Shown: positions 1 through 64,000 of the stretch, one piece after another
Position numbering within the stretch: position 1 is the stretch's first letter
How the letters are laid out: every line of letters begins with the position of its first letter
Assembly (NCBI GenBank): GCA_010909165.1
Contig: MU008159.1
Location: forward strand, 1,116,001 to 1,180,000
Direction: 5' to 3'
Source of the DNA: Anthoceros angustus
Lineage: Eukaryota; Plantae; Anthocerotophyta
DNA: 64,000 nt
Notes under the pieces: model-generated
Seen by the model: the letters and a program-made list of their open reading frames with translations, nothing else
Told to the model about the DNA's origin: nothing
Database searches by the model: none
Program-made: the position numbers and the translations under genes

Positions 1-13
1 ATGGTGGTGGAAT

Positions 14-86
14 GACCTTTAGCTAGAACAATTTGACAGGATCTTTCCCGTCACAGCTGGCTGTACTAACCAACTTGTTTAGTCTT
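14..86 (+). pseudogene. Relic plant extracellular LRR exon (disrupted)
   Basis: 27-86 translates as NNLTGSFPSQLAVLTNLFSL, the plant eLRR consensus LxxNxLxGxIPxxLxxLxxLxxL. The preceding GAC CTT T AGC TAG has a frameshift and a stop. It may be the tail of an upstream LRR-RLK pseudogene. Confidence 0.55.
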
Positions 87-1140
87 GAATGGATGTCTTT
101 CAAATTGTGCCTGGTTCTCCCATGGCAGCTTTCTCCCTTTCCCTCTCCAGTCTAATCACGCCATTCGTTTCTCTTCAATATTTGTAGGGTTCGGAATCTG
201 AAAGCAAAGTCCTTGAGCCGAGATTGCACTGGATGCTGCCAAAGGCATGAAGACAAGTTGTCACTACGTGGGTAATCAAGGAGCTAAACGGCCTCAGTCA
301 CCTGCCTGCCTTGTGACAAGCGAATGTAACAAATTGCTATTGAGCAACTTTGTCAGCCTTCCAACAGGCACCTGCCACCCGATACCGACCGGTGCCCAAG
401 CGGCTCTCGGAGGAGAGGAGTCATCACGTCGGAAGGCACGATGCGTCCTGTACCAAGACCCTGTACGGCACCCGTTCCGGGCCCCACCAGTGGGCCCGAC
501 GCGGATTCCGATGCCCGCCTTCCTGTTATCCTCGGACGTCAGCAATGCCACTTCTCCCGCCAACATCCGTATTGAAGCCCAGCCTCCACCTCGCTATGGA
601 AATGCCTCCCAAATCTTCTCCGCTTCGCGAAAGTCTGCAGCCGGCTGCCAGGCGAAGGTGGATGTCTTCGAACCCAGGATTTCCTGCGGAGTACGGACCA
701 CTGGTTTATGGGCCATGCCTACTGCCAGCTTGCCCAAGTGAGCAAGACAGGCAGCAGGCTTCACTGAGAAGCATCCGGCTCCACTATTATTGGCAACCCG
801 CTGCGAGGGAGACCCAGTCGCCCCAATCCCCTGGCTGGTGAATTGGCCGGGCCTGTACGCCTCACACATGCGGCTGCCCGAAGCTGTCTAAAATTTCCCT
901 CCCGCACGTTTATCTGGATTCCGCAAAGGGTGGATGGGCTGTATCCCGCACACAGCGCAGGCTACTGTCCGTGGCTGTCCAAGGCCCGGCCAGTGCGGGG
1001 CCGAGCGATCCAGACTCGAAGCCACCCCCAGGCATTTTCGTCCTCGCAGAGTCTCGGACTCGTGAGGCGCGGAAGGGGGATCGATGGGCCAAGGCGGACT
1101 TGGATGGAAATTTCGTGAAAGTAGGAACAGATGGGCAGCA

Positions 1141-4100
1141 ATGCGCTTGTGGGTGCAGCTGGGGATCTTGCTGCATTTCTGTGTGGGGTATGTGTGGGCG
1201 CAGGGGGCAGGATTTGTCAGTGTGGATTGCGGGGCAGGGGCGGCCACTTCCTATTCAGACCCTGTGACGGGGATCATATGGCAGGGAGACACATTGTCCG
1301 TGCTGCCGGACCAGAGGGCTGGCAGCTCCATTGTCAAGGGCGTCTCGGCGGCGCAGGAGATGGCGTCGCTGAGATACTTCCCACCAGGAATCACGCCTGC
1401 CAAAAATTGTTATGTTTTGCCTGTGATGGCAGGCGCTCTGTATCTCGTCCGAGCGGGCTTCCTTTACGGTAACTACGATTCTCAGCAGTCATCCGCTGTC
1501 AGCTTTCAGGTGCATATCCTGCTATCCATTTGCTTGCCTTCGGTTGATGTGGTGGACAGGCTTAAAACTTGTGCTGCATTTCGATTCCACATCCAGTGGT
1601 GGGTGGTGGGATTGGATCGCTGATCCGCAGCTGCCCGCAGATTGCAGTGCAGAGCACCGTGTGGCAGATTGTGACGATTGACGGTCGAAGCACCAGTCCC
1701 GTCTTCTTCGAGGCCATCGTTCCGTCGTTGCAATCCACGCAATTGAGCGTCTGCTTGGTGAGGACGTACGCCAGCAGCACCCCCTTCATCAATACCTTGG
1801 AATTGAGGCCCATTAGCTCGGGCACGTACCAGTCTTACGCTCCCACGAAAAACGAGGACTATGGCAGGAATGTGAACTTCTACCTTGTGTACAGAGTCAA
1901 CTTTGGGGAGCGGTTGCGAACTGTGAGGTTGTTTCTGCATCTTCCTGTCCTAGTGCAGTCCGACGCCACTCAGGGAAATGCTTCGGACTTACACTTTGCC
2001 CGCATGTTGCCTACAGATACCCAGAAGACCCATCCGACCGTATCTGGCCTCCTTATTCGGAAGTGTATCCAGAGCTGCTGGATTCGGTGATTGATATTTC
2101 AACCACGAGTAACATCACGAATAGCGGGTTGTACATGCGAGACAGCCCTCCTGTGGCAGTGATGCAGACTGCCATAACAGCTTCCTCTTTCACCTACACA
2201 TACTTCAGGGGATTAACAATAAAAGACATTTATTCCATCCAATCTTTCGTGGCTGAAGTGAATGGAACCCTGCCACCGGGTGCCAGGTCAGTTGATCGCT
2301 GTCTTGTTCTTCCACCACAGCTATGATATCTGCTGCCCAGGACTGCAAGTGGGCTCACCCTGTGCATTCTGCCATGTCAACTGCAGCCGGAAGATATCGG
2401 TAGAACGTAGTTACTACGAACCAGGGACCTTCTTCCATATCAACCTAACGGCAGAGGTACCCCTTTTCTGGACGTACCAGTTTGGAAGTGCGAATCGAAG
2501 TCTGTCACCGGCTTCAGTGACCACAACTCTCAGTCGGGACGTCGGTTCTACTTTGGACCCGTTACTCAATGCTGAGGAGGTGTATGAGGTTCAGACCTGC
2601 GACCCCGGCACCAATAGTGACGATGGTATGCTTCTCAGCCAGAACTCCCCTTCCAAGTGTACCGAGAACCCGCAAGCTCAGAGAAATGACTCAACTGATG
2701 TGCAGTGGGAGCCATAAACAGCATGAAGGAGGCAGGGATCAATCTAGACCAGTGGACAGGGGATCCCTGCTTGCCCGTTCCCTGGGATGAGCTCCAGTGC
2801 AAAGGCGGGAGTGTGACGTCCTTGTAAGCTTGTCTGCGTCACTTGCCCACTTCCTGCTTACACAGTGTGGCACAATGGTCGGCTAACACTGCCCTGACAG
2901 GGATGTGTCTGGCAAGAGCCTGAGCGGTGTGATTCCAGCAACAGCCATTGGAGGCCTGACCTCACTTACAAGCCTGTGAGTTGCTTTCAGCCTGCTTCGG
3001 CTGTTGATGACGGCAAAGAGAGATAGATGGTCACCTTTTGCTGACACTACTGTGGTTTACCTGGTTTTGGGCCGTTTGCAGTGACTTGAGTAGCAATTCG
3101 TTCACAGGACCTTTTCCAGATCTTCAGGGTTTGAAGACCTTGTATTCTCTGTAAGGATGCTCTTTGGTGCACTGTTTTGTTCGTCAAACGGCTGGAGGCT
3201 AGGAAGCGAGTGCGAACAGCGTTCACACGTGAATCGTCTTTTAAATAACGGGTTCCTGGCAGGAATGTGTCAAACAACATGTTGTCAGGCCCCTTTCCTC
3301 TGTGGATACAGACATCGCTGCTTCAATCACTGTAAGTGTGTGCTAACGTTTAGAGTGTTCTGGAGTTCCAGGAAGTGCTGACCAGCACTGCTTTCTGATG
3401 GGTTTCCGACCTTGCAGGGATATATCCAATAACCAGCTAAATGGAACATTCCCTGCGTCTGTTATCAGTTCTCTCGGGTCACAATTCAGGTTTTACACGG
3501 TTCATCGTGTTCCTAATTTGCATTCAGCTGTCCTGCAATTCAGAAATGGCAGCAATGTATCAATGAGGGCCACTTGGCTCCTTGCTGTGGCATTTCATCA
3601 TTTGGCAGGTACACGGGGAACCCTGATCTTCTTTGTGTAGCGTCTGACAACTTCGTATGCCCTGTTTCACCATCGCCACCATATCCTCCGCCATATCCTC
3701 CACCATCTCCGGTTCCGAAATCGTCTGGGGGCAAGAAATCAAATATCATCTCTATTGTAGCTGGTGTGATTGGTGGTATCCTGGTGCTTGTTCTGGTAGT
3801 CAGTGCATGTTTGCTTTGGTACTGCTGTTGCGGGAGTCGAACCACTCCGACTGGATCACCAGGTTAGCCCGATCACCATTCTGATGTGGATGCATTTTTT
3901 TCAGCTCATTTTCCATGCGCCATCATATAGTTGCACTCTCAGGAGAAACGGTTGTAAGCATCTTGTGACTCAGGGGAGCTATGTCTGGCATCCCTACTCC
4001 TCGTGTTCACAGATGAACCAGCAGAAGCATCTGGTCAAGCGAAACCATTTTCCATTGGCAGCAGAGGAAAAGCTCAACATTTTCCATTCCAAGCTCTCAA

Positions 4101-5549
4101 GGTGGCCACTCAAAACTTCTCTAGCGAGCTTGGGAAAGGTGGCTTCGGCCCGGTCTACTATGGGATATTGCCTGATAACAGGGAAGTTGCTGTGAAGAGG
4201 ATGGAACACGGTAATACTCAGGGTTACACGGAGTTCGCAAATGAGGTAGTTGGAAGCACGCTGCTATGGCTTGATTTTAAGATTGACAGGTGTAGCAAAC
4301 TGGATGCGGCTTGTGACTGGGAAACATGGTTTCCATCTTCCAGATCGACCTTCTCTCGACTATTCATCACAAGAATCTGGTCTCCCTTGTCGGGTACTGC
4401 CAGGAAGCGAACGAGCTTATTTTGCTGTATGAGTATATGCCCGGAGGTGATCTGCGAAATCGTCTCCTTGGTAATGCGCACCACTCTTAACATAGTTACC
4501 AGATAGGTAATGGTGCTTGGAAGTACTCCTTGCCTGAGCAAAGTGTGACCAGTACTGATTCTGAAATCGTGTGGAAAGCAGCTGAAACGAGGGGTCCTAA
4601 CGTTCTCAGCTGGCAACAGAGAGTAGAAATTGCGCTGGATGCTGCACGAGGTAGGTACATGAAGGTGTAACGATTTGCGATCATGCTTGTCTCATGAGAG
4701 AACCTGACTCCGTGGACACTTATGCTATCAGGTTTAGAGTATCTACATCAAGGATGTAGTCCAGCCATTATCCATCGAGATGTGAAGAGCAGCAACATTC
4801 TTTTGGACACGCAATTGCGTGCCAGAGTGGCTGATTTTGGAATGTCCAAGTGGACACCTGAATCAGGGCAAAAGTCTACGCTGGTCAGAGGGACTCCTGG
4901 ATATCTAGACCCTGAGTACGAAGCTAATGCTATGGTTCTGTTCTCTCTGCAGCTGATCCACCTTTCGTTCACAATCAGAGTCACTCGTGGCCATCGTTCT
5001 TCTTGTCCAGATATAACAGGACCGGTGTTCCCACTGTCAAGACTGATGTCTACAGTTTTGGAGTTGTTCTCCTTGAGCTCCTGAGTGGGCAGCCTCCTTT
5101 CTCATCAGAAAGCTCTGGTATACCTTTGGAGGAGCGTTCTATTGTTGACCGGGTGGGTGTGATGCTGCGTCCATCTCTAACTTCGCTCAAGTTTGCTGCG
5201 GTGCCAAAAGGACTGACTCAGGTCTCTAACCTTCTGCTTGAAACAGGCGAAGCTGGCCATGAACACTGGCAACCTGCTCAAAATATTGGATTCGGATCCT
5301 GCCTTCCGAGAAGAATGTCAAGTGGAGTCAGGCTGGAAGGTGCTTGAACTTGCCATGAGCTGTGTGCAGACGAACGGCCCGGAGAGACCTGACATGAGAA
5401 ATGTTGTAAGCGGTCTACGGGAGGCGTTGCGCCTGGCATCCAGAGGTCGAGGAAGCTGGCCAAACTCATCTGTTGCCTCGGATTCGTCAGGGGGCTTCCC
5501 AATGCCTTCCCATATCTACCACGAATCTGGACCTCGCGTAGGACGGTGA
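1141..5549 (+). CDS. Malectin-like domain LRR receptor-like kinase (LRR-I / IOS1-SYMRK-type architecture), multi-exon
   Basis: Signal peptide [21 protein letters not shown]. Malectin-like motifs [39 protein letters not shown] and [21 protein letters not shown] linker, four single-LRR exons, Pro-rich stalk [14 protein letters not shown] followed by WYCCC. Kinase motifs [36 protein letters not shown]. The junctions I checked are in-frame GT-AG. Confidence 0.93.
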
Positions 5550-5880
5550 TACTCCCACCTTCCGGCAGCTCTCCAGCAATGTAATACCCTCTTCATACTC
5601 ACGCACAAAGATCTGCTAATATCGTGATTCGTTCTATGGAAGTTGTACTGCTGTTTGATGTGGCTTTGGCTAGCTCTGCAACAGCGTGGCACAGTTGAGT
5701 GCCTAGTGTTACAAAACTTGAGTACCGTAGGAGGCCATAGTTTTGGTGAGAAACCATGGTCGTGCTTAGGAGTCCAACATCTGGTGTTCGTTGAGTTGTG
5801 ATGAGTCCTTCAAAAAATTAGCCGAAGATTGAGCGTCATCTGTTCCACATGGTGGAATTGGAGCGTTAGGCATTAAGAAA

Positions 5881-6027
5881 TGCAGCGTCCGGTGTGTGTT
5901 GGCGTGATGCAGCGTCCGGTGCGTGTCGGCGTGATGCAGCGTCCGGTGTGTGTCGGCGTGATGTAGCGTCCGGTGTGTGTCGGCGTGATGCAGCGTCCGG
6001 TGTGTGTCGGCGTGATGCGGCGCCGGT
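5881..6027. repeat. 27-bp minisatellite (TGCAGCGTCCGGTGTGTGTCGGCGTGA), 5 copies plus a partial
   Basis: Direct tandem copies start at 5881, 5908, 5935, 5962 and 5989. Confidence 0.95.
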
Positions 6028-6239
6028 CTCTGTTAGCCATAACTATCGAGAGCCGAACGTTTGTGTGTTACAGCGATAACAATCGAGAGCAAAACAGACG
6101 TGAATAAAAGTGCAAAAGAGCTGACCTTATATGAAAATTTTGGCTTAGTTATATACATTGACTACCACACTACCTATTCATAATAATTTATCTTATTGGT
6201 CACTAGGTTAAATAGGTAAGTTTTAGTATATGAGCATTT

Positions 6240-6905
6240 GAGCCAATCAGTGTTATCAAATTATTGCCACTTACTATTAAAGCTTACAAGAATATCACAA
6301 GAACCAATCCCTTATACAGCTCTAGCCTTATTCTTATTCTATGAGCTTATGAGAGCATTACTAGATCTATCCCAACCAATATTACTAACTTGTTGTCACT
6401 TATTCTTCCTTCCTTCGAGCTTATGAGAGCATCACCTGAACTAGTTCCTTCTACAGATATGCCCATTTTGTTCTTCAAAGCCTGTAAAAGCATCACTAGA
6501 ACTAGCCTCTTCTGCAGTTCTAACCTTATTCTTAAAGCTTATGAGAGCACAACTAGAACTAGCCTCTTCTACAACTCTAACCTTATTCTTAAAGCTTATC
6601 AAAGCATCACTAGATCTATGCCAACCACTATTATCAAATTGTTGGCAATTATTCTTAAAGCTTAGAGCCTATGAGGCCAACTGAACCAGAACTAGCCTCT
6701 TATGCAATTGTAACCTTATTCTTAAAGCTTATGATAGCATTACTAGTCTATGCCAACCAATATTACCAAATTGTGGGCACTTATTCTTAAAGCCTGTAAG
6801 AGCATCACCAGAACCAACCTCTTTTGCAGCTCTAGCCCTTTTCTTATTATTAGAGCTTATGAGAGTATTGATACAACTAGCCTCCTGTGCAGCTCTAACC
6901 TTATT
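6240..6905. repeat. Degenerate 57-bp tandem array within the Copia gag 3' region
   Basis: TAACCTTATTCTTAAAGCTTATGAGAGC-type units recur, for example at 6521 and 6578 (spacing 57). They are interspersed with CTAGATCTATGCCAACCAATATT variants. Confidence 0.8.
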
Positions 6906-8047
6906 TTCAAAACATAAGAAATCATGTGATTCGTTAGAAGTAGCCCCTTCCGCAGCTGTAATAGAAATCTTATTGAACGAAAACTTAAAGCAATCACAAG
7001 AACGTGATAGTGCTTCAAAAATATAAAAAATCTGCATATCAAGGGATATCTCCTGACCAACTGTCTTTAAATCATAAATAATATGGCAAAACTCATCAAT
7101 AAACTTCTTAATTGATTGCAAATGAAACATCTGAAATTGAACAAGCCGCGAAAATTCAAACTCGAGACTCTGTCAATGTTCTAAACTTTGCCACTCAAAA
7201 GTAGGCTGTATAGTTGCCCAAACCCCAGCAACAAACTTCTTTTCAAATATCTAACTGATACAATGGTGAACCTACAATTTGGATCAAATATTGTAGGTTC
7301 ACAAATTTTGGCTGAACCTACAAATTTTATTTGTAGGTTCAGCCAAAAAACAAATATGATCAAATTGTATCAGTGCAAACCTAAATAATATCCTAAAACT
7401 TTAAGTGTTCAACCAACACTTGAAAAAACCTTAAAAACCAATCCTCCCAGAGCACACTTCTTAGACATATCACAAAATGCGGGATAGAAGACCTGGTAAA
7501 TCTCAAAAGGAGAATCCCCGTGCTATATATATATATTAGGCATACCCTACAAACCCTCCAAACCCTAGTATTCTAGAAACCTTCTCATTTAACACAACCA
7601 ACATAAAGTTTAAATGTATCTTAGAAACATTAGCATCCGATACCATGTTACAATATCTAAGTTAGTCTTAAGTAAATTCGAATCACAAAAAGAGATTTAT
7701 AGCAAGAGCAATAACAAATATCATAGTAAGCCACTAAGCTCGCAAGAAAGGATACAACGAACTTAATCTTTAGAGGTCTTTATAAAGTGGAGAGAGCTAC
7801 CCTAACTAGGAATCTAATTCTGCTTAGCATCGACTTGAAAACTATACAACATAGAACAATATCATGTAATTGTAAATATAGATCCTCATATAATAGAATG
7901 TATCTAGAGTACAAATCCCAGAATCATTGTATCATAAAGCCCTTCAGGCCCCATAAGCTTTGATGTAAACTGAGTTCTCGAATTTCATGGAACCGACTCA
8001 TACTCAGCCTTTCTAGACTAAGGTTGTAGTGTCTTATTAATATTACA
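6240..8047 (-). mobile_element. Truncated Ty1/Copia LTR retrotransposon (5' LTR, PBS, gag remnant)
   Basis: On the minus strand a TGTAAT...TGTAACA segment (8047-7646) is followed directly by TGGTATCGGATGC, resembling the tRNA-iMet PBS TGGTATCAGAGC. ORF 7130-6729 (FIDEFCHIIYDLKTVGQEISLDMQIFYIFEALSRS) resembles the Copia gag (Retrotran_gag_2/UBN2) core. No pol is seen. Confidence 0.7.
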
Positions 8048-9989
8048 AGAGCAAAGTGTCTTCTCATCCCTTTCATCTGAAGAATATGTACATACTATCA
8101 ATCTAACTCGTTTTTAGCAACTTAGATTTTGGATGACAAATGTGCACTAACTCATTTTTAGCAATCTAGATTTTGAACAACAAATGTGCTATGTTGTACT
8201 CTTATAGTTTTTTTTTTCCAATCCTATATAAAAACACAAATAAGAAGTACAAATAGTATGCATAACAAAAAGAATATTTACTTAAATATCAACCCTACAT
8301 TCAAAAACAATTTTATGTAACAAGAAAAAAACAAAGCCAATTCTGTAATTTACGAGGTATTGTGAAAAGTTGTTCTCGCTTTTGGGTAAAGCAAACACAT
8401 CCCTTCACTTTGTTCTCTCTTTAGGGTAAAGCAAACACATCCCTTTACTAATACATCACAAATCTACGACACGGCCCGGCATCGCTGTTCAAGCTTTCTC
8501 ATCACTTTGTAAAGTAGTCTTGTACTACCTAACTTGGGATCTTTAATGATGATGCAGCTAGGCGGTTGGCAAGAGCTCTTCGGTCTTGATCTTCAGGCAC
8601 AGCTAGCACAAGGAGGAATAGGTGCATGAGAATGCAACTACCCAATGCAACTAATGCTCACACATGTGCCAATTTGACAACACCACTTGTAAACCAAACA
8701 CTCCTTCCAACGAGCTCATTGGTAGAAGATATGTATGAGGCAGGGAGATGAGAAAACTTCACACATTGATAAAACGTGATGAGAGGCTTCAACTCACACC
8801 AACGTGAGGAAGAAGAGCTGGCTAGTACTCTCCTCTTGACCAACATTCGCAACCCCTGGTTTTATGGTGCAGCTTCAGTGGGAGCATCATGGCTTGCTTG
8901 GATCACGAGGCTGATCCCTCCCATCAATCTTATCTTTCCTGAAAATCCCATATCATGAGGCGCACCAGTTGTATCGGGAGGAAGAAGAATCCTTTCCACG
9001 GAAAGAGAAAAATTCTTTCCGTTGTCCTCGTAGGTTTTTGAGACGACCTCAACTTGGAGTATCCTTCAATAGGAATAATAAAAGTACATTTGTAAAATGC
9101 TTACAATTCAGGGGAGAAATATTGCGTGTACAGGCGCCTCCCCCTATTCGATGTTCTGGCGGACTGCAGCGCACTTCTTCTGAAATAACTGCGTAGTGGG
9201 AGAACCTATTTCCGAAGGGGTGCTCCGCAACCTGTAATGTGTTGTGAAGAACAGGGGAGATGGCTTCTACCTTTCAAACGCACAAATTACAAACCCCAGG
9301 CCTGCGGAGGGTCCGGATGACTCACAGGAGGACGGGAAGAGCCACTGCGGAGTGTGCCGAGCAGCCATTTGTCTCCAGTTCTCAACCCGAATCCGTCAGC
9401 CAGGCCTCCGGATTCCACAATTCGCAACGCCCGCGAGCACCACAACCGTCCGGAGCACATACATCAAAGCGAACATCGTTGCTACGAGGGCAGGGAAGCT
9501 CCAGGCGGAAACACCTTGTAAGGAGCTGGGCAAGGGGGAAGAAAGCCAGGATAAGCAACCTGAGAGGAGCAGAGAAAGGAGCAAATCGTGTAGCATAGGA
9601 ACCTTGAAAATGCTAACAGGCTCCATAGCTCAACGCGAAGGCAGGGACGTCACGAGAGGCTAGTTCCTACCTCTGTCTCTGCCTCGGAGCGTGATAAGAC
9701 CAGGAGAGCGGATAAGCAGCCACATGTGGCCACCAACCAGGTCCATGTGTTCCAACCATTTGTTTGTGCGGAAGTGGTGAATAATCAAGCGCCATGGGCA
9801 GGCAACCTGCAACTTGCCTCTAATTCACCACCTCGTGTTCCCCGCCAGGGAACGCAGTGTGTCCCAAGCATATTTACACCTGACTGTAATTTTCCAGTAT
9901 GTTTGAGTAAAGAGAGCCGGTGGGAAACCCTAATCAGGGACACGGTTCCTCAGGCACACGCAAGCCAGCCATCAGTCCGTTCGATGCCG

Positions 9990-10910
9990 ATGGAGGCTGC
10001 TGTTGCTGAATCTCTGCTCTGTCAGCAGCTTTTGGACTGCAAGCTGCGTGTAAGCGAGAGGTTTCGAGCGCTCTTCTGTCTGCGGAATCGAAGGAGTTCT
10101 GAAGCCAGGGATGCCCTAATTCAAGCCTTGAGGGATTCTTCCAAGTTGCTAGCGCACGAGGCAGCTTTTGCTCTGGGGCAGATGCAGGATGAGACAGCCA
10201 TTCCAGCACTGAGAGAGGCGCTGCAGGATTGTGCCTCCTTTGATGCAATTGTCCGGCACGAGGCGGCAGAGGCGCTCGGGGCGATCGGGGCACCCGAATG
10301 TGTGGCTTTGCTGGAAGAAGCCCTGACCGGCGATCCTGATGTGGAAGTGAGGGAGACGTGCGAGCTGGCTTTGAGAAGGATACAGCAAAGTCGGCTCGGT
10401 AGTTCGGGTGAAGGAGAGGATGGTGCGGAAGTTTCACCCTTTCTGTCAGTCGACCCTGCGGCGCCAGCTCCCTCGACTTCGAGTGTGAGCGATCTGCAGG
10501 ATGTGCTGCTGGATGATGGGAGTGGCATGTATGAGCGGTACGCCGCACTGTTCGCTTTGAGGAACCGTGGGAGCCCGGAGGCTGTGAATGCAATTGTGGC
10601 TTCACTGGGGGCCAAAAGTGCTCTTTTGCGACACGAGGTGGCTTATGTGCTGGGACAGTTGCAGGATAAGTCAGCCACAGGTGCACTTGTGTCTGTCTTG
10701 AAGGACTCCACGGAACATCCCATGGTTCGTCATGAAGCAGCGGAAGCACTAGGTTCCATAGCCAATGAGCAGAGTGTCGCGCTGCTGAGGAGTTACCTGT
10801 TTGATCCAGAACAACTAGTCTCCCAAAGCTGTGAGGTGGCACTTGATATGCTGGAGCACGAGCTTCATGGTAAAGCTTTTGAGTATTTGTACCAGGTCAC
10901 ACCGAGTTAA
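9990..10910 (+). CDS. DOHH: Deoxyhypusine hydroxylase (HEAT-repeat di-iron enzyme), single coding exon
   Basis: [11 protein letters not shown], four His-Glu iron-ligand motifs (LAHEAA, VRHEAA, LRHEVA, VRHEAA), [31 protein letters not shown] and [13 protein letters not shown]. The start is ATG 9990 or 9984. Confidence 0.96.
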
Positions 10911-12194
10911 GACGATTAGGGTAGAGTGGATGTGTCTTTCACATGGCTGCTTTGATGCATGATCACATTGATCATCGACTTTCCATAGCAATGGAAGGAT
11001 TTTGGTTTTCCAACTGGTTGCTTGACTCTGCGCGAATCTGTTTCCCTGAGGATGCCTCCTGTAAATGCCTGATTGATCACCGATTTGGTCACCTCAGTGA
11101 GAAATACAGTGATCACTCTCCACAGTTACAGGGAGGCCCGAGTTGACGTTTGTTTTAGCAAGATTCTGGAGGAATTCACTCCTCCTTCCTCAGGCAAAGC
11201 CAACAGTCCAATCAAAGTGCTGAGATTTGTTGGCCCTCTAGAGATTTGGAAAGCGGAGAAGGTGGCATTTGGCCTGTCTTTTCCGTTTCTTACATACCAA
11301 CCCCAGTTTCCTTGCTGAACCCTCGCACACTGAAACCTCCTTGACCACAAGATGCCACCACCGACGTAGCGAGCCGCCTCCGTGTAAGCATCGGTCATCA
11401 AAGCTCGTGAAACAGTCGGAGCTTGTTCCGACTTCCACAACGCACCAGTATCTCGCCAATCTATTTTACGCGGAACTTTTTGCACAGGATAGTAGCCGAT
11501 TTATTTTACGTCTGACAAAGATTGGCAGCTTTTAGCTTCCGGAGGGCCTCTGTTTGGGAAAAGGACAAACCCATGCGAGAACAACGCCAATTTAGCGCCA
11601 ATCACGGTGGAAGAAGTGTAGGGCGATAGGCCTATGAGCAGGCTGTCACACAGGACGTGCTCCGAAATGGTTTATCAACAGCCGCCGCCGACGCCTACAA
11701 TCATGGACACATTTTGGCAGGCTACGATCCGTTCCCCGGAACTGCCTCCTTCACCTCCATATTTGGTGCTATCTGCGAGTAGAACCTGCAGGCTGTCCCC
11801 TAATTTTGGCTCGGTGTTGTGGTGGCCAACAGCAGCATGCACGAACTTCCCGCTCACTTCAATGCAAAGCCTTCCCATCTCCCCATCAGTGAAGTCTGGA
11901 AGTCGTGTAGGTGAAACGCCTTCAGAACTTCCGGAAGACTTGCTGCCTTCTTGTTTCTCTTCAACTCCTCCGGGGAGCCGGCTTTGGTCCCCGCGCTCGC
12001 AAGGACCTTCCACTGGATAGAAACATTTTGCGACACAATCCGAGCTCTGAGAAGGGGTGGTTCTCAAATCTATAAACCGTTGGGGACGCTGAGCCTGGCA
12101 TGCGAGCCTGACTTGCTGCTCGGCATGTGGTCTTAGTTCCTGCTGCCCAATTCATGGAAGGATTGATCCTGGTTGACGGCTAAGGAACTTAGCT

Positions 12195-14113
12195 ATGAGG
12201 AGCGAACCAGTTTCAGCTCCATTGGCTGGTCATGATCAGACTTCTGGCTTTCGTAACGATTTGCGTCGCTTGCCGGTCTTCTTCCAGACTCTCACGATTG
12301 GTTTCGATGGGCAGATGTTCGGCAGCTCGTAGTCGACCACAAGCCTGGACACAACGCACATCACCCAACTCTAAGCTTTGGAGCCATATTCGCCATCTGT
12401 GTGGTGGTTTTCGTCTTTACCAAAATCTTTATCGGGGTGTTGTTGTATAGAAAGTGGACACGAACGAAACAGGTCTGCGAGGTACAGGTAACAGGTGAGT
12501 AACTGTCGTTTGCTTCTGGTCCTGACCGGTTTGCTTTCAGATCTGGACGAAGTGACTGATCCATCCTGGTGATGGCAGGTGGCAAGCTAGTTATGTTTCA
12601 GGGGTCTAGCCATGGGAAGACGGCTTCTCCTAATTTGAAAACAGTGTTGAAGAAAACGGAAGCTCTGACGAAGAAGGATATCATCGGAGCTGGGGGCTAC
12701 GGCACTGTCTACAAGCTGGTCCTGGATGATGACTCTGCTTATGCGGTCAAGAAGCTGGCTAGAGGAGGATTTGACAACGATCGTGGTTTCGAGAGAGAGC
12801 TGGAGACCCTGAGTGACATCAAGCACCGGAATCTCGTGACACTTCGGGGTTACTACAGCTCACCACAAGTGAATCTCCTAGTGTACGATTTGATGACCAA
12901 TGGCAGCCTTGATGATCATTTACACGGTAATTGGAACGCGCCGATGAGATTCCAAGACTCACTGGTTGCGAAGTCGTGCAAAATTGTATTGCTGCTCGGC
13001 CGTGTTTCAATATTCAACATCTGTCTTTCTCCAGAACTTCTGGAACTTCTGCAATGATGCCTATGTATGCTGATGGGTGCAGACAGGGCAAACGGTGCTG
13101 AGCCTCTCTCGTGGGCTCTCCGCCTTAATATTGCACTCGGATGTGCTCGTGGGCTTGCCTACCTTCATCACGACTGTGTTCCTCATGTCATTCATCGCGA
13201 CATCAAGGCAAGCAACATCCTCCTAGATGCGGATATGGAGGCACATGTCGGGGATTTCGGGCTGGCCAAACTGAAATGCCCTCAACAAACACACGTAACT
13301 ACAATCATCGCTGGCACTCTTGGGTACTTGCCTCCCGGTAAGCAACTCATGTGTCCCTCTCTGCATGCAATGAAAGAGTAGATCCTGTGTGCCTAGAGCA
13401 ATAGGACTAACGGTGACATGCCTGACATCTGTGCTTTGGCAGAGTACATTGACACTGGAAAGGTCACTGAGAAGGGCGACGTTTACAGCTATGGTGTTGT
13501 GTTGCTGGAACTCATAACTGGGAAAAGACCAACAAACGAACTTTTCCAAGAGTTCAATGTCGGTATCGTGGAATGGGTACGTGGACTCAAGATCCCTCTT
13601 CGACACTTAAATTGAGAACGGGGGATCTGGAAAGCCACAGCTAAAACTCTGTGCTGTCTTGACTAATTGCAGGTCACGGAAGCATACGAAAGTGGGCATG
13701 TCACTGACTGTGTTGACGAGGAGCTTTTGCACTCAGCATCAGATGAGCAGCTGACAGAGGCAACAGGCCTCGCGTGTCAATGCTTGAACCCTAATCCCAA
13801 GTTGAGGCCAACTATGCTGCAGGTCGTGAAAACGCTGGAAAGACAACAAGCCAAGTATGACAAGGGCCACACTTGCTCCATGCTTGTTGATCATGTGAGC
13901 GTTCCTTTCAAATGTACCGAGCCGCTTCTTGAAGACACACTAAGATTTGGAGCGAAGTATGACCATAACTTTATCCACAAGACTTCAAGTGACATCAGCA
14001 CTGAGGCAAGCACTTCTCGAGGGTCTACTACAGAGCTTCTTCGGAGCTCCACTGATACTCGGAGCTCCTCGAGTTTTGGCCCAAACCGATCGGACTCCGA
14101 CAGTTTTGTGTGA
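12195..14113 (+). CDS. Receptor-like Ser/Thr kinase with a very short ectodomain (At1g78530-like), about 6 exons
   Basis: Predicted exon 1 [11 protein letters not shown] (12195-12228) joins exon 2, which has the [29 protein letters not shown]. Then [61 protein letters not shown] and [10 protein letters not shown]. Ser-rich tail. The start exon is inferred. Confidence 0.88.
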
Positions 14114-14818
14114 TTTCTGGATCTAAGCTGGAGGCACGGTTGCCAAGGAGCTCTACTACTGCGTGTAGGGTGACCCGAAGTGGTACACACGCTTCTTAGG
14201 TTGCACATCTCTAAGCCGCAAGGTGAGGACATCTCAAGCCGTCCCTCCCTTCTCCCGTCATCTGCAGGCAACATTCCACACCTTTCCATTCGCCGTAGCC
14301 TGTATCTTGACTGCCGCGATGAGTTATGGCCCGATTGGAGCAATCACCCTTAAAGCTCTCAAGAGCTGGGCATTCGTCCATATTCCCGGACAATCTGGCA
14401 GAGCTGAAACTCATCCCCGCAGTTACTTTGCAGCAAAAATTTCCTCATCGCTTTACTTGGTCGGACCCCGCTTCATGCCATAATTGCCATTGTAGCCATT
14501 TCGATTCGCAAAAAGAGAGTCATGATGGGAGACCTTCCGAAGGATTATAGAATCTCTGGGCACTCGGAGTCAAAGGTGGCGATGGATAATGGAGGCTTTC
14601 GGTACACTGGTATTTCAATTGCTATATATGTAGATATCCATACGATTAGGCTAGGTTTAGGGCTTTTCCTCAATTTCGGATTCGGATCCCGGAGTTGGTC
14701 GATATGACCGGATGCCCCTTCCAACCACGGATCAGGTGGCATGCGAAGAATCAACACGGGAATGTTACTGATTTGAAGGCTGTGGGTCGTGGGCTTTCCA
14801 GAAGCTGGCTGTTGTAAC

Positions 14819-16768
14819 ATGTTTGGGAGGCTTCGGCGGTTTATGCTGGGTAGACTGATAGATCAGGTCCCTTCTAGAGCGGTTTCAGTGTATCAGCTCA
14901 GAAGACATGCAGCAGCAAAAGAGCATCCCGAGTTCAAGATAGAGCGGAAGGGAAACACGTTCATTTTGCAGCCAAATTCTTCGTCTGCTTGTCGCTCTGT
15001 GGACAAAGTATGCAGCTTGATTCAGCGGGGTGCTGTCAGCGTGGATGCTCTGGAGTCTCTGAGTTTACGCTTGTCTTCATACCACGTTGTAGAGGTCTTG
15101 AAACGTGAGATAGACACAGATGCAGCTGTTTGCTTTTTCAAATGGGCGAAGGAGAAAATTAGGGGGAAGCTCAGCAAGTCTGCTTACACAAAAATGATCA
15201 AGATTTTTGCTGATGCTGGTCGCTTCAGTGATGTTTGGAGACTGCTGGACGACATGAGCAACAATAGTGTTGAGATTGCAGATGTAACGTTCTGGACACT
15301 GATTAAGGGATACTGTAAATTAGGTGACACGACTGAAGCAGTGTACACGCTAAAACACATGGAGCAATATGGATGCAAGCCAACCACGGCGATGTGTAAC
15401 TACGTCATGAACGTGTCTTACAACAGTGGGTGCCGTGAAAAAGCTGAAAATTTGTACGGGCAAATGTTGGAATTAGGTTGTGTCCCTGATTGCTTCACCC
15501 ATTGCATTCGAATGGACAACTTCACGAAAGCTGGGGATGTTGATGCAGCTTGCACAGCTTTTCAAGCAATGAAGGACCAAGGATTCAAGCCGAATGCAGC
15601 AATGTACAGCAGCTTGATTGATTGTCTTGGTAGGGCTGGAAATTGGGAAGCAGCGAGCAATTTGTTTGAGGACATGAAGGCTAATGGGGTTGATGCCAAC
15701 TTGATTGTTTACAGTGCCCTTCTTCACAGCCTGGCTGCTGCAGGGAGGTCAGATGACGCTTACAGGCTTTTTCAGGACATGAGGAGGGCTGGCCTTGAAC
15801 CAACAGTGTTTACATACACTGGACTGATTACCGGCCTCATTAAAGTCAACTCTGTTCAGCGTAACTGGGCATTCCTTCTCGAGCTGGTGGAAGTGGGATT
15901 CAGTTCTGGCCCTGGGTGTGATTTTGATCCTTTCCTGTATATCCTCTCAAGTCTCCGCAAGTTAGGAAAAACAGACCTTGCGTGGGTGTTTTTGAAGGAG
16001 GTAAAAGCTGGTGGACACAAAATCAATTTCAATTCGTACTCCACTATCTTTCATGGTTTTCTTGAGTCTTGCAATGTGGAACAAGCACTTGAATTGCTGG
16101 AGGAACTTTCCCATGTTGGTGGGAGGTCTGTTGAGGCTATGTACAACGCTCTTATCAGCTGTCTTGGGAAGCAGGGGCAAGTAGATGATGCTTGTAATGT
16201 GCTTCAGAAGATGAAGCAGAACAACTGCACACCTTCGGTCATCACGTACACTCTTCTGATAGACATTCTCGGCAAGGCAGGGGCACAACCGGCTGTGGAG
16301 AAGTTGCTGTTAGAAATGGTGCAACATGGTTGCTCGCCAAATAACCACACATTCAATGTTGTTCTTAATAACCTGACGAAGGCAGGGAATGTACCAGAAG
16401 CATTTAGAGTATTCAAAGGAATGGAGCAGCCTGATATTTTCTCATACAACATTGTTATAAATGCTCTTGGCAAGATTGGCAAGGTAGATGCAGCTTGCCA
16501 ACTGTATAAGGAGATGAAAAGTAGGGGCTGCTTGCCTGATGTCATAACTTACAACAATATCATAGCCAGCCTTGTGAAAGCAGGGAGGAAGGATCATGCT
16601 TTGGACGTTTTAAGTGAGATGGGAACAAGTGGGTGCTTTCCGAATGACATTACACGAATGATCCTTCAAAAGGCTCATTCAGAAAATAAAGCGTATGGGG
16701 ATGTGCTTGAGGTTTGCAGCAACATGATGCATCCAGGTCAACCTGCGAGCAGAAGTGCCCAGGCTTGA
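14819..16768 (+). CDS. P-class pentatricopeptide repeat protein (intronless), probably organelle-targeted
   Basis: Tandem 35-aa PPR motifs, e.g. MYSSLIDCLGRAGNWEAASNLFEDMKANGVDAN. The Arg-rich N-terminus MFGRLRRFMLGRL resembles a mitochondrial presequence. No E or DYW domain. Confidence 0.93.
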   Translation: MFGRLRRFMLGRLIDQVPSRAVSVYQLRRHAAAKEHPEFKIERKGNTFILQPNSSSACRSVDKVCSLIQRGAVSVDALESLSLRLSSYHVVEVLKREIDTDAAVCFFKWAKEKIRGKLSKSAYTKMIKIFADAGRFSDVWRLLDDMSNNSVEIADVTFWTLIKGYCKLGDTTEAVYTLKHMEQYGCKPTTAMCNYVMNVSYNSGCREKAENLYGQMLELGCVPDCFTHCIRMDNFTKAGDVDAACTAFQAMKDQGFKPNAAMYSSLIDCLGRAGNWEAASNLFEDMKANGVDANLIVYSALLHSLAAAGRSDDAYRLFQDMRRAGLEPTVFTYTGLITGLIKVNSVQRNWAFLLELVEVGFSSGPGCDFDPFLYILSSLRKLGKTDLAWVFLKEVKAGGHKINFNSYSTIFHGFLESCNVEQALELLEELSHVGGRSVEAMYNALISCLGKQGQVDDACNVLQKMKQNNCTPSVITYTLLIDILGKAGAQPAVEKLLLEMVQHGCSPNNHTFNVVLNNLTKAGNVPEAFRVFKGMEQPDIFSYNIVINALGKIGKVDAACQLYKEMKSRGCLPDVITYNNIIASLVKAGRKDHALDVLSEMGTSGCFPNDITRMILQKAHSENKAYGDVLEVCSNMMHPGQPASRSAQA

Positions 16769-17939
16769 GACCACTTCCCCTTTGCGAATGACGAAGTCAA
16801 GGCAAGGACAGGTTTTCAGCATGTGCTTCCTTGCCTTCATCCGAGGCATTCCTCATAGAGGTCTGATGTTTGCACAAATGCATCAGGATGTCCTTGACTC
16901 TCCAGTTTTTTGATTGCGTTGTATCTGGCTGCAACAGGGTATGGTACATGGCTGAGACTGCCCTAACTTGAAACAACCTTGTCTGTGGAAGGTCTTTTGC
17001 TGCTCCTGGATCAGTGGTGGTCGTCAGGGCCCCACTAGTGAGTTTAATACTCTAGCTACAGCAATTCTTGGAAATGTAAGTGCAGACTGAAACTAGGAGT
17101 GGCTGACGCTACGATCTGTCAGGTGTGGTGAGTATTAACCGTATATGTTTGTTGTGGCTCTCTCCTTGCAGCTCCTTTTAGGCTGCTCCATGCAAGGTAA
17201 TGAAGCAGCCAGGCAATCCTTGCTCCCTCACTACTGCGGCTTTGTGGACGGCGGGGTACAGTGGCAACAGTTGGCAACTCTTTTTCTGTTACGACTCTGA
17301 AGTGCTTCAAGCAGAAATTCTGGATGTGAGGAAATTGCTGTCCAAGTCCTTTCAGGAAAACTATGTCACGGAATCCTGAGGGGTCGAGGCAGCGCCTTTT
17401 AACCCAAGGAACATTTCACTTTGCGCAGATGAATCAGATTACTGTCATGTAGCATAGGCATTCTTAGGCCGAGGTACTGGCTCCTGCTAAATAGAATTAA
17501 TATATGGACCTTGCTCTTCCTGGACGTCTCGAAGAATTGTGGAGTCGTCCTCAACCTTCCCACATTCGTACTGAATTTCAGAACGCAGAAAGACTCAGTA
17601 TACGAGCGAGTAAAACCACTCATGCCGGTGTACGTCAGTATGTAGTTGACAACATTATTGGTTCACAATTTTCATTCCATTCAACAGCCCAGCTCGTCCA
17701 ACAAAAATGCTCAAGCTTGAGATCAAATTATACCCAGTAAAGCCCTGGTTTCTCATACTATCCAAAGAAGCTCGGACAATGTACTGATACCACCTTTGTC
17801 TGGGATGCTGAACTCCGTAGCAACACTCTCCAGGTACAAAATTGTTACGGTTCGCTGTTCTGAAAGGTGGCATGCAAACGAGAGTCCCCGCATACAGTCA
17901 GGCGCAATCCCATCCAACAATTTCATCTTACCACGGATA

Positions 17940-19090
17940 TCACCGGCGGCGGATACTGCGGGAGAGCCCAGGGTCCGAGGGACACTCAACCGCCATGTGC
18001 CCTCGACCACCACAGTTGTTACACACAACAACCTGCAGGCAATCCTTGCTCTTGTGGCCGGGGAGCTTGCAGTTCCGGCACACAATATCCACAAAAGCAG
18101 GCACAGCTGCTCCTCTTGTTGCACTGCCAAGTCTTGGGCAGTCACGGGCTATATGCCCAGCCTGGCTACACCCATTGCATACTGGGCTGTTAATGCAGTC
18201 TCGTGCCAGATGACCAGACTGGCGGCAGTTGTTACAAGCCTTCTCATTGGGACAATCCACTGAAACATGGCCAGGTCTGTAGCAGTTGTTGCAGAGCCTT
18301 GACTTTGGTAACCCTACTTCTTGGGCCGCACATCCTTTTGCAATGTGACCTGGCTTTCCACATACGTTGCACACAGGCTCATTATGGCATTCACTCGCAA
18401 TATGTCCAGGCTTCTTACAATTTCGGCACAGCGGCTCAGTGGGGCATGCTGCAGCAATATGCCTGTGGGACAACGCAATAGACAATCAGCACATGCAATG
18501 CCAAACTAATGAATGTAAGCAACAGACATCTACCTGCCCACTGCAAATCAGAGTCAAAAGGACGTAGTTCTACCCAGACAAACCACAGTTGTTGCAGACT
18601 GCTGCATTTGGGCAGTCCCTGGCGAAATGTCCAGACCTCCTGCAGTTGTTGCAGAGCTCCACAAGCGGCCTGCATAAAAGGAGAACCATGAGAGGAAGCC
18701 CGTGAGCGTCTGAGAGAAACAGAGGGCATGCAGGAGCCTTGGTAATGCTTGGAATCCTATGGAACCTATTCAACTTTTCACAAACCAACACAGCTGGAAC
18801 AATAACACACAACTAGTAGCATGCTAATGATAAAATATGCAGATCACAACATCGCAAGTCCAACAACAACGAGGTGTGCAAGTTAAACGGTACCTTCCAT
18901 TAGACCGAGGAAAACCACCACCGCCACCCCCACCACTACCACTTTTCTCCCTCGGAAACATCTTGTAAGGGGTACTCCGACGAAAGGCCCGTTTGCTGAC
19001 AATTCCACTTTGGATGCGACGACCAGAGCCTCGGGTCAGGTCATCCAGGCTCATACCGAGCTTAGCCTGAGTATCCAGGACAACCGACAT
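17940..19090 (-). CDS. GIS2/CNBP-like protein with 9 CCHC zinc knuckles and an ALY-like N-terminus; GC-rich copy
   Basis: Exons 19090-18894, 18669-18574 and 18462-17940 join in frame via GT-AG. There are nine CX2CX4HX4C knuckles. The N-terminus is MSVVLDTQAKLGMSLDDL...RRSTPY. A long 5' UTR intron is likely at about 20353-19113. Confidence 0.93.
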
Positions 19091-20701
19091 CCAGCCTGCT
19101 CTATAGAGGCACCTTAAATAAGTTATCAGGTGACGTGCCCTGCGTTAACCCTGATGGAATGCTTTATCCCAGAGAGGTAGAACGGTTGAATACGTCCTGA
19201 CTAAAGATTCATCCAAACTGTGCACAGCTGTCAAGTTTCTCCTCCCTTCTTCCTCCAAACCCAACAAGGCACGTCACCTCCACCTCCTTCTTCAGCCCTT
19301 CACCCTCCTCCGCTCTCCTCCTCCGTTCTCCCACAACCGATTCTCTAAGAACTACAGCAAATCCCTTTACACAGAATGGTGACTCCAACATTATGACCCA
19401 AGACATGTGTGTACTACAGTCATTCAGAAAAAGTACGCAGTAAAATGGCGCAGCCACACTTGAGAAATGGAAACGACCTACTACAGGCAACACAAGGCTA
19501 CCAACATCAGTTATAACCACATCTGCAGTGCCAGCTGCCATTCCGGCATGCAACCTAGTTTTTCACGACAAAATATATGTTAACAGCAACTCCTACATGA
19601 GGAAAGCAAAGAGTCATCCTATCTGCAAGTGCTGCAGATAGAAATACGCACCTAGATCTTGAACGAAGCGTGCACGCGGCCTATGTGAGGCACAAGGGCT
19701 ATTTCACCTGCAAAGACTTGAGCCCAGCAACCAGTCAGTATCGCAGCCAGAGCGGACCAATATACGACACTGCACGAGGGGACAAGGTCTAGCGGTGGCA
19801 TCAGGTACAGCAGGAAGCACGGAGTAGGAACATCAATCTAGCCAAGGACCTCAAATCCCCACTAACACCCAAGACACGTAAGTCAACACGATTACATGTG
19901 TCCCAGAGCTGGACATCAAAAACATCGGACTGAGCTCCGCATTCCGTCAAAAGCACGGATAACATAGAACCAAGAAACTAACCACGTTGAAGACAGTAAA
20001 GGAACAGATTCCAAATCCAAAGGCTGAGAGGAGGTGGAAATAGGGCAGACACAAGCTGCTAAGCATCAGTTCCCGCTAAGAAATAACGAGCTGGATAGCG
20101 ATAGGATAGTAGGAGATGGAAACCATTCACATTCCAACAGAGAATCAAGGAGTGGGTGGGGGGTGGCGAGGGGAGGGGGTGGCGATGCACAGAACCCTAG
20201 GTCGCGCAAGAGTGTACCATCCCAACAAGAGTCAAATGCGGCATCATTCGAGAGGACAACGGGAAGGGATAAGCCCCAAAGGTAGGGAGAGGAGATGGCT
20301 CTGGAGCACCAAGTAGAAGTAAGACAAAGCGGAGCACTCCAAGGTATGGAATACCTTACAAGTTAGGCACCCCAGCGTTGGAGCTGAGAGTCAGCAACAG
20401 CAGGTCTCACAAGGGAAGCGCTCGATTCCGCGAGCTGAACACCGCAAACTCCAAAGCGCTGAATCTCGCAGCTGATACCCCCGACGCCGCCGGGCCACTC
20501 CCTGACTGCGTACCAACACAAACCACACGGAAGACTAGGTAGGTTGTTTTTATTGCAGGAATTCCGTTCACATACAGACACAGGTATGTAGGTATAGGTA
20601 CCCAATTTTTAAATTGAGCTGGTGAGTTCTTAAATTACTATTTTTCCAAAAAGTGGTGCACTGCTGACTGTTCCGTTATCGAGAGCTGGGGCTGGCCTAT
20701 C

Positions 20702-22383
20702 TAGAGTATCCGGGCCACATCCCGGCAACTTAACCCTGGACCGGCATGTGAGGTTGTGACATTCGTACCTCAACAATTCATAGCCGCTTCTTTCTGTTTC
20801 TTCCGGTTTTCTGAGGTGTTTATTAGGTGGCAAAGACCACTAGGCATGCATGCATTAATGACCATTGATCACAAATTGAACTTGAATTTCACGTCCAGTG
20901 TTTGTCTCGCTGGACCCTCTCTCCCAAAGCTCAAGGCAACCTCTAATGTTGGGCTTATTTTCACACTTCACAATGTGTCTCACTTGTGGGTACTTCTCCC
21001 GCTAGACTCTCTCTCGTACTTGCCTGCGTGCAAATCCGAGATTAGTCTCATTCCATGCTTGGCTGGCTACTCGAAAGCCATTTGAGATGAGCCACAACAT
21101 AAACAAGACTTGGAGCCTGAATATGAAGAGGAATTGGAGCCGAGACATGAAGAGCAATTGAAGCCTATACAAGAAGAGGAATTGGAGCGTGCACATGAAT
21201 AGGATTGGGAGCCTGAGGCATTTCATAATGCCTCTATTGAATTTGATGGTGCAATAGAATTGCCGCTACAGTTGTCACACGGAAACATGGATGAAATGCA
21301 TACAGATGGACAATGTGTAGGAGTGGAGGCTCATGGTGGCCCTAGCATTACATTGCACATGTGGATGAAAAGCAAGCATTCCAAGCAGTGATGCCATCGC
21401 ACTAGGTGGGCGCATCACATAGGGCTTTTAACACGAAAGATTGACGGAGGCAGCCATGTTGCAGATATCATGTGCTTGCCTACCATGGAGAAGCTTCTCG
21501 TTGACAACTCTAAGAAGAAGAAGTCCTTTGCACATTCCCAGCTTGTAACAGTAGATGAGTGGATCACAGCAGAGGTAAGGAGGAAGGAGGAAAAGGCTGC
21601 TTTGTTAGAGGAGAAACAAAAGAGGAAGCAAACTCGTATCCAGGAAAGATTGAGGAAGGAAGAGGTTGAAGCTGAGTGGAGAAACGAAAACCCGTGGCCA
21701 ATTCCAAGCAAGGCCGAGAAGAAACTAGCTATGGCAAGGTGGAAATTTGAAGCAAGGAGGAGTCACATGCTATTCTAGCCAACAGAGCTCCAACAAATTT
21801 GCATGGAGTGAATCTCTATCCTAGAGAGCCTGCAATCTTATGCTAAGCCATCAAGCATACCAATAGAGAAATAGTGCCTTGCAAGACTGGCAAATCTGCA
21901 GCACATGAGAAAACTAATAGTCCTATAGCACTTGATGTTCTCCATGGCAACCATAGCAAATTTTGGGTTGCATTATGGAGTGTGTGTGGTGGTATGATGG
22001 ATGCCTTGTCACGGTCATGGAGCTCGCGAATCAAAAAGGCCAATGCACGCCGAAGTGTGGAGAGTTCGTTTGCATGGAGCTCGCGAATCAAAAAGGCCAA
22101 TGCACGCCGAAGTGTGGAGAGTTCGTTTGCATGTGAGAGCCTAAACGCTAGATTGGCGACATGGGTGGCGCTCAAGGTGCCGACAAGTGGAGCCAAAGAG
22201 CGTTTTCTTTGAAACCTCATGTTTCATAATTATTACATTTATGATATACTATAAAAATTAAAGATGCCAGTACTACATATTATGGTGAACCTAATTATAA
22301 TTATTTTATAATATTTTGAATTTATTTTCTATATATCAATTATTTATGACCTTAACTTGCTGGGATATGGTCAGGGTACTCTA
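20702..22383. mobile_element. Non-autonomous Tc1/mariner-pogo-like DNA transposon (imperfect ~30-bp TIRs, TA target site)
   Basis: TA-GAGTATCCGGGCCACATCCCGGCAACTTAA (20702-20733) is an imperfect inverted repeat of TTAACTTGCTGGGATATGGTCAGGGTACTC-TA (22352-22383). Internal ORF remnant 21470-21778 (SQLVTVDEWITAEVRRKEEKAALLEEKQKRKQ) resembles the charged C-terminal region of pogo-like transposases. It has internal 24-bp (~21100-21215) and 57-bp (~22017-22130) tandem duplications. Confidence 0.72.
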
Positions 22384-22859
22384 CCAACTTCCAAAAACAA
22401 TTGCTCACAGCCTTGTGGGGGGTAGGATTGATGAGTCCAGACCTATTAGTTGATATAGCCATTCAGTGCTTAAAACTTATTTTTTATTTAGTTAAAAAAC
22501 ATAAAAATTATTACACTGAATGCCTAAGTTTAGAGAAATTGGATATGGCATAAACATGGAGAGGGATGTATACAAATTTCTATTTTCTTTAATAAAAAAC
22601 TAAATTACAAGTAGATTCTTTTCCATTACCTAATTAAAATATTCAAACCTTGTTTGCTTAATGGCCTACCAATAAACAATTAAGGGATTCAACACAACGG
22701 TGCCTCATAGTTGTATCAATTGCTGTACTTGATGTAGAGAATTTAGTTTTAATGGTTGGTTTAAAAGGTTAGTTATTTTTATTATATTAATAATATGATA
22801 AACTTTTTAAATTTATATGATGAAGAGAAAAGTCTTGTCATTTAGCAAATTAGATGATG

Positions 22860-23937
22860 TCAACGTCGCATTCCTCGTGCTAACATAGGGTCTGAGGGAC
22901 ATTCTACTGCCATATGACCTCGACCTCCACAATTGTTGCATATAACAACTTGCAAGCAATCCTTACTTTTGTGCCCAGGAAGTTTGCAATTTCGACAAAC
23001 GATATCAGCAAACCCTGACACAATTGGTCCTCTTGGTGCGTTAATATTTGGGCAATCTCGAGCAATATGTCCAGTTTGACTGCATCCATTACAAACTGGA
23101 TCATTTGTACAATCACGTGCCAAATGTCCAGGTTGACGGCAATTGTTACAGGCTTTCTCATTAGGGCAATCCATTGATACATGCCCAGGTCGATAACAAT
23201 TATTACAAAGCCTTGATTTTGGTAATCCCATTTCTTGGGATGCACACCCTTTTGCAATATGACCTGATTTTCCACACATATTGCATACTGGTTCATTGTG
23301 GCATTCACTTGCAATGTGCCCCGGCTTCTTACAGTTTCTACATAGGGGCTCCGTTGGGCATACTGCTGCAATGTGTCTAGAAGAGTAGATGCAAATGCAC
23401 AATTTAGTATGAGTCAATAGATATATATAATTATATAATACATTTTAATAATAAAAAATAATATGTAAATAAAATTTGTAAGACCATACCCCGAGACACC
23501 ACAGTTATTGCATACTGCAGCGTTAGGGCAATCTCTTGCAAAATGACCGGTTCGTCGACAATTGTTACATAGTTCTAAAAGGGGTCTACAAGACATGATA
23601 AATGAGTTAGTAGAAAACCAACAAAAGGAAATAATCATGGAGATCTTGAAAACATGAAATTGAATTAAAAAAGAGAGAAAAACAATAATTATGTTCCATT
23701 TATTCAAGTTGTAAGCATGATGTCTAAAATTTTTTTGTGGTATAAAGGGCATGGATACCTGGAAGATCTATTGAAGCCACCGCCTGTCTTCTCTCTTGAA
23801 AATATTTTGTAGGGTGCACTTCGTCTAGAACCTCGTTTACTTACTACACCACTTTGCATTCGACGATTGGAGCCTCGAGAAGCAAGATCGTCGAGACTCA
23901 TGGTAAGCTTTGCCTGTGTGTTTAGGACATCCGACAT
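22860..23937 (-). CDS. GIS2/CNBP-like protein with 9 CCHC zinc knuckles and an ALY-like N-terminus; AT-rich paralog
   Basis: Exons 23937-23759, 23585-23490 and 23376-22860 have the same intron positions and phases as 17940-19090. The ORF is intact. The N-terminus is MSDVLNTQAKLTMSLDDL...RRSAPY. Confidence 0.92.
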
Positions 23938-25554
23938 CCAACCAAATTTCTAAACTCCCACTCAAAGTCAAAGAGATGAAGAATTACTATTGAAATATGT
24001 TTTTCTTCATGAAAGAAACTCCTCAAAAATTATTGAATCTCTGAGAATAAGTCATCTCATTCCTTTATCATAGTATTTGACATCAACCTTGAACGTTGTG
24101 GGATTTTCTATCTCCTCTCCTTTATATATATATGCATAAACACATGCACTCATTCGCAATATGATACACGTGTTTCTTCTCAATGACTTCTCCAATCTTT
24201 CAACTTCCCACCTATAAGTTTGTATCCCACAAAGATAGAAAATTAGGGTAAGAAGCTCGTAAAACCATGCATTGACACTACGATCTTGGAATTTAGTCAT
24301 TTCTTCTGAAATTTGGGTTATATTTTTGAATTTAACCCAATAGATATAACACATAATGAAAAACATTGTTCAAGCCTCCCAATGAGCTCAAAATGGACAA
24401 AATATGAATTGTCGCTTCATTATCTCTTGATTGTCTTCATTTCCTATTTCTTTTTTCTAACAAAATACTAAATTTGGATCCTGTTAATTGCTAGAATGAC
24501 ATTGTCTATCATATAAGTTTCCAATTTAAAAAAACTGCATCTCTTGACTTCTTCATAACTTGATATCACCCATCACTCCCCAACAACAAACTTCTAGCAA
24601 TCTTTTACTCTTCTACACCAGTCACAATCTTGCACATCATTTTCACAACAATCCACATCTTTATTTCCTTGTCAATTCACATACCTCTCCTCTCCTCTTC
24701 TCCATTCCTTTCTCTTCTCCTCTGTTGAATTTTAGAATAGAGTCACTGTATTATCTACCAAGAAATACTGAGATAATTTAGGATGTTTGTTAAAATTATG
24801 AATTGAGTTGCATACCAATGAAGATAAGATAGTGACACAAACCGTGGCCAATATCCAAAGGAAACCCTAACTGTTTTCTTGAATTGTAACTTACATAAGA
24901 AAACCTTAGATGTCTAATGAGTTAATGAACTATGGTAATACTTTGTTCATAATATATATACATATAGGTATGTATAATTTTAAATTATATTAATGAAAAA
25001 TAGCACCATACACAAGTAATTTCCAAGTTTTATACCGCAATTGTATGTCGAGAATACAACATACTTAAGTAGAACTTGTAACCACTTGTTATGCTTAATG
25101 AGAGAGAAGAGATGGGCTCACTCCGTCTCTCCTCTCTCCATAAAAATTGTGACCACTTGGTACAATGACACAATATTGGCTGGGAGGGACATCTCAAACT
25201 CATCCAAATATAAATATACTCTATGATAGGAATGCATAAAAATGTTTCATACTATGATTCCATATATCATTGTAAAAGTTGAACTACATAAAAAGATGCC
25301 CCACAAGATTGGTTCTATCTTTTATGTGCAACTCTTATAATTATTACTCTTATGTGTAACATGCAAGGCCTATAAGATGAGGGCCTTATATGTTATATAT
25401 TTTTATTTATAAGATATATTATAATATATAAAAATAGTTATGAATATAGGAAGGTATATAAGAATGGTGGCTACGGTTATACCACCCTAAGGAATTTATT
25501 TGTAAGCGGTGGACATGGATGATAGATGGGCGTTTGTTAGAGAATCGCCGGATG

Positions 25555-27465
25555 AATGACACATCGGTTTGGGCGCTGGTGGTGACCGGCGCCAGCGCCC
25601 TGTTGCTTGTCCTGCGCAACTTCAACAACTGGTATTTCTCCGTGTGTGATCTTCCAGGCGGGATTAGAATGCCACCGGGCGACATGGGCCTGCTTTCGAT
25701 CGGCGAGATACTGGAGTTCTGGCGCACCTTCAACCACAATCCAGATGGGTTCATCCAGCGCAGAGTTCAGAAGTGGGTCCTTCTGTAAACTTCCGAGCTC
25801 CGTGAATCTGTGACTTGCGTTTTGGGCTGAATGCTTGATTGGATAATTTGCAAGTGGCATTGTCGATTTACTTGCAGGTACGGAAATGACGTAATTCTCA
25901 AGTCGCATTTGTTCGGCATCATCACCGTGTCCACGGACCTGACCAGATTCGCTCTGTGCGACGACAATATGTTTCTCCTGTCGGCTCGAGGTCATAGTCA
26001 TGAGCTCGCGCTCCTGCCAGAAGGCAAGCTTAATTGCGTGACGCTTGTTCTCACCTGTTGCATCCCGTGGTTGCCGCCTGCAGCTGATGTTTAACATTAT
26101 CGTGTCGTCGTTTATTTCTAAGCTTTGAGCCCAGCGAGAAGACCAAAATTATGATGGAGCAGATGGAGCGATACATGGCTGGAGTTCGAGCATTTCCCCT
26201 CTACATCCCCGGAACCACGCACTACAAGGCTGTACATGTGACAATCTTCCTCTCGATGTGCTCATCGATCGCCATGCATGGACATGGCTGTTTCTTGATT
26301 TTGCCTAAATTTGTTAGCACTGGAAACCAACTCGTCGGCATGCATTGGGCTTCATGTTAATTGCGGTGGTAGGGCTTTCGCAATGTGTCTGCTATTGTCG
26401 TTGATGAGATCAAGGAGCGATGGGAGAGGAAAATTCACAAGCCGGATTCTCTGCACGAGCTTATGATCGCAAAAGATGAGGATGGGCTGAATTTGACCAA
26501 CGAAGAACTGAGCGACAATATGGTTGGATTTCTGCTTGGGGGCCTCCGGTCGGTCCACATCGTCTCTAATCATGTGGCTTAAGCTCCTTCTCGCAAATCA
26601 CCCCAAAGTGAAGGACAAACTCTGGGTGAGTGAGCTTGAGCCAACGACCTTCAGAAGGTGTGCAGGTTCTGTGTGCATGTCCCCAGGCTGTAAGCTAAGT
26701 GCGTGTCCCCTAAGCTGTTCGCAACTCCAATGAAGGAGAGTATCTCGACCTCAACGACATCAACACCCGTGCCAAGTACACCTACAATGTAAGACCTGTA
26801 GAGCAAATTTTCTCAAGCCTGGGGGTTGGCTTGTGAAAGAAACAGCGTCTTAACCTACACCACAAATCAGGTCCTCGGATTGGGAAATTTATTTGCAGGT
26901 CTGGACCGAGGGCCTGAGGTGGATAACCCTTTCGCCTGTCTCATTTCGTTTTGGTACTCAAGCAAAGGTGTGCATACAGCAACCGTCTATCTGCATCGTT
27001 CTCGGGCTCTTTGCAGACACCAGAAAGCCCCAAATCTGGGCATTGCAACCCATGCTCTTGTCTGTGATGTTACCCAAAGGGTGAAAGATTCTGGCATGGT
27101 CTCGTGTATCCCATACATCTTCTACCAATTTCGAAGATCCCTCTTCGGAAGATGAAATTAAACCATCTCCGGCAGTTCCAAGAATGTTCTGATTGTATGT
27201 GAGTCACATGCTCGCTGCAGAAAGCTGAAGACCGTTCACGGCTAACGCAATTTTTGATTCCCTTTGGAGGCGGTGCCAGGAAATGTCCAGGCAAGTACAA
27301 AGAGGGATGGCTTAGATGTGTTCCTTTGCAACTTCAAATCTTTCCAACTTGCTCAACCATTGGTCTGCATGCTCTGATAAGGCTTGCTTGTGATCAATGC
27401 AGGAACATTCTTGACAAGGTTAAATAGCACCATGATTCTACACTACCTCAGCGTGGATTATGAGT
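25555..27465 (+). pseudogene. Cytochrome P450, CYP85 clan (CYP88/CYP729-like), probable pseudogene
   Basis: Membrane anchor plus MPPGDMG..IGE, YG..ILKSHLFG, I-helix ELSDNMVGFLLGG, ExxR (TEGLRW) and heme motif PFGGGARKCPG. There is a frameshift right after GGLRS (~26550). Middle and terminal coding segments appear missing or disrupted. Confidence 0.8.
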
Positions 27466-27559
27466 AAGGTCCACCTGCCCAGACGGTTATCGGCTTAGAG
27501 GATTTGGCGTCTGACGTGGTTTGACAGGCATAGGGTTGAATACCACCATGACACTGAAC

Positions 27560-28310
27560 ACAAGTTTGCGACGTGGATGTTTCTTTGGCAGCTGGAAACT
27601 CGCGGACAGTTCAGGAGAAGGTATGAGAATCAAAGCGTATCTGCCATTTGCGATGCCCCAAGACGATGGACTAATCCACATCTTCCCCGTTGAGCAGACA
27701 CCCCCCATCTCCAAAATTGTCCCATTCAGTAGTATGCTGGACCAAACGTTAACAAACACGAAAGTCTGAGAGATCGGAACGCCCCGGTTATCTCCCCGCC
27801 CTGCCTCACCGCCCGCGCCGGCTGCCCTACCCGTGACTGCTCAATCTCCCGTGACTGCCTCCACAGCGATGCTCAATGTCCTTAGCAAATATTTTTCGCG
27901 GTTCGCTGAGGAGGTTCGTTCGTTCGATTCAGGCATGTCTTCACACAAGACTGCCACTGTAGCTGATCTAATTGCAGCAAGGAATGCTGGGGATGAGCTA
28001 CAATTTGTCGGAGCGACGGTTGTGGTGGTATCAAACGACAGTGATGCCTTTGTGCTATGCGAGGGCTCTTCAAGGTGCCACAGAAAGCTGCGTAGTGGCA
28101 GGTGCGGCCGCTACGCAACTTGTACAATGCAGAGCTTGCCCGAGTCAAAGTCAGCCGACAGCTGGAAACTCGCGGACAGCCCATGGAGATCCTCGAAGGT
28201 ACATATAGGAGACCAAACAGTCCATGAAGATCCTAGAAGGTGTAGGAGACCAAAAGTATCTGCCATTTCAAGACGATATCCTATTCATTTTCCACATCTT
28301 TGCCCCGTGA
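27560..28310 (+). pseudogene. Degenerate, partly duplicated OB-fold/Zn-finger (RPA1 C-terminal-like) coding fragment
   Basis: GATVVVVSNDSDAFVLCEGSSRCHRKLRSGRCGRYATC followed by WKLADS loosely recalls the RPA70C Zn-ribbon and the following strand. CAGCTGGAAACTCGCGGACAG...GTATCTGCCATTT occurs twice (~27590, ~28159). Confidence 0.3.
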
Positions 28311-28668
28311 GAGGGAAACAGACCCATGATTTTCCAACGGGAAAAGTACATCTGAAATCGTTATCCAAGCAGATGAGAGGGGAAGGGAATAGAGGCGTAA
28401 TAGGTACCCTGCCCATGAGAGACCAAATGCCGGCCAGAGGCCACCAGTGTCTCGAAATTTTATGCGGAGGGAGCCTAGAGTTCACCAGCACTCGTGTATC
28501 TACTATATGGCAAGGTCTGGGGAAGGGAAGCACAAGAGCACGCTTACATGTGAATCCGAAGTTCCCGAGCGATAAGTGATCAACAAGCTAACTAGGAAGC
28601 AATCCATGTATTTGGTGAAACCTATGGGAGTTGTGACGGTACCGTCCAATATGGCGTCCATATGATCA

Positions 28669-29546
28669 TCACTGCGTCAGGGTCCTGGTGGTGAGGAAGA
28701 AATCGGACAGAACAGTTGGCAGAAACCACTGCAGAACCACAACGGTGGGACTGGGCGCTGCAGCCGGAGCGAGGGCCAGCCGGGTTTTCTGCTGGTTTGC
28801 AGGGTTGGTGACGGTGTCGTAGGTGGAGAGGATCCGGTACACGCCGTCCGCGCCTCCACACGAAGCGCTAACCTCTTGCAGGGAGAGCACAAACAACTGG
28901 CGGCGTGTGTTCGCGCTGCCGATGGTGGAGATGTTGGAGGCGCAGGCCACCTGCAGCAACGTGCTTCCTACCGGGCCGCTTGTCCAGCACTTGCCGGTTT
29001 CGCTATTCTTGACTTGGAACACGTCCTCTTGGAGGTCGGGTGCGAGCGATCCTTGCTCGTACAGGAAGAATTTGAAGACTTCCCGTGGATTGGAAGTCCC
29101 GTAGGTAGCCTCCCTCAAAAGCATCTGCACAGCGCGACCACGGCAACCAGGTGATGTAATAGCTTGCGTCCACGAGTCGATGCAATCGAAATTTGGAATC
29201 CCAACGCTCTGAGTTCGAGTGCTTACCGTCGGCTGGTCAGGCGCTACAACATTAGCCGGTTGCCCTGTGACGGTCACCGTGCTGCCCGCGCATTGATAGT
29301 TCAAACCGCCCGGGTACAGCACTTGGAACGTCAGCGCGCTCTTGCTGCCGGGGAGTTGGGCCTCCACCAGAATGCCTGCTGCAACAGTGATTGTGTTCAA
29401 AGGAGTGAGTGAACTGATGCCAGCCTTGGCCAAGGCTTGAGCACATCGATATCATTCCAGGAAGTGTCGTACAATTCACCAGTGCACATACCACAAGACA
29501 ACAAGCTCAGTGCGAGGCAAGCCGGGATGAGCAGGGGAAGCGCCAT
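28669..29546 (-). CDS. Secreted protein with a ricin-B (beta-trefoil) lectin-like subdomain, 2 exons
   Basis: Exon 1 (29546-29492) encodes the signal peptide MALPLLIPACLALSLLSC. A short GT-AG intron (29491-29436) joins it in frame to the 254-aa ORF. The motif FQVKNSETGKCWTSGPVGSTLLQVAC...RRQLFVL fits a ricin-B repeat. TATATAA lies upstream (~29631-29625). Confidence 0.7.
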
Positions 29547-32500
29547 TTTCAGGCTGCCCACCATCAACCAGGCCGTGGGGAATCGGGCGCGCTGTGTACT
29601 ACCAACTCCTTGGCACCAATGTCGTTATATACCTATCCAAGCTACACAGCCTGACAATGGCCTAAAAAGGTACATTTATTGTTTTCTTTGCCAGCAAAGG
29701 AAAGTAGAGAAAAGCTGCCAAAAGTAAAGCTAGAATCATGTCATGTAAAGAGGCTAGAAAAAGCAAACTACGTAGGGATGTCGGTGTATGTATGTAATTT
29801 TTTAGGGAGGTAGGTGTATGTATGTATTTGATGACCACACTCGAGGGAGGTTGCCGCGCCCAGGTAGAGACGATGTTTACCAGAGTAAATATGCCCAACC
29901 GGGCTGAGAGATTGTGAAAGGATGGTTCCCCATCCCAGAGTAAATGTGGCCAACCGGCTGAAAGAATGGTTCCCATCCGAGCATTGATTTCGCAGGTTGT
30001 TTAACTGTGGAGTTCTTACACATTCACCACATCGGTAGGATGACAATGGGGTGCATATACACCAAATGTGAGATGGATAGGTAGGGTAGAAAGATTATCA
30101 TACACACACTCTCTTATGGTTATGGGCAAGGTTGCACGCCTCTCGGACGTGTGGAGTGTGAGAGCTTGCTTTCCGGCTTGTGTTAACTGGCCACCAACAC
30201 CGCACGTCTCACCAGTCCTGGTTTCACATGTGTCAACTCTTTGCGTGGTCTAAAAAGCAAGAAGCTGCAAGCTGCCCGCAAACTGTGGAGTGGATTGGCC
30301 ATAACTCAGTGGTGTAGTCACGACTGTGCTATCTTCAATCGACAATTTTTTCTGTCTCCGAGCGTCCTGACAGGATTTTGAAGATTGCAGCAATTACTGC
30401 ATAATTCTGCAACGAAATGTCCAAAGGAAGTACCAGACAGGCTAACAAGAAATTTAACCCTCTCTGGACCAGGAGCTCCAACGCTTCAACAGCCTCGCGC
30501 ACCGCTCCATTCTCCAGAGCAAGGTGGCACCCATAGTAGACTTGAATCTGGACTGCAAGCCACCTGGCCAGCTGCTCATCCACCCACTCAGGCTTGTAGA
30601 AATTAGGGCTGCGATTTCGAGGTCCTCTGCAGGCCTGAAGTCAGGATATTGGGGGCTTAAGCTTTTGGCATCCGCTCTGTACGTAGTCCCACCACTTCCA
30701 GGGGTCCTAGGCCTCACACATCCACGTCGCTCTCACAAAGCTTCATAAAACTGGAAGCAGGCTGTGAGGATGATGGGCACTTACACCGCTCCGTCATCCC
30801 ATTATATAGGCAAGCTCCTACCTAACCCACCATCGCCATCATCTTGGAATAATGTATATCCACAAGATGCAAAAACAAAATTATTACCGTATATGTATAT
30901 GCACCACATTAGATATTAAAGTCATTAAGCATTATTCCAAATTGAAGTAGCAAGCGACACTCATGGGAGTCGAAGAAATCCTAATTCAGTTTTCTGAATC
31001 ATTAATTCAGATATCCTCTACACCCAAGTCTTTCTCTTGATACCTAGAGTAGGTACTTTTAAAAATAATATTTTATTTTACAGTAGGCGCTTAAGTTCAA
31101 GTTTTTTGGATAACGTCTCGCTGCCGGGGTGGTAGATAGGCGCGAGAGCACGCTTGTAGCATATGATTGGATGAACCCGCATGTCACGTAGTGCGCGCTA
31201 CCATATGCTTGGCAGCAAATCCACCACTCACTGTTCTGCGGAACCTCATCCACCACAGGTTTGTGCGAGTGACGAGAAATCTTCAGCGTGTCCTGGAAAT
31301 CAGATTCCACCCTGATATTTGGCGGGCTGACAAAGCTTTTCACCTTGGTGCAATGTTAGCTCAACTACCAGCGTGGCCAGCTCTCCGAATCCACGGGGAA
31401 CTTCAATTCTCAGCCCATAATTCCATTATGGACACCCTGAAGGAGGGGATAGGCGCGCCTCCAACCTACAACATGCTAACACTACGCATGATCTGCATTC
31501 AGGAATTTCAGGTCACACGGGCTCGGGCCGACGGCAAGTACAGCCAGTAGTAGCCAGTATACGCAACCTTCACGACACACGCACACTCTTCCGGCATCGC
31601 ACCAATTGACCATTGTGCACAACGTCGAGTTCGATTCCGATCAAAATGCCTGTGTCGAGCTCACGAGTCAGGGAGGTGCGCTTCCACGAGAATGCCTGCA
31701 GTGGACAGTCATCGTCAGAAAGCGAAGCACACGTACCAGCACCCAAGAGACTGAACGCGCGAGGAAAATACGAGCCGGGATATCAATGAGCATTGCGCGG
31801 GGGGAGGCCGTTTGTGTCTTTCACCGATCCTCTTGATCACCAATTCCAGACTACTTTTATTGGTACCTAGTTGCGCTGAACACTTTTATCTGCTGCAAAT
31901 ATACCAACTCACAACATAATGTTCTGCAAATATAATACGTACCATAGATTTAATTTTGTGGAGGAAAGACCTCGGCTAAAAGTCCTAGTTTTAGATTTTG
32001 TATACTCTATACAAAGAATAATAGAGGAGGCCTTCTAGTTTTGGGCTCTTGATTTGTTCCCTATCACCTCGTGTAGATGCGACTTCCCTATTTCTACATA
32101 TTTATGAAGTTTCTTCTTCGATGAAAAGATAGGCTTCGTTTTTTGGACATAAGCCATGAGCATAGCTAATCTTGGATTTAAATTAAATCTAAAATACAGT
32201 TAGTTCATAGTTCGGCTTGGTTAGCTTTACGATGAAAGGTTCTCCTAATTAGTTCATTCGGGTTACTAATTTTTATCTTTACACTTTAGGATCTAAAATT
32301 CATAAATAAGGATGTCCACCAGTTTCACGCCATATGATTGAAAATATAGAAATAGGTTAATGGAACACGTGCAATTACTCTAAAGTACTTTTCAGACATA
32401 GACCCATCAAGGAGGTCGTTTGATTAATTATAGCTAGGAGTTGAGCACACATATTTGTATTTCCAAAACCGCCCCATGACATTAACAATAGCGCAATAAT

Positions 32501-32661
32501 CATGAACATGAAGTGGAGCAATCAAATTCTTTCTTTCCAAAATGACCTTGACAATCCTAGGCTTTGAAGGCGAATCAACTTGAAGTTCCCACCGTCTTAG
32601 TGTGCAACAATGGTCTTCAGTTGGGAACATAATGGCATCTAGGCTGGTGGTGAGACTGATT

Positions 32662-32833
32662 GGAAAAGAACAGATCAAGGCTTTGCTCTATTGAGTCTTT
32701 ACTGACCGTACGCTGAGTGCGGTGGAAAAGAACAGATCAAGGCTTTGCTCTATTGAGTCTTTACTTTTCGAATTACACGACAGTGCAGTGGAAAAGAACA
32801 GCATCCAAGGCTTTGCTCTATTGAGTCTTTACT
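32662..32833. repeat. Three near-tandem copies of a ~42-bp unit (GGAAAAGAACAGATCAAGGCTTTGCTCTATTGAGTCTTTACT)
   Basis: Copies at ~32662, ~32724 and ~32790 are separated by short, partly related spacers. Confidence 0.9.
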
Positions 32834-33094
32834 TTCGACCAGAATTGCAACATAGGGTGTGTGAGCAATATGCTTGCCTGCCGCATAAATCTCTAGGTCA
32901 ATTGTTGTGCTGGCTCACTGAACTGTGATCAGTCTTGAGTGCGGGCGCCCAATTCTGTTGCTCGAGCCTCGAGGGATACTTCACATCGTCAAGGATGGGT
33001 CCAATTTTGTCACATGACGAGAAACTCATACCTCCTCCATTTGAATGTGTGAGCTAACATCGTGAAGGATGGGGAAAATTGTGTCGGCGGAGGA

Positions 33095-33218
33095 GAACCT
33101 AATACCTCGTCCGTTAGAAGAAGAAGAACCTAATACCTCGTCTGTTAGAAGAAGAAGAACCTAATACCTCGTCCGTTAGAAGAAGAAGAACCTAATACCT
33201 CGTCCGTTAGAAGAAGAA
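33095..33218. repeat. 31-bp minisatellite x4 (GAACCTAATACCTCGTCCGTTAGAAGAAGAA)
   Basis: Four near-perfect tandem copies. Confidence 0.95.
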
Positions 33219-33294
33219 GCTTATTGAATGAAGTCCACTAAGGACGGAAATTTTTCGTCATGGGACTTGGTACTTAACAAGTAGGATCCCAAGT

Positions 33295-33425
33295 AAGTAC
33301 CAACTAGGATCGATCCCAGGAAAGTACCAACTAGGATCGATCCTAGGTAAGTACCAACTAGGATCGATCCTAGGTAAGTACCAACTAGGATCGATCCCAG
33401 GTAAGTACCAACTAGGATCCCAGGA
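33295..33425. repeat. 27-bp minisatellite x4.5 with a palindromic core (AAGTACCAACTAGGATCGATCCTAGGT)
   Basis: Tandem copies start at 33295, 33322, 33349, 33376 and 33403. The core CTAGGATCGATCCTAG is a perfect 16-bp palindrome in two copies. Confidence 0.93.
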
Positions 33426-33630
33426 GAAACAGATCCCTCATCCGTTAGGATATGTGAATAGACAACCGTATACTCAAGTAATGTCAGGTGAAATATTAAA
33501 GTATCATATAATGATAATATTTTATATTTATTATAGATGGTGAATCATTTTAAAGTATTTAGGTTATTTTTTGAAATGCTTGTATTAATGAGAGGAGAGA
33601 CAGTTTCTTGATTGTTTGTGATGTAATGTT

Positions 33631-33969
33631 TGTAATATTAAAAATAAAAATAGTAATATATAAGGAGTTAGAGTATAAGATTATACCATAATTGAAGTTT
33701 GCATAAGTGAAGGATCGTGTGGCAGCACATGATGGTGGAAAGAGGAGAGGAGAGGAGGAGGCAAGTGTAACTCTCTCATATTGAGATGAGGCTTGGAGGG
33801 TATTTATACCCTCCAATAGGGCTCCCTAGGAAGCTCCACAAGAAGCCCCTAGGAAGGAGCACAAGAAGCTTCCTAGTGATTAGCTTCAGCTAAACTAATG
33901 ATAGTTAACTGACACCTAACTTAGACTAAGTGTATTAGTCTAAGTACATTGGGCTTTAATACCCTTACA
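33631..33969 (-). mobile_element. Possible solo LTR
   Basis: TGTAA...TTACA termini and an internal GGGTATAAATACCC TATA motif followed by a CT-rich tract on the minus strand. No matching target-site duplication was found. Confidence 0.4.
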
Positions 33970-34574
33970 ATAAGTTATCTTAAATATTAAAGGAAGATTA
34001 TTTTTCTAATCCCGTTATTGAAGAAGAAGAAAGATTTGAAGTACTCATATGATTCTTGTTCTTACACTAGTGTTATATTATGATTCCATAGTCTTCATAT
34101 TTGTGAGCTATATATGTTCCTTACAAAAAAGAAACGTGCACACTTTATGTAAAAAAAGAGATGAAATATCACATCTACCACGAAAAGCAGATTCCGGCTT
34201 CTTGCCTGCCTTTCGTGGCTTTCTGTGTCTGCCTATTGTAGCTCTTGTGAATCTTAGGGTAGTTTACTGCCCTATCTAATGCTTATGCTTCTCGTGTTGG
34301 ACATGTTTTGTAGTTCTTACTTACATAATTTTTATTTTTCTCTAAAAAATATATTCATATTTCTTACGTAGTTTAACACTTTCCTAGGAGAAGAATACGA
34401 GGTAGATTGAAAGCTTCTTAGTTAAGAATCTCTCTTTAGCCTACAGCCTCTCCCAACCTTGGCTGGTCGAGAAGCTAGAACATAAATACCGCACCGTAAA
34501 CACCATTCACCATTGGCTGGTCAGGAAGGGTATATACACATATCTGACTTGAAGAAAGGTAGTAAGACTTCGCG

Positions 34575-34822
34575 GTATGTGGAGCGGTGCGTGCGCAGTG
34601 TGCGATGTACGGAGCGTTGTGGTGTGCAGTGTGCGGAGCAATGCGGTACGGTGTGCGGTGTGTGGTGTGCGGTGTGCGCTGTGCGGTGTGCGCTGTGCGC
34701 TGTGCGCTGTGCGGTGTGCGTTGCGGTGTGTGGTGTGCGGATCGGTGCGGTGTGTAGTGTGCGGAGCGTTGCGGTATATGATGTGTGGTGTGCGGAGCGG
34801 TGCGGTGCGGTGTGCAGTGCCA
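34575..34822. repeat. Low-complexity (TGCGG/TGTGCGC) simple repeat tract
   Basis: About 250 bp of degenerate GTGTGCGGT/TGTGCGC units. Confidence 0.9.
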
Positions 34823-35026
34823 CTGGTCATGTCCTAGGGGTTCAAGGCTTGCTTTGTGGTGGCCTATGTGGCTCTATTGCGTTGAACATGGGGTGCTAAG
34901 GTTGATATTGCGGTGAGCATGGGGTTGAGGAGGTCGCGGTGAGGACATGATTTAGGGTTTTTGGTGCGGCAGCCGTGGTGTGGAGGAGGTCGTGGTTATT
35001 TTTATTTTTGTTGATTTTTTGAGGTT

Positions 35027-36324
35027 ATGGCTTCCAGGTCGCTAAGCGTAAAACAGTTAAATATGTAGACAACAAGGTATCAATATTGCAGACTATATTA
35101 CGTAGTATTGAGGACAAATATGAAGCTAACAGCGTATCTATATTGGAGACTAGAGTACGTAATATTGAAGCGGAGAATATTTCCTTTAAGGAAAAATATG
35201 AGTCTCTTTTGGCTAAGCACCAATCTTTGGCATCGGACTCGGAGGACGAGGGAGATGAGTTCAATTCCGTAATGGATGATCTTATCGATAAGAGATTTAA
35301 TAGTCATGATGTTATCATTAGAAAATTGCAACAAGATCTTGAATGAGCAAGCTCATGGACTAAAGATTTTGAGGCGGCTTTCTAGGTCAAGTTTGACTCA
35401 TTGCTTTTGCAAGTCAATGCCTTGCAAATTCATGTTCCTTGTGTGGGTTGCTTGTTGAAGGCAGATCTAGTACCTAGTTTGGAAGGCTACAAGAAGGTTA
35501 TTCTTGAGCTGATTCGTGCATAGAGGGAAGAAATGCAGTGTGAGTTGCTTGTGGAAGGCAGATCTGGTATCTAGTTTGGAAGGCTACAAGAAGGTTCTTC
35601 TCGAGCTTATTCATGCACAGAGGGAAGAAATGCATAGTTATATGGCCAAAAAGTTGCAGGGTTTAGACGATCAGGTTGGAAGACTCTCAGAAAGGTTGGT
35701 GCAGCAAGGGTTACAAAATGACGTTTTTTCACGAACTATAGAGGAGAAATCCATAAATTGGAAAATCATTTCACTTCAACGGAACAAGTTTTACCTATAT
35801 ATTTGGAGAAGCTTATAAGTAAAAACCTCGTGGGGGTTAATGATCCCCCTGCTCCTTCTTATCCTGATGGCAACAGAGTATCGGAAGTTGTTTCTGAGAT
35901 GGTGGGCCGTGTTCACCGTGCTTTGAACTTGAGAATTTCTGGTCTTGGTAATGACATCGTTGCACCACTTGTGGCTGCAAAGGAGTTTTTTAATAGGCTA
36001 GAGGTTGATGTGGTCATTCTTCAAGCCTTCTGCCTTGGAAAAGATCCTGGTAGGGAGTGCATATTGATTATGACTCTTCACTCTAGGGATGATTGCCTCC
36101 AGGATATGAAGACTAGGTCTATGTTAAGGACAACTCAGTTATATATCAATGAGGATCTTAGACCATTGCAATGGAAGACTAAGAAGGAGAAGTTACCCGC
36201 TTTTAGAGCTGCTCGTGCTGTAGGTCAAGTGGCTTTCTTTCGTGGGGATGAGCTGGTCGTGTTTAGCTCTCGTTCACGCATTTTCATTGACACTGTTATT
36301 TCTTTCGTGGGGATGAATTGGTAG
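35027..36324 (+). mobile_element. Degenerate non-LTR retrotransposon ORF1 (coiled coil + RRM + CTD), no ORF2
   Basis: Coiled-coil remnants (ILETRVRNIEAENISFKEKY), then RALNLRISGL ... QAFCLGKD..RECILIMTL ... LRTTQLYINEDL ... GQVAFFRGDELVV, matching the LINE ORF1p RRM/CTD pattern. It has stops, frameshifts and an internal ~95-bp duplication (~35447-35635). Confidence 0.72.
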
Positions 36325-36796
36325 TGTTTAGCCCTCGTTCACGCATTTTCATTGACACTGTTGATTGATTGAAGATTATTTATCTTATTTAAATTTTACC
36401 TTTACATTCGTCCAGACCATTTTACCGTACTATAGTTGTCATATTTCGACCATTTTACCGTACTATAGTTGTCATATTTCAGTCACATGACGAAAATCGA
36501 AAATCCATCCTTAGTGCACTTAAATATCTTCTTCTTCTTCTTTTTCTTCTTTAAGTCCTTAGTGCACTTAAATATTTCTTCTTCTTCTTCTATAAAGTGG
36601 GGCTTTATTGAAACGAAGCCTCTTTGTAAAGAAACAAGGAGAACTTGAAAAATGTTGAAAAATGTTACTGTCACGGTGAACTCAGAGGAAGAAGACCGTA
36701 TCTAACCCTATGGGTCCTTATCATTATACAAGGAGAGCCTATTTTACCCGGAAACCTTTGGACCTTAACCCCCCATCACTACAAACACGACGGGTA

Positions 36797-39137
36797 CTAG
36801 AATCTTAACCACTTCTTTTCTTTCTCCTTGCTATGGAGACTATGTGCGGCAGTGGCAAGGGCTGCTTCAGCTTCCGACACAGCTCTCCGAGCTTCCTCCA
36901 GTTTCCGTAGCACAGCCTCATACACAACCTTTTCTTTCCTGTTTCGCTGCGCCATCTCCTCCAGCTTGCTCACTTTGGTCCTCAGTTCGTTCAACTCTTC
37001 CTCCTGGAGGACAAGTGAAGGGCGACCCACTCTCACCTTCTTGGAAGCGGAACCTGACTCGGGCATGTCTTTTGAGGTCGCTTCTACCTTCCGTTGTTTC
37101 CCAGCTAGCTGATTATTGATGAAGCCAAAGACATCGGGTCTTCTATCCTCCTCCCCTTTGCCGGCTAGAGCTGCAGCTGCCCACTTCTTATCCCGTTTCC
37201 TTTTCCCACCCCTGGATTTTTTCTTTTTCACCAAGCTCTCGGTCTCCTTCCCGGTTACTCCAGAATCGCGTGCAAAGTCAAGGGACTGATGACGAGGGAG
37301 AACCTTTGCTTGCACCGGATCCACAATACCTTGTCCATTCCTACCAAGCCCCATACCTTCCCGGTATCCCATACCGGCCATTAACTTTGAGGCCACTCCC
37401 CTTGTGTGCTTCTCCCACCTTGCAAAAGTGACTGTCTCTGTCTGAGGTCCAGTGGGCAGAGCTCCCAAGTTGAAGGTGGCATGCACAGCATCCATGTGAG
37501 ATATTTGATGCTCACTGACATCATCCTCCGACTCACTGTCCAAACTATCACTCTCCTCATCACTTACAGCATGTTCTGACAGTGCCAGTGTTTCCAAGCC
37601 CACATCCACCCGCTGTCCATTACTGATGAAAACCACACGACCATACTTAAGTTTTGAGTCCCAGGCTTCCAGCTCCGCAGGTCTCCAAAGACCCGATGAA
37701 CTGTCATCCGAGTTGGCACATGCTAGAACTGTGGAACCCAGTGGGACACTGTCCAAGTCTGGCGAAATGAACTGCCGCAATGCAGAAAGGGGGATCTCCA
37801 ACCCTGACATGAGAAAAGAAATACAAAATGATCAGTGATGCTTGCCAGGAAACATACCTCAAAAAAGACTTGAGACGTGGCATGGTGAGAAAGAGCACAT
37901 ACCATGTGACAGCCGACAGGTACCACCAAACCGACAGCGCTGCTGCAGGTAGAATCTGCAGATCTGCACTTGTGCCGATCCATGTTAGTTTCCGTCCACC
38001 GTCCCCAACAACATTGAAGTCCACCAATCATGCATACAATATTGGCGCAATGCCCATTCCAGATTGATGTGCAAGGCAGAATATGCCTAGGTCATAATCC
38101 ACCAGCTGAGAAAAAACCTCCCTCTGTCCATATCTGAATCACCAATCACCAGTTTCAAACTGGGTCGTTCAGCACAGTCTTATGACTTAAGATCAGCAGG
38201 TACAAAACTCCCCCACCACCAAGAGACAGACCACGACCACACAGTCTTCGCTGTAATAACAGCTAGGACCAACCCACTCCTCAGTTTGAGTAGAGAGCTT
38301 TGGGCTTCGTCCTTAAACCAGTATTGACACAACAAGCACACACTGACATGACACCAAGACTGCTCAGACACATCCCAATTCCTGTAGCTACAGAAAAGCC
38401 AGCTGAAATCAAATATCCGCCTGAGGTACACAAGGCTTGGGACCTTGCCTATGAAAGACTCCCAAGAACCCATCACAGATAGGAAAGGGATCAGTGTGAA
38501 AACCTGCATCTTCTCAGCTGTTGGGGTCAGAAACGATACTTTGGCAATTCCCTGCTCGATTACACCTATCACCTTTCCGTTATACCAGCGTCCGTCTGTG
38601 TGTCGAAACCGACACTTTGATCCGGCTAAGTAGGTCAGCCCTTCAGGCTGGTGCACGCCCTCGCCATCCGAATCGCTTCTTGTAACAACTTTGTCTCCAG
38701 AAAGATCATCGCCATCAGGCGACGAGTCCACAGCACTTGGATGAGCTTGCGGCTCAACCACGTGCAACACACGGGTCTGTCTCAAATGATGCAGGCTTTC
38801 TTCTGCAGCTGTAATTGCTGCGAAAAGCTCCCCCCGGATCTGTGCACAGGCTGACTGCAATCTCAGAATCCGCAAAGGCGTGCTCTTTCTTGAAGTGGCA
38901 TCAAGCCATGGCACCCTGCTGAAGTTTCAGCCAATCTTCTCTCCCGTGCATGTCACCAGGATGGTCTTCACAGCAGGGCATATTAAACATTCGATGGCAA
39001 GTCACCAGAGCATAGATTACCTGTAGCAGCTCCTCATTGTTCTGATCGCTGGCCAGGGCAGCATCCACGTCATCTAAAGACGATCTCTGCTCTGACAGAT
39101 GCTCCTGAAGCTCCTGTTCCAAAGCTAGTTCCGCCAT
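36797..39137 (-). CDS. Zinc finger CCCH and G-patch domain protein (ZGPAT-like; plant C3H18/C3H22 type), 4 exons
   Basis: Exons are approximately 39137-39021, 38839-38504, 37963-37903 and 37804-36797. Tudor-like [42 protein letters not shown]-patch [26 protein letters not shown]-terminal [10 protein letters not shown]. Confidence 0.93.
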
Positions 39138-40277
39138 CCCTCCACCAAGCGTACTGCCGACTCCAATTCTTACACCAACTTTACCCGATCCAACAATTGC
39201 GAACTCCCCCAAAATCAATCTATGAAATTCCTCCTGGTTCACGATCCCTCCTGTACTGTAGGTCGATTCCCAGACGATTCCCGTACCGCAGGTTGCGGCA
39301 AACAACAGCGCACATGGAAATCCGCAGACCGGACAGACCAAACCCTAAACTACTAATTACAACGGACCGGCTTTTGCATAGCAGGGAACAAACAAACAGG
39401 AGCACTGGCAAGTTCCGTTTAGGGCAGGAGGAGCCAGGGGGGGAACCTGCTGTTTTTTAATCATTGTCCTTGAGTTACAGTAATAAGCACTGCCTAGACT
39501 AGTGTGTAGTGGAAGAACTCTTGCTGCACAGGGTTCCCACCAACTGGGATGTACTTGTGTACCCGGATGTTTCCCACATGCAGAGCAGGAGTCTGCTGGC
39601 TCAACTGATTTGTGCAGCTCTTAAACCCAAGCCGATTAAGTACTGTCCTCTTTGCTGAAGAAGCATCACGGCAATGTGATGCCCTGGCCATTCAGTGTAA
39701 CACAGATCACCAGTGGTGCATGTGCTCCCAGAATTTTGACCATTTCTAGGCAAGGAGCCAGTGTCCGGCTCCGTTACACATGCCTTCCAGTTTGTGGGCG
39801 GCATCCGAGGGAGTCTGAATATGGTCCGAGTTTGGGTGGAGTGCGGGACGGACAGTCACGGGGCAGTGGTAGACGGAAGTCCCCAACTGCCTCCACTTCA
39901 CACTTGGCTGCAAAACGCTTGCTTCTCCAAAGTGGGGTACTAAGATCGCTGTCCACCATGCCCGATGGTGGTGTCTGTGGAGACGTCTCTTGGGTTCAGT
40001 CCCTAGTGCTGCACGGTCCAGGCCACCTGGCGAAGCTGACATGTCCCTAGACACCTTCCTGCTCGACCTGGATGCTATAAGAGGTGCGAGATTGCAAGCT
40101 AAAAGGCAGAGTCTCAATTAGATTCTTCCTCAGCAGCTTGCATAGTATCTGGAGTTGCTTGACAGCATCCATGGCCTGATCCGAGTTTGCTGTGAATTTC
40201 CCTCGCCCTGCATTGTGCATTCCCAGTCAGGCTAGCTGTTGTTTGGTGTTGCATCATTTGAAGCTTGTGGGTTGAGA

Positions 40278-41078
40278 ATGAAGTGCTTCGGTATGAAGGG
40301 TGGTGTGAAACTGCTGCTCATTGCATGTCTGCTGGGCATTGCATGGGCCTCGGTGGTCTGTGCCTCCTACGAGGAGGCAGCAACCAAGGCTGCAAAGTCG
40401 ACTGCGGCAGGGTCACTGAAAGTGGTTCGTGAGCTGAGCGCAGAGGAGGGATCGCAGAAATGGAGCTACGACTACAAGTCTCCTCCTCCTCCTCACTACA
40501 ATCACAGGAAGCTGTCCCCTCCCTACTACTGGCGGGGCTCTTCCCCCCCATACTATGGCGGGCATGGCGACCATCATGATCACGGCGATCACGGTTACAA
40601 CAAGAACCACCACAAGGAGCATGACCACAACAGCGAGCACGGACATGATCACAACAAGGAGCACGATCATCACAACTACGACCATGATCACAACAAGGGG
40701 CATGATCACAACAAGGAACACGACCACAACAAGGAGCACGATCACAACAAGGAGCATGATCACAGCAGCTACGGCCATGCCCACAACAAGGGGCACGATC
40801 ACAACAAGGAACACGACCACAACAAGGAGCACGACCACAAGAAAGAGCATGATCACAACAAGGAGCACAATCACGAGAAGGAACATCACCACAAGGGGCA
40901 CCCTTACTACAAGTCTCCTCCGAACTACCATTACAAGTCTCCTCCGACCTACCACTACAAATCGCCTCCGACCTACCACTACAAATCTCCTCCAACTTAC
41001 CACTATCAATCTCCTCCAGCCTACCACTACTCATCCCCGCCGCCCCCTCGGTCCTACTACGACTCTCCTCCATACTAA
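40278..41078 (+). CDS. Secreted histidine-rich extensin-like cell-wall protein
   Basis: Signal peptide (KLLLIACLLGIAWASVVCAS), YKSPPPP, a ~115-aa His-rich (DHNKEH)n domain and a C-terminal (YHYKSPP)n/SPPPP region. TATAA at ~40076. Probable 3' UTR intron at 41091-41200. Confidence 0.88.
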   Translation: MKCFGMKGGVKLLLIACLLGIAWASVVCASYEEAATKAAKSTAAGSLKVVRELSAEEGSQKWSYDYKSPPPPHYNHRKLSPPYYWRGSSPPYYGGHGDHHDHGDHGYNKNHHKEHDHNSEHGHDHNKEHDHHNYDHDHNKGHDHNKEHDHNKEHDHNKEHDHSSYGHAHNKGHDHNKEHDHNKEHDHKKEHDHNKEHNHEKEHHHKGHPYYKSPPNYHYKSPPTYHYKSPPTYHYKSPPTYHYQSPPAYHYSSPPPPRSYYDSPPY

Positions 41079-42188
41079 GTCTCCATTCAGGTACCTCTAA
41101 GAGCTGTTCACAAATTCAAATTGTCACAAGACAGTTCCCTTGGCATTTCTGAACTTCATCGAGTTGCTGTCTGAAGCATGCAATTATTTTCTCCATGCAG
41201 GACCTCAAACAGCTGGAGCGGAGGTCTCAGGGGGGCTGGATGTCCAATAATGCATCAAGAACAACAAGTCCGCTGTGTGCGTGGAGTCCAATAAGTTCCA
41301 GGATTTTAGTATTACCCATACGCGTGGCAACGGAGCCAACGCCTTCTTCACATTGTGCTCCTGTGCAGATACTAGTACCAAATAATGCAGGCGCGGAGTC
41401 TTATGGGAGGCAACTCACACACATGGTATTCAGCAGCGTCGTGTGTGAGTTGGTAGACTGGTCATGAGTGGTTTGTTTTAGCAGATATCAGAGCACTCTG
41501 TGGAGAGCTGTAAACCTCTGTATGTGTTATCTACTCTAAATGTCAAGCTTTCTTTGTTGAAAAGGCAAGCGCCACCTTTGAATTGCTCAAAACGTGACAC
41601 TTCCCCTGACTCAGTAGAGGCATGGCTGGGGACTGGTCTGATGGGCTTACGTGACGCCTTACAAACGATCCCGCGAGAATTCCTTTATTGCAATCTTGCC
41701 ACCAAAGGGCAAGAATGATGTTGGACTCCACTCTTGGCCCCAACAAGACGTACAAAGTTCCAGAGAGTAGTGTAGACTACCATAAGAGCGATCAGGAGCG
41801 CTGCTGCTCCTGAAAACGCCAATCCGTCTCCTGAAGGCTACTAGTATTTAGTACTCAGAGCTCTTCAAAGTTCAAAATACATAGATCAAATAAGACTAGG
41901 TAGGATGTCTGCATCCGCATGAGAGTTTATTGTCCAGGGATGACGTTGGTCCCTGATCCTGATCCTGATCCTGATCCTCCTCCGCCTGCAAGGCCGTTTC
42001 TGAGGCGGATCGGGCTGTCCATCTTTCATATCGTATCTGCAGGGAAATTCCACTAAACATTCGCATCAGCGCGAACTCGCATCCGAAGCCATCAGGCGGG
42101 AGACGATCGTGCCCGAGGCCTGTACCTTGCCTGTAGTCGTCGGACGCTCCTTCAATTCGGATTTCGACATTCATAAATTGGGGGAGCT

Positions 42189-43155
42189 TCAGTACCCGGG
42201 AGGAGTGTAATACTGGTAAGGAGGTGTCTTGTAAACCGGGGACTTGTAGACGGGAGACTTGTAGACCGGGGACTTGTAAACGGGGGACTTGTAAACGGGG
42301 GACTTGTAAACGGGGGACTTGTAAACGGGGGACTTGTAAACGGGGGACTTGTAAACGGGGGACTTGTAAACGGGGGACTTGTGAACCGGGGACTTGTAAA
42401 CGGGGGACTTGTGAACAGGGGACTTGTAAATCGGGGACTTGTAGACCGGGGACTTGTAGATCGGGGACTTGTATACGGGGGACTTGTATACGGGGGACTT
42501 GTATACAGGGGACTTGTAGATCGGGGACTTGTAAACCGGAGACTCGTAGACGGGAGGGGGCGGCGACCGATACACGGGAGGCGGTGGGGACTCGTAGACG
42601 GAGGCGGGGGACGCATACACGGAGGGGAGGCGGCGACGCACACACGGGAGGCGGTGAGGACTCGTAGACGACAGGAGGCGGGGGACGCATACACGGGAGG
42701 GTGGCGACTCATACACGGGCGGGGCGGCGACTCATACACAGGAGGGGCGAGGCGACTCATACACGGGCGGGGGCGACGCATACACGGAGGGGAGGCGACT
42801 CATACACACGGGAGGGTGGCGACTCATACACGGGCGGGGCGGCGGCTCACACGGGCGGGGCGGCGACTCATACACGGGCGGGGCGGCGACTCATACACGG
42901 GAGGAGGGAAGAGTAGGAGTATGTATCGGGAGGAGGGGACTCATCGTAGAAGGGGAAGGGAGGGAACTCCCAGCCGGGGAATTTCTTGGAGCCGAACTGT
43001 TGCTGATCAGGGCTTGCGAGAACCCGCCTGCCAGGCAGCTGCCGGGCTTGGCTGCCAGGCGCGGTGGACAGAGCTGCAGCCAGGAGGGCCGCGCACAGCA
43101 TCAGCCTCCATCTGCCGGACGCGGGCTCGGAAGGCCTTGGTGCGCGCATCTCCAT
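42189..43155 (-). CDS. Extensin/proline-rich cell-wall protein with YESPPPPV and (YKSPV)n repeats; frameshifted in this sequence
   Basis: Signal peptide (WRLMLCAALLAAALSTAPGSQA), RRVL, YDESPPP and YESPPPPVY repeats, and about 20 YKSPV/I pentapeptides from a 15-bp repeat. The frame shifts several times in C-runs at ~42600-42910. Probable 3' UTR intron at 42125-42037. Confidence 0.8.
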
Positions 43156-44205
43156 GAGCTCAGGCAGGCAGGCAGGTGGTAGTCGTTTCAAGAGCGAATG
43201 CCGAATTGGCTCAGGGGAGCTCATATAGGGATGGATGCTGAGGAGCGGCCACCTCCAATTCTGCCTGCTCCTCTGCTTGCGTAACGGCTTTGTACCTTTT
43301 CCCCTGCCTTGCCTCCGCTGGCGCTGCGCATGGCCAGTAGGTGATGGCAGCCTGCGAGCCGTGATCCGCAGTAAATGCGGGGTAAGCAGGATTGCTGTTG
43401 AGCTTTGCGATTTGGAGAGTGTCATCGCTGGACTGTCATGATGGAGAGGGGCTGGAGAGGGGCCTTTGTGACATTTAGGTCGGAGATTGGGGGTAAGCAG
43501 GCTCTGCCGGGATTGCTTGAGGAAGGTCGGCGGAGGTGGAGAGGACAAGGCTACTGCCACCAGCTCCATTATTCTTCACATGGTGCCTCAAATGCTTGCG
43601 GGAAGTGTGAGTACAGGTACCGGATGTAGGCCAGCCAACAGACTCACGCTCGGGTCCACTTTGACCACAGAAGCCAGGCCTTCAGGGAAAAAGCTGCAAT
43701 GCTGCATTGAATTCATGCCGGCGGCAAGCACCTGGAGAATGTACATACGTATGTGTGAGTGGCACGGTTTGCACAGCTGTGGGAACGGGGGGGCCTCTTC
43801 TCAATGAATGCAGTTGGTGTGCTGTCCTTCAGGAGAGGAATGGTCATCTGCTGCGTCCATTGATTGTGGCAGAAATAAGGGAAATTGTTGTCCGTGAATG
43901 TGCTGCCTCTCTCACTACTTTACCGGCTGATTGGCGGGAAGGTCAAGGAGAACCTGCTGGATAATTCAGAGTCCCGAAGAGCACCGCTGCGGAATCCAAG
44001 GTGTTGAACAGTCTGCTTATGGTTTCCAGTTGGCAGCACACGTGTTTACCCCGCTGCCGTTTACGTGTAAACAACGGTCAGACGATGCCCGCCTGACACC
44101 AATTTATTTTCCCGAGTTTCATGGCTTAAAACTGTCGAGATCCGTCACAACGTCGGCTGCGTTTTGGGCATTTCTTCGGCAAACGCATCTCTCGGATTCC
44201 CCCCA

Positions 44206-45984
44206 TCATCGCCCTGCCATGTCGTTCTGGAACACCTCCGAAGGGCAGGTGGAAGATGGGGTGCTGTCATCGGTTGTTGATGCTGTATCCACCTGTGGGG
44301 TGGAAGGTACGTATCTACCATTGCCATTCTCGATTTCTATGGCCAAGTTGATCTCCTGCAAAACCACGATCATGGTAGGCCTGTGTATGCTGCTCATGGC
44401 CACACAGCGTCTCGCAAGATCTGCCAGCGTCCACACGGACTCCACATTGTAATCCCCATCCAGTGCCGGATCAACCACAGCTTCAATTGTTCCACTTTGC
44501 ATCGCAGTTTGCACCTGTCAACACACCCAAAGGGACAACCCTTGAAGGCTCTCTCTTTCAAGTTGCACATAATTTGCACTACAAGCGGGCGACCGATCCG
44601 TTGCCTCTTACCCAGTCTACAAGAGGTTTTTGCTTCAAAGACGAGGGGATGGGTGGCCTGCCGCAAATCAGCTCCATAAACAGAACTCCAAAACTGTAAA
44701 CATCGCTATACTCTGTCAACTGGCGGGTCGTATAGTACCTGGAACGACAACAGAGCGGGCTTTGAGCGTACGATGTGCAAGGGATTCGATTGCTCTTAAG
44801 CACCAGCAGCTAACAAGTCAGATGGCTTACTCAGGATCAAGATAACCCCTAGTTCCTTTCACTGTGGTGGTGACATGAGTGCAACCATCATCGGGTGTCA
44901 GCTTCGAGAGCCCGAAATCAGCCACCTTTGCTTCCAGGTTCCTGCTGAGAAGGATGTTACTGGTCTTGATGTCTCTGTGGATAATACTGGGCTTGATTTG
45001 GCTGTGAAGATAGACCACCCCTGCTCACACAAACACGACCATCAGCCACGCACAACAAACTAAAAGACGGTTCAGTCCGCAGAACAGGTGTCGAGATTAC
45101 CTTGTGCCGATTCTTTGGCTAATCTCAATCTGTCCTTCCACGAAAGCGGGTACCTGGAAGCATCAGCAGAACCTGCGCAGGCGCATGGCAACAATGATGG
45201 AGATCTCCGCACACCGACCGAGCACATCTCCAAAACAGCAAGCCATTCCTGTACTAAAACTTTCAGCAAAATGGCGACAAACAAGCATACCATAAAGCCG
45301 GTTCCTCAAATCCCCTCCTGCCATGAATTCGTAGACAAGTATCTGCAGATTCTCATGTTGGCAGTAACCCACCAGCTGAACAAGGTTCTTGTGGTGCACC
45401 GTGGAGAGCAGCTCGACCTGAAGTTTGGAAAATTAGGCGAGTGTCGGTCAGGCTCCAGACGCACATCACCGTCTTCATTTAAAGAAACCTGAAAGCAAAC
45501 TTGCCTCATTGATGAACTCCTTCTCTCCTTGATCTTTATTGCCCGAAGAGACTTTGACCGCCACCTCCTGATTATTGCTCAGCCTCCCGAAGTAGACCGC
45601 TCCGAAACTACCTTCTCCGATCTTATGGTTGAAGTTATTGGTGGCCTTGGTAAGAGCCTCGTAAGTGAAGCAGTGGCTACTTGTATGCAGGACTGTCACG
45701 GGGCAACACAGTTGCTGGAGAAGAGAATTCACAACCCAATTCTGGCAATCGCACAAGTGCCACCCGAAACCGAAACACAGAAGCAAAGAGCGGTCCTAAT
45801 CTAAACAGGCCCAACCTGGATAGGCTACGATGGCGGCTTCTGCTAGAAGGCCTTCCTCAAACGCGATGGCCCGCTTGTTCCGCGTCCAGCACCAAAACAA
45901 AACACACCCCGCCACAACCACCAGCAGCACCAGCAACGCAGCCGCAATTCCCACCACAATCCCAGCGTTCGCACCAGACGCCAT
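44206..45984 (-). CDS. LRR-I-type receptor kinase lacking an ectodomain (TM + kinase only), multi-exon
   Basis: [35 protein letters not shown] directly after the ATG. Kinase motifs [55 protein letters not shown] and SDVYSFGV. It ends in AGR*. One GC-AG intron at 45504-45418. Confidence 0.88.
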
Positions 45985-46267
45985 CACCTCCCGCAGTCCA
46001 TAAATAGAAACCGGTGAATCCGACGCCCAGCAAGCACGGATCTCCACTCCTTGCACAATGCGCTGCTCTCCTGTCTTTCCCCGTGGGGCTCAAGGCGTGA
46101 TTTGGGCGAGTCGGAGGAATTTTGGAGCTTGTGCAGCCTGTCTCCGTGGGAGCGGGACAGCATGTGGAGCCTGTGGCGCCTGTGGAATAACAGAACAAGA
46201 CAGGAAAACAGTTGGGAGCATTCAGGGCGTACAATTTGAAAGATCTTTGCAGAATAATGTAGACCCT

Positions 46268-46335
46268 GACCTGCCCCTGCCCCTGCCCTCTCCCTCTCCC
46301 TCGCCCTCGCCCTCGCACTCGCACTCGCACTCGCT
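46268..46335. repeat. Compound hexamer microsatellite (CTGCCC/CTCTCC/CTCGCC/CTCGCA)
   Basis: A run of graded 6-bp units upstream of the minus-strand kinase. Confidence 0.8.
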
Positions 46336-48394
46336 CTGCGCTGGCTCTGCTGCTGCTTTTGCAAGTTGCAACTTGCAGGGGAGAGGCAGCGCATCCGTCA
46401 GCCCCCGTCCTTTTGGCGTTGATTATCGCCCTCCAGCTGGAAACATGATCCTGCAAAGCCGGAGCTGCAGTCACGGTGAACCTTGCCAGGTGAGAGAGAG
46501 CGACAGAGAGAGACCAGGACTCGGCCTGTCACGATGATGTCTCCTCAGAAGCATCCAGCCCAAACCCAACTTCCAAGGGCACGCTACAGTCCGGCCCCTG
46601 ATCAGCGTGGGTCCTGCGTTCCTGCCAGGGACCGGACGGCATCACCTTTCACCTTCATCGCTCTGTCATTCCAGCTTTCACCCTGGGCCTCGTCATCTCC
46701 GTTCACAGTCCCACTTTACATCTTGGTTCCGTCCACACGTTTTCTCTCTCTCCCTGGGCCGTCACTTTGTGCTCTTAGGGCCGGAGCCCCAGCTTACAGT
46801 GCTCCTTGGCAAACAGTTTGCAGCAACGGAAGCGGAGACTTCCTGCAAGGTGGACGCTTCCAGCAAAGTGGATGCAGTCGTCCATCACTTCACTGCAGTT
46901 GCTTCCAGCAGGATGAAAAAACGCTGCATGCCACATGCTTCCTCGTGCATTTTCCTGATGACTAAAGTCTTTTGTGCACATATGTTCTCATGTCGGATCT
47001 CGGCGAGGTCTGCCGACGGCGTTGGCATCCTTGACGAACAGCCTACATGACTATCCACTTGGACCCTGTGTCGTGAGCTATAGAAGAAGAAGCAGCCTTC
47101 CAATTTCCATGATTGGAGATCATGCATGTCCTCTCCTTCCCATCTGACACTGCACCGACGTCACCCTGAAGATCCTGCAGATAAAAAGTGGACGGCCTTG
47201 TGTTGACCGCGCTGAGGCCTCCTGCCCCGCGTACACACGCAAGCATGCCGGCCAGATGAGCGGGGATTCGATCCCGCGACCGTCTTCGTCACCCTCACCC
47301 AGTACGGCGAGCCCTACTGGCCCCAACTTCTGGATGCAGCCGCTGCACGCTGACTTGGGAACAGCGAGCTCCGAAGGAGCCTCGACATCTCTCGCACCAA
47401 TGTTTGATGCGGGTAGTGCTCTCCAGGCTGCAATGCAGCAACCCTAACACGTGCCTCGAGAAGACATGGACGCAAGTGCACTCCTCGCCCAAGCTTGCAT
47501 ACAACCTCCAAGAGCAGCAGCCAAGCCACCGGCTGCTCAGTGCTGCTTACACAGCTCCTCACGCTGTTTGCACCGATGATGTGGGCCTCCAGAAACCTCG
47601 CTTCAGGGATGTCCGCACGCAGGCAGCTGCTTGCAAGTTGCGGGAAACTGCAAACCTCCTCGGCATGACGGCTGCAGATCGGCTTGCCAGGCTCTTGAAG
47701 GAGTCGGACACAACTGATCCTGGGACTTGTCGGTGGACGGTGAAAAGGCATAAGGCAAGCAGGAACCATGTGGAAAGCCTGCGGGATCAGTTTTGTGCAA
47801 AGCCTGCAATGCGTTCCCCGATTTGCCATGAAAGGCATGCAGCAATCTTGATGAGACCGCGGGCAAGTGGTGGGTGAGTGAGCGAGAGAGCATCCCGTGA
47901 GTGGAGCGGTTGCAGCAATTCCTCCAGGCTCAGGCGCACCATGTGCGCCGAGCCTCTCGGTGCAAACGGACGCTCATGGGCGATCCGCCGTGGAGACGAC
48001 TCCCGTCATGTGAGACATCATCTCAGTATGCGGGTTCACATCATCTCACATTGGCCATAAGCCTCGTCCTCCCGCAAAAGCGTACCGGTAGACAAACACC
48101 AAGCTTGAGGGTCCAGCCACGTACAGGACCACTGTGGGTTCTTTCACTTGACCATCGCCGATAATCAGTTACAGCCATGTCTGGACGCCCGTGATTCTGC
48201 AGGTAACACATCGGAGTTTCCGTCAATCTCCGTGGAGGAGGGATGATCAAATCTTCCACTGATCCAGCTCGTTGCTCGCTCGAAGCTCAGGTGAAGCAAT
48301 TCCTTTCAACAGCAGATGGATTCATGACGTCCCTGGCCACCAAGAATGCACATTGGAGCTGGGGACGTGGTGTGACTGGCTTTGCGGGGGCATT

Positions 48395-51300
48395 ATGGGC
48401 GGTCCATCTGTGCCGGGCTTCATCGTCCTTCTGCTGCTTTTAGGCTCCTCCCCGACTTTGATTCCACCTGCATTCGCACAGGATGGTAAGCTCACAGGCA
48501 ATGCGATGCAACGTGATGGCGGCCAGAACGCATTTTTCACGTAATTTGCTCACCGAAGTGTGCTTTTGGTTGCTCGCACATTACACCCCGCTTGTCTGTC
48601 TCTCGCTCCAGGGTTCACCAGCATCGACTGTGGCACCTCAGCTGCTCCCCGCTTCGATGAGCTCACAAGCATTACTTGGGTGGGAGATCAGGGCTACGTT
48701 TTCACTGGGAGTACGGGCGTTGTTATGCCCTCTCTTGTTCCAGTGGAACTGCAGACGCTGAGGTTCTTCCCAGGCAACGTGACCCCGGCCAAAAATTGTT
48801 ATACATTGCCTGTGCAGCCCGGCAAGGCCTACCTTGTGCGGGCAGGATTTTTTCACGGCAACTATGACTTGAGAGGATCACCTAGTGTCCATTTCCAGGT
48901 GCGGCAGTTTGACACTTACATGGGCGTTATAATACTCTTGCCGCTGTCTTGATGGAAGCTCGTTTTACAGATAGCATTGGACAGTACACCTTGGAAGAAT
49001 ATCAGCATTGACAGTTGGAATGAGGTGCCTGTGTACTACGAGGCCATCATAGGACCGGTTGCTTCTACTGTGAGTGTGTGCCTGATTCGGACAGAAGTCA
49101 GCAGCTCCCCCTTCATCAACTCCCTTGAGCTCAGGCTGCTCCCACCTTCAACCTATTTAGAGGGCCTTAGTGATGCGAACTTGTATCTCATAAGTCGAGC
49201 CAACTTCGGCGAGCTCAACAGGACCATCCGGTAACATTCTGCCTCTGCCTCACAATTCTTATGCTTCCCTTCTTGGCTGCTTTTAGGCTGGGTGTCAACT
49301 CTGTGAATCAGCTCCAGCACTTCTGTACTAGCGTTTGTGAGATTTGTTCTAAGAGCTTGTGGACTGTCATGGCAGGTTTCCAGATGATTCAACAGACAGA
49401 ATCTGGCCGCCTTACTTGAAAGTTTTCCCGGAGCTAGCTTCTCAGGGAACTCCTATATCGGCTTCCCAGACCGTTGTGAATGACAACCAGTTTGAGATAA
49501 ATGATCCTCCTTTAGCCGTCATGCAAACTGCCCTCACGGGTCAATCTTTAAGCTGGTCCCGTCCTCTGCCACCTGGTCCCAAAGTTGTTGTTGGCTGGAT
49601 CTATTTTGCAGATTATGATGCTACTCGGTCCCCATTTGACGTGTAAGTACTATTGAGAAAGCAGCTGCTTTGGTTGGAGGGCCTACGGGCTCACATGCTA
49701 TTGCTTCTTTAACACCACACAACTTTTTCAGTTTGGAGGTAGAAGGAATGTTGTCAAGGCACGGACAATTTGCAACTGATGGTATTGTGCTTACTTCTTA
49801 TGTGGCAGGCGATCACTGCTGCTGGCTCTTAATTGGAACCCCGGGGAATGGTATTTCAACCTAACAGGTTTACCATCCTACTATACAGTTGCATTGCCGT
49901 ATCCTTTGGGCGATGCAGGATACCTTGATGCCTTCGACAGCTGGGTCACGACTTTTATGAGAGATGGGGCATCAAACTTCGAGGCCATAGTTAGTGCAGA
50001 AGAGCTGTACCTCGTTGAGACATTGATGGAAAACACAGATACAGATGATGGTAAGGACTTTCTTGTCCCAAGTTGCCTCACCAGTTATGTGCAATGTGCC
50101 TGTTTCGGCTGATCTACTGGAACTTGTGCCTGATCGTCTTTGAATGCAGTGACTGCATTGCTGAACATTAAGCAAGCCTTTGGCTTTGAACAGTGGTCGG
50201 GCGATCCATGCTATCCTATCCCATGGGATGAAGTTTTGTGTACTAAAAACAGAGTCACTGCTTTGTGAGCTGTCAACCGCTTAATTTATCTTGATGTAAA
50301 GTTCGTGCACTTTGGTGGACTAACTTGCACAAAGTTGGCTCGGACTGATGCTTGAATTTTGTTTGTTTGTTCAACTTGTGAGCAGAGATTTGTCCAATAA
50401 GGGTCTGTCTGGTCCTGTTCCATCGAGCATTGCAGGCCTGGCTCTCCTTTTAAACCTGTATGTCAATGGTGTCATAAGTTTCCAAGTGCAAGTTTAAAGT
50501 TTTGGAAGACAAGATGACTAATGTTTATGGTGCAGAGCTGCAATTTGCTAGTTTCCGGTCTTGCAGTTTGTGGCCTTCTGTGCTGACATCAAGGCTGATT
50601 TTTTGTTGAATTTTGCTATTTTCACGTGCAGTAATATCTCCAACAACCAGCTAACGGGCTCCTTCCCATCCTGGGTCACAAGCTTGCCTCTCCAGAAGCT
50701 GTGAGTAGTCGTTTCAAGCTCCCAAGTTTGGAACTGTTGTGACGCTCCGTATCTAACTCCTCCTGCTCTCAAACTTATGCACTAGTGAAATCATCGCCTC
50801 TTGCAGGGATGTTTCAAACAATCAGTTGACTGGCACCTTCCCCTCATCGCTGACTCAACTTGGAGCAAATTTCAGGTGGCTTATTTGTGTCAGTGCGAAT
50901 TGCCACAAACATACCAAGCACCCTGCGTAGCAACAGCTGAGATATCTATATGACCTCTAAATGTGGAAATCTCGATGGCAGATACTTTGGGAATTCTCAG
51001 CTTGTGTGTGTACCAGATGTGACTGGCAGCATTCCGTGCCCTGGTTCCCCACCTCCATCTGCTCAAGTGGCTTCAGTGCCTGGTCCATCGGAACCGGGAA
51101 AAGGCAGTTCGAGCCGCGTTGTTGGAGTTGTCTTCGGAATTGTGTTCACTGTTCTGGCCATCGTAATTGTGGTGGCCCTTACCATTTTTTATTGTCAACG
51201 GCAGAAAAAGCGGCATGTTATGGTACCTCCTGCAGCAGGTCAGTGGGAGAAGACATGATTTTGTGGTTCTGAAGCTCCTCTCAAAATGGCTCTTTATTTA

Positions 51301-52837
51301 CAAGCATCCCTTTGCGATCCGCAGCTATTTCTAGTGGGATCTGAATACCAGGAGTTTGTTTCATGTGATGGATGTAGACTCATCGAGGGCCCATACTGAA
51401 GATGTCCAGATGCAGTCTTTTCATCTTTTACAGCCAAATCCTCTGGGTGGAGGAAGAGCAAGACCATTTACCCTTGCAGAAATTGAAGCTGCGACCAACA
51501 CCTACTCTAGAAAGATAGGAGTGGGTGGATTTGGGCCTGTTTATTATGGAGTTCTGGAAGGCCAAAAGGAGATCGCAGTGAAGTTCCTGTCCAGCACCTC
51601 TCAGCAGGGCCAGAAAGAGTTTCTCAATGAGGTAATCCTTAGAGAGATCGAAAGTGAGACGTGGTCAGATCTTACCAATTGCAATGGCATGCATACTTAC
51701 GACGGCAAATGTCAGCAGATTCAACTTCTCTCAACAGTTTATCATAGAAACTTGGTTCCTATGGTAGGCTACTGTCAAGAATCAACGGAGCTGATTCTCG
51801 TGTACGAATACATGTCCGGAGGAAGTCTGCACAGCCGACTATTTGGTACTTACAGTACGTCGAGAGTGTCTCAATACCACAATCTTGTCACATGAATTCT
51901 GAAGCTTAACAAGGTACTCGCAGGCTCTTCTGCAGCATCCTTTCCCCTAAGCTGGAGGCAAAGACTTCAAATTGCCCTGGAAGCTGCCAGGGGTAAGAAG
52001 TTGTGTCGGTGCACATCCTCTGCTTACTGGAACAGGCCCAGCCAGCGTCTACAATTTGTGTGTTGCCTTGAGCAGGGCTGGAGTACCTTCACCACTACTG
52101 CAAACCTGCCATAATACACCGCGATGTGAAATGTGCCAACATTCTTCTCACCAATACGCTGGAAGTCAAGATCACCGACTTCGGGTACTCGAAGCTTACT
52201 ACGGACGGGGCAGACCACGTTACCACGGAAGTCAGGGGAACCAAGGGCTACGTCGATCCAGAGTACGTGCACCTTTGCTAGCCTCTGGTGTGGAAGAAAC
52301 TATGTTAGGTCTGACAAGCCTGTTTCCAAATTGTGCAGGTACAGCCATTCGGGCTTGCTCACAGACAAGAGTGATGTGTACAGCTTTGGGATTGTGTTGC
52401 TGGAACTCGTCACTGGCAAACCTGCCCTTGACGAGGCTCAGGAGACACCGGTGGAGTTGAAGTTTATCGTCAACTGGGTAAGAACCAACAGCTGTGGGAG
52501 TTAAGAGTGTCTGCTGCGGATCACTGACACGCATCCGGGTGTCGTGACTCAGGTGCGGTCTGAAGTGAACAAAGGAGACCTGGGCAGAATTGTGGCCCCT
52601 GTGCTGCCTGTGAATTACTCCGTAGACGCGGCATGGAAGCTTGTAGAAGTTGCCTTGACGTGCGTGGAGGGCAGCGGTGCCAGAAGACCCACGATGATGC
52701 AGGTCGTGCGGGAGCTCACGGAAGTGCTGGAAATGGAGATGAGCACCAGTGCCCGTAGCACCTCCAGCGTGCCCGATCCCACACTCTACATTGGCAACAC
52801 GAATCCCCAAAGCTCCCAGGACCTTGTTCCTAGATGA
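48395..52837 (+). CDS. Malectin-like domain LRR receptor-like kinase (LRR-I), paralog of 1141-5549
   Basis: Signal peptide [17 protein letters not shown]...[45 protein letters not shown] and [11 protein letters not shown]. Three single-LRR exons and a TM. Kinase motifs [26 protein letters not shown] and [10 protein letters not shown]. It ends in VPR*. Confidence 0.93.
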
Positions 52838-53150
52838 GCACACTAATTGCTGTATTCTAAGTGGATGGCATGGATTGTCTGTCCACAAACCCAAAACTGG
52901 GCACTGTACTACATTCATGGAGTGGAGTGCCCCATACACACGAACACGACACGAGATGTACAACCAACGAACACCCGAGGGAGGAAACGTCTGAAACACA
53001 ACTGCTTTTGCCACACGTGGATTTGTGCATTCGAAGATTAGGGTCAGCTGCATAAAAAGACAAGCTTTTGATGATGAAGTGGTTAGGGCTCCTACTCTGC
53101 ATGCATGTCAATGATGAGGACTGACTGCCGTGACGACGGTACACCGCTCG

Positions 53151-54960
53151 TCAGCATTGATCCTTGTCCTCGTCATCCGATCCGCCTTGTGAACTGGCGA
53201 GCTTCTTGTCCCACTCTTTTAACTCTGTCTTAGGCCATTCTTGAATCTCTTTGGCCGCTTCCATGTCTTCTTCTGATTGCTCCACCGTAGACTTCTTCTC
53301 TCGTTCATCCGAACGCCTCTGAGGACAAACAACAGCTCGTGAAGAAACCCTTTTGCCACAAAATACGAAGGAAATCCCTCAAGTGAAACCTGTACTTTTT
53401 CCACCTCCTTGCCTACTTGCCTTTCCCTCGGCCTGTCTACTGAAAGCCGGAAGGTTTTCAAGCTGTCGCTTGACTTGTGACAGTGGCTTATCAAAAAAAG
53501 AGAATCCTCCCGGTGTGTTCTCCAGCTTTTTGTCCAGATAGGGCCCATCTGTCAGCTCTGTACTTGCACTATTCGTATCAAGCTGGACATTCCAAACAAC
53601 GAGTTGGCTGGATAAGTGAAAGAACCCGACATATTCATTCGCATGATCAACCATGAAGTAGTGTTATGCCTTGCAAAACTGGTACTGAAGCCAATAAAAA
53701 CAGCATAATGGCATACATAGAACAGATGCCAATGCTCCAAAACAGCATGCCCATACTCCAAATGAGACCCATGACGCTGTCCAAGTCTATACCCTACGAT
53801 CCGTGACAATCTGACAACAGCAGAAACAAATGATAATGAATGGAAAAGTCATGGCCCAGAAAAGTGCGATCAGGCAAGGGGGGGAGATGGAGCTGACCGT
53901 ACCTGCACATGGACTATACAGGCAACCAGACTGGCCAAAGGTAGCCAACTTTCGTCCGGCGATAGGGAGAAGTCATTCCTAGAGACAGAAAATATCAACT
54001 CAAGATAAGTACATCAGCTGACGGACGAGAGCTCTCACAATGACCTTGTATAATGGCTTCTTCTATGCAGAAACCTCACAACATGCTCCCCCACAACAAA
54101 AGCTGACCAAGAATCATGTTCGGCAAGTGAAGATCACGTTACAATCACTTGAGCATACTTGAGATAAGGTGTAGCATAGACTACTGCATAGACCAAATAT
54201 CGCGTCCTTCTTGTGTCCAACCATGCAAACACCCATGCCTGCAAAAGCACAGGAGCACCACAGCACCAAGAAATGGGTCACTACTCATCCTGTACATACA
54301 AGAGACCAACTGGAGAAGATCTGTCTTGCCAAGCATATTCCCCACTTGAAAGATGCTTTAGCGCTGGTATAGCTAACGTGCACAAGGCTGGCCACGTTTC
54401 CAGACTTCTTTCATCAGGGTCAAGAAGCCTTTACCAACCAGTTGAAGAAGGGGATGAAGCTGATAATCCCCATGGCCGCAGACCGAATATCATCGGCGCC
54501 ACCTGAGCTATCCTTGCTGTCGTCTGCACCACTTACATCTCCGTCAGGGGGTAGGAAGAGACTGCTTGCCACACACGCGCTAATGGCTATGGCAATTGGC
54601 AGATCATCTTCCAGGGCCGCGTGACACTTCCCCCTCCGCCGCTGATTCAGCTGCTCTCCACATAAAAAACAAATTCATGCTCAGCAACACGCGGCATCAT
54701 GCAGCACCTGCAGGAAATTATGCGACCACGCACATTAGTCCACACCTTTGGCCCCTGCCACTTCAGCCTGCACCCTCGCAGTTTGATTCCCCCCTGCCGG
54801 AATTTCTCTGCAGACAAAGGAGAGAGTTTTAAGAACCTCAGATATCCTCAGCCAAGAATTCTCCCAACCCGCAACAAGGCAGGCTTTCGTACGTGGAGCC
54901 GCGACAGAGCCGATGGGGAAGCAGTCCGGAGATATCCGCATCAAATGCACCTGCGCCATG
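53151..54960 (-). CDS. Conserved plant membrane protein of unknown function (At5g41960-like), multi-exon; start uncertain
   Basis: Spliced exons give DDIRSAAMGIISFIPFFNWL|AWVFAWLDTRRTRYLVYAVVYATPYLK|NDFSLSPDESWLPLASLVACIVHVQ|LDTN...AEGK|RRSDE...ELKEWDKKL...DQC*. The last intron (53420-53319) needs a GC donor. The family match is from memory of the motif. Confidence 0.75.
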
Positions 54961-55419
54961 GCCTGTCTCGGCGCTCGAGAGCTGATCCTATTTCCCCCTG
55001 ACCGCTCCAAGTGGCCCTCGACCTAGCCACGATCTTCACCTCTCAGAACGCACTCCAGCGGACAGCATGCAGAACAAGAAACCCTCCCATCACTAAGGCG
55101 AATGTTGCCATGGCCGAAAAGCACGGCCACGGCAGGGCTGTCGGCTATGAAGCGGCCAGCTGATGATGTACATGGCATGCACTGGCAGCCTTGAGTGGTG
55201 CGGGCCACAATGGACATGCCCCAAGATCTGCGCACTTGCTGGATTCCTTGCGCCATTAACGAAGCCTAACCCCAGTAATTATTTACCTGTACAGAATGTA
55301 GACAATTTTCGGACCAGATGATAATCGGCCTCCATTTCGGTGACACCAATCCTTCTCCTGTCGGTTTCTTTTACCAACGGCTGCTCTTCAGCTGAAGCAC
55401 CGTTCAAGAGGCAGCGGGG

Positions 55420-55447
55420 AGCCCTAATCTAAAGCCCTAAACCCTTG
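55420..55447. promoter_or_regulatory. Telo-box-like motifs in a short divergent promoter
   Basis: GCCCTAATCTAAAGCCCTAAACCCT lies between head-to-head genes. A similar AAACCCTAAA occurs at ~39341 upstream of the CCCH/G-patch gene. Confidence 0.4.
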
Positions 55448-55645
55448 ATCATCTCCTATGCCGCTTCTCAATCCTGTAGAACAGTTGCAGAGGTGACCAT
55501 CTAACATGGGTGAGCTGTGGATCGTCGGGCTTGTCTCTCTCCATCCTCATCTTGTTAGGTCGGATGCTGCAATTGGGCATGATTTTACATTGTCGCTGAG
55601 CGTTCCAGGTGGATTTGCCAGGCGGTGAATGTTTGTCGAGCAAAG

Positions 55646-57898
55646 ATGAGCAGGTGGAGCACCAGGCTCGGAAAGCATATAGCATGGAATGTCGTGGTCT
55701 CGTGTTGGAGGGACTGGCAGGGGCAATGGTGCATAGTGGCAACAGATTTAGAGCGGGCATCTCGTCTATATGACTTGCACGTTTGTGGAGCCAGAGGCCT
55801 GAGCACGTTGGAGGCCGGCAATGTGCGGTGTTTGCAAGGCTCTCGAGTGGAGCCCATTCCTCCCGCCGGACATTCTGGCATCGGAAGGGGTTCCCGGTTT
55901 CTAACAACAGACCGGGATGGTGTGGAAGGAGCCCCAGGATCAGAGGCAGCTGTTAGCCACAGTGTGGGGAACAAGGAGCAAGGTGACAGGCTAGTGGCTC
56001 CTGTGAAATCTTGCATACCGGTGCGGGAGGCAGCCGGCGTTGCTCGCCCGCGGAAGGATGTCCATAGCGTTTTGAAAGTACTGGGACGGCCCTGGGAACC
56101 CGAGGTGGCGCAGCAGCTTGCGGATCTGGACTTGAAGTTGGAACATGAGCTTGTCCACGAGGTGCTGGTGGCTAGGAAGCATGACCCGAAGCTGGCAGTG
56201 GAGTTTTTCATGTGGGCCAGAGCGCAGGGGTATGCACCTCGTGTGAGCGATTATTTGAGCGTGCTTCCGGGCTGCGTTAGAGCTGGCGAGATAGGCACAG
56301 TCCAGGTTGTGTTGGAAGACATGCTCGGGGCTGGTCATCCCATGTCTCTGCATATCTTCCGCCTTCTTTTCTTTGCTTTCTCCGCGACGAAGAGAGGTGA
56401 TTTAGCGCTGGCGGCAATGGATCAGATGGAGGCCTTCCATTGCAAGCCCGATGCTCCAATATATCATTCCTTCTACGCTGCCGTTATCGGAGAAGAGAGC
56501 GACTTGCCCGGGCTGTTTAAGACACTGGCAGCCAAGGGCCATTTTGCAGCTCCCGAGCATCTGTATTGTTTTCTCGCCAGATGTACGAGCAGTGGGAACG
56601 TGGGTCATGCAGGTACTTTGTATCGCCAACTGAAAGAAGAGAAGGTGAAACTGAGCAGTAATTGCTATGCCGTGCTTTTGATGTTCCTTGCTAAAGCGGG
56701 ATTGAAAGAGAAGGCTGCCAATCTTTACGAGGAGGGGAATGCTGCGGGCTGGGGTGACCAGAACGAGGGGTGTAGAAACATGTTGGTACAGTATCTGGTC
56801 CAAGCGGGTGACCTGAATGAGGCAAGGAAGCTGATTGACCGATCGCTCGAAGAAGGTGTTCGGATCAGGTCACCTGTAGGTACGAACGCCATCCTTGCCT
56901 TCGGATCGGCAGGCCGTATTAAGGAAGCCTCAGCTCTGTATCACGATCTGCGGAAAGGAGGGTCGAGGTTCCTGGACGAGCAGATTGTGGAACCATTGCT
57001 TAGTCTTTTCTGCAAAGGGTTCATGGCAGAAGCCTGCGACATCAGTGCGGCAGAAAGCATCTGGGGAGACTTGAAGAAACGGAGGAAGCCGAGCGTAGAC
57101 TTATGCTCCACAGTCATTGAGATTATGGGCAAGGGGCCTCGAGGTGACGCTGTGATGTGGGCAGTGTATCAGGAGGTGAGAAGCAGTCGGCTTGATATTG
57201 AGGACCCAGAGACTTACAACATATTGATACATAGATTTTGCCAGACAGGCAAGGCGGATGAGGCGCTTCTGCTCGTAAAAGAAATGTGGAAGAAGCAACT
57301 AGACTGCCATGCAGATCTGTACAAAATGCTGGTGCAGCGTTTAGCTAGGGAGGGCAAGACCTCTGTAGTTGGGGATCTCATTGCAAGTATGAAAGAAAAT
57401 CAGGTGTCCATGGACGGTTCCTTCTACGAGGTGCTTGCCGAAGGGCTGTGTGAAGCAGGTCAACTCCAAGATGCTGAGGACGTTCTCAAGAGAGTGAGTG
57501 GTCTTGGTGAGGAGCTGCAGTCCAGGATATATGCCGCAATGATCAGGGGGTTCGGCAAGGTAGGTGACAAGGAGGCAGGCCTTAGATTGTTTGAAAGGTC
57601 ACAAGGAGAAGAGGGGCTTCAGGAAGTGGTGGTCTACAATGCGGCACTTCATACCCTTGCTAGCACAGGACGTGCCGATGAGGTCTTGACCTTCTACGAG
57701 AACATGAAGCAGAAAGGTCTGGCTCTTGATGTGGCGAGTTACACTGCCGTCATCAGGTGCCTAGGAGATACAGACAGGTTTCTTGAAGCCTCTAAGTTAT
57801 TTGCAGAGATGAAGAGAAGTGGCTGTGTTCCCACCAGCGACACGTATCAGGTGCTTTCTGAGATGCCACCAGCTGCATTCAAAATGATCTTGATGTAG
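55646..57898 (+). CDS. P-class pentatricopeptide repeat protein (intronless ORF)
   Basis: LAVEFFMWARAQ and degenerate-to-canonical PPR motifs such as TYNILIHRFCQTGKADEALLLVKEM, VYNAALHTLASTGRADEVLTFYENM and SYTAVIRCLGDTDRFLEASKLFAEMKRSGCVP. Confidence 0.9.
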   Translation: MSRWSTRLGKHIAWNVVVSCWRDWQGQWCIVATDLERASRLYDLHVCGARGLSTLEAGNVRCLQGSRVEPIPPAGHSGIGRGSRFLTTDRDGVEGAPGSEAAVSHSVGNKEQGDRLVAPVKSCIPVREAAGVARPRKDVHSVLKVLGRPWEPEVAQQLADLDLKLEHELVHEVLVARKHDPKLAVEFFMWARAQGYAPRVSDYLSVLPGCVRAGEIGTVQVVLEDMLGAGHPMSLHIFRLLFFAFSATKRGDLALAAMDQMEAFHCKPDAPIYHSFYAAVIGEESDLPGLFKTLAAKGHFAAPEHLYCFLARCTSSGNVGHAGTLYRQLKEEKVKLSSNCYAVLLMFLAKAGLKEKAANLYEEGNAAGWGDQNEGCRNMLVQYLVQAGDLNEARKLIDRSLEEGVRIRSPVGTNAILAFGSAGRIKEASALYHDLRKGGSRFLDEQIVEPLLSLFCKGFMAEACDISAAESIWGDLKKRRKPSVDLCSTVIEIMGKGPRGDAVMWAVYQEVRSSRLDIEDPETYNILIHRFCQTGKADEALLLVKEMWKKQLDCHADLYKMLVQRLAREGKTSVVGDLIASMKENQVSMDGSFYEVLAEGLCEAGQLQDAEDVLKRVSGLGEELQSRIYAAMIRGFGKVGDKEAGLRLFERSQGEEGLQEVVVYNAALHTLASTGRADEVLTFYENMKQKGLALDVASYTAVIRCLGDTDRFLEASKLFAEMKRSGCVPTSDTYQVLSEMPPAAFKMILM

Positions 57899-58644
57899 AT
57901 GTATGGCACTAAAATCTTCAAAGCATTCGTCATCGTCAAAATCCGGGTCCTTCAAGAGGAGAGATGATTCCACCTCATCCCACAACTCTTCAACGCCATG
58001 TCTGACATGAGTGTGGTATACCCTCAGAGAATATTAATATGCGCTCCGAGAATATTAATGTCTCTTTGCGGTGATGTCTTCTGTACTAACGCGTGGAGGT
58101 CACCAGCCCTCTTGTCTGATCATTTTTTTGGACTTCTGATCCACGATTAGGACTGCTGATGCTTGGAGCAGAATCAGAAATATGGAGCAGGGCAGACTCC
58201 TCAGTCCCAATGCTGGACAAGTTCACTGGTCATTTGCCGAAGAAGCACGGAAGCACGGAAAAGGAGGACAGTCAGCCCTGCTCCCCTTCGAACGGGGAAA
58301 CGTCACACGTATGTGAAAAATACACTCGAATTGGCCACACAGGTTTGCGTGAATCTTGCCACCAGTCAGCCCAACGTCGATGGACTCAAGTCTCGGATGG
58401 TCGGCAGATAATGAAACGGAACTGAGCCAGTCAAACATATTTGACTCCAGGCTTCAAGCTAAAGTGATGAATATAATGGATGTTTCTTGTGGGGGAGGGG
58501 AGCGAAAGATCAAGATAAGCTCTCTGTCAAAGAGATTTTGTCAGATGGAGGCTTAGGCAAGGTGCGAAGTGCAAGAGAAGCTCTCTTTGTCGGAGTGGTT
58601 TGCCTATGAGTTTCGGAGTACATGACAAATAGGTCTCAGGCACG

Positions 58645-58775
58645 TTCTCAATTTTGTAGAGGCATTAGAGGCACCGGAGGGATTCTTAGGGTTCTCAATT
58701 TTGTAGAGGCACTGGAGGGATTCTTAGGGTTCTCAATTTTGTAGAGGCATTAGAAGCACTGAAGGGATTCTTAGG
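58645..58775. repeat. Tandem repeat x3 (TTCTCAATTTTGTAGAGGCA...GGGATTCTTAGG), unit ~38-48 bp
   Basis: Three copies; the middle one is internally deleted. Confidence 0.85.
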
Positions 58776-58794
58776 TACCAACTTGAGATAAGCA

Positions 58795-59430
58795 TGTTTG
58801 ATGAGCCATCTGAGAAGAGAATGCTTAATGAACCATTTATTCTGATATGAGAATATTTGATATGGCTCATCAAACATTCTGACATGAGAATATTTGATGA
58901 GAATATTTGATGAGCCATATAAGGAGGAGGGTGTATGCTACGATGTTTGATGAGCCATACAAGGAGGAGGGTGGCGATGTTTGATGAGCCATACAAGGAG
59001 GATGAGCCATACAAGGAGGATGAGCCATACAAGGAGGAGGGTGGTGATGTTTGATGAGCCATACAAGGAGGAGGGTGGTGATGTTTGATGAGCCATACAA
59101 GGAGGAGGGTGTCTGCTGCGATTCCGACTATGAGCCATACAAGGAGGAGGGTATCCGACTATGAGCCATACAAGGAGGAGGTATTTGCTGCAATTCCGAC
59201 TATAAGCCATACAAGGAGGAGGGTATTTGCTGCAATTCCGACTATAAGCCATACAAGGAGGAGGGTGTCTGCTGCGTGCGATTCCGACTATAATGGCTAC
59301 GCAATATCAAAGAGAAGAAACAAATATCTTTTGCGATTCTGATTATAAGCCATACGAGGAGGAGAGTGTCTGCTGCGATTCCGACTATAATGGCTACGCA
59401 ATATCAAAGAGAAGGAACAAATATCTTTTT
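58795..59430. repeat. Composite minisatellite built on a GAGCCATACAAGGAGGAGG core
   Basis: More than 10 core copies with changing flanks: GATGTTTGAT at the left end, GCTGCGATTCCGACTAT at the right end. Confidence 0.9.
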
Positions 59431-61066
59431 CCTCGCATCGAGGCACTTGTAATCTAGAAGAGAATATGCCTTCTTATATCTTTAAACACAGCCTTCCAAT
59501 TATACGTATTTTACAATGTATTGTAAAATAAGAAGTGAAAGGCAAGAGATAAGTGCTACCGAGAAGGATTTGTAGGATATATCATTATAACATATTATAA
59601 TATATATGAAATCATCAAATCTTTCATTAGAGTGTAGATTAAAAATATATAGAAGAAATATAATATAGATAAAATCCATCATGTCATGTGAAAGTCTAAT
59701 TTTGAATAAATTCGATAATATAAGGTTCAACATCTTCCCATTTTGCTATGGGTGTGCCAAACTCTGTGTCATTCCTATATTGAAGGATATTTCTTCCTTA
59801 ACATAATAATCATAATCATCATTATTTGGTGGATAGTCTCACTTGATAGGGAACTTGGTCCTAAGTAGGTATGATTACTGATTTTCAAGTACATTTAATT
59901 GCATAGTTATCATTTCTTCATGTATATTCTTCTTCATCGTCTCTTCATGTCTATTCCCACCAAAGTCTCTACTAGGCTGCACATAGGTAGTGATATGGGT
60001 TAATCAAATATGTTTTCCTATGTGGTTTGATTGAACCTATGGGACTTGAGTCAAGGACTTTTAATAAATTTATAAGTCTTGTGCCAAAGCCGATCATGCT
60101 CATAGGCATGGTGCGAGGCTTTCTCTTTCATACTTCATGACATCCTTTCAGTGCTCAATGTGTGTCCATGGACCTCTAAAGTTCCCTCCAAGGTTGATTT
60201 GCTTAAAGAATTGATTTGAGTCGGTCACGTATGTGCATTGCTTTCTAAGCTTGGTCCACTTAAATAAAAAAAACTAGTGATAAAGTCCACTTAAATAATT
60301 GAATTAAGTCGATTTTGGATTGAAAAACCAAACATGAATAGGATCCTCATCCTAGTAGCGATATGTGCCTCATGAATTGAATTGAGTTGATTTTCAAGTG
60401 TAACACTAAACATGAGTAGGATCCTCATCCCGATAGTGATCCCTCTTAAGGGGCTTAACTGTGGGGTTCTAATCGGCTCATGTTTGACCATAGGATTTAA
60501 CAAACATATGCCCGTGTGAGAGAGTTATTACTTAGGTCATGAATAGCTTGAAACTTGTTAGGAAACTACAAGTTTGCTAGGAAGCTAAAGGCTTGCTATA
60601 CTATCAAGTACATATGGTTTGAATTGAAGCTACCATTGTCTTAAACATAATGCATGCTTAGTAACTGTACTAGTGAAATAAGATAAAAAGGTGAAAAATT
60701 AAAAGAGGTAAAAAACACTAGTTAGTAGCTGCCTAGTTAAGGCCAAAATAAGGGCTAGAGCAAGGGCTTTGAGAATTCATCATCATTTGAGCTCATGGTG
60801 TGCTACAAGCTTTGTGTTGAGATTGCTGTGGAGAGCCTAGCTAGTGAGCTTGTCGTTGAGTCAAGGCCAATACTACCATACGGTGTAGATAACTAGACTT
60901 AAGTGTGTATTTCTACGAATAAAGAGTACAACCTCCTCGCAATAGCCAGTTTGGAGTAGATAGCTAGACTCAAGTGTGTATTGGTCAAACGGTCACCTTA
61001 AATCAAAACCGGTGTAGTTTATGAAACAAAACTTTTGTAGATCTTATGCAATATACTTTCAGAAAA

Positions 61067-64000
61067 ATGATAGAAGTACAAACAATAGTAAGATACTTGA
61101 AAGAGAATCCATTGAATTATTCAATGTCTCTTACGGAATTCAGGTATGTAAATATGTATGTGATTCTTGAGGTTTCAAAATTTATGAAACTTACTGAACA
61201 ATCTTTGATATGACCTCTTGCAGCCAAAAAACGCCCGAGGAATTGCGAGAAATACTATGCAATGTGCTCAGCATAATTCAATCAAACCAGGTAATATAAA
61301 AAATATTCATATTCAAGATAAAATTTTATGTCGATGTGTAGCTCAATATTTATCTTGATTTTTCAGAAATTAAATTTAGATTTATGTAAAGAAGAAACAA
61401 CAACAGAATGGATAGTAGAATTTCTCCAAATTCTTAATTATCAACCTCCTCATGATAGGTATAAAATATTCAGTATCTTTGTAACTCATAAAATATTTGA
61501 GGGTTATAGATGTCGTGCTTTACAAAAATATACTTTTCGGTGCAGCATTCCATATAGACAAGGGCTTGCATATGGTAGCCCAGAAGTGATTTACCCATTA
61601 CTGTCTTGGATGCTTCCACAAGTATGACAATTACAACTTAAATAATGGTTTGTCTATTTAAGTTACAAAAAATCTAGAGTACAGTATATCCATAAGATTA
61701 TGATAAGATCTAAACATATATATTTGTAATGCAGATTAACAAGTTGAAAAAACGTGTTTACTTAGCACGGTTTTTAGTAGATATGGATATCCCAACTGAA
61801 TATCTTTTGGAAGAAGATATTAATGTCCTACATACTGAATATAATACACTACGAGAGCATTTTAAAAGTCAGCATTGTTATTTAGAAAACCTTGGACAAA
61901 TGGAAGAAGATCCATCTGAATTCAAAAAGCTTTTGCAAAATCTACAAGCAGAACGTGATCACCTTGATTCTAAGGCTTTAAAAATCAGAGCAAAGCTTCA
62001 GGTATAGTTCCATGTTCACTAAATTATATAACTGAATAGTTAGCGTAAAAAAATTGTATTAAACTTTGACATATGGATGTCCAATCGCAGTTATGATTGC
62101 CCCTTGTTTCCAGCGCAAGTTCGAAGATGATGAGAAGCTTGATTCATTGTTGCAATCTATTTCATTGCTCACATTCTATTCAAAGGAAGAAGAGGACTTA
62201 AGTAAATCTTTACTAGAAGAAGAAAGGAAGATGGAGGGAATTTCAGGTAAAATATTATTTTTATGTCTCATATTTGGTGATATATTGTGATATACTCTTA
62301 AAAATTAAAATATTTTCATTCATCAGACCGTCCTCCAAAACTTGCAAAACATCTCAAAGACCTTGAGGCGTTTAGCTCTCTATCAACAGACGGAGTTATA
62401 GAGATATTGGCTAAAGACATAGAGGCTCTTCGATTTTCTCATCAAAGATTGAAAGTGGTAAGAGAATATATATTTCATATGACATATGTTAATAAAATGA
62501 CTTCCTTTATGTAATTTTGTAGAAACTTACCCCATAATTTTGCCTTAATATAGGATATACAAGAGAAACGTGCACAGCTAAAACCTATTGAAGATATTGA
62601 AAAGGATAACTCAAAGTTATCACACAATCCTCTCTATGTTCCGGTATGTGTTAAGATGAAGATGAAATTTTATTAAAACATAAAATTTATTAATCCTCTC
62701 ATTTAATATTTGATAAAGAAAACATAATATTTGTTACTAAGTAGGAATGCAAGTTAATATACCTATTATGCATGTGTGTAGACTAAATTATTTGCAACAC
62801 ATGAGAACATTCAATTATCAAACATTAATCAAACTGGGTATTGCAAAGATCAACCCAAGCAAAAGAAAAATGCATTAAATTGGCAAAATGATCAAATAGG
62901 TGCAATAGTTACACATAAGTTGCAATCAGCTCATAAAAATCTTGCAACATTGATTGCTACCAAAGAAAGCTTTGAAAAGGAGTTTGAACAAAGTACTAGT
63001 TCTATAAGAGAGGTGATATATGTTATAAATTATTGCATAGATGTTGATCATTCACATATATGAGTTCCATATATAAGAGAACAAAGAGTTACAGGTATTC
63101 TTTGTTATAGGTACAAGTAACAATACGTAGAGGGAAAGATTTGAAGGATTATGTTGATACTTTGCGAAACAAAGGCATTTTATACAAAGAAATGAAGACC
63201 AAAATTGATGATCTGACAATTGAGCATGGCCTCTTGTTTAGATCATTGCAAATATTGGAAAGAGAAGCTAGAAACTTACGAATGGGTATGACAACTTAAG
63301 TGGATGTACACTTTTCTATTTGATTTGAAAGATTGTATCTAAACAATGGACTTCATGAAAATGTCAACAGAAAATAATGGAAGTCGATCGGAGTCCATAG
63401 ATTTATTCAAGTCTATATCAGAAGTTTCTACAATAATCAAATTTTGTCAAGATCGTTTAGCACCCAAAATGAATATGTTACAAAAATTACAATTACTATT
63501 AAGACAAAGACACATTGAACAAGTTTCAACAGTTCATGCTCAAAAAGAGCTTTCACTTGCGGCCGAAAGGTATTTGAATTTCAAGAACTTTGAAAAAGAG
63601 GTTAACTTACTATTATATATCAAAGTTTAAGGAAAAAATTATTGTACACTCTTAGATATAAATATTCGTGTATATATGTAGGAAACATACACAAGCTGAA
63701 ACAGAAGTGTCAATGAGACATAAAGAGCTTAACAAAGAGAAACAAGTTTACCAAGAGTTATGCTCAAATGTCAAATGTCTTCAAATGTGTATTGAAGACT
63801 GTAAGAATCTAGCTTGTTCGAATTGATTTTAGATCATCGTAGCATGAATCTATGAGTTCCTGTTGACCGAAATCTTATTTTCCATATTCTGCAGTAGAAA
63901 AAATAAAAATAGGGACAAACTCCAATATATTACGACAAACACAATTGCAACAACACGAGGAGTTGGCTTGTAACTTATATCGAAGGCAACAAAATTTACA
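61067..64000 (+). CDS. IFT81: Intraflagellar transport protein 81 (IFT-B), multi-exon, 3' end beyond the window
   Basis: MIEVQTIVRYLKENPLNYSMSLTEF, FLQILNYQPP, YRQGLAYGSPEVIYPLLSWML and KLKKRVYLARFLVDMDIPTEYL match the IFT81 CH domain and following coiled coil. A later exon gives RGKDLKDYVDTLRNKGILYKEMKTKIDDLTIEHGLLFRSLQIL. Exons and introns are AT-rich. Confidence 0.9.

What the first reader, a model, noticed from the sequence alone, without database searches (positions are those of the whole stretch)
18894..19090. GIS2/CNBP zinc-knuckle array fused to an ALY/REF-like UAP56-binding motif and PY-NLS: candidate new TREX adaptor
Seen: exon 1 of both paralogs encodes KL(G/T)MSLDDL, then a basic Arg/Gly tract and RRS(T/A)PY. 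These motifs are conserved despite the heavy nucleotide divergence (second copy at 23759-23937). Established: L(D)MSLDD(I/L) is the UAP56/DDX39-binding motif at the N-terminus of ALY/REF-family export adaptors, and plant ALY proteins also carry an R-x-x-PY motif after a basic tract. The angiosperm GIS2-like proteins I recall begin with an RS-rich segment instead. Inference: exon shuffling produced an RRM-less adaptor that reads RNA with nine CCHC knuckles and recruits UAP56, possibly in somatic and germline versions.
Basis: partly seen in the sequence, partly recalled or inferred. Interest (0 to 1): 0.78.

Follow-up and report, generated by a model that had tools for sequence, protein, structure and literature searches.

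The report
Zinc-knuckle protein with mRNA-export docking motif
Two neighbouring, spliced plant genes encode nine-zinc-knuckle proteins whose first residues match the short tag that mRNA-export adaptors use to dock on the helicase UAP56; the tag is kept in an alga and in moss-like relatives but missing in the fern and flowering-plant relatives examined, so these are likely an old, untested extra class of nuclear mRNA-handling adaptor.

Summary
Two tandem minus-strand genes (271 and 263 aa, nine CCHC knuckles each) begin with K-L-x-M-S-L-D-D-L, a basic tract and R-R-S-x-P-Y. Both are under purifying selection; gene A is spliced as modelled in 4 of 4 runs. The motif matches the published SLDD/E UAP56-binding motif (N-UBM): 6 of 9 positions equal human ALYREF. 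The same head-plus-knuckles layout and intron positions occur in unnamed moss-like loci, and the layout in Chara braunii, where the motif is better kept (9/11) than non-ligand knuckle residues (94/158). So it is ancient, not a local exon shuffle. Fern and angiosperm orthologues keep the PY but lack the motif (0 of 21); the angiosperm head is RS-rich. A co-fold with rice UAP56 RecA2 gave only weak support (0.53, best control 0.27). It is not an ALY member (no RRM, WxHD or C-UBM), and RRM-less UBM adaptors are already known (UIF, LUZP4, UIEF). No paper found links a UBM to a knuckle array. Exon shuffling and a somatic/germline split are unsupported. Verdict: a new variant of a known kind, binding untested.

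The parts
18894..19090 (-). Gene A first coding stretch (res. 1-66): N-UBM-like motif, basic tract, PY motif, Gly linker; ends in a phase-2 GT donor
19037..19063 (-). Gene A N-UBM-like motif KLGMSLDDL (res. 10-18)
18965..19021 (-). Gene A basic tract and candidate PY-NLS (res. 24-42, RR...RRSTPY)
18574..18669 (-). Gene A second coding exon, 96 nt, phase 2-2: knuckle 1 and first half of knuckle 2
17940..18462 (-). Gene A last coding exon: rest of knuckle 2 and knuckles 3-9, stop at 17942-17940
19091..19477 (-). Gene A 5' leader in the same exon as the start codon; two acceptors (exon starts 19364 or 19477); the long form adds upstream ORFs of 10 and 65 codons
19652..19716 (-). Gene A non-coding leader exon
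20355..20507 (-). Gene A most upstream leader exon seen (two donors, 20355 and 20360)
23759..23937 (-). Gene B first coding stretch (res. 1-60): KLTMSLDDL, basic tract, RRSAPY
23490..23585 (-). Gene B second coding exon, 96 nt
22860..23376 (-). Gene B last coding exon, knuckles 2 (part) to 9 and stop

Best explanation
These are two expressed paralogues of the plant nine-knuckle GIS2-like family that carry an N-terminal SLDD motif and a PY motif, and they likely act as nuclear single-UBM adaptors: likely imported by transportin 1, likely gripping single-stranded RNA with the knuckles, and predicted to dock the SLDD helix on the RecA2 lobe of UAP56. Shown: gene structure, splicing, purifying selection, motif match, conservation in Chara and moss-like loci, absence in the fern and angiosperm orthologues examined. 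Inferred: nuclear location; RNA binding (from CNBP/Gis2); low-affinity UAP56 docking that would help keep UAP56 clamped on RNA, as the ALYREF N-UBM does; a supporting role in mRNP packaging or export of a subset of transcripts, without the EJC contact that ALY makes through WxHD and RRM. Inferred history: the motif was present in the ancestor of Chara and land plants and was eroded in the fern/seed-plant line, where the same exon became RS-rich in angiosperms.
For: Motif: SLDD/E is the published UBM, and all human proteins found with it by that study were export factors (PMC4797287 passages). Against the ALYREF peptide ADKMDMSLDDIIK the core K-L-x-M-S-L-D-D-L has 6 of 9 positions identical and 2 conservative; Arabidopsis ALY2 reads SGGLDMSLDDIIK. 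It sits at the N-terminus before an Arg/Gly tract, as in ALYREF and LUZP4. Rough chance of MSLD[DE][LI] in the first 30 residues is 2e-6 per protein (composition from window ORFs). Conservation: Chara braunii CBR_g26415 has the same head and nine knuckles; res. 8-18 are 9/11 identical to Chara against 94/158 for non-ligand knuckle residues and 6/24 for the linker; 9 of 12 metagenome loci found with the head have knuckle exons downstream, the other 3 contigs end too early, with both introns at the same codon positions in the 4 loci checked. Spacer length between SLDD and PY varies from 23 to 52 residues while both motifs stay, as expected of two separate linear motifs. Language-model look-alikes of the moss-like head, knuckle clusters excluded: first named clusters are a streptophyte UAP56-interacting factor (FYTT on 45% of members, 0.84) and CHTOP (0.75); both under 0.9, leads only. 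Co-fold of res. 1-45 with rice UAP56 RecA2: weak support, 0.53 against best control 0.27, runs agree in at least 84% of contacts, partner pLDDT at least 51; the mark was reached by 51 of 78 solved and 2 of 108 mismatched pairs. Two of three human N-UBM-site residues (R276, E309) are kept in rice UAP56. The plant PY-NLS consensus is matched.
Against: No experiment. The co-fold score is in the band (0.60 or under) held by only 5 of 78 solved complexes and all 4 passing mismatches; peptides are untested in that calibration, no interface was given, the alignments were not used, the helicase is a rice stand-in, and a like complex (UAP56 with ALYREF N-UBM) is solved, so the pass may come from memory. 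The motif departs from both ALY peptides at the Asp before Met (here G/T/S) and at the second Ile (here T/A/R); one locus reads SLED (L012). The third site residue, human A302, is Glu in rice. No WxHD, LDxxLD, UCM or RRM. The core SLD[DE] alone is expected near the start of about 25 of 30,000 random proteins. Yeast Gis2 and human CNBP are reported with PABP, P-bodies and stress granules (PMC3528734 abstract). The PY consensus matches 1,490 Arabidopsis genes and the RR-to-R linker here is 11-12 residues, shorter than the 16-18 reported as optimal. The motif was dispensable in ferns and angiosperms examined (0 of 21). The UBM-bearing sequences reduce to about four independent lineages.
Confidence: 0.5

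Rival explanations
1. The protein works like CNBP/Gis2 in the cytoplasm (translation, stress granules), and the conserved SLDD helix binds some partner other than UAP56 or serves only shuttling.
For: The bulk of the protein is a CNBP/Gis2-type knuckle array; Gis2 and CNBP act on cytoplasmic mRNPs; the motif lacks two residues shared by both ALY peptides; the yeast Yra1 SLDD helix is also predicted to touch Mex67, so the motif is not single-purpose; human CNBP is itself listed among transportin-1 cargoes, so a PY signal does not separate the readings.
Against: Position, sequence and neighbourhood of the motif all match the N-UBM; it is better conserved than the knuckle residues; weak co-fold pass; the PY motif is kept in 18 of 19 angiosperm-type heads and both fern heads, pointing to a nuclear phase.
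Confidence: 0.27
2. It does bind UAP56 in the nucleus but serves RNA sorting to decay, retention or splicing control rather than export, in the manner of Air1/2-type knuckle cofactors.
For: UAP56-bound RNPs are also handed to the PAXT/exosome route in human cells (PMC13391367 passages); multi-knuckle Air1/2 are nuclear decay cofactors; the protein lacks the ALY elements that read the EJC; the angiosperm head became RS-rich, like splicing factors.
Against: No decay-complex motif was looked for or found; known SLDD/E proteins are export factors.
Confidence: 0.15
3. One reading: an ALY first exon was shuffled onto a knuckle gene, and the two copies are somatic and germline versions.
For: A phase-2 intron separates head from knuckles; the order UBM, Arg/Gly tract resembles ALY; gene B differs strongly in base composition (GC3 0.29 against 0.52) and was seen in fewer runs.
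Against: A profile of the head found 6 proteins among 1.84 billion representatives, none named or recognisable as ALY or UIEF, and nothing in the PDB at E<=10; the layout is already in Chara, so any such event is older than land plants; a 9-residue motif can arise in place. No tissue information exists for the runs.
Confidence: 0.08

Closest known systems
ALY/REF/Yra1 export adaptors (human ALYREF, Arabidopsis ALY1-4)
   Same: N-terminal MSLDD motif followed by an Arg/Gly-rich tract; human ALYREF is a high-ranked transportin-1 cargo.
   Different: No RRM, WxHD or C-terminal LDxxLD; nine CCHC knuckles instead; no sequence homology detected beyond the motif.
Single-UBM, RRM-less adaptors: UIF/FYTTD1, LUZP4, Arabidopsis UIEF1/2
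   Same: One N-terminal UBM plus an arginine-rich region; nearest named language-model cluster for the head is a streptophyte UAP56-interacting factor (0.84, lead only).
   Different: No FYTT (PF07078) hit for the head at E<=10; these adaptors are not described with a knuckle array in the passages read.
Plant GIS2-like nine-knuckle proteins (legume clade D in PMC11099236; Vitis, Olea, Rhododendron hits)
   Same: Orthologous knuckle array, 49-58% identity for the full-length named hits over the last exon, nine knuckles, PY motif before knuckle 1 and apparently the same two introns.
   Different: Angiosperm heads are RS-rich and lack SLD[DE] (0 of 19); two fern heads also lack it. Function in plants is annotation only in the passages read.
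Yeast Gis2 / human CNBP
   Same: Tandem CCHC knuckles.
   Different: Gis2 has seven knuckles and is described as cytoplasmic; no UAP56 link in 11 listed papers holding both words, which were circRNA and other reviews or unrelated by title (listing only).

Membership tests
ALY/REF/Yra1 | N-terminal SLDD/E UBM | tested here: met
   two flanking residues differ
ALY/REF/Yra1 | Central RRM | tested here: not met
   Pfam scans of window exons and of full orthologue L001 give only zf-CCHC families above cut-off
ALY/REF/Yra1 | WxHD (EJC contact) and C-terminal LDxxLD UBM | tested here: not met
   absent in A, B, L001 and Chara full proteins
Single-UBM adaptors (UIF/UIEF/LUZP4 type) | One N-UBM followed by an arginine-rich region, no RRM | tested here: met
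Single-UBM adaptors (UIF/UIEF/LUZP4 type) | FYTT domain (UIF/UIEF proper) | tested here: not met
   no PF07078 hit; atlas look-alike 0.84 is a lead only
Single-UBM adaptors (UIF/UIEF/LUZP4 type) | Direct UBM-dependent binding to UAP56 | tested here: inconclusive
   weak co-fold pass, 0.53 vs best control 0.27, no interface
Single-UBM adaptors (UIF/UIEF/LUZP4 type) | Nuclear location and mRNA export defect on loss | not testable with these tools
   needs cell experiments
Plant GIS2-like (CNBP-type) knuckle proteins | Nine tandem CCHC knuckles, orthology to annotated GIS2-like proteins | tested here: met
Plant GIS2-like (CNBP-type) knuckle proteins | Binding to single-stranded G-rich RNA (recalled for CNBP/Gis2); stress-granule location | not testable with these tools
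   for yeast and human location only
Plant basic PY-NLS (TRN1 cargo) | [KR][KR].{3,20}[KRH].{1,5}PY consensus in a region before the folded part | tested here: met
   A, B, L001, Chara
Plant basic PY-NLS (TRN1 cargo) | [quoted passage not shown] | tested here: not met
   11-12 residues in gene A, read from the sequence
Plant basic PY-NLS (TRN1 cargo) | TRN1 binding and PY-dependent import | not tested

The most novel reading that the evidence does not exclude
The plant CNBP/GIS2-like protein is an ancestral third class of UAP56 adaptor that selects RNAs by a nine-knuckle array instead of the EJC, and in the fern/seed-plant line it dropped the first start codon, began at the motif's own Met, and in angiosperms swapped the UAP56 tag for an RS segment inside the same exon: a natural switch from a UBM-type to an SR-type adaptor.
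Probability: 0.25. Interest if true: 0.75.

Novelty: new variant of a known kind. Interest (0 to 1): 0.55.

Why it matters
Plants have TREX and UAP56 but no NXF1/TAP orthologue, and Arabidopsis lacking all four ALY and both UIEF proteins still grows (PMC8421220 passages), so the list of plant export adaptors is an open question. A UBM on a multi-knuckle protein would add an adaptor with a likely sequence-selective RNA-binding module, give a first mechanism to a family known in plants only by annotation, and link the CNBP/Gis2 family to nuclear mRNP assembly. The motif is present in non-flowering lineages and absent from the angiosperms examined, which explains why motif searches in Arabidopsis would miss it, and makes it testable with one peptide-binding assay and a moss or liverwort knock-out.

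Tried and rejected
No whole genome is held for this window, so the organism's own UAP56, ALY and UIEF and its copy number outside the window could not be examined. Head of gene A against longer proteins: 0 of 1170 candidates at E<=10 (weak, it also missed Chara). PDB by sequence with gene B head, the 3-row profile and a 20-residue motif peptide: 0 hits each at E<=10. Pfam on the two heads: only a sub-cut-off PRD1 spike hit. Viral contigs: 0 loci for the head and 0 for the UAP56 pattern. Whole-protein atlas search of the Chara protein: generic knuckle clusters at 0.77-0.81. No run was on record as RNA (no RNA holder listed); the GT-AG joints show spliced templates. Gene B had no cover in 5 of 8 runs laid (X1, X3, X7, X13, X19), which the tool says proves nothing. 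No shared neighbours between the window and 8 moss-like loci beyond low-identity hits at three other window places, and no non-coding similarity between genes A and B. Earlier scan notes: nothing in 3 look-ups. Literature: ten searches listed no paper whose title or abstract start describes a UBM on a knuckle protein; most subscription papers are not held, the UIEF paper could not be read, and bioRxiv supplements (the list of 179 PY-NLS proteins) were not seen. Searches for an ALY R-x-x-PY in two papers found no text. Rejected: artefact or pseudogene (intact frames, dN far below dS, spliced contigs); lineage-specific fusion (Chara); membership of ALY (no RRM). No structure prediction of the whole protein was run (the Atlas model of the Chara protein has pTM 0.23).

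Full report
Observation. The window holds two tandem minus-strand genes. Gene A has coding exons 19090-18894, 18669-18574 and 18462-17940 (271 aa); gene B has 23937-23759, 23585-23490 and 23376-22860 (263 aa). All four introns are GT-AG and phase 2, and each protein has nine CCHC knuckles (Pfam zf-CCHC). The proteins are 84% identical with saturated synonymous sites (pS 0.81, dN 0.10), so both are under purifying selection and the duplication is old; there is no non-coding similarity between them.

Expression. Contigs from 4 of 4 runs laid splice both coding introns of gene A exactly and add upstream non-coding exons, so the stretch is the first coding part and not exon 1. Gene B was covered in 3 of 8 runs laid (X2, X16, X21, all from a related organism at 90-99% identity), with intron 1 joined exactly in X2 and intron 2 joined, with two differing letters at the joint, in X2 and X16. 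Depths cannot rank the genes and no tissue is given, so the somatic/germline idea is untested.

Relatives. A search with the last exon of A returned 62 proteins; 1 of 62 has [ML]SLD[DE], the Chara braunii protein CBR_g26415, which has the same head and nine knuckles; many of the other 61 are fragments without a first exon. A profile of the three heads found 6 proteins among 1.84 billion representatives: Chara and five unnamed open frames with the motif; relatives within 50% identity of another representative are hidden. A metagenome scan gave 12 loci: 9 have knuckle exons downstream on the same strand, including an intron-free full frame (L001, 276 aa, nine knuckles), and 3 end too early. In the 4 genomic loci checked both introns fall at the same codon positions as in the window. 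These loci are largely redundant: with Chara and the window they make about four lineages. Between gene A and Chara, residues 8-18 are 9/11 identical, the basic/PY part 11/19, the linker 6/24 and the non-ligand knuckle residues 94/158. I hand-picked 21 hits with a recognisable first exon (19 angiosperm-type, 2 from the fern Adiantum; the rest were left out as fragments or mis-called starts): 0 of 21 have SLD[DE], 20 of 21 keep a PY before the knuckles, and the angiosperm heads are mostly RS-rich. Three angiosperm models (P0019, P0038, P0054) join the head's last Arg directly to the His of knuckle 2, which implies both introns are shared (inference). With Chara as outgroup the simplest reading is that the motif is ancestral and was eroded on the fern/seed-plant side; only one fern genus and no gymnosperm was seen.

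Is it a UBM? PMC4797287 (passages) names SLDD/E as the UAP56-binding motif of ALYREF, SKAR, UIF and LUZP4 and LDxxLD as the C-terminal type. Peptides printed in two proteomics papers (passages) give human ALYREF ADKMDMSLDDIIK and Arabidopsis ALY2 SGGLDMSLDDIIK. The family core matches ALYREF at K, M, S, L, D, D, with two conservative changes, but has G/T/S for the Asp before Met and T/A/R for the second Ile. The short core alone is common (about 25 per 30,000 random proteins in the first 30 residues), MSLD[DE][LI] is not (0.07). PMC12823420 (passages) places the N-UBM on the UAP56 RecA2 lobe (R276, A302, E309; 28 uM), where with SARNP it stabilises RNA-clamped UAP56; rice UAP56 keeps R276 and E309 and has Glu for A302 (read from the alignment). 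The atlas lists a streptophyte UAP56-interacting factor cluster (0.84) and CHTOP (0.75) as the first named look-alikes of the L001 head, behind unnamed short proteins at 0.90-0.93; leads only. Co-folding residues 1-45 of A with the RecA2 domain of rice UAP56 (P0079) gave weak support: 0.53 against best control 0.27, at least 84% contact agreement, partner pLDDT at least 51. The mark was reached by 51 of 78 solved and 2 of 108 mismatched microbial pairs, and by 39 of 65 solved and 2 of 126 unrelated eukaryotic pairs, but scores of 0.60 or under belong to only 5 of 78 solved complexes and to all 4 passing mismatches; peptides were not calibrated, no interface was shown, and a like complex is solved.

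PY-NLS. A preprint (abstract, first two of five parts, passages) defines the plant consensus and shows TRN1-dependent import. A, B, L001 and Chara match, but so do 1,490 Arabidopsis genes, and the linker here is 11-12 residues against a reported optimum of 16-18. Conservation of the PY from Chara to angiosperms is the better argument. Human ALYREF and CNBP both appear in transportin-1 cargo lists (PMC5305215 supplement rows).

Mechanism. Most likely (0.5): import through the PY motif, RNA binding by the knuckles, transient docking of the SLDD helix on UAP56 RecA2, adding UBM valency to selected mRNPs without the EJC contact that ALYREF makes through WxHD and RRM (PMC7614608 passages). All of these steps are inferred. 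Rivals are a cytoplasmic CNBP/Gis2-like role with another partner for the motif (0.27; PMC3528734 abstract; Yra1 preprint passages), a UAP56-linked sorting or decay role (0.15; PMC13391367 passages) and the shuffling-plus-germline story (0.08).

Known and new. It is a member of the plant nine-knuckle GIS2-like family (PMC11099236 passages) and not of ALY. It would work like UIF, LUZP4 or UIEF1/2, which are single-UBM adaptors already described (PMC4344508 and PMC8421220 passages). Ten literature searches (listings, with passages read only where cited) showed no description of a UBM joined to a knuckle array, within a library that lacks most subscription papers, including the UIEF paper. That plant ALY proteins carry an R-x-x-PY, and that CNBP/Gis2 prefer G-rich RNA, are recalled and come from no call. 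Verdict: real, conserved, apparently undescribed domain combination; new variant of a known kind; interest 0.55.

Noticed in passing
window 19090 and 19054 (-); 23937 and 23901 (-); L001-L004: The first ATG has T at -3 in 6 of 6 genes checked, while the motif's own Met has a purine at -3 in 6 of 6; that Met lies 28-30 residues before PY (A, B, L001, Chara), close to the 23-26 of the apparent fern and angiosperm starts. Leaky scanning could give a form with half the motif, and may be how it was lost.
   Followed up: partly
window 19091-20507 (-): Gene A has a leader of about 490-600 nt with alternative acceptors and donors; the long form adds upstream ORFs of 10 and 65 codons.
   Followed up: partly
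window 22860-24400: Gene B sits in AT-rich DNA (GC3 0.29, intron GC 0.25, against 0.52 and 0.44 for A) yet its protein branch is shorter than A's (0.074 vs 0.14).
   Followed up: partly
P0067 (unnamed 91-aa frame, 44.8 kb contig): A more distant head with MSLDEL and RRSAPY; what follows it (knuckles or another domain) could not be fetched.
   Followed up: no
window 18574-18669 and 23490-23585 (-): The 96-nt second coding exon is symmetric (phase 2-2) and could be skipped in frame; several angiosperm gene models lack it.
   Followed up: no
window 25462-27427 (+): Broken-looking cytochrome P450-like pieces (recalled motifs, including a PFGGG.R.CPG stretch near 27230); three other pieces scanned gave no Pfam hit.
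   Followed up: partly
window 14777-16768 (+) and about 17100-17900: A P-class PPR gene lies upstream on the other strand; contigs carrying gene A run on past its 3' end, suggesting an overlapping convergent transcript.
   Followed up: no
L013, L014, L016: Contigs of prokaryotic assemblies carry eukaryote-type UAP56 genes, probably contamination.
   Followed up: partly
window 22016-22133: A direct duplication of about 59 nt in the spacer between the two genes (seen).
   Followed up: no

Follow-up and report, generated by a model that had tools for sequence, protein, structure and literature searches.

Transposable element (TE)-like methylation of a duplicated gene is usually read as a step towards its death as a pseudogene. 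Two adjacent genes of the hornwort Anthoceros angustus raise the question of whether a duplicate can live long under such a regime and still keep its protein. One copy of this pair, B, seems to join a methylation footprint with strong protein conservation, over a time long enough to saturate its silent sites. We analysed the pair within a 64,000-nucleotide stretch of contig MU008159.1 (the window), following up an earlier note which had described two tandem genes encoding nearly the same protein in opposite base compositions.

Results

The window, compact plant DNA with a GC content of about 50%, carries PPR, kinase and extensin genes and contains four AT-rich islands (near 6-9, 22-25.5, 32-37 and 59-64 kb). 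Degenerate tandem-repeat patches lie at island edges (6240-6930, 32660-33420, 34570-34820 and 58640-59400). Other genes seen include an intronless HEAT-repeat gene at 9726-10910, by eye like deoxyhypusine hydroxylase, and extensin-like and His-rich repeat genes at 40239-43157 (SPPP/YKSP and HDHNK repeats). The two genes of interest, A and B (Table 1), lie head-to-tail on the minus strand with no gene between them. Their coding regions are 3.8 kb apart, in agreement with the single orientation and spacing of about 4 kb given before, and the transcript of A begins near 20507, inside the gap. The gene models confirm that the two copies share both coding-intron positions and phases, all introns being GT-AG, and the 14-mers quoted earlier as corresponding to each other are found at 18282 and 23196. 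The proteins, of 271 (A) and 263 (B) amino acids, are identical at 220 of 262 positions (84%), so the description of a nearly identical product was apt. Each has nine CX2CX4HX4C knuckles, all intact, and the full gene model of B is open throughout, with no stop or frameshift in the coding frame.

Table 1. Features of the window, with positions counted from its first nucleotide
Feature	Position	Strand	Description
Gene A	17940-19090	minus	GIS2/CNBP-like, nine CCHC knuckles
Gene A coding exon 3	17940..18462	-	seven knuckles and stop; Pfam zf-CCHC E 9e-35; RNA contig of run X2 identical
Gene A coding exon 2	18574..18669	-	knuckle 1 and most of knuckle 2; RNA joints
Gene A coding exon 1	18894..19090	-	ATG, LxMSLDDL motif, Arg/Gly-rich linker
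Gene A 5' leader	19091..20507	-	two introns; RNA contig joints in run X2
Decayed multi-copy element	20702..22381	.	imperfect terminal inverted repeats of ~32 bp; between B 3' end and A promoter
AT-rich, CHG/CG-poor island with gene B inside	22200..25500	.	GC 0.27-0.41
Gene B	22860-23937	minus	GIS2/CNBP-like, nine CCHC knuckles
Gene B coding exon 3	22860..23376	-	seven knuckles and stop; zf-CCHC E 2e-34; in contig 24 of DNA run X8
Gene B coding exon 2	23490..23585	-	GT-AG ends and equivalence to gene A exon 2
Gene B coding exon 1	23759..23937	-	on DNA contigs of runs X1 and X8
Gene B introns	23377-23489, 23586-23758	-	splicing predicted from GT-AG ends and equivalence to A
TATA-like run	24120..24135	-	~190 nt upstream of the ATG of B; weak, as chance runs are common in AT-rich DNA
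IFT81-like gene, first 11 exons	61067..63600	+	523 codons, no stop; runs off window end (64000)

In protein databases the best relatives of A and B are plant GIS2/CNBP-like proteins and not retroelement Gag. The closest are moss-like, with 73-77% identity; Chara and Ginkgo homologs reach about 60%, and the names given to the matches are GIS2-like or cellular nucleic acid-binding protein. Exon-by-exon queries of these databases returned no hornwort ortholog of either copy. A and B resemble the GIS2/CNBP/HEXBP-like plant proteins in the nine-knuckle CCHC array, and both intron positions recur in a moss-like gene. The A/B protein is thus an ordinary member of the family, which by family membership would be expected to bind single-stranded RNA or DNA; the difference from the rest of the family lies in there being two adjacent copies. 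Both copies begin with an LxMSLDDL motif (19052-19075 in A, 23902-23925 in B), which is also present in a moss-like mRNA and in Chara, and absent from the seed-plant and fern matches scanned. Since the moss-like mRNA opens with the same N-terminal motif, the start codons of A and B are confirmed. We take the motif to resemble the UAP56-binding motif of ALY/REF-type export adaptors; searches of Pfam and PDB with exon 1 gave no match.

A is the expressed copy. Contigs from RNA run X2 are identical to A, with both coding introns and two leader introns spliced out. The joint upstream of exon 3 lies at 18461/18573, and the two coding joints skip 111 and 224 nt. One leader intron spans 19650 to about 19364 or 19476, where it has alternative acceptors, and the other 19717-20359. 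The 5'-most RNA base is 20507, a contig end that cannot fix the true start site. Among the contigs of X2 none derives from B; with a single run, for which no tissue is recorded, general silence of B does not follow.

The join between the genes, which the earlier note had relied on, is very probably genuine, because the contigs of DNA run X8, labelled as another species, include A with its leader and show both genes in the same order, A-spacer-B. Records 22 and 24 of this run abut at 20477-20494; the latter, from 20477 on, crosses a 427-nt spacer and takes in B completely, differing by 90 substitutions and 24 gap letters over 1189 nt. No single contig spans the whole A-B stretch. A further DNA run, X1, which has the same label as RNA run X2, covers B at 23582-23937 with 3 substitutions and 11 gap letters. 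Its contigs cover exons 1 and 2 of B and no coverage is listed for exon 3, although coverage holes prove nothing. X1 is filed as the same sample as X2, which matches the window across A. Relative to the window, X1 has a Pro-to-Leu change at 18667 in A, and a Gly-to-Asn change at 23783-23784 (codon 52) and a silent change at 23824 in B.

About 1.7 kb of the gap between A and B is an insertion missing from the second species, in which 20704-22748 is replaced by the 427 nt. The inserted element has high contig depth in other species and gave no significant Pfam match over 20702-22381, and we recognised no target-site duplication at it. Within it, 57 bp are duplicated exactly in tandem (22016-22129), and there are repeats of 24 bp. 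The element can be dismissed as the cause of the state of B, since B is present in the second species and the element is not. That B was captured inside a transposon is likewise unsupported, as B lies outside the inverted repeats.

The pair is real, ancient and conserved. Synonymous divergence between A and B is so high (pS 0.85) that the Nei-Gojobori dS is undefined, and a codon model was therefore used. It gave dS of about 2.2, which is only rough because composition is not stationary, dN of 0.096 and omega of about 0.044, with omega=1 rejected (2dL=282). Identity at fourfold sites is 0.32 vs 0.25 expected by chance, the copies are alike at 73 of 170 third positions (72 and 81 of 170 against the moss-like gene), and of their differences 11, 3 and 58 are at codon positions 1, 2 and 3. 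Neither the introns nor the flanks of A align with those of B, which speaks against a recent duplication or gene conversion and leads us to reject both. The proteins of A and B are each other's closest (216/256 vs 197 and 190), and quartet site patterns favour A+B (7:2:3, 5:1:0 and 3:0:2). An A+B clade has support of 81/88 in one tree and is unresolved in two, and is not rejected by the AU test (p=0.34). With five outgroups, derived residues are about equally many on the two branches; with the full-length moss-like sequence there are 14 in B vs 7 in A. In a neutral simulation B stayed free of stops with a probability of 0.08 when divergence was 5%, and of 0.003 when it was 10%. B thus has none of the marks of a pseudogene (stops, frameshifts, lost splice sites, dN/dS near 1), and the proposed purifying selection on it is borne out by the low omega, the intact knuckles and the similar protein rates on both branches.

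The description of the two compositions as opposite overstates the case. B is AT-rich, with GC3 of 0.29, and A is not unusually GC-rich: its GC3 of 0.52 fits the 0.49-0.57 of four neighbouring genes, making B the compositional outlier. The difference extends to introns (GC of 0.44/0.44 in A vs 0.28/0.20 in B), while GC1 and GC2 differ little (0.57/0.56 vs 0.51/0.53). Synonymous changes from S in A to W in B number 87, vs 25 in the reverse direction (p=3e-9). Compared with moss-like outgroups, the derived changes in A are mostly W>S (24 vs 5; 31 vs 6) and the polarised changes in B run towards AT, both being descriptive only, given the saturation. It seems that GC rose in A and fell in B. Because of the saturation, the apparent GC gain of A and the difference in expression, the pair makes a poor control for the effect of chromatin on a gene, the use that had been suggested for it.

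We then scored third positions with a synonymous C/T or G/A choice by the methylation context of a C on either strand. Retention of C/G in the CHG context is 42/60 (0.70) in A vs 7/51 (0.14) in B (p=1e-9), and in the CHH context 81/129 (0.63) vs 49/128 (0.38) (p=1e-4). The odds ratio is 13.6 for CHG vs 2.7 for CHH, and the CHG drop exceeds the CHH drop (interaction p=0.003). Four neighbouring genes, four outgroup homologs and the moss-like mRNA have no CHG deficit (CHG is close to CHH), indicating that the deficit is derived in B. The two introns of B contain no CG and no CHG. By contrast, CG at codon positions 1-2 is kept (16 in B vs 17 in A), and B has 12 CGA codons, each one transition from a stop, yet no stop. 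Deamination of methylated cytosine, filtered by selection, would produce such a pattern. Of the losses expected under the mechanism put forward earlier, CHG/CG methylation with deamination, the CHG-specific one is therefore supported and the CG one is not, as retention at CG is 13/76 (0.17) in A vs 11/72 (0.15) in B; silent-site CG loss is common to both copies, and hence does not discriminate between them. There is also the shift at CHH, a drop that CHG methylation does not explain. Since CHH retention falls too, context-free AT drift acts as well and methylation alone is not enough. The footprint of B fits long-term TE-like methylation plus general AT drift, and we consider the methylation reading on balance probable. 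A short homolog fragment on a peat metagenome contig (L012) has CHG 3/12 vs CHH 20/28, a tiny sample with intron sequence included.

The same synonymous signature is found in a second gene of the window, in another AT-rich island. This IFT81-like gene has GC3 of 0.27 and retention of 0.10 at CG, 0.16 at CHG and 0.34 at CHH, matching B. Three successive exons of its model have weak Pfam IFT81_CH matches, ordered as in the model; when one exon was used to look for homologs, nothing was found. Across the window, CWG observed/expected is 0.72 in AT-rich 1-kb bins vs 1.42 in GC-rich ones, i.e. half.

Discussion

We hold with moderate confidence that B is a functional, stage-restricted, methylated paralog from an ancient local duplication. 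A single GIS2/CNBP-like RNA-binding gene would have been duplicated locally, long ago. Copy A would have remained in ordinary genic chromatin, expressed, and drifted towards GC, while B would long have lain in a small heterochromatin-like island, its body probably CG and CHG methylated for most of the life cycle. Deamination of methylated cytosines would have stripped C/G wherever the protein permitted, CHG hardest, and a weaker context-free AT drift, from a lack of GC-biased conversion or codon selection or from some CHH methylation, would have added to it. Since selection still preserves its protein, B is probably expressed at some restricted stage, with sperm formation the leading candidate at somewhat less than an even chance, the sporophyte or spore a less probable one and any other stage the least probable.

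Could the composition of B have arisen without methylation? A low-recombination, rarely transcribed patch lacking GC-biased conversion, codon selection and transcription-coupled repair might have relaxed to AT equilibrium while A was pushed to GC, and the AT-richness of the entire island, the drop at CHH and the mostly W>S changes of A would agree. Such processes, however, are not expected to single out CHG, where the drop is greater than at CHH, nor do they sit well with the halving of CWG in AT-rich bins. As the full account we find this improbable; methylation-free AT relaxation probably contributes but cannot be the whole cause. It is similarly improbable that B, long functional, is now silenced and dying, for example by methylation spreading from neighbouring repeats. 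In B silent CHG is almost completely lost while constrained CG and CHG survive, which argues that methylation and selection were long concurrent, and neutral decay would have made stops within about 5% divergence. The element adjoins the 3' end of B, as this scenario would like, but the second species has B without the element. The missing B contig in X2, the codon 52 change and uncovered exon 3 in X1, and the slight excess of derived residues in B with one outgroup speak for a dying gene, as does the fact that TE-like methylated angiosperm paralogs are usually young and relaxed (PMC10400039).

Still less probable is that B is foreign, either transferred horizontally from another plant or an out-paralog older than the hornwort-moss split, and has kept a foreign composition. 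The trees support A+B weakly, and at third positions the two copies resemble each other no more than either resembles the moss-like gene; but the head-to-tail adjacency points to local duplication, the proteins are mutually closest with quartets favouring A+B, and the IFT81-like gene has the same signature, which is thus not special to B. That the pair is an assembly artefact, whether the join is chimeric or long reads were miscalled at methylated CWG sites, is largely refuted already and has a negligible probability. In its favour is the lack of a contig across the whole stretch, whereas contigs of the other species pass A, spacer and B in the same order and X1 differs by just three substitutions where it covers B. 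The skew of differences towards third codon positions is impossible from miscalls and, together with the order in X8, makes both forms of artefact very unlikely.

Preferring, then, a functional methylated paralog, we may ask when it is used. In land plants, cilia are found in sperm only, and the sharing of the signature of B by one IFT81-like gene 37 kb away suggests that B may be a sperm-stage copy. A speculative extension, which we think rather unlikely, is that in the hornwort plant body part of the sperm programme is kept locked by TE-like CHG methylation, and has been for so long that silent sites were rewritten; this part would comprise ciliary genes such as IFT81 and duplicated housekeeping genes specific to sperm, B among them. 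If this were true, a synonymous CHG deficit would amount to a fossil methylome, from which genes of reproductive cells could be predicted with nothing but sequence, and the gating of a male programme by methylation, known from pollen, would be as old as plants whose sperm swim. As the signature is common to B and the IFT81-like gene, existing hornwort genomes and methylomes allow a cheap genome-wide test of whether heterochromatic methylation gates sperm or sporophyte genes in bryophytes in the way it gates the pollen genes of flowering plants.

In the literature searched, with the pan-hornwort genome paper outside its scope, we found neither the pair described before nor a CHG footprint reported for genes of hornworts. 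Related systems are known. In Anthoceros agrestis the marks H3K9me1/H3K27me1, along with CG and CHG methylation, are found on 14.3% of genes, and 9.3% of this set turn on in the sporophyte (PMC10952607). Genes of its cluster-P2 are silent in the thallus and near repeats (about 60% overlap TEs), some are on in another stage, and paralogs of housekeeping genes are included (PMC10952607). The passages of that source drawn on here report neither a long-term sequence footprint nor ciliary genes in cluster-P2, and no CCHC or ciliary gene was found in the published P2 sporophyte list (PMC10952607); B would be a candidate for such a cluster. Methylated pollen genes of maize, targets of DNA glycosylases, are functional, have TE-like methylation, are silent in the plant body and act in the male gametophyte, and they offer a model for B and the IFT81-like gene with their predicted methylation (PMC11436724). 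Those genes, however, are mostly intronless and related to the cell wall, and their demethylation has been demonstrated (PMC11436724), whereas B has introns, encodes an RNA-binding protein and is a putative case of methylation. Among angiosperm tandem pairs about 18% differ in methylation class (teM vs unM), and teM goes with tissue-specific expression (PMC10400039); judged by its footprint, B appears to work like a teM gene. Angiosperm teM paralogs tend to be young and to have higher Ka/Ks (PMC10400039), in contrast to the saturated A/B pair with dS of about 2.2 and omega of about 0.04. What the hornwort pair adds to these systems is its age, the strength of the constraint and a footprint in common with a ciliary gene.

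What the first reader, a model, noticed from the sequence alone, without database searches (positions are those of the whole stretch)
61067..64000. Flagellar IFT81 sits in an AT-rich, repeat-flanked island like the AT-rich zinc-knuckle copy: a possible sperm-gene compartment
Seen: the housekeeping and signalling genes here appear to be about 50-55% GC, whereas IFT81 exons and introns appear close to 30% (by eye), and IFT81 is preceded by minisatellites and TE-like DNA. Established: in land plants IFT genes are needed only to build sperm flagella. Inference: genes used only in spermatogenesis may be held in TE-like silenced chromatin in vegetative cells and drift to AT. Low GC3 would then flag male-germline genes, and the AT-rich knuckle gene (22860-23937) is predicted to be the antheridium/sperm-specific paralog.
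Basis: partly seen in the sequence, partly recalled or inferred. Interest (0 to 1): 0.8.

Follow-up and report, generated by a model that had tools for sequence, protein, structure and literature searches.

The report
Intact sperm-tail gene with junk-DNA composition
A working gene for building sperm tails (IFT81) in a hornwort-like plant has the same A/T-rich, methylation-worn DNA as dead transposons nearby. A distant relative has the same gene-sized patch, so base composition may reveal which genes are kept shut in the plant body.

Summary
Window 61067-64000 (+) is the first 13 GT-AG exons of IFT81, cut by the window end. Exons are 34% GC, introns 26% and GC3 27%, against about 46-55% GC (GC3 49-57%) for the other genes measured. 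Minisatellites lie at 58666-59429. Nothing shows that the 1.6 kb spacer upstream is TE-derived.

The gene is intact and the A/T bias is mutational, because introns and silent sites match. Every AT-rich patch here, IFT81 and TE relics alike, is depleted in CAG/CTG and CpG. That is the footprint expected from CG/CHG methylation, so long-term TE-type silencing is the best reading (confidence 0.5).

A second land plant (Logan contig L001, about 55% protein identity) has an AT island that starts and ends with IFT81. Selaginella, Sphagnum and Calypogeia show no comparable island.

The "compartment" idea is not supported: the island is gene-sized with normal flanks in L001. Whether low GC3 marks sperm genes, and whether the AT-rich knuckle copy is sperm-specific, could not be tested.

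The scan reached a similar reading on 17940-23937 of this window (s1-706989). Unchecked notes place SSNA1 and DNALI1, but also non-flagellar genes, in AT islands. I found no published description.

The parts
61067..64000 (+). IFT81 gene, first 13 exons, cut by the window end. Exons: 61067-61143, 61224-61290, 61367-61458, 61546-61621, 61735-62001, 62114-62246, 62327-62457, 62554-62643, 62782-63012, 63111-63285, 63371-63569, 63682-63800, 63913-64000.
   Evidence: frames, GT-AG, phases; Pfam IFT81_CH on exons 3-5; PDB IFT81; colinear with L001 and liverwort or moss IFT81. Exon 8, the 5' third of exon 9 and the start of exon 13 rest only on open frame plus splice sites.
59430..61066 (.). AT-rich non-coding spacer upstream of IFT81 (GC 0.35). 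It is the most CAG/CTG-depleted stretch of the window (11 seen, 42.6 expected).
   Evidence: No TE features found.
58666..59429 (.). Minisatellite block: 38-bp unit at 58666-58749 and nested 13- to 114-bp units at 58884-59429. GC 0.39-0.51; it lies at the edge of the island.
22863..23937 (-). AT-rich zinc-knuckle paralogue (comparison case). It is 86% identical in protein to the GC-normal copy, and 95 of 128 differences are at third codon positions.
17943..19144 (-). GC-normal zinc-knuckle paralogue (reference copy for the substitution spectrum).
6000..9000 (.). AT-rich island holding a copia-type gag relic (6732-7172, minus strand). TE comparator with the same composition and CAG/CTG depletion.
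32000..36500 (.). AT-rich island with unassigned reading frames (35086-36324). A feature search gives FP/ORF1-like leads only. Comparator.

Best explanation
This is the functional IFT81 gene of a hornwort-like land plant. IFT81 is a core IFT-B subunit that carries tubulin into growing flagella, and in land plants it is needed only in spermatids (established knowledge). Its whole transcription unit, and little else, has relaxed to the base composition of dead transposons. The likeliest cause is that the gene body is kept, generation after generation, in TE-type closed chromatin with CG and CHG cytosine methylation in the cell lineages that pass on DNA. Methylated cytosines deaminate to thymine, and closed chromatin probably also misses GC-biased repair. 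Silent sites and introns therefore drift to about 26-27% GC, and even the protein shifts toward amino acids with A/T-rich codons, while purifying selection keeps the frame, the splice sites and the CH domain. Shown here: gene identity and integrity, the composition, the CpG and CAG/CTG depletion, the gene-sized extent in a second species, and absence of a comparable island in three other land plants. Inferred: methylation and chromatin state, silence in the thallus, expression in antheridia.
For: Identity and integrity. The chance of 575 stop-free codons at this composition is about 1e-22. Mutational, not translational: intron GC 0.26 is close to GC3 0.274, and upstream DNA is 0.35. Protein shift: FYMINK 0.289 and GARP 0.141, against 0.22-0.25 and 0.17-0.19 in the named land-plant orthologues. 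Methylation-type footprint: against a first-order Markov expectation, CAG+CTG o/e is 0.33-0.80 in every AT-rich 1.5-kb bin and 0.90-1.22 in all GC-normal bins but one. Spearman rho of GC against CWG o/e is 0.60 (p 2e-5), and against CpG o/e 0.65 (p 4e-6). The island 59430-64000 has 51 CWG against 102.9 expected (P 1e-8). The control trinucleotide GAC+GTC shows no consistent depletion in the islands. Second species: in L001 the GC falls from 0.48 to 0.35-0.39 at the start codon (2042) and rises to 0.54 near 5900-6000. The window's exons 1-7 and 9-13 match it in the same order. CpG o/e is 0.30 inside against 0.68 and 0.52 outside, and CWG o/e 0.74 (P 0.002) against 0.98. The paralogue pair shows 70 GC-to-AT transitions against 19 in the reverse direction. 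Literature: in A. agrestis 14.3% of genes, about 40% of them not overlapping TEs, carry H3K9me1/H3K27me1 plus CG/CHG methylation and are silent in thallus (PMC10952607). In the moss P. patens, genes with differentially methylated positions are enriched for cilium terms (bioRxiv 10.1101/728691).
Against: No methylome, chromatin or expression data could be consulted for this locus. In the knuckle paralogue comparison, C-to-T rates differ little by context: CG 0.23, CHG 0.30, CHH 0.21 (CHG against CHH, p 0.09). CAG/CTG are favoured codons in GC-rich coding DNA, which may inflate the contrast, although presumably non-coding GC-normal stretches mostly give o/e 0.93-1.02 (one gave 0.72). IFT81 introns alone give CWG o/e 1.10 on the simpler base-frequency expectation (small sample that includes acceptor CAGs). 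The taxon of L001 is unknown. The 3' edge of the island in the window is unseen.
Confidence: 0.5

Rival explanations
1. The composition has relaxed only because GC-biased gene conversion is missing. The gene lies in chromatin that never recombines, so it falls to the A/T-rich mutational equilibrium, with no special role for cytosine methylation.
For: C-to-T rates are similar in CG, CHG and CHH contexts between the knuckle paralogues. Intron GC of 0.26 is the kind of value expected from mutation bias alone (my own knowledge). GC-normal genes need some force to hold them at 50-55%.
Against: It does not predict a depletion specific to CAG/CTG and CpG beyond dinucleotide expectation. It is not exclusive of the main explanation, since both follow from closed chromatin.
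Confidence: 0.25
2. One reading: a regional sperm-gene compartment, in which male-germline genes are gathered in TE-rich silent blocks and low GC3 marks such genes specifically.
For: Minisatellites and AT-rich DNA precede the gene. Unchecked first-reader notes place SSNA1 and dynein light chain p28/DNALI1 in AT islands of the same genome.
Against: In L001 the island is exactly gene-sized, with GC-normal flanks. In the window a GC-normal PPR gene ends 3.2 kb upstream. No second flagellar gene lies in this window. Unchecked notes also list LBD, PLATZ, haspin-like, Mid1-like and dCTPP1-like genes in AT islands.
Confidence: 0.1
3. Selection for A/T-rich codons or A/U-rich mRNA suited to translation or storage in spermatids.
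For: GC3 is 0.27 in a gene presumably expressed only in spermatids.
Against: Introns (0.26) and upstream DNA are as A/T-rich as silent sites or more so. TE relics share the composition and the context depletion.
Confidence: 0.05
4. Artefact or dead gene: an assembly chimera or contaminant, a foreign gene, or a decaying pseudogene.
For: There is a sharp composition break. No close relative was found among the public proteins.
Against: Three other AT islands lie inside the window with GC-normal DNA on both sides. An independent 6.4-kb contig shows both edges. Exon 5 falls inside the land-plant IFT81 group (support 97/97). 575 codons are open with 12 canonical introns.
Confidence: 0.03

Closest known systems
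Anthoceros agrestis gene cluster P2 (Hisanaga et al. 2023, New Phytol, PMC10952607)
   Same: These are genes silent in thallus that carry TE-type marks: H3K9me1, H3K27me1 and high CG and CHG methylation. Some are clearly host genes switched on at another life stage.
   Different: That paper reports chromatin, not base composition. Searches of its text and held supplements found no hit for AT-rich, flagellar, dynein or intraflagellar terms; 'GC content' occurs once, about a contaminant contig, and 'sperm' twice, one being the Marchantia N4-methylation passage. Membership of this IFT81 in the class is predicted here, not shown.
CpG depletion of germline-methylated DNA (vertebrate CpG-poor tissue-specific promoters; bimodal CpG o/e in insects)
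   Same: Sequence wear from 5mC deamination records which DNA is methylated in the germ line. It can be read from sequence alone.
   Different: Here the wear also affects the CAG/CTG (plant CHG) context. It lowers total GC by about 20 points over a whole gene body, with gene-sized sharp edges.
Bimodal genic GC3 in grasses and other monocots (gBGC model; from my own knowledge)
   Same: Two compositional classes of genes exist in one plant genome, explained by a neutral process rather than by codon selection.
   Different: In grasses the unusual class is GC-rich with a 5'-3' gradient. Here the minority class is A/T-rich, flat along the gene, and shares its composition with TE relics.
Repeat-induced point mutation (RIP) in fungi
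   Same: C-to-T decay makes A/T-rich islands. One member of a duplicated pair (the knuckle genes) is affected.
   Different: TpG+CpA is not depleted (o/e 1.2-1.3). IFT81 has no second copy in this window. The genes stay intact under selection. RIP is not known in plants.
A/T-biased codon usage of genes on the non-recombining male (V/Y) chromosome of Marchantia (from my own knowledge, not checked here)
   Same: Male-reproductive genes with A/T-shifted silent sites in a bryophyte.
   Different: That is a chromosome-wide effect of no recombination. Here it is a 4-5 kb island among ordinary GC-rich genes.

Membership tests
IFT81 (IFT-B core subunit) | N-terminal calponin-homology domain (Pfam PF18383) | tested here: met
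   Exons 3, 4 and 5 hit PF18383 colinearly at 13.2, 19.5 and 15.5 bits. Each is below the 27.4-bit cut-off because exons were searched singly. Exon 5 matches IFT81 chains 6IAN and 8BD7. Exons 1-5 align in order with the CH region of annotated IFT81 proteins.
IFT81 (IFT-B core subunit) | Long C-terminal coiled coil colinear with known IFT81 | tested here: inconclusive
   Exons 9, 10 and 12 match residues 333-451 and 536-578 of liverwort or moss IFT81 in order. Coiled-coil propensity and IFT74 pairing were not tested. The last 60-80 residues lie beyond the window.
IFT81 (IFT-B core subunit) | Vertical land-plant orthologue rather than a foreign copy | tested here: met
   Exon 5 falls in the group holding liverworts, Sphagnum and Selaginella (97/97). 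There is no resolution inside that group.
TE-type methylated, thallus-silent host genes (A. agrestis cluster P2) | CG and CHG cytosine methylation with H3K9me1/H3K27me1 over the gene | not testable with these tools
   Only the sequence footprint could be read: CpG o/e 0.46-0.53 and CWG o/e 0.66 in the gene, against about 0.63 and 1.0 in GC-normal DNA.
TE-type methylated, thallus-silent host genes (A. agrestis cluster P2) | No expression in vegetative gametophyte, expression at another stage | not testable with these tools
   No transcript of this gene, and no close relative of it, is in the protein collections searched.
TE-type methylated, thallus-silent host genes (A. agrestis cluster P2) | A host gene, not a TE coding region | tested here: met
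   It is an IFT81 orthologue with introns in the same order as in L001.
RIP-like duplicate-targeted mutation | Loss of CpA/TpG with gain of TpA; action on duplicated DNA | tested here: not met
   TG+CA o/e is 1.22-1.23 in the gene and 1.30 in the L001 island. IFT81 has no second copy in the window.
gBGC-type GC3 bimodality (grass type) | Two modes of genic GC3 genome-wide, tied to recombination | not testable with these tools
   Only one window is available. Within it, GC3 is 0.27 for IFT81 and for the AT-rich knuckle copy, against 0.49-0.57 for the five other frames measured.

The most novel reading that the evidence does not exclude
In hornworts a whole class of host genes used only at restricted stages, with the sperm-flagellum toolkit prominent among them, may have been held under transposon-type CG/CHG methylation for tens to hundreds of millions of years. 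Each such gene would then be a gene-sized A/T-rich island, and base composition alone would predict germline-silent, reproduction-specific genes. It would also explain why such genes are missed by annotation.
Probability: 0.35. Interest if true: 0.75.

Novelty: new variant of a known kind. Interest (0 to 1): 0.6.

Why it matters
If gene-sized A/T islands mark genes kept under transposon-type silencing, a hornwort genome sequence alone would give a list of candidate stage-specific genes. Sperm genes would be among them, in a lineage where antheridia are hard to sample.

It would also be a clear natural case of essential genes living long-term in heterochromatin-like DNA and paying for it in codons and amino acids.

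There is a practical side. No hornwort IFT81 appears in very large protein collections, and several scan notes describe island genes as 'hidden'. Annotations may therefore systematically miss this class, which could bias claims of gene loss.

Tried and rejected
1. Reaching DNA beyond the window end through the neighbouring PPR gene failed. The exact protein is not on record, and a homology search found nothing at E<=1e-30.
2. Finding hornwort IFT81 by the word search failed. Exon 5 alone found nothing. A profile of liverwort IFT81 plus single exons as separate rows found only liverwort, moss and algal-type proteins.
3. The taxon of L001 could not be set. Its flanks carry no clear domain (one weak TAP42-like hit, E 0.024). 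An 89-residue tree does not resolve groups within land plants.
4. Contigs L002 and L006 hold further A/T-rich IFT81 pieces (GC 0.23-0.31) but no flanks, so they say nothing about islands.
5. A DUO1-type MYB site recalled from memory (AACCGYY) is absent upstream in both species. Only a bare AACCG core is present.
6. No RNA family or tRNA lies in 57000-64000.
7. Eight literature searches found no paper on nuclear GC3 bimodality or A/T-rich genes in hornworts. The Anthoceros genome papers are not in the searchable library.
8. The supplements of PMC10952607 hold no flagellar gene names.
Exons were handled one by one, by reference.

Full report
WHAT IS THERE

On the plus strand from 61067 to the window end lies a gene of 13 exons. 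An ATG opens exon 1, all 12 introns are GT-AG, and 575 whole codons carry no stop. At the local composition a stop is expected every 12 codons, so an open frame of this length by chance has probability about 1e-22.

Each exon was searched by reference.
- Exons 3, 4 and 5 hit Pfam IFT81_CH at consecutive profile positions 54-77, 84-104 and 108-123.
- Exon 5 matches solved IFT81 chains 6IAN (E 1e-7) and 8BD7 at residues 110-199.
- An exhaustive profile-free search with exon 5 returned 148 hits at E<=0.001; all of those later checked by name or Pfam were IFT81.
- Exons 1-6, 9 and 10 align in order with IFT81 of Calypogeia and Riccia. Exon 12 matches Sphagnum residues 536-578.
- About 60-80 residues of the C-terminus lie beyond the window.
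- Exon 8, the first third of exon 9 and the start of exon 13 rest only on frame and splice sites.

COMPOSITION

IFT81 exons are 34.2% GC and introns 26.0%. GC at codon positions 1, 2 and 3 is 0.467, 0.284 and 0.274. Every 200-bp bin across the gene lies between 0.26 and 0.35, with no gradient.

The rest of the window is mostly 0.45-0.60 GC. Five other reading frames measured (two PPR genes, a HEAT-repeat gene and two others) have GC 0.46-0.55 and GC3 0.49-0.57 (the receptor-kinase frames look similar).

The 1.6 kb between them and the gene is A/T-rich, but nothing shows it is a transposon. No terminal inverted repeats or long reading frames turned up, and no copy lies elsewhere in the window. 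Its short reading frames were not scanned against Pfam.

IS THE A/T BIAS SELECTED OR MUTATIONAL?

Introns (0.26) and upstream DNA (0.35) are as A/T-rich as silent codon positions (0.274). Codon selection therefore cannot be the cause.

The bias is strong enough to shift the protein. FYMINK residues make up 28.9% and GARP 14.1%, against 22-25% and 17-19% in liverwort, moss and Selaginella IFT81.

The neighbouring zinc-knuckle paralogues tell the same story. They are 86% identical in protein, and 95 of 128 nucleotide differences are at third positions. There are 70 G/C-to-A/T transitions in the AT copy against 19 the other way.

A FOOTPRINT OF CONTEXT-DEPENDENT DECAY

I compared CAG+CTG counts with a first-order Markov expectation in 1.5-kb bins along the window.
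- All A/T-rich bins give o/e 0.33-0.80. These cover the copia-gag relic at 6-9 kb, the knuckle island, the 32-36 kb island and the IFT81 island.
- GC-normal bins give 0.90-1.22, apart from one at 0.76 in a repeat region (40.5-42 kb).
- GC correlates with CWG o/e (rho 0.60, p 2e-5) and with CpG o/e (rho 0.65, p 4e-6).
- The island 59430-64000 has 51 CWG against 102.9 expected (P 1e-8). The gene alone has 40 against 60.7 (P 0.003).
- The control GAC+GTC, of the same composition, shows no consistent depletion in the islands.
- TpG+CpA is not depleted, so the pattern is not RIP-like.

CG and CWG are the contexts methylated on plant transposons. In Anthoceros agrestis, H3K9me1/H3K27me1 peaks carry high CG and CHG methylation, and 14.3% of genes share that state. 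These genes are silent in thallus, and about 40% of them do not overlap TEs (PMC10952607).

The footprint fits the idea that IFT81 belongs to that class. Three caveats apply:
- CAG/CTG are favoured codons in GC-rich coding DNA, although three of four presumably non-coding GC-normal stretches give 0.93-1.02 and the fourth 0.72.
- In the paralogue comparison, C-to-T rates differ little by context: CG 0.23, CHG 0.30, CHH 0.21 (p 0.09 for CHG against CHH).
- No methylome was available.

A SECOND SPECIES

The best relative of exon 5 (60% identity) is a reading frame on a 6.4-kb Logan contig, L001. That contig matches the window's exons 1-7 and 9-13 in the same order.

Its GC is 0.46-0.50 up to position 2000. 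It drops to 0.33-0.40 from the start codon at 2042, stays at 0.26-0.40 through the gene, and returns to 0.52-0.54 after about 5900-6000. Inside the island CpG o/e is 0.30 and CWG o/e 0.74 (P 0.002). In the flanks they are 0.68 or 0.52 and 0.98.

The island is therefore coextensive with the gene and not a regional block. It also persists across about 45% protein divergence.

Two further fragments, L002 and L006, are 0.23-0.31 GC but have no flanks.

A tree of exon 5 puts the window, L001 and L002 inside land plants (97/97) but resolves nothing further. The species of L001 is unknown.

By contrast, IFT81 has ordinary composition in three annotated genomes:
- Selaginella: 0.48, neighbours 0.44-0.51.
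- Sphagnum: 0.40, neighbouring gene 0.44.
- Calypogeia: 0.405, neighbours 0.48 and 0.52, so at most slightly lower.
The state is therefore lineage-specific, not a general land-plant rule.

INTERPRETATION

The 'compartment' wording is not supported, because the unit is the single gene.

Three parts of the proposal could not be tested: the genome-wide claim, the expression claim, and the prediction for the A/T-rich knuckle gene. The genome beyond the window could not be reached, and no hornwort IFT81 is in the protein collections.

Earlier notes of this scan are unchecked and used only as leads. A follow-up on 17940-23937 of this window reached a similar 'methylation wear' reading. First readers placed SSNA1 and dynein light chain p28 in AT islands. 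They also placed LBD, PLATZ, haspin-like, Mid1-like and dCTPP1-like genes there. If those notes hold, low GC marks a wider class of restricted-use genes, with sperm genes as a subset.

PRIOR KNOWLEDGE AND NOVELTY

Three related things are known: CpG loss in germline-methylated DNA, GC3 bimodality in grasses, and the P2 chromatin class in Anthoceros.

I found no paper describing gene-sized A/T islands over intact host genes in hornworts, nor a link to flagellar genes. The library lacks the Anthoceros genome papers, so this absence is weak evidence.

A moss study reports that genes with differentially methylated positions are enriched for cilium terms (bioRxiv 10.1101/728691). That points the same way.

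I rate this a new variant of a known kind, with interest 0.6.

Noticed in passing
window 35086-36324 (+): Three consecutive reading frames in an AT island have no Pfam match. Feature-based look-alikes include baculovirus FP-type clusters, which may point to a retrotransposon ORF1 relic.
   Followed up: partly
window 6732-7172 (-): A weak copia-type gag match (Retrotran_gag_2, E 1e-4) lies inside the 6-9 kb AT island, next to degenerate tandem repeats of roughly 60-300 bp spacing at 6242-6925.
   Followed up: partly
window 61007 and L001 1988: Both IFT81 genes have an AACCG core 54-60 bp upstream of the ATG. It is the only such core in 2 kb upstream in the window. This could be chance or a MYB-type site.
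   Followed up: no
window 55646-57895 (+): An intronless 750-residue reading frame that I took for a PPR gene by eye (not scanned against Pfam) has no relative at E<=1e-30 among the 8000 word-sharing candidates scored. Its exact sequence is not on record, so this genome and its close kin seem absent from the protein collection.
   Followed up: partly
L004 4020-6134 (-) and 10001-12495 (+): In Selaginella, IFT81 lies 3.9 kb from a 527-residue gene with two adenylate-kinase domains, a type known from flagella. A scan note (s1-384865) mentions double adenylate kinases in a putative sperm cluster of this genome.
   Followed up: no
whole protein collections: No full-length hornwort IFT81 exists among the billions of public predicted proteins searched. 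The nearest relatives are raw reading frames read through introns. Genes in AT islands may be systematically missed by gene prediction.
   Followed up: partly
window 42177-43154 (+/-): A GC-rich (0.60-0.67) internally repeated stretch has long open frames in several phases. Self-similarity between 42212-42795 and 42362-42907 is 73%.
   Followed up: no
window 24001-25400: The AT island of the knuckle paralogue runs 1.5 kb past the gene. It is the most CpG-poor (o/e 0.30) and CWG-poor (0.33) bin of the window. Its content is unknown.
   Followed up: no
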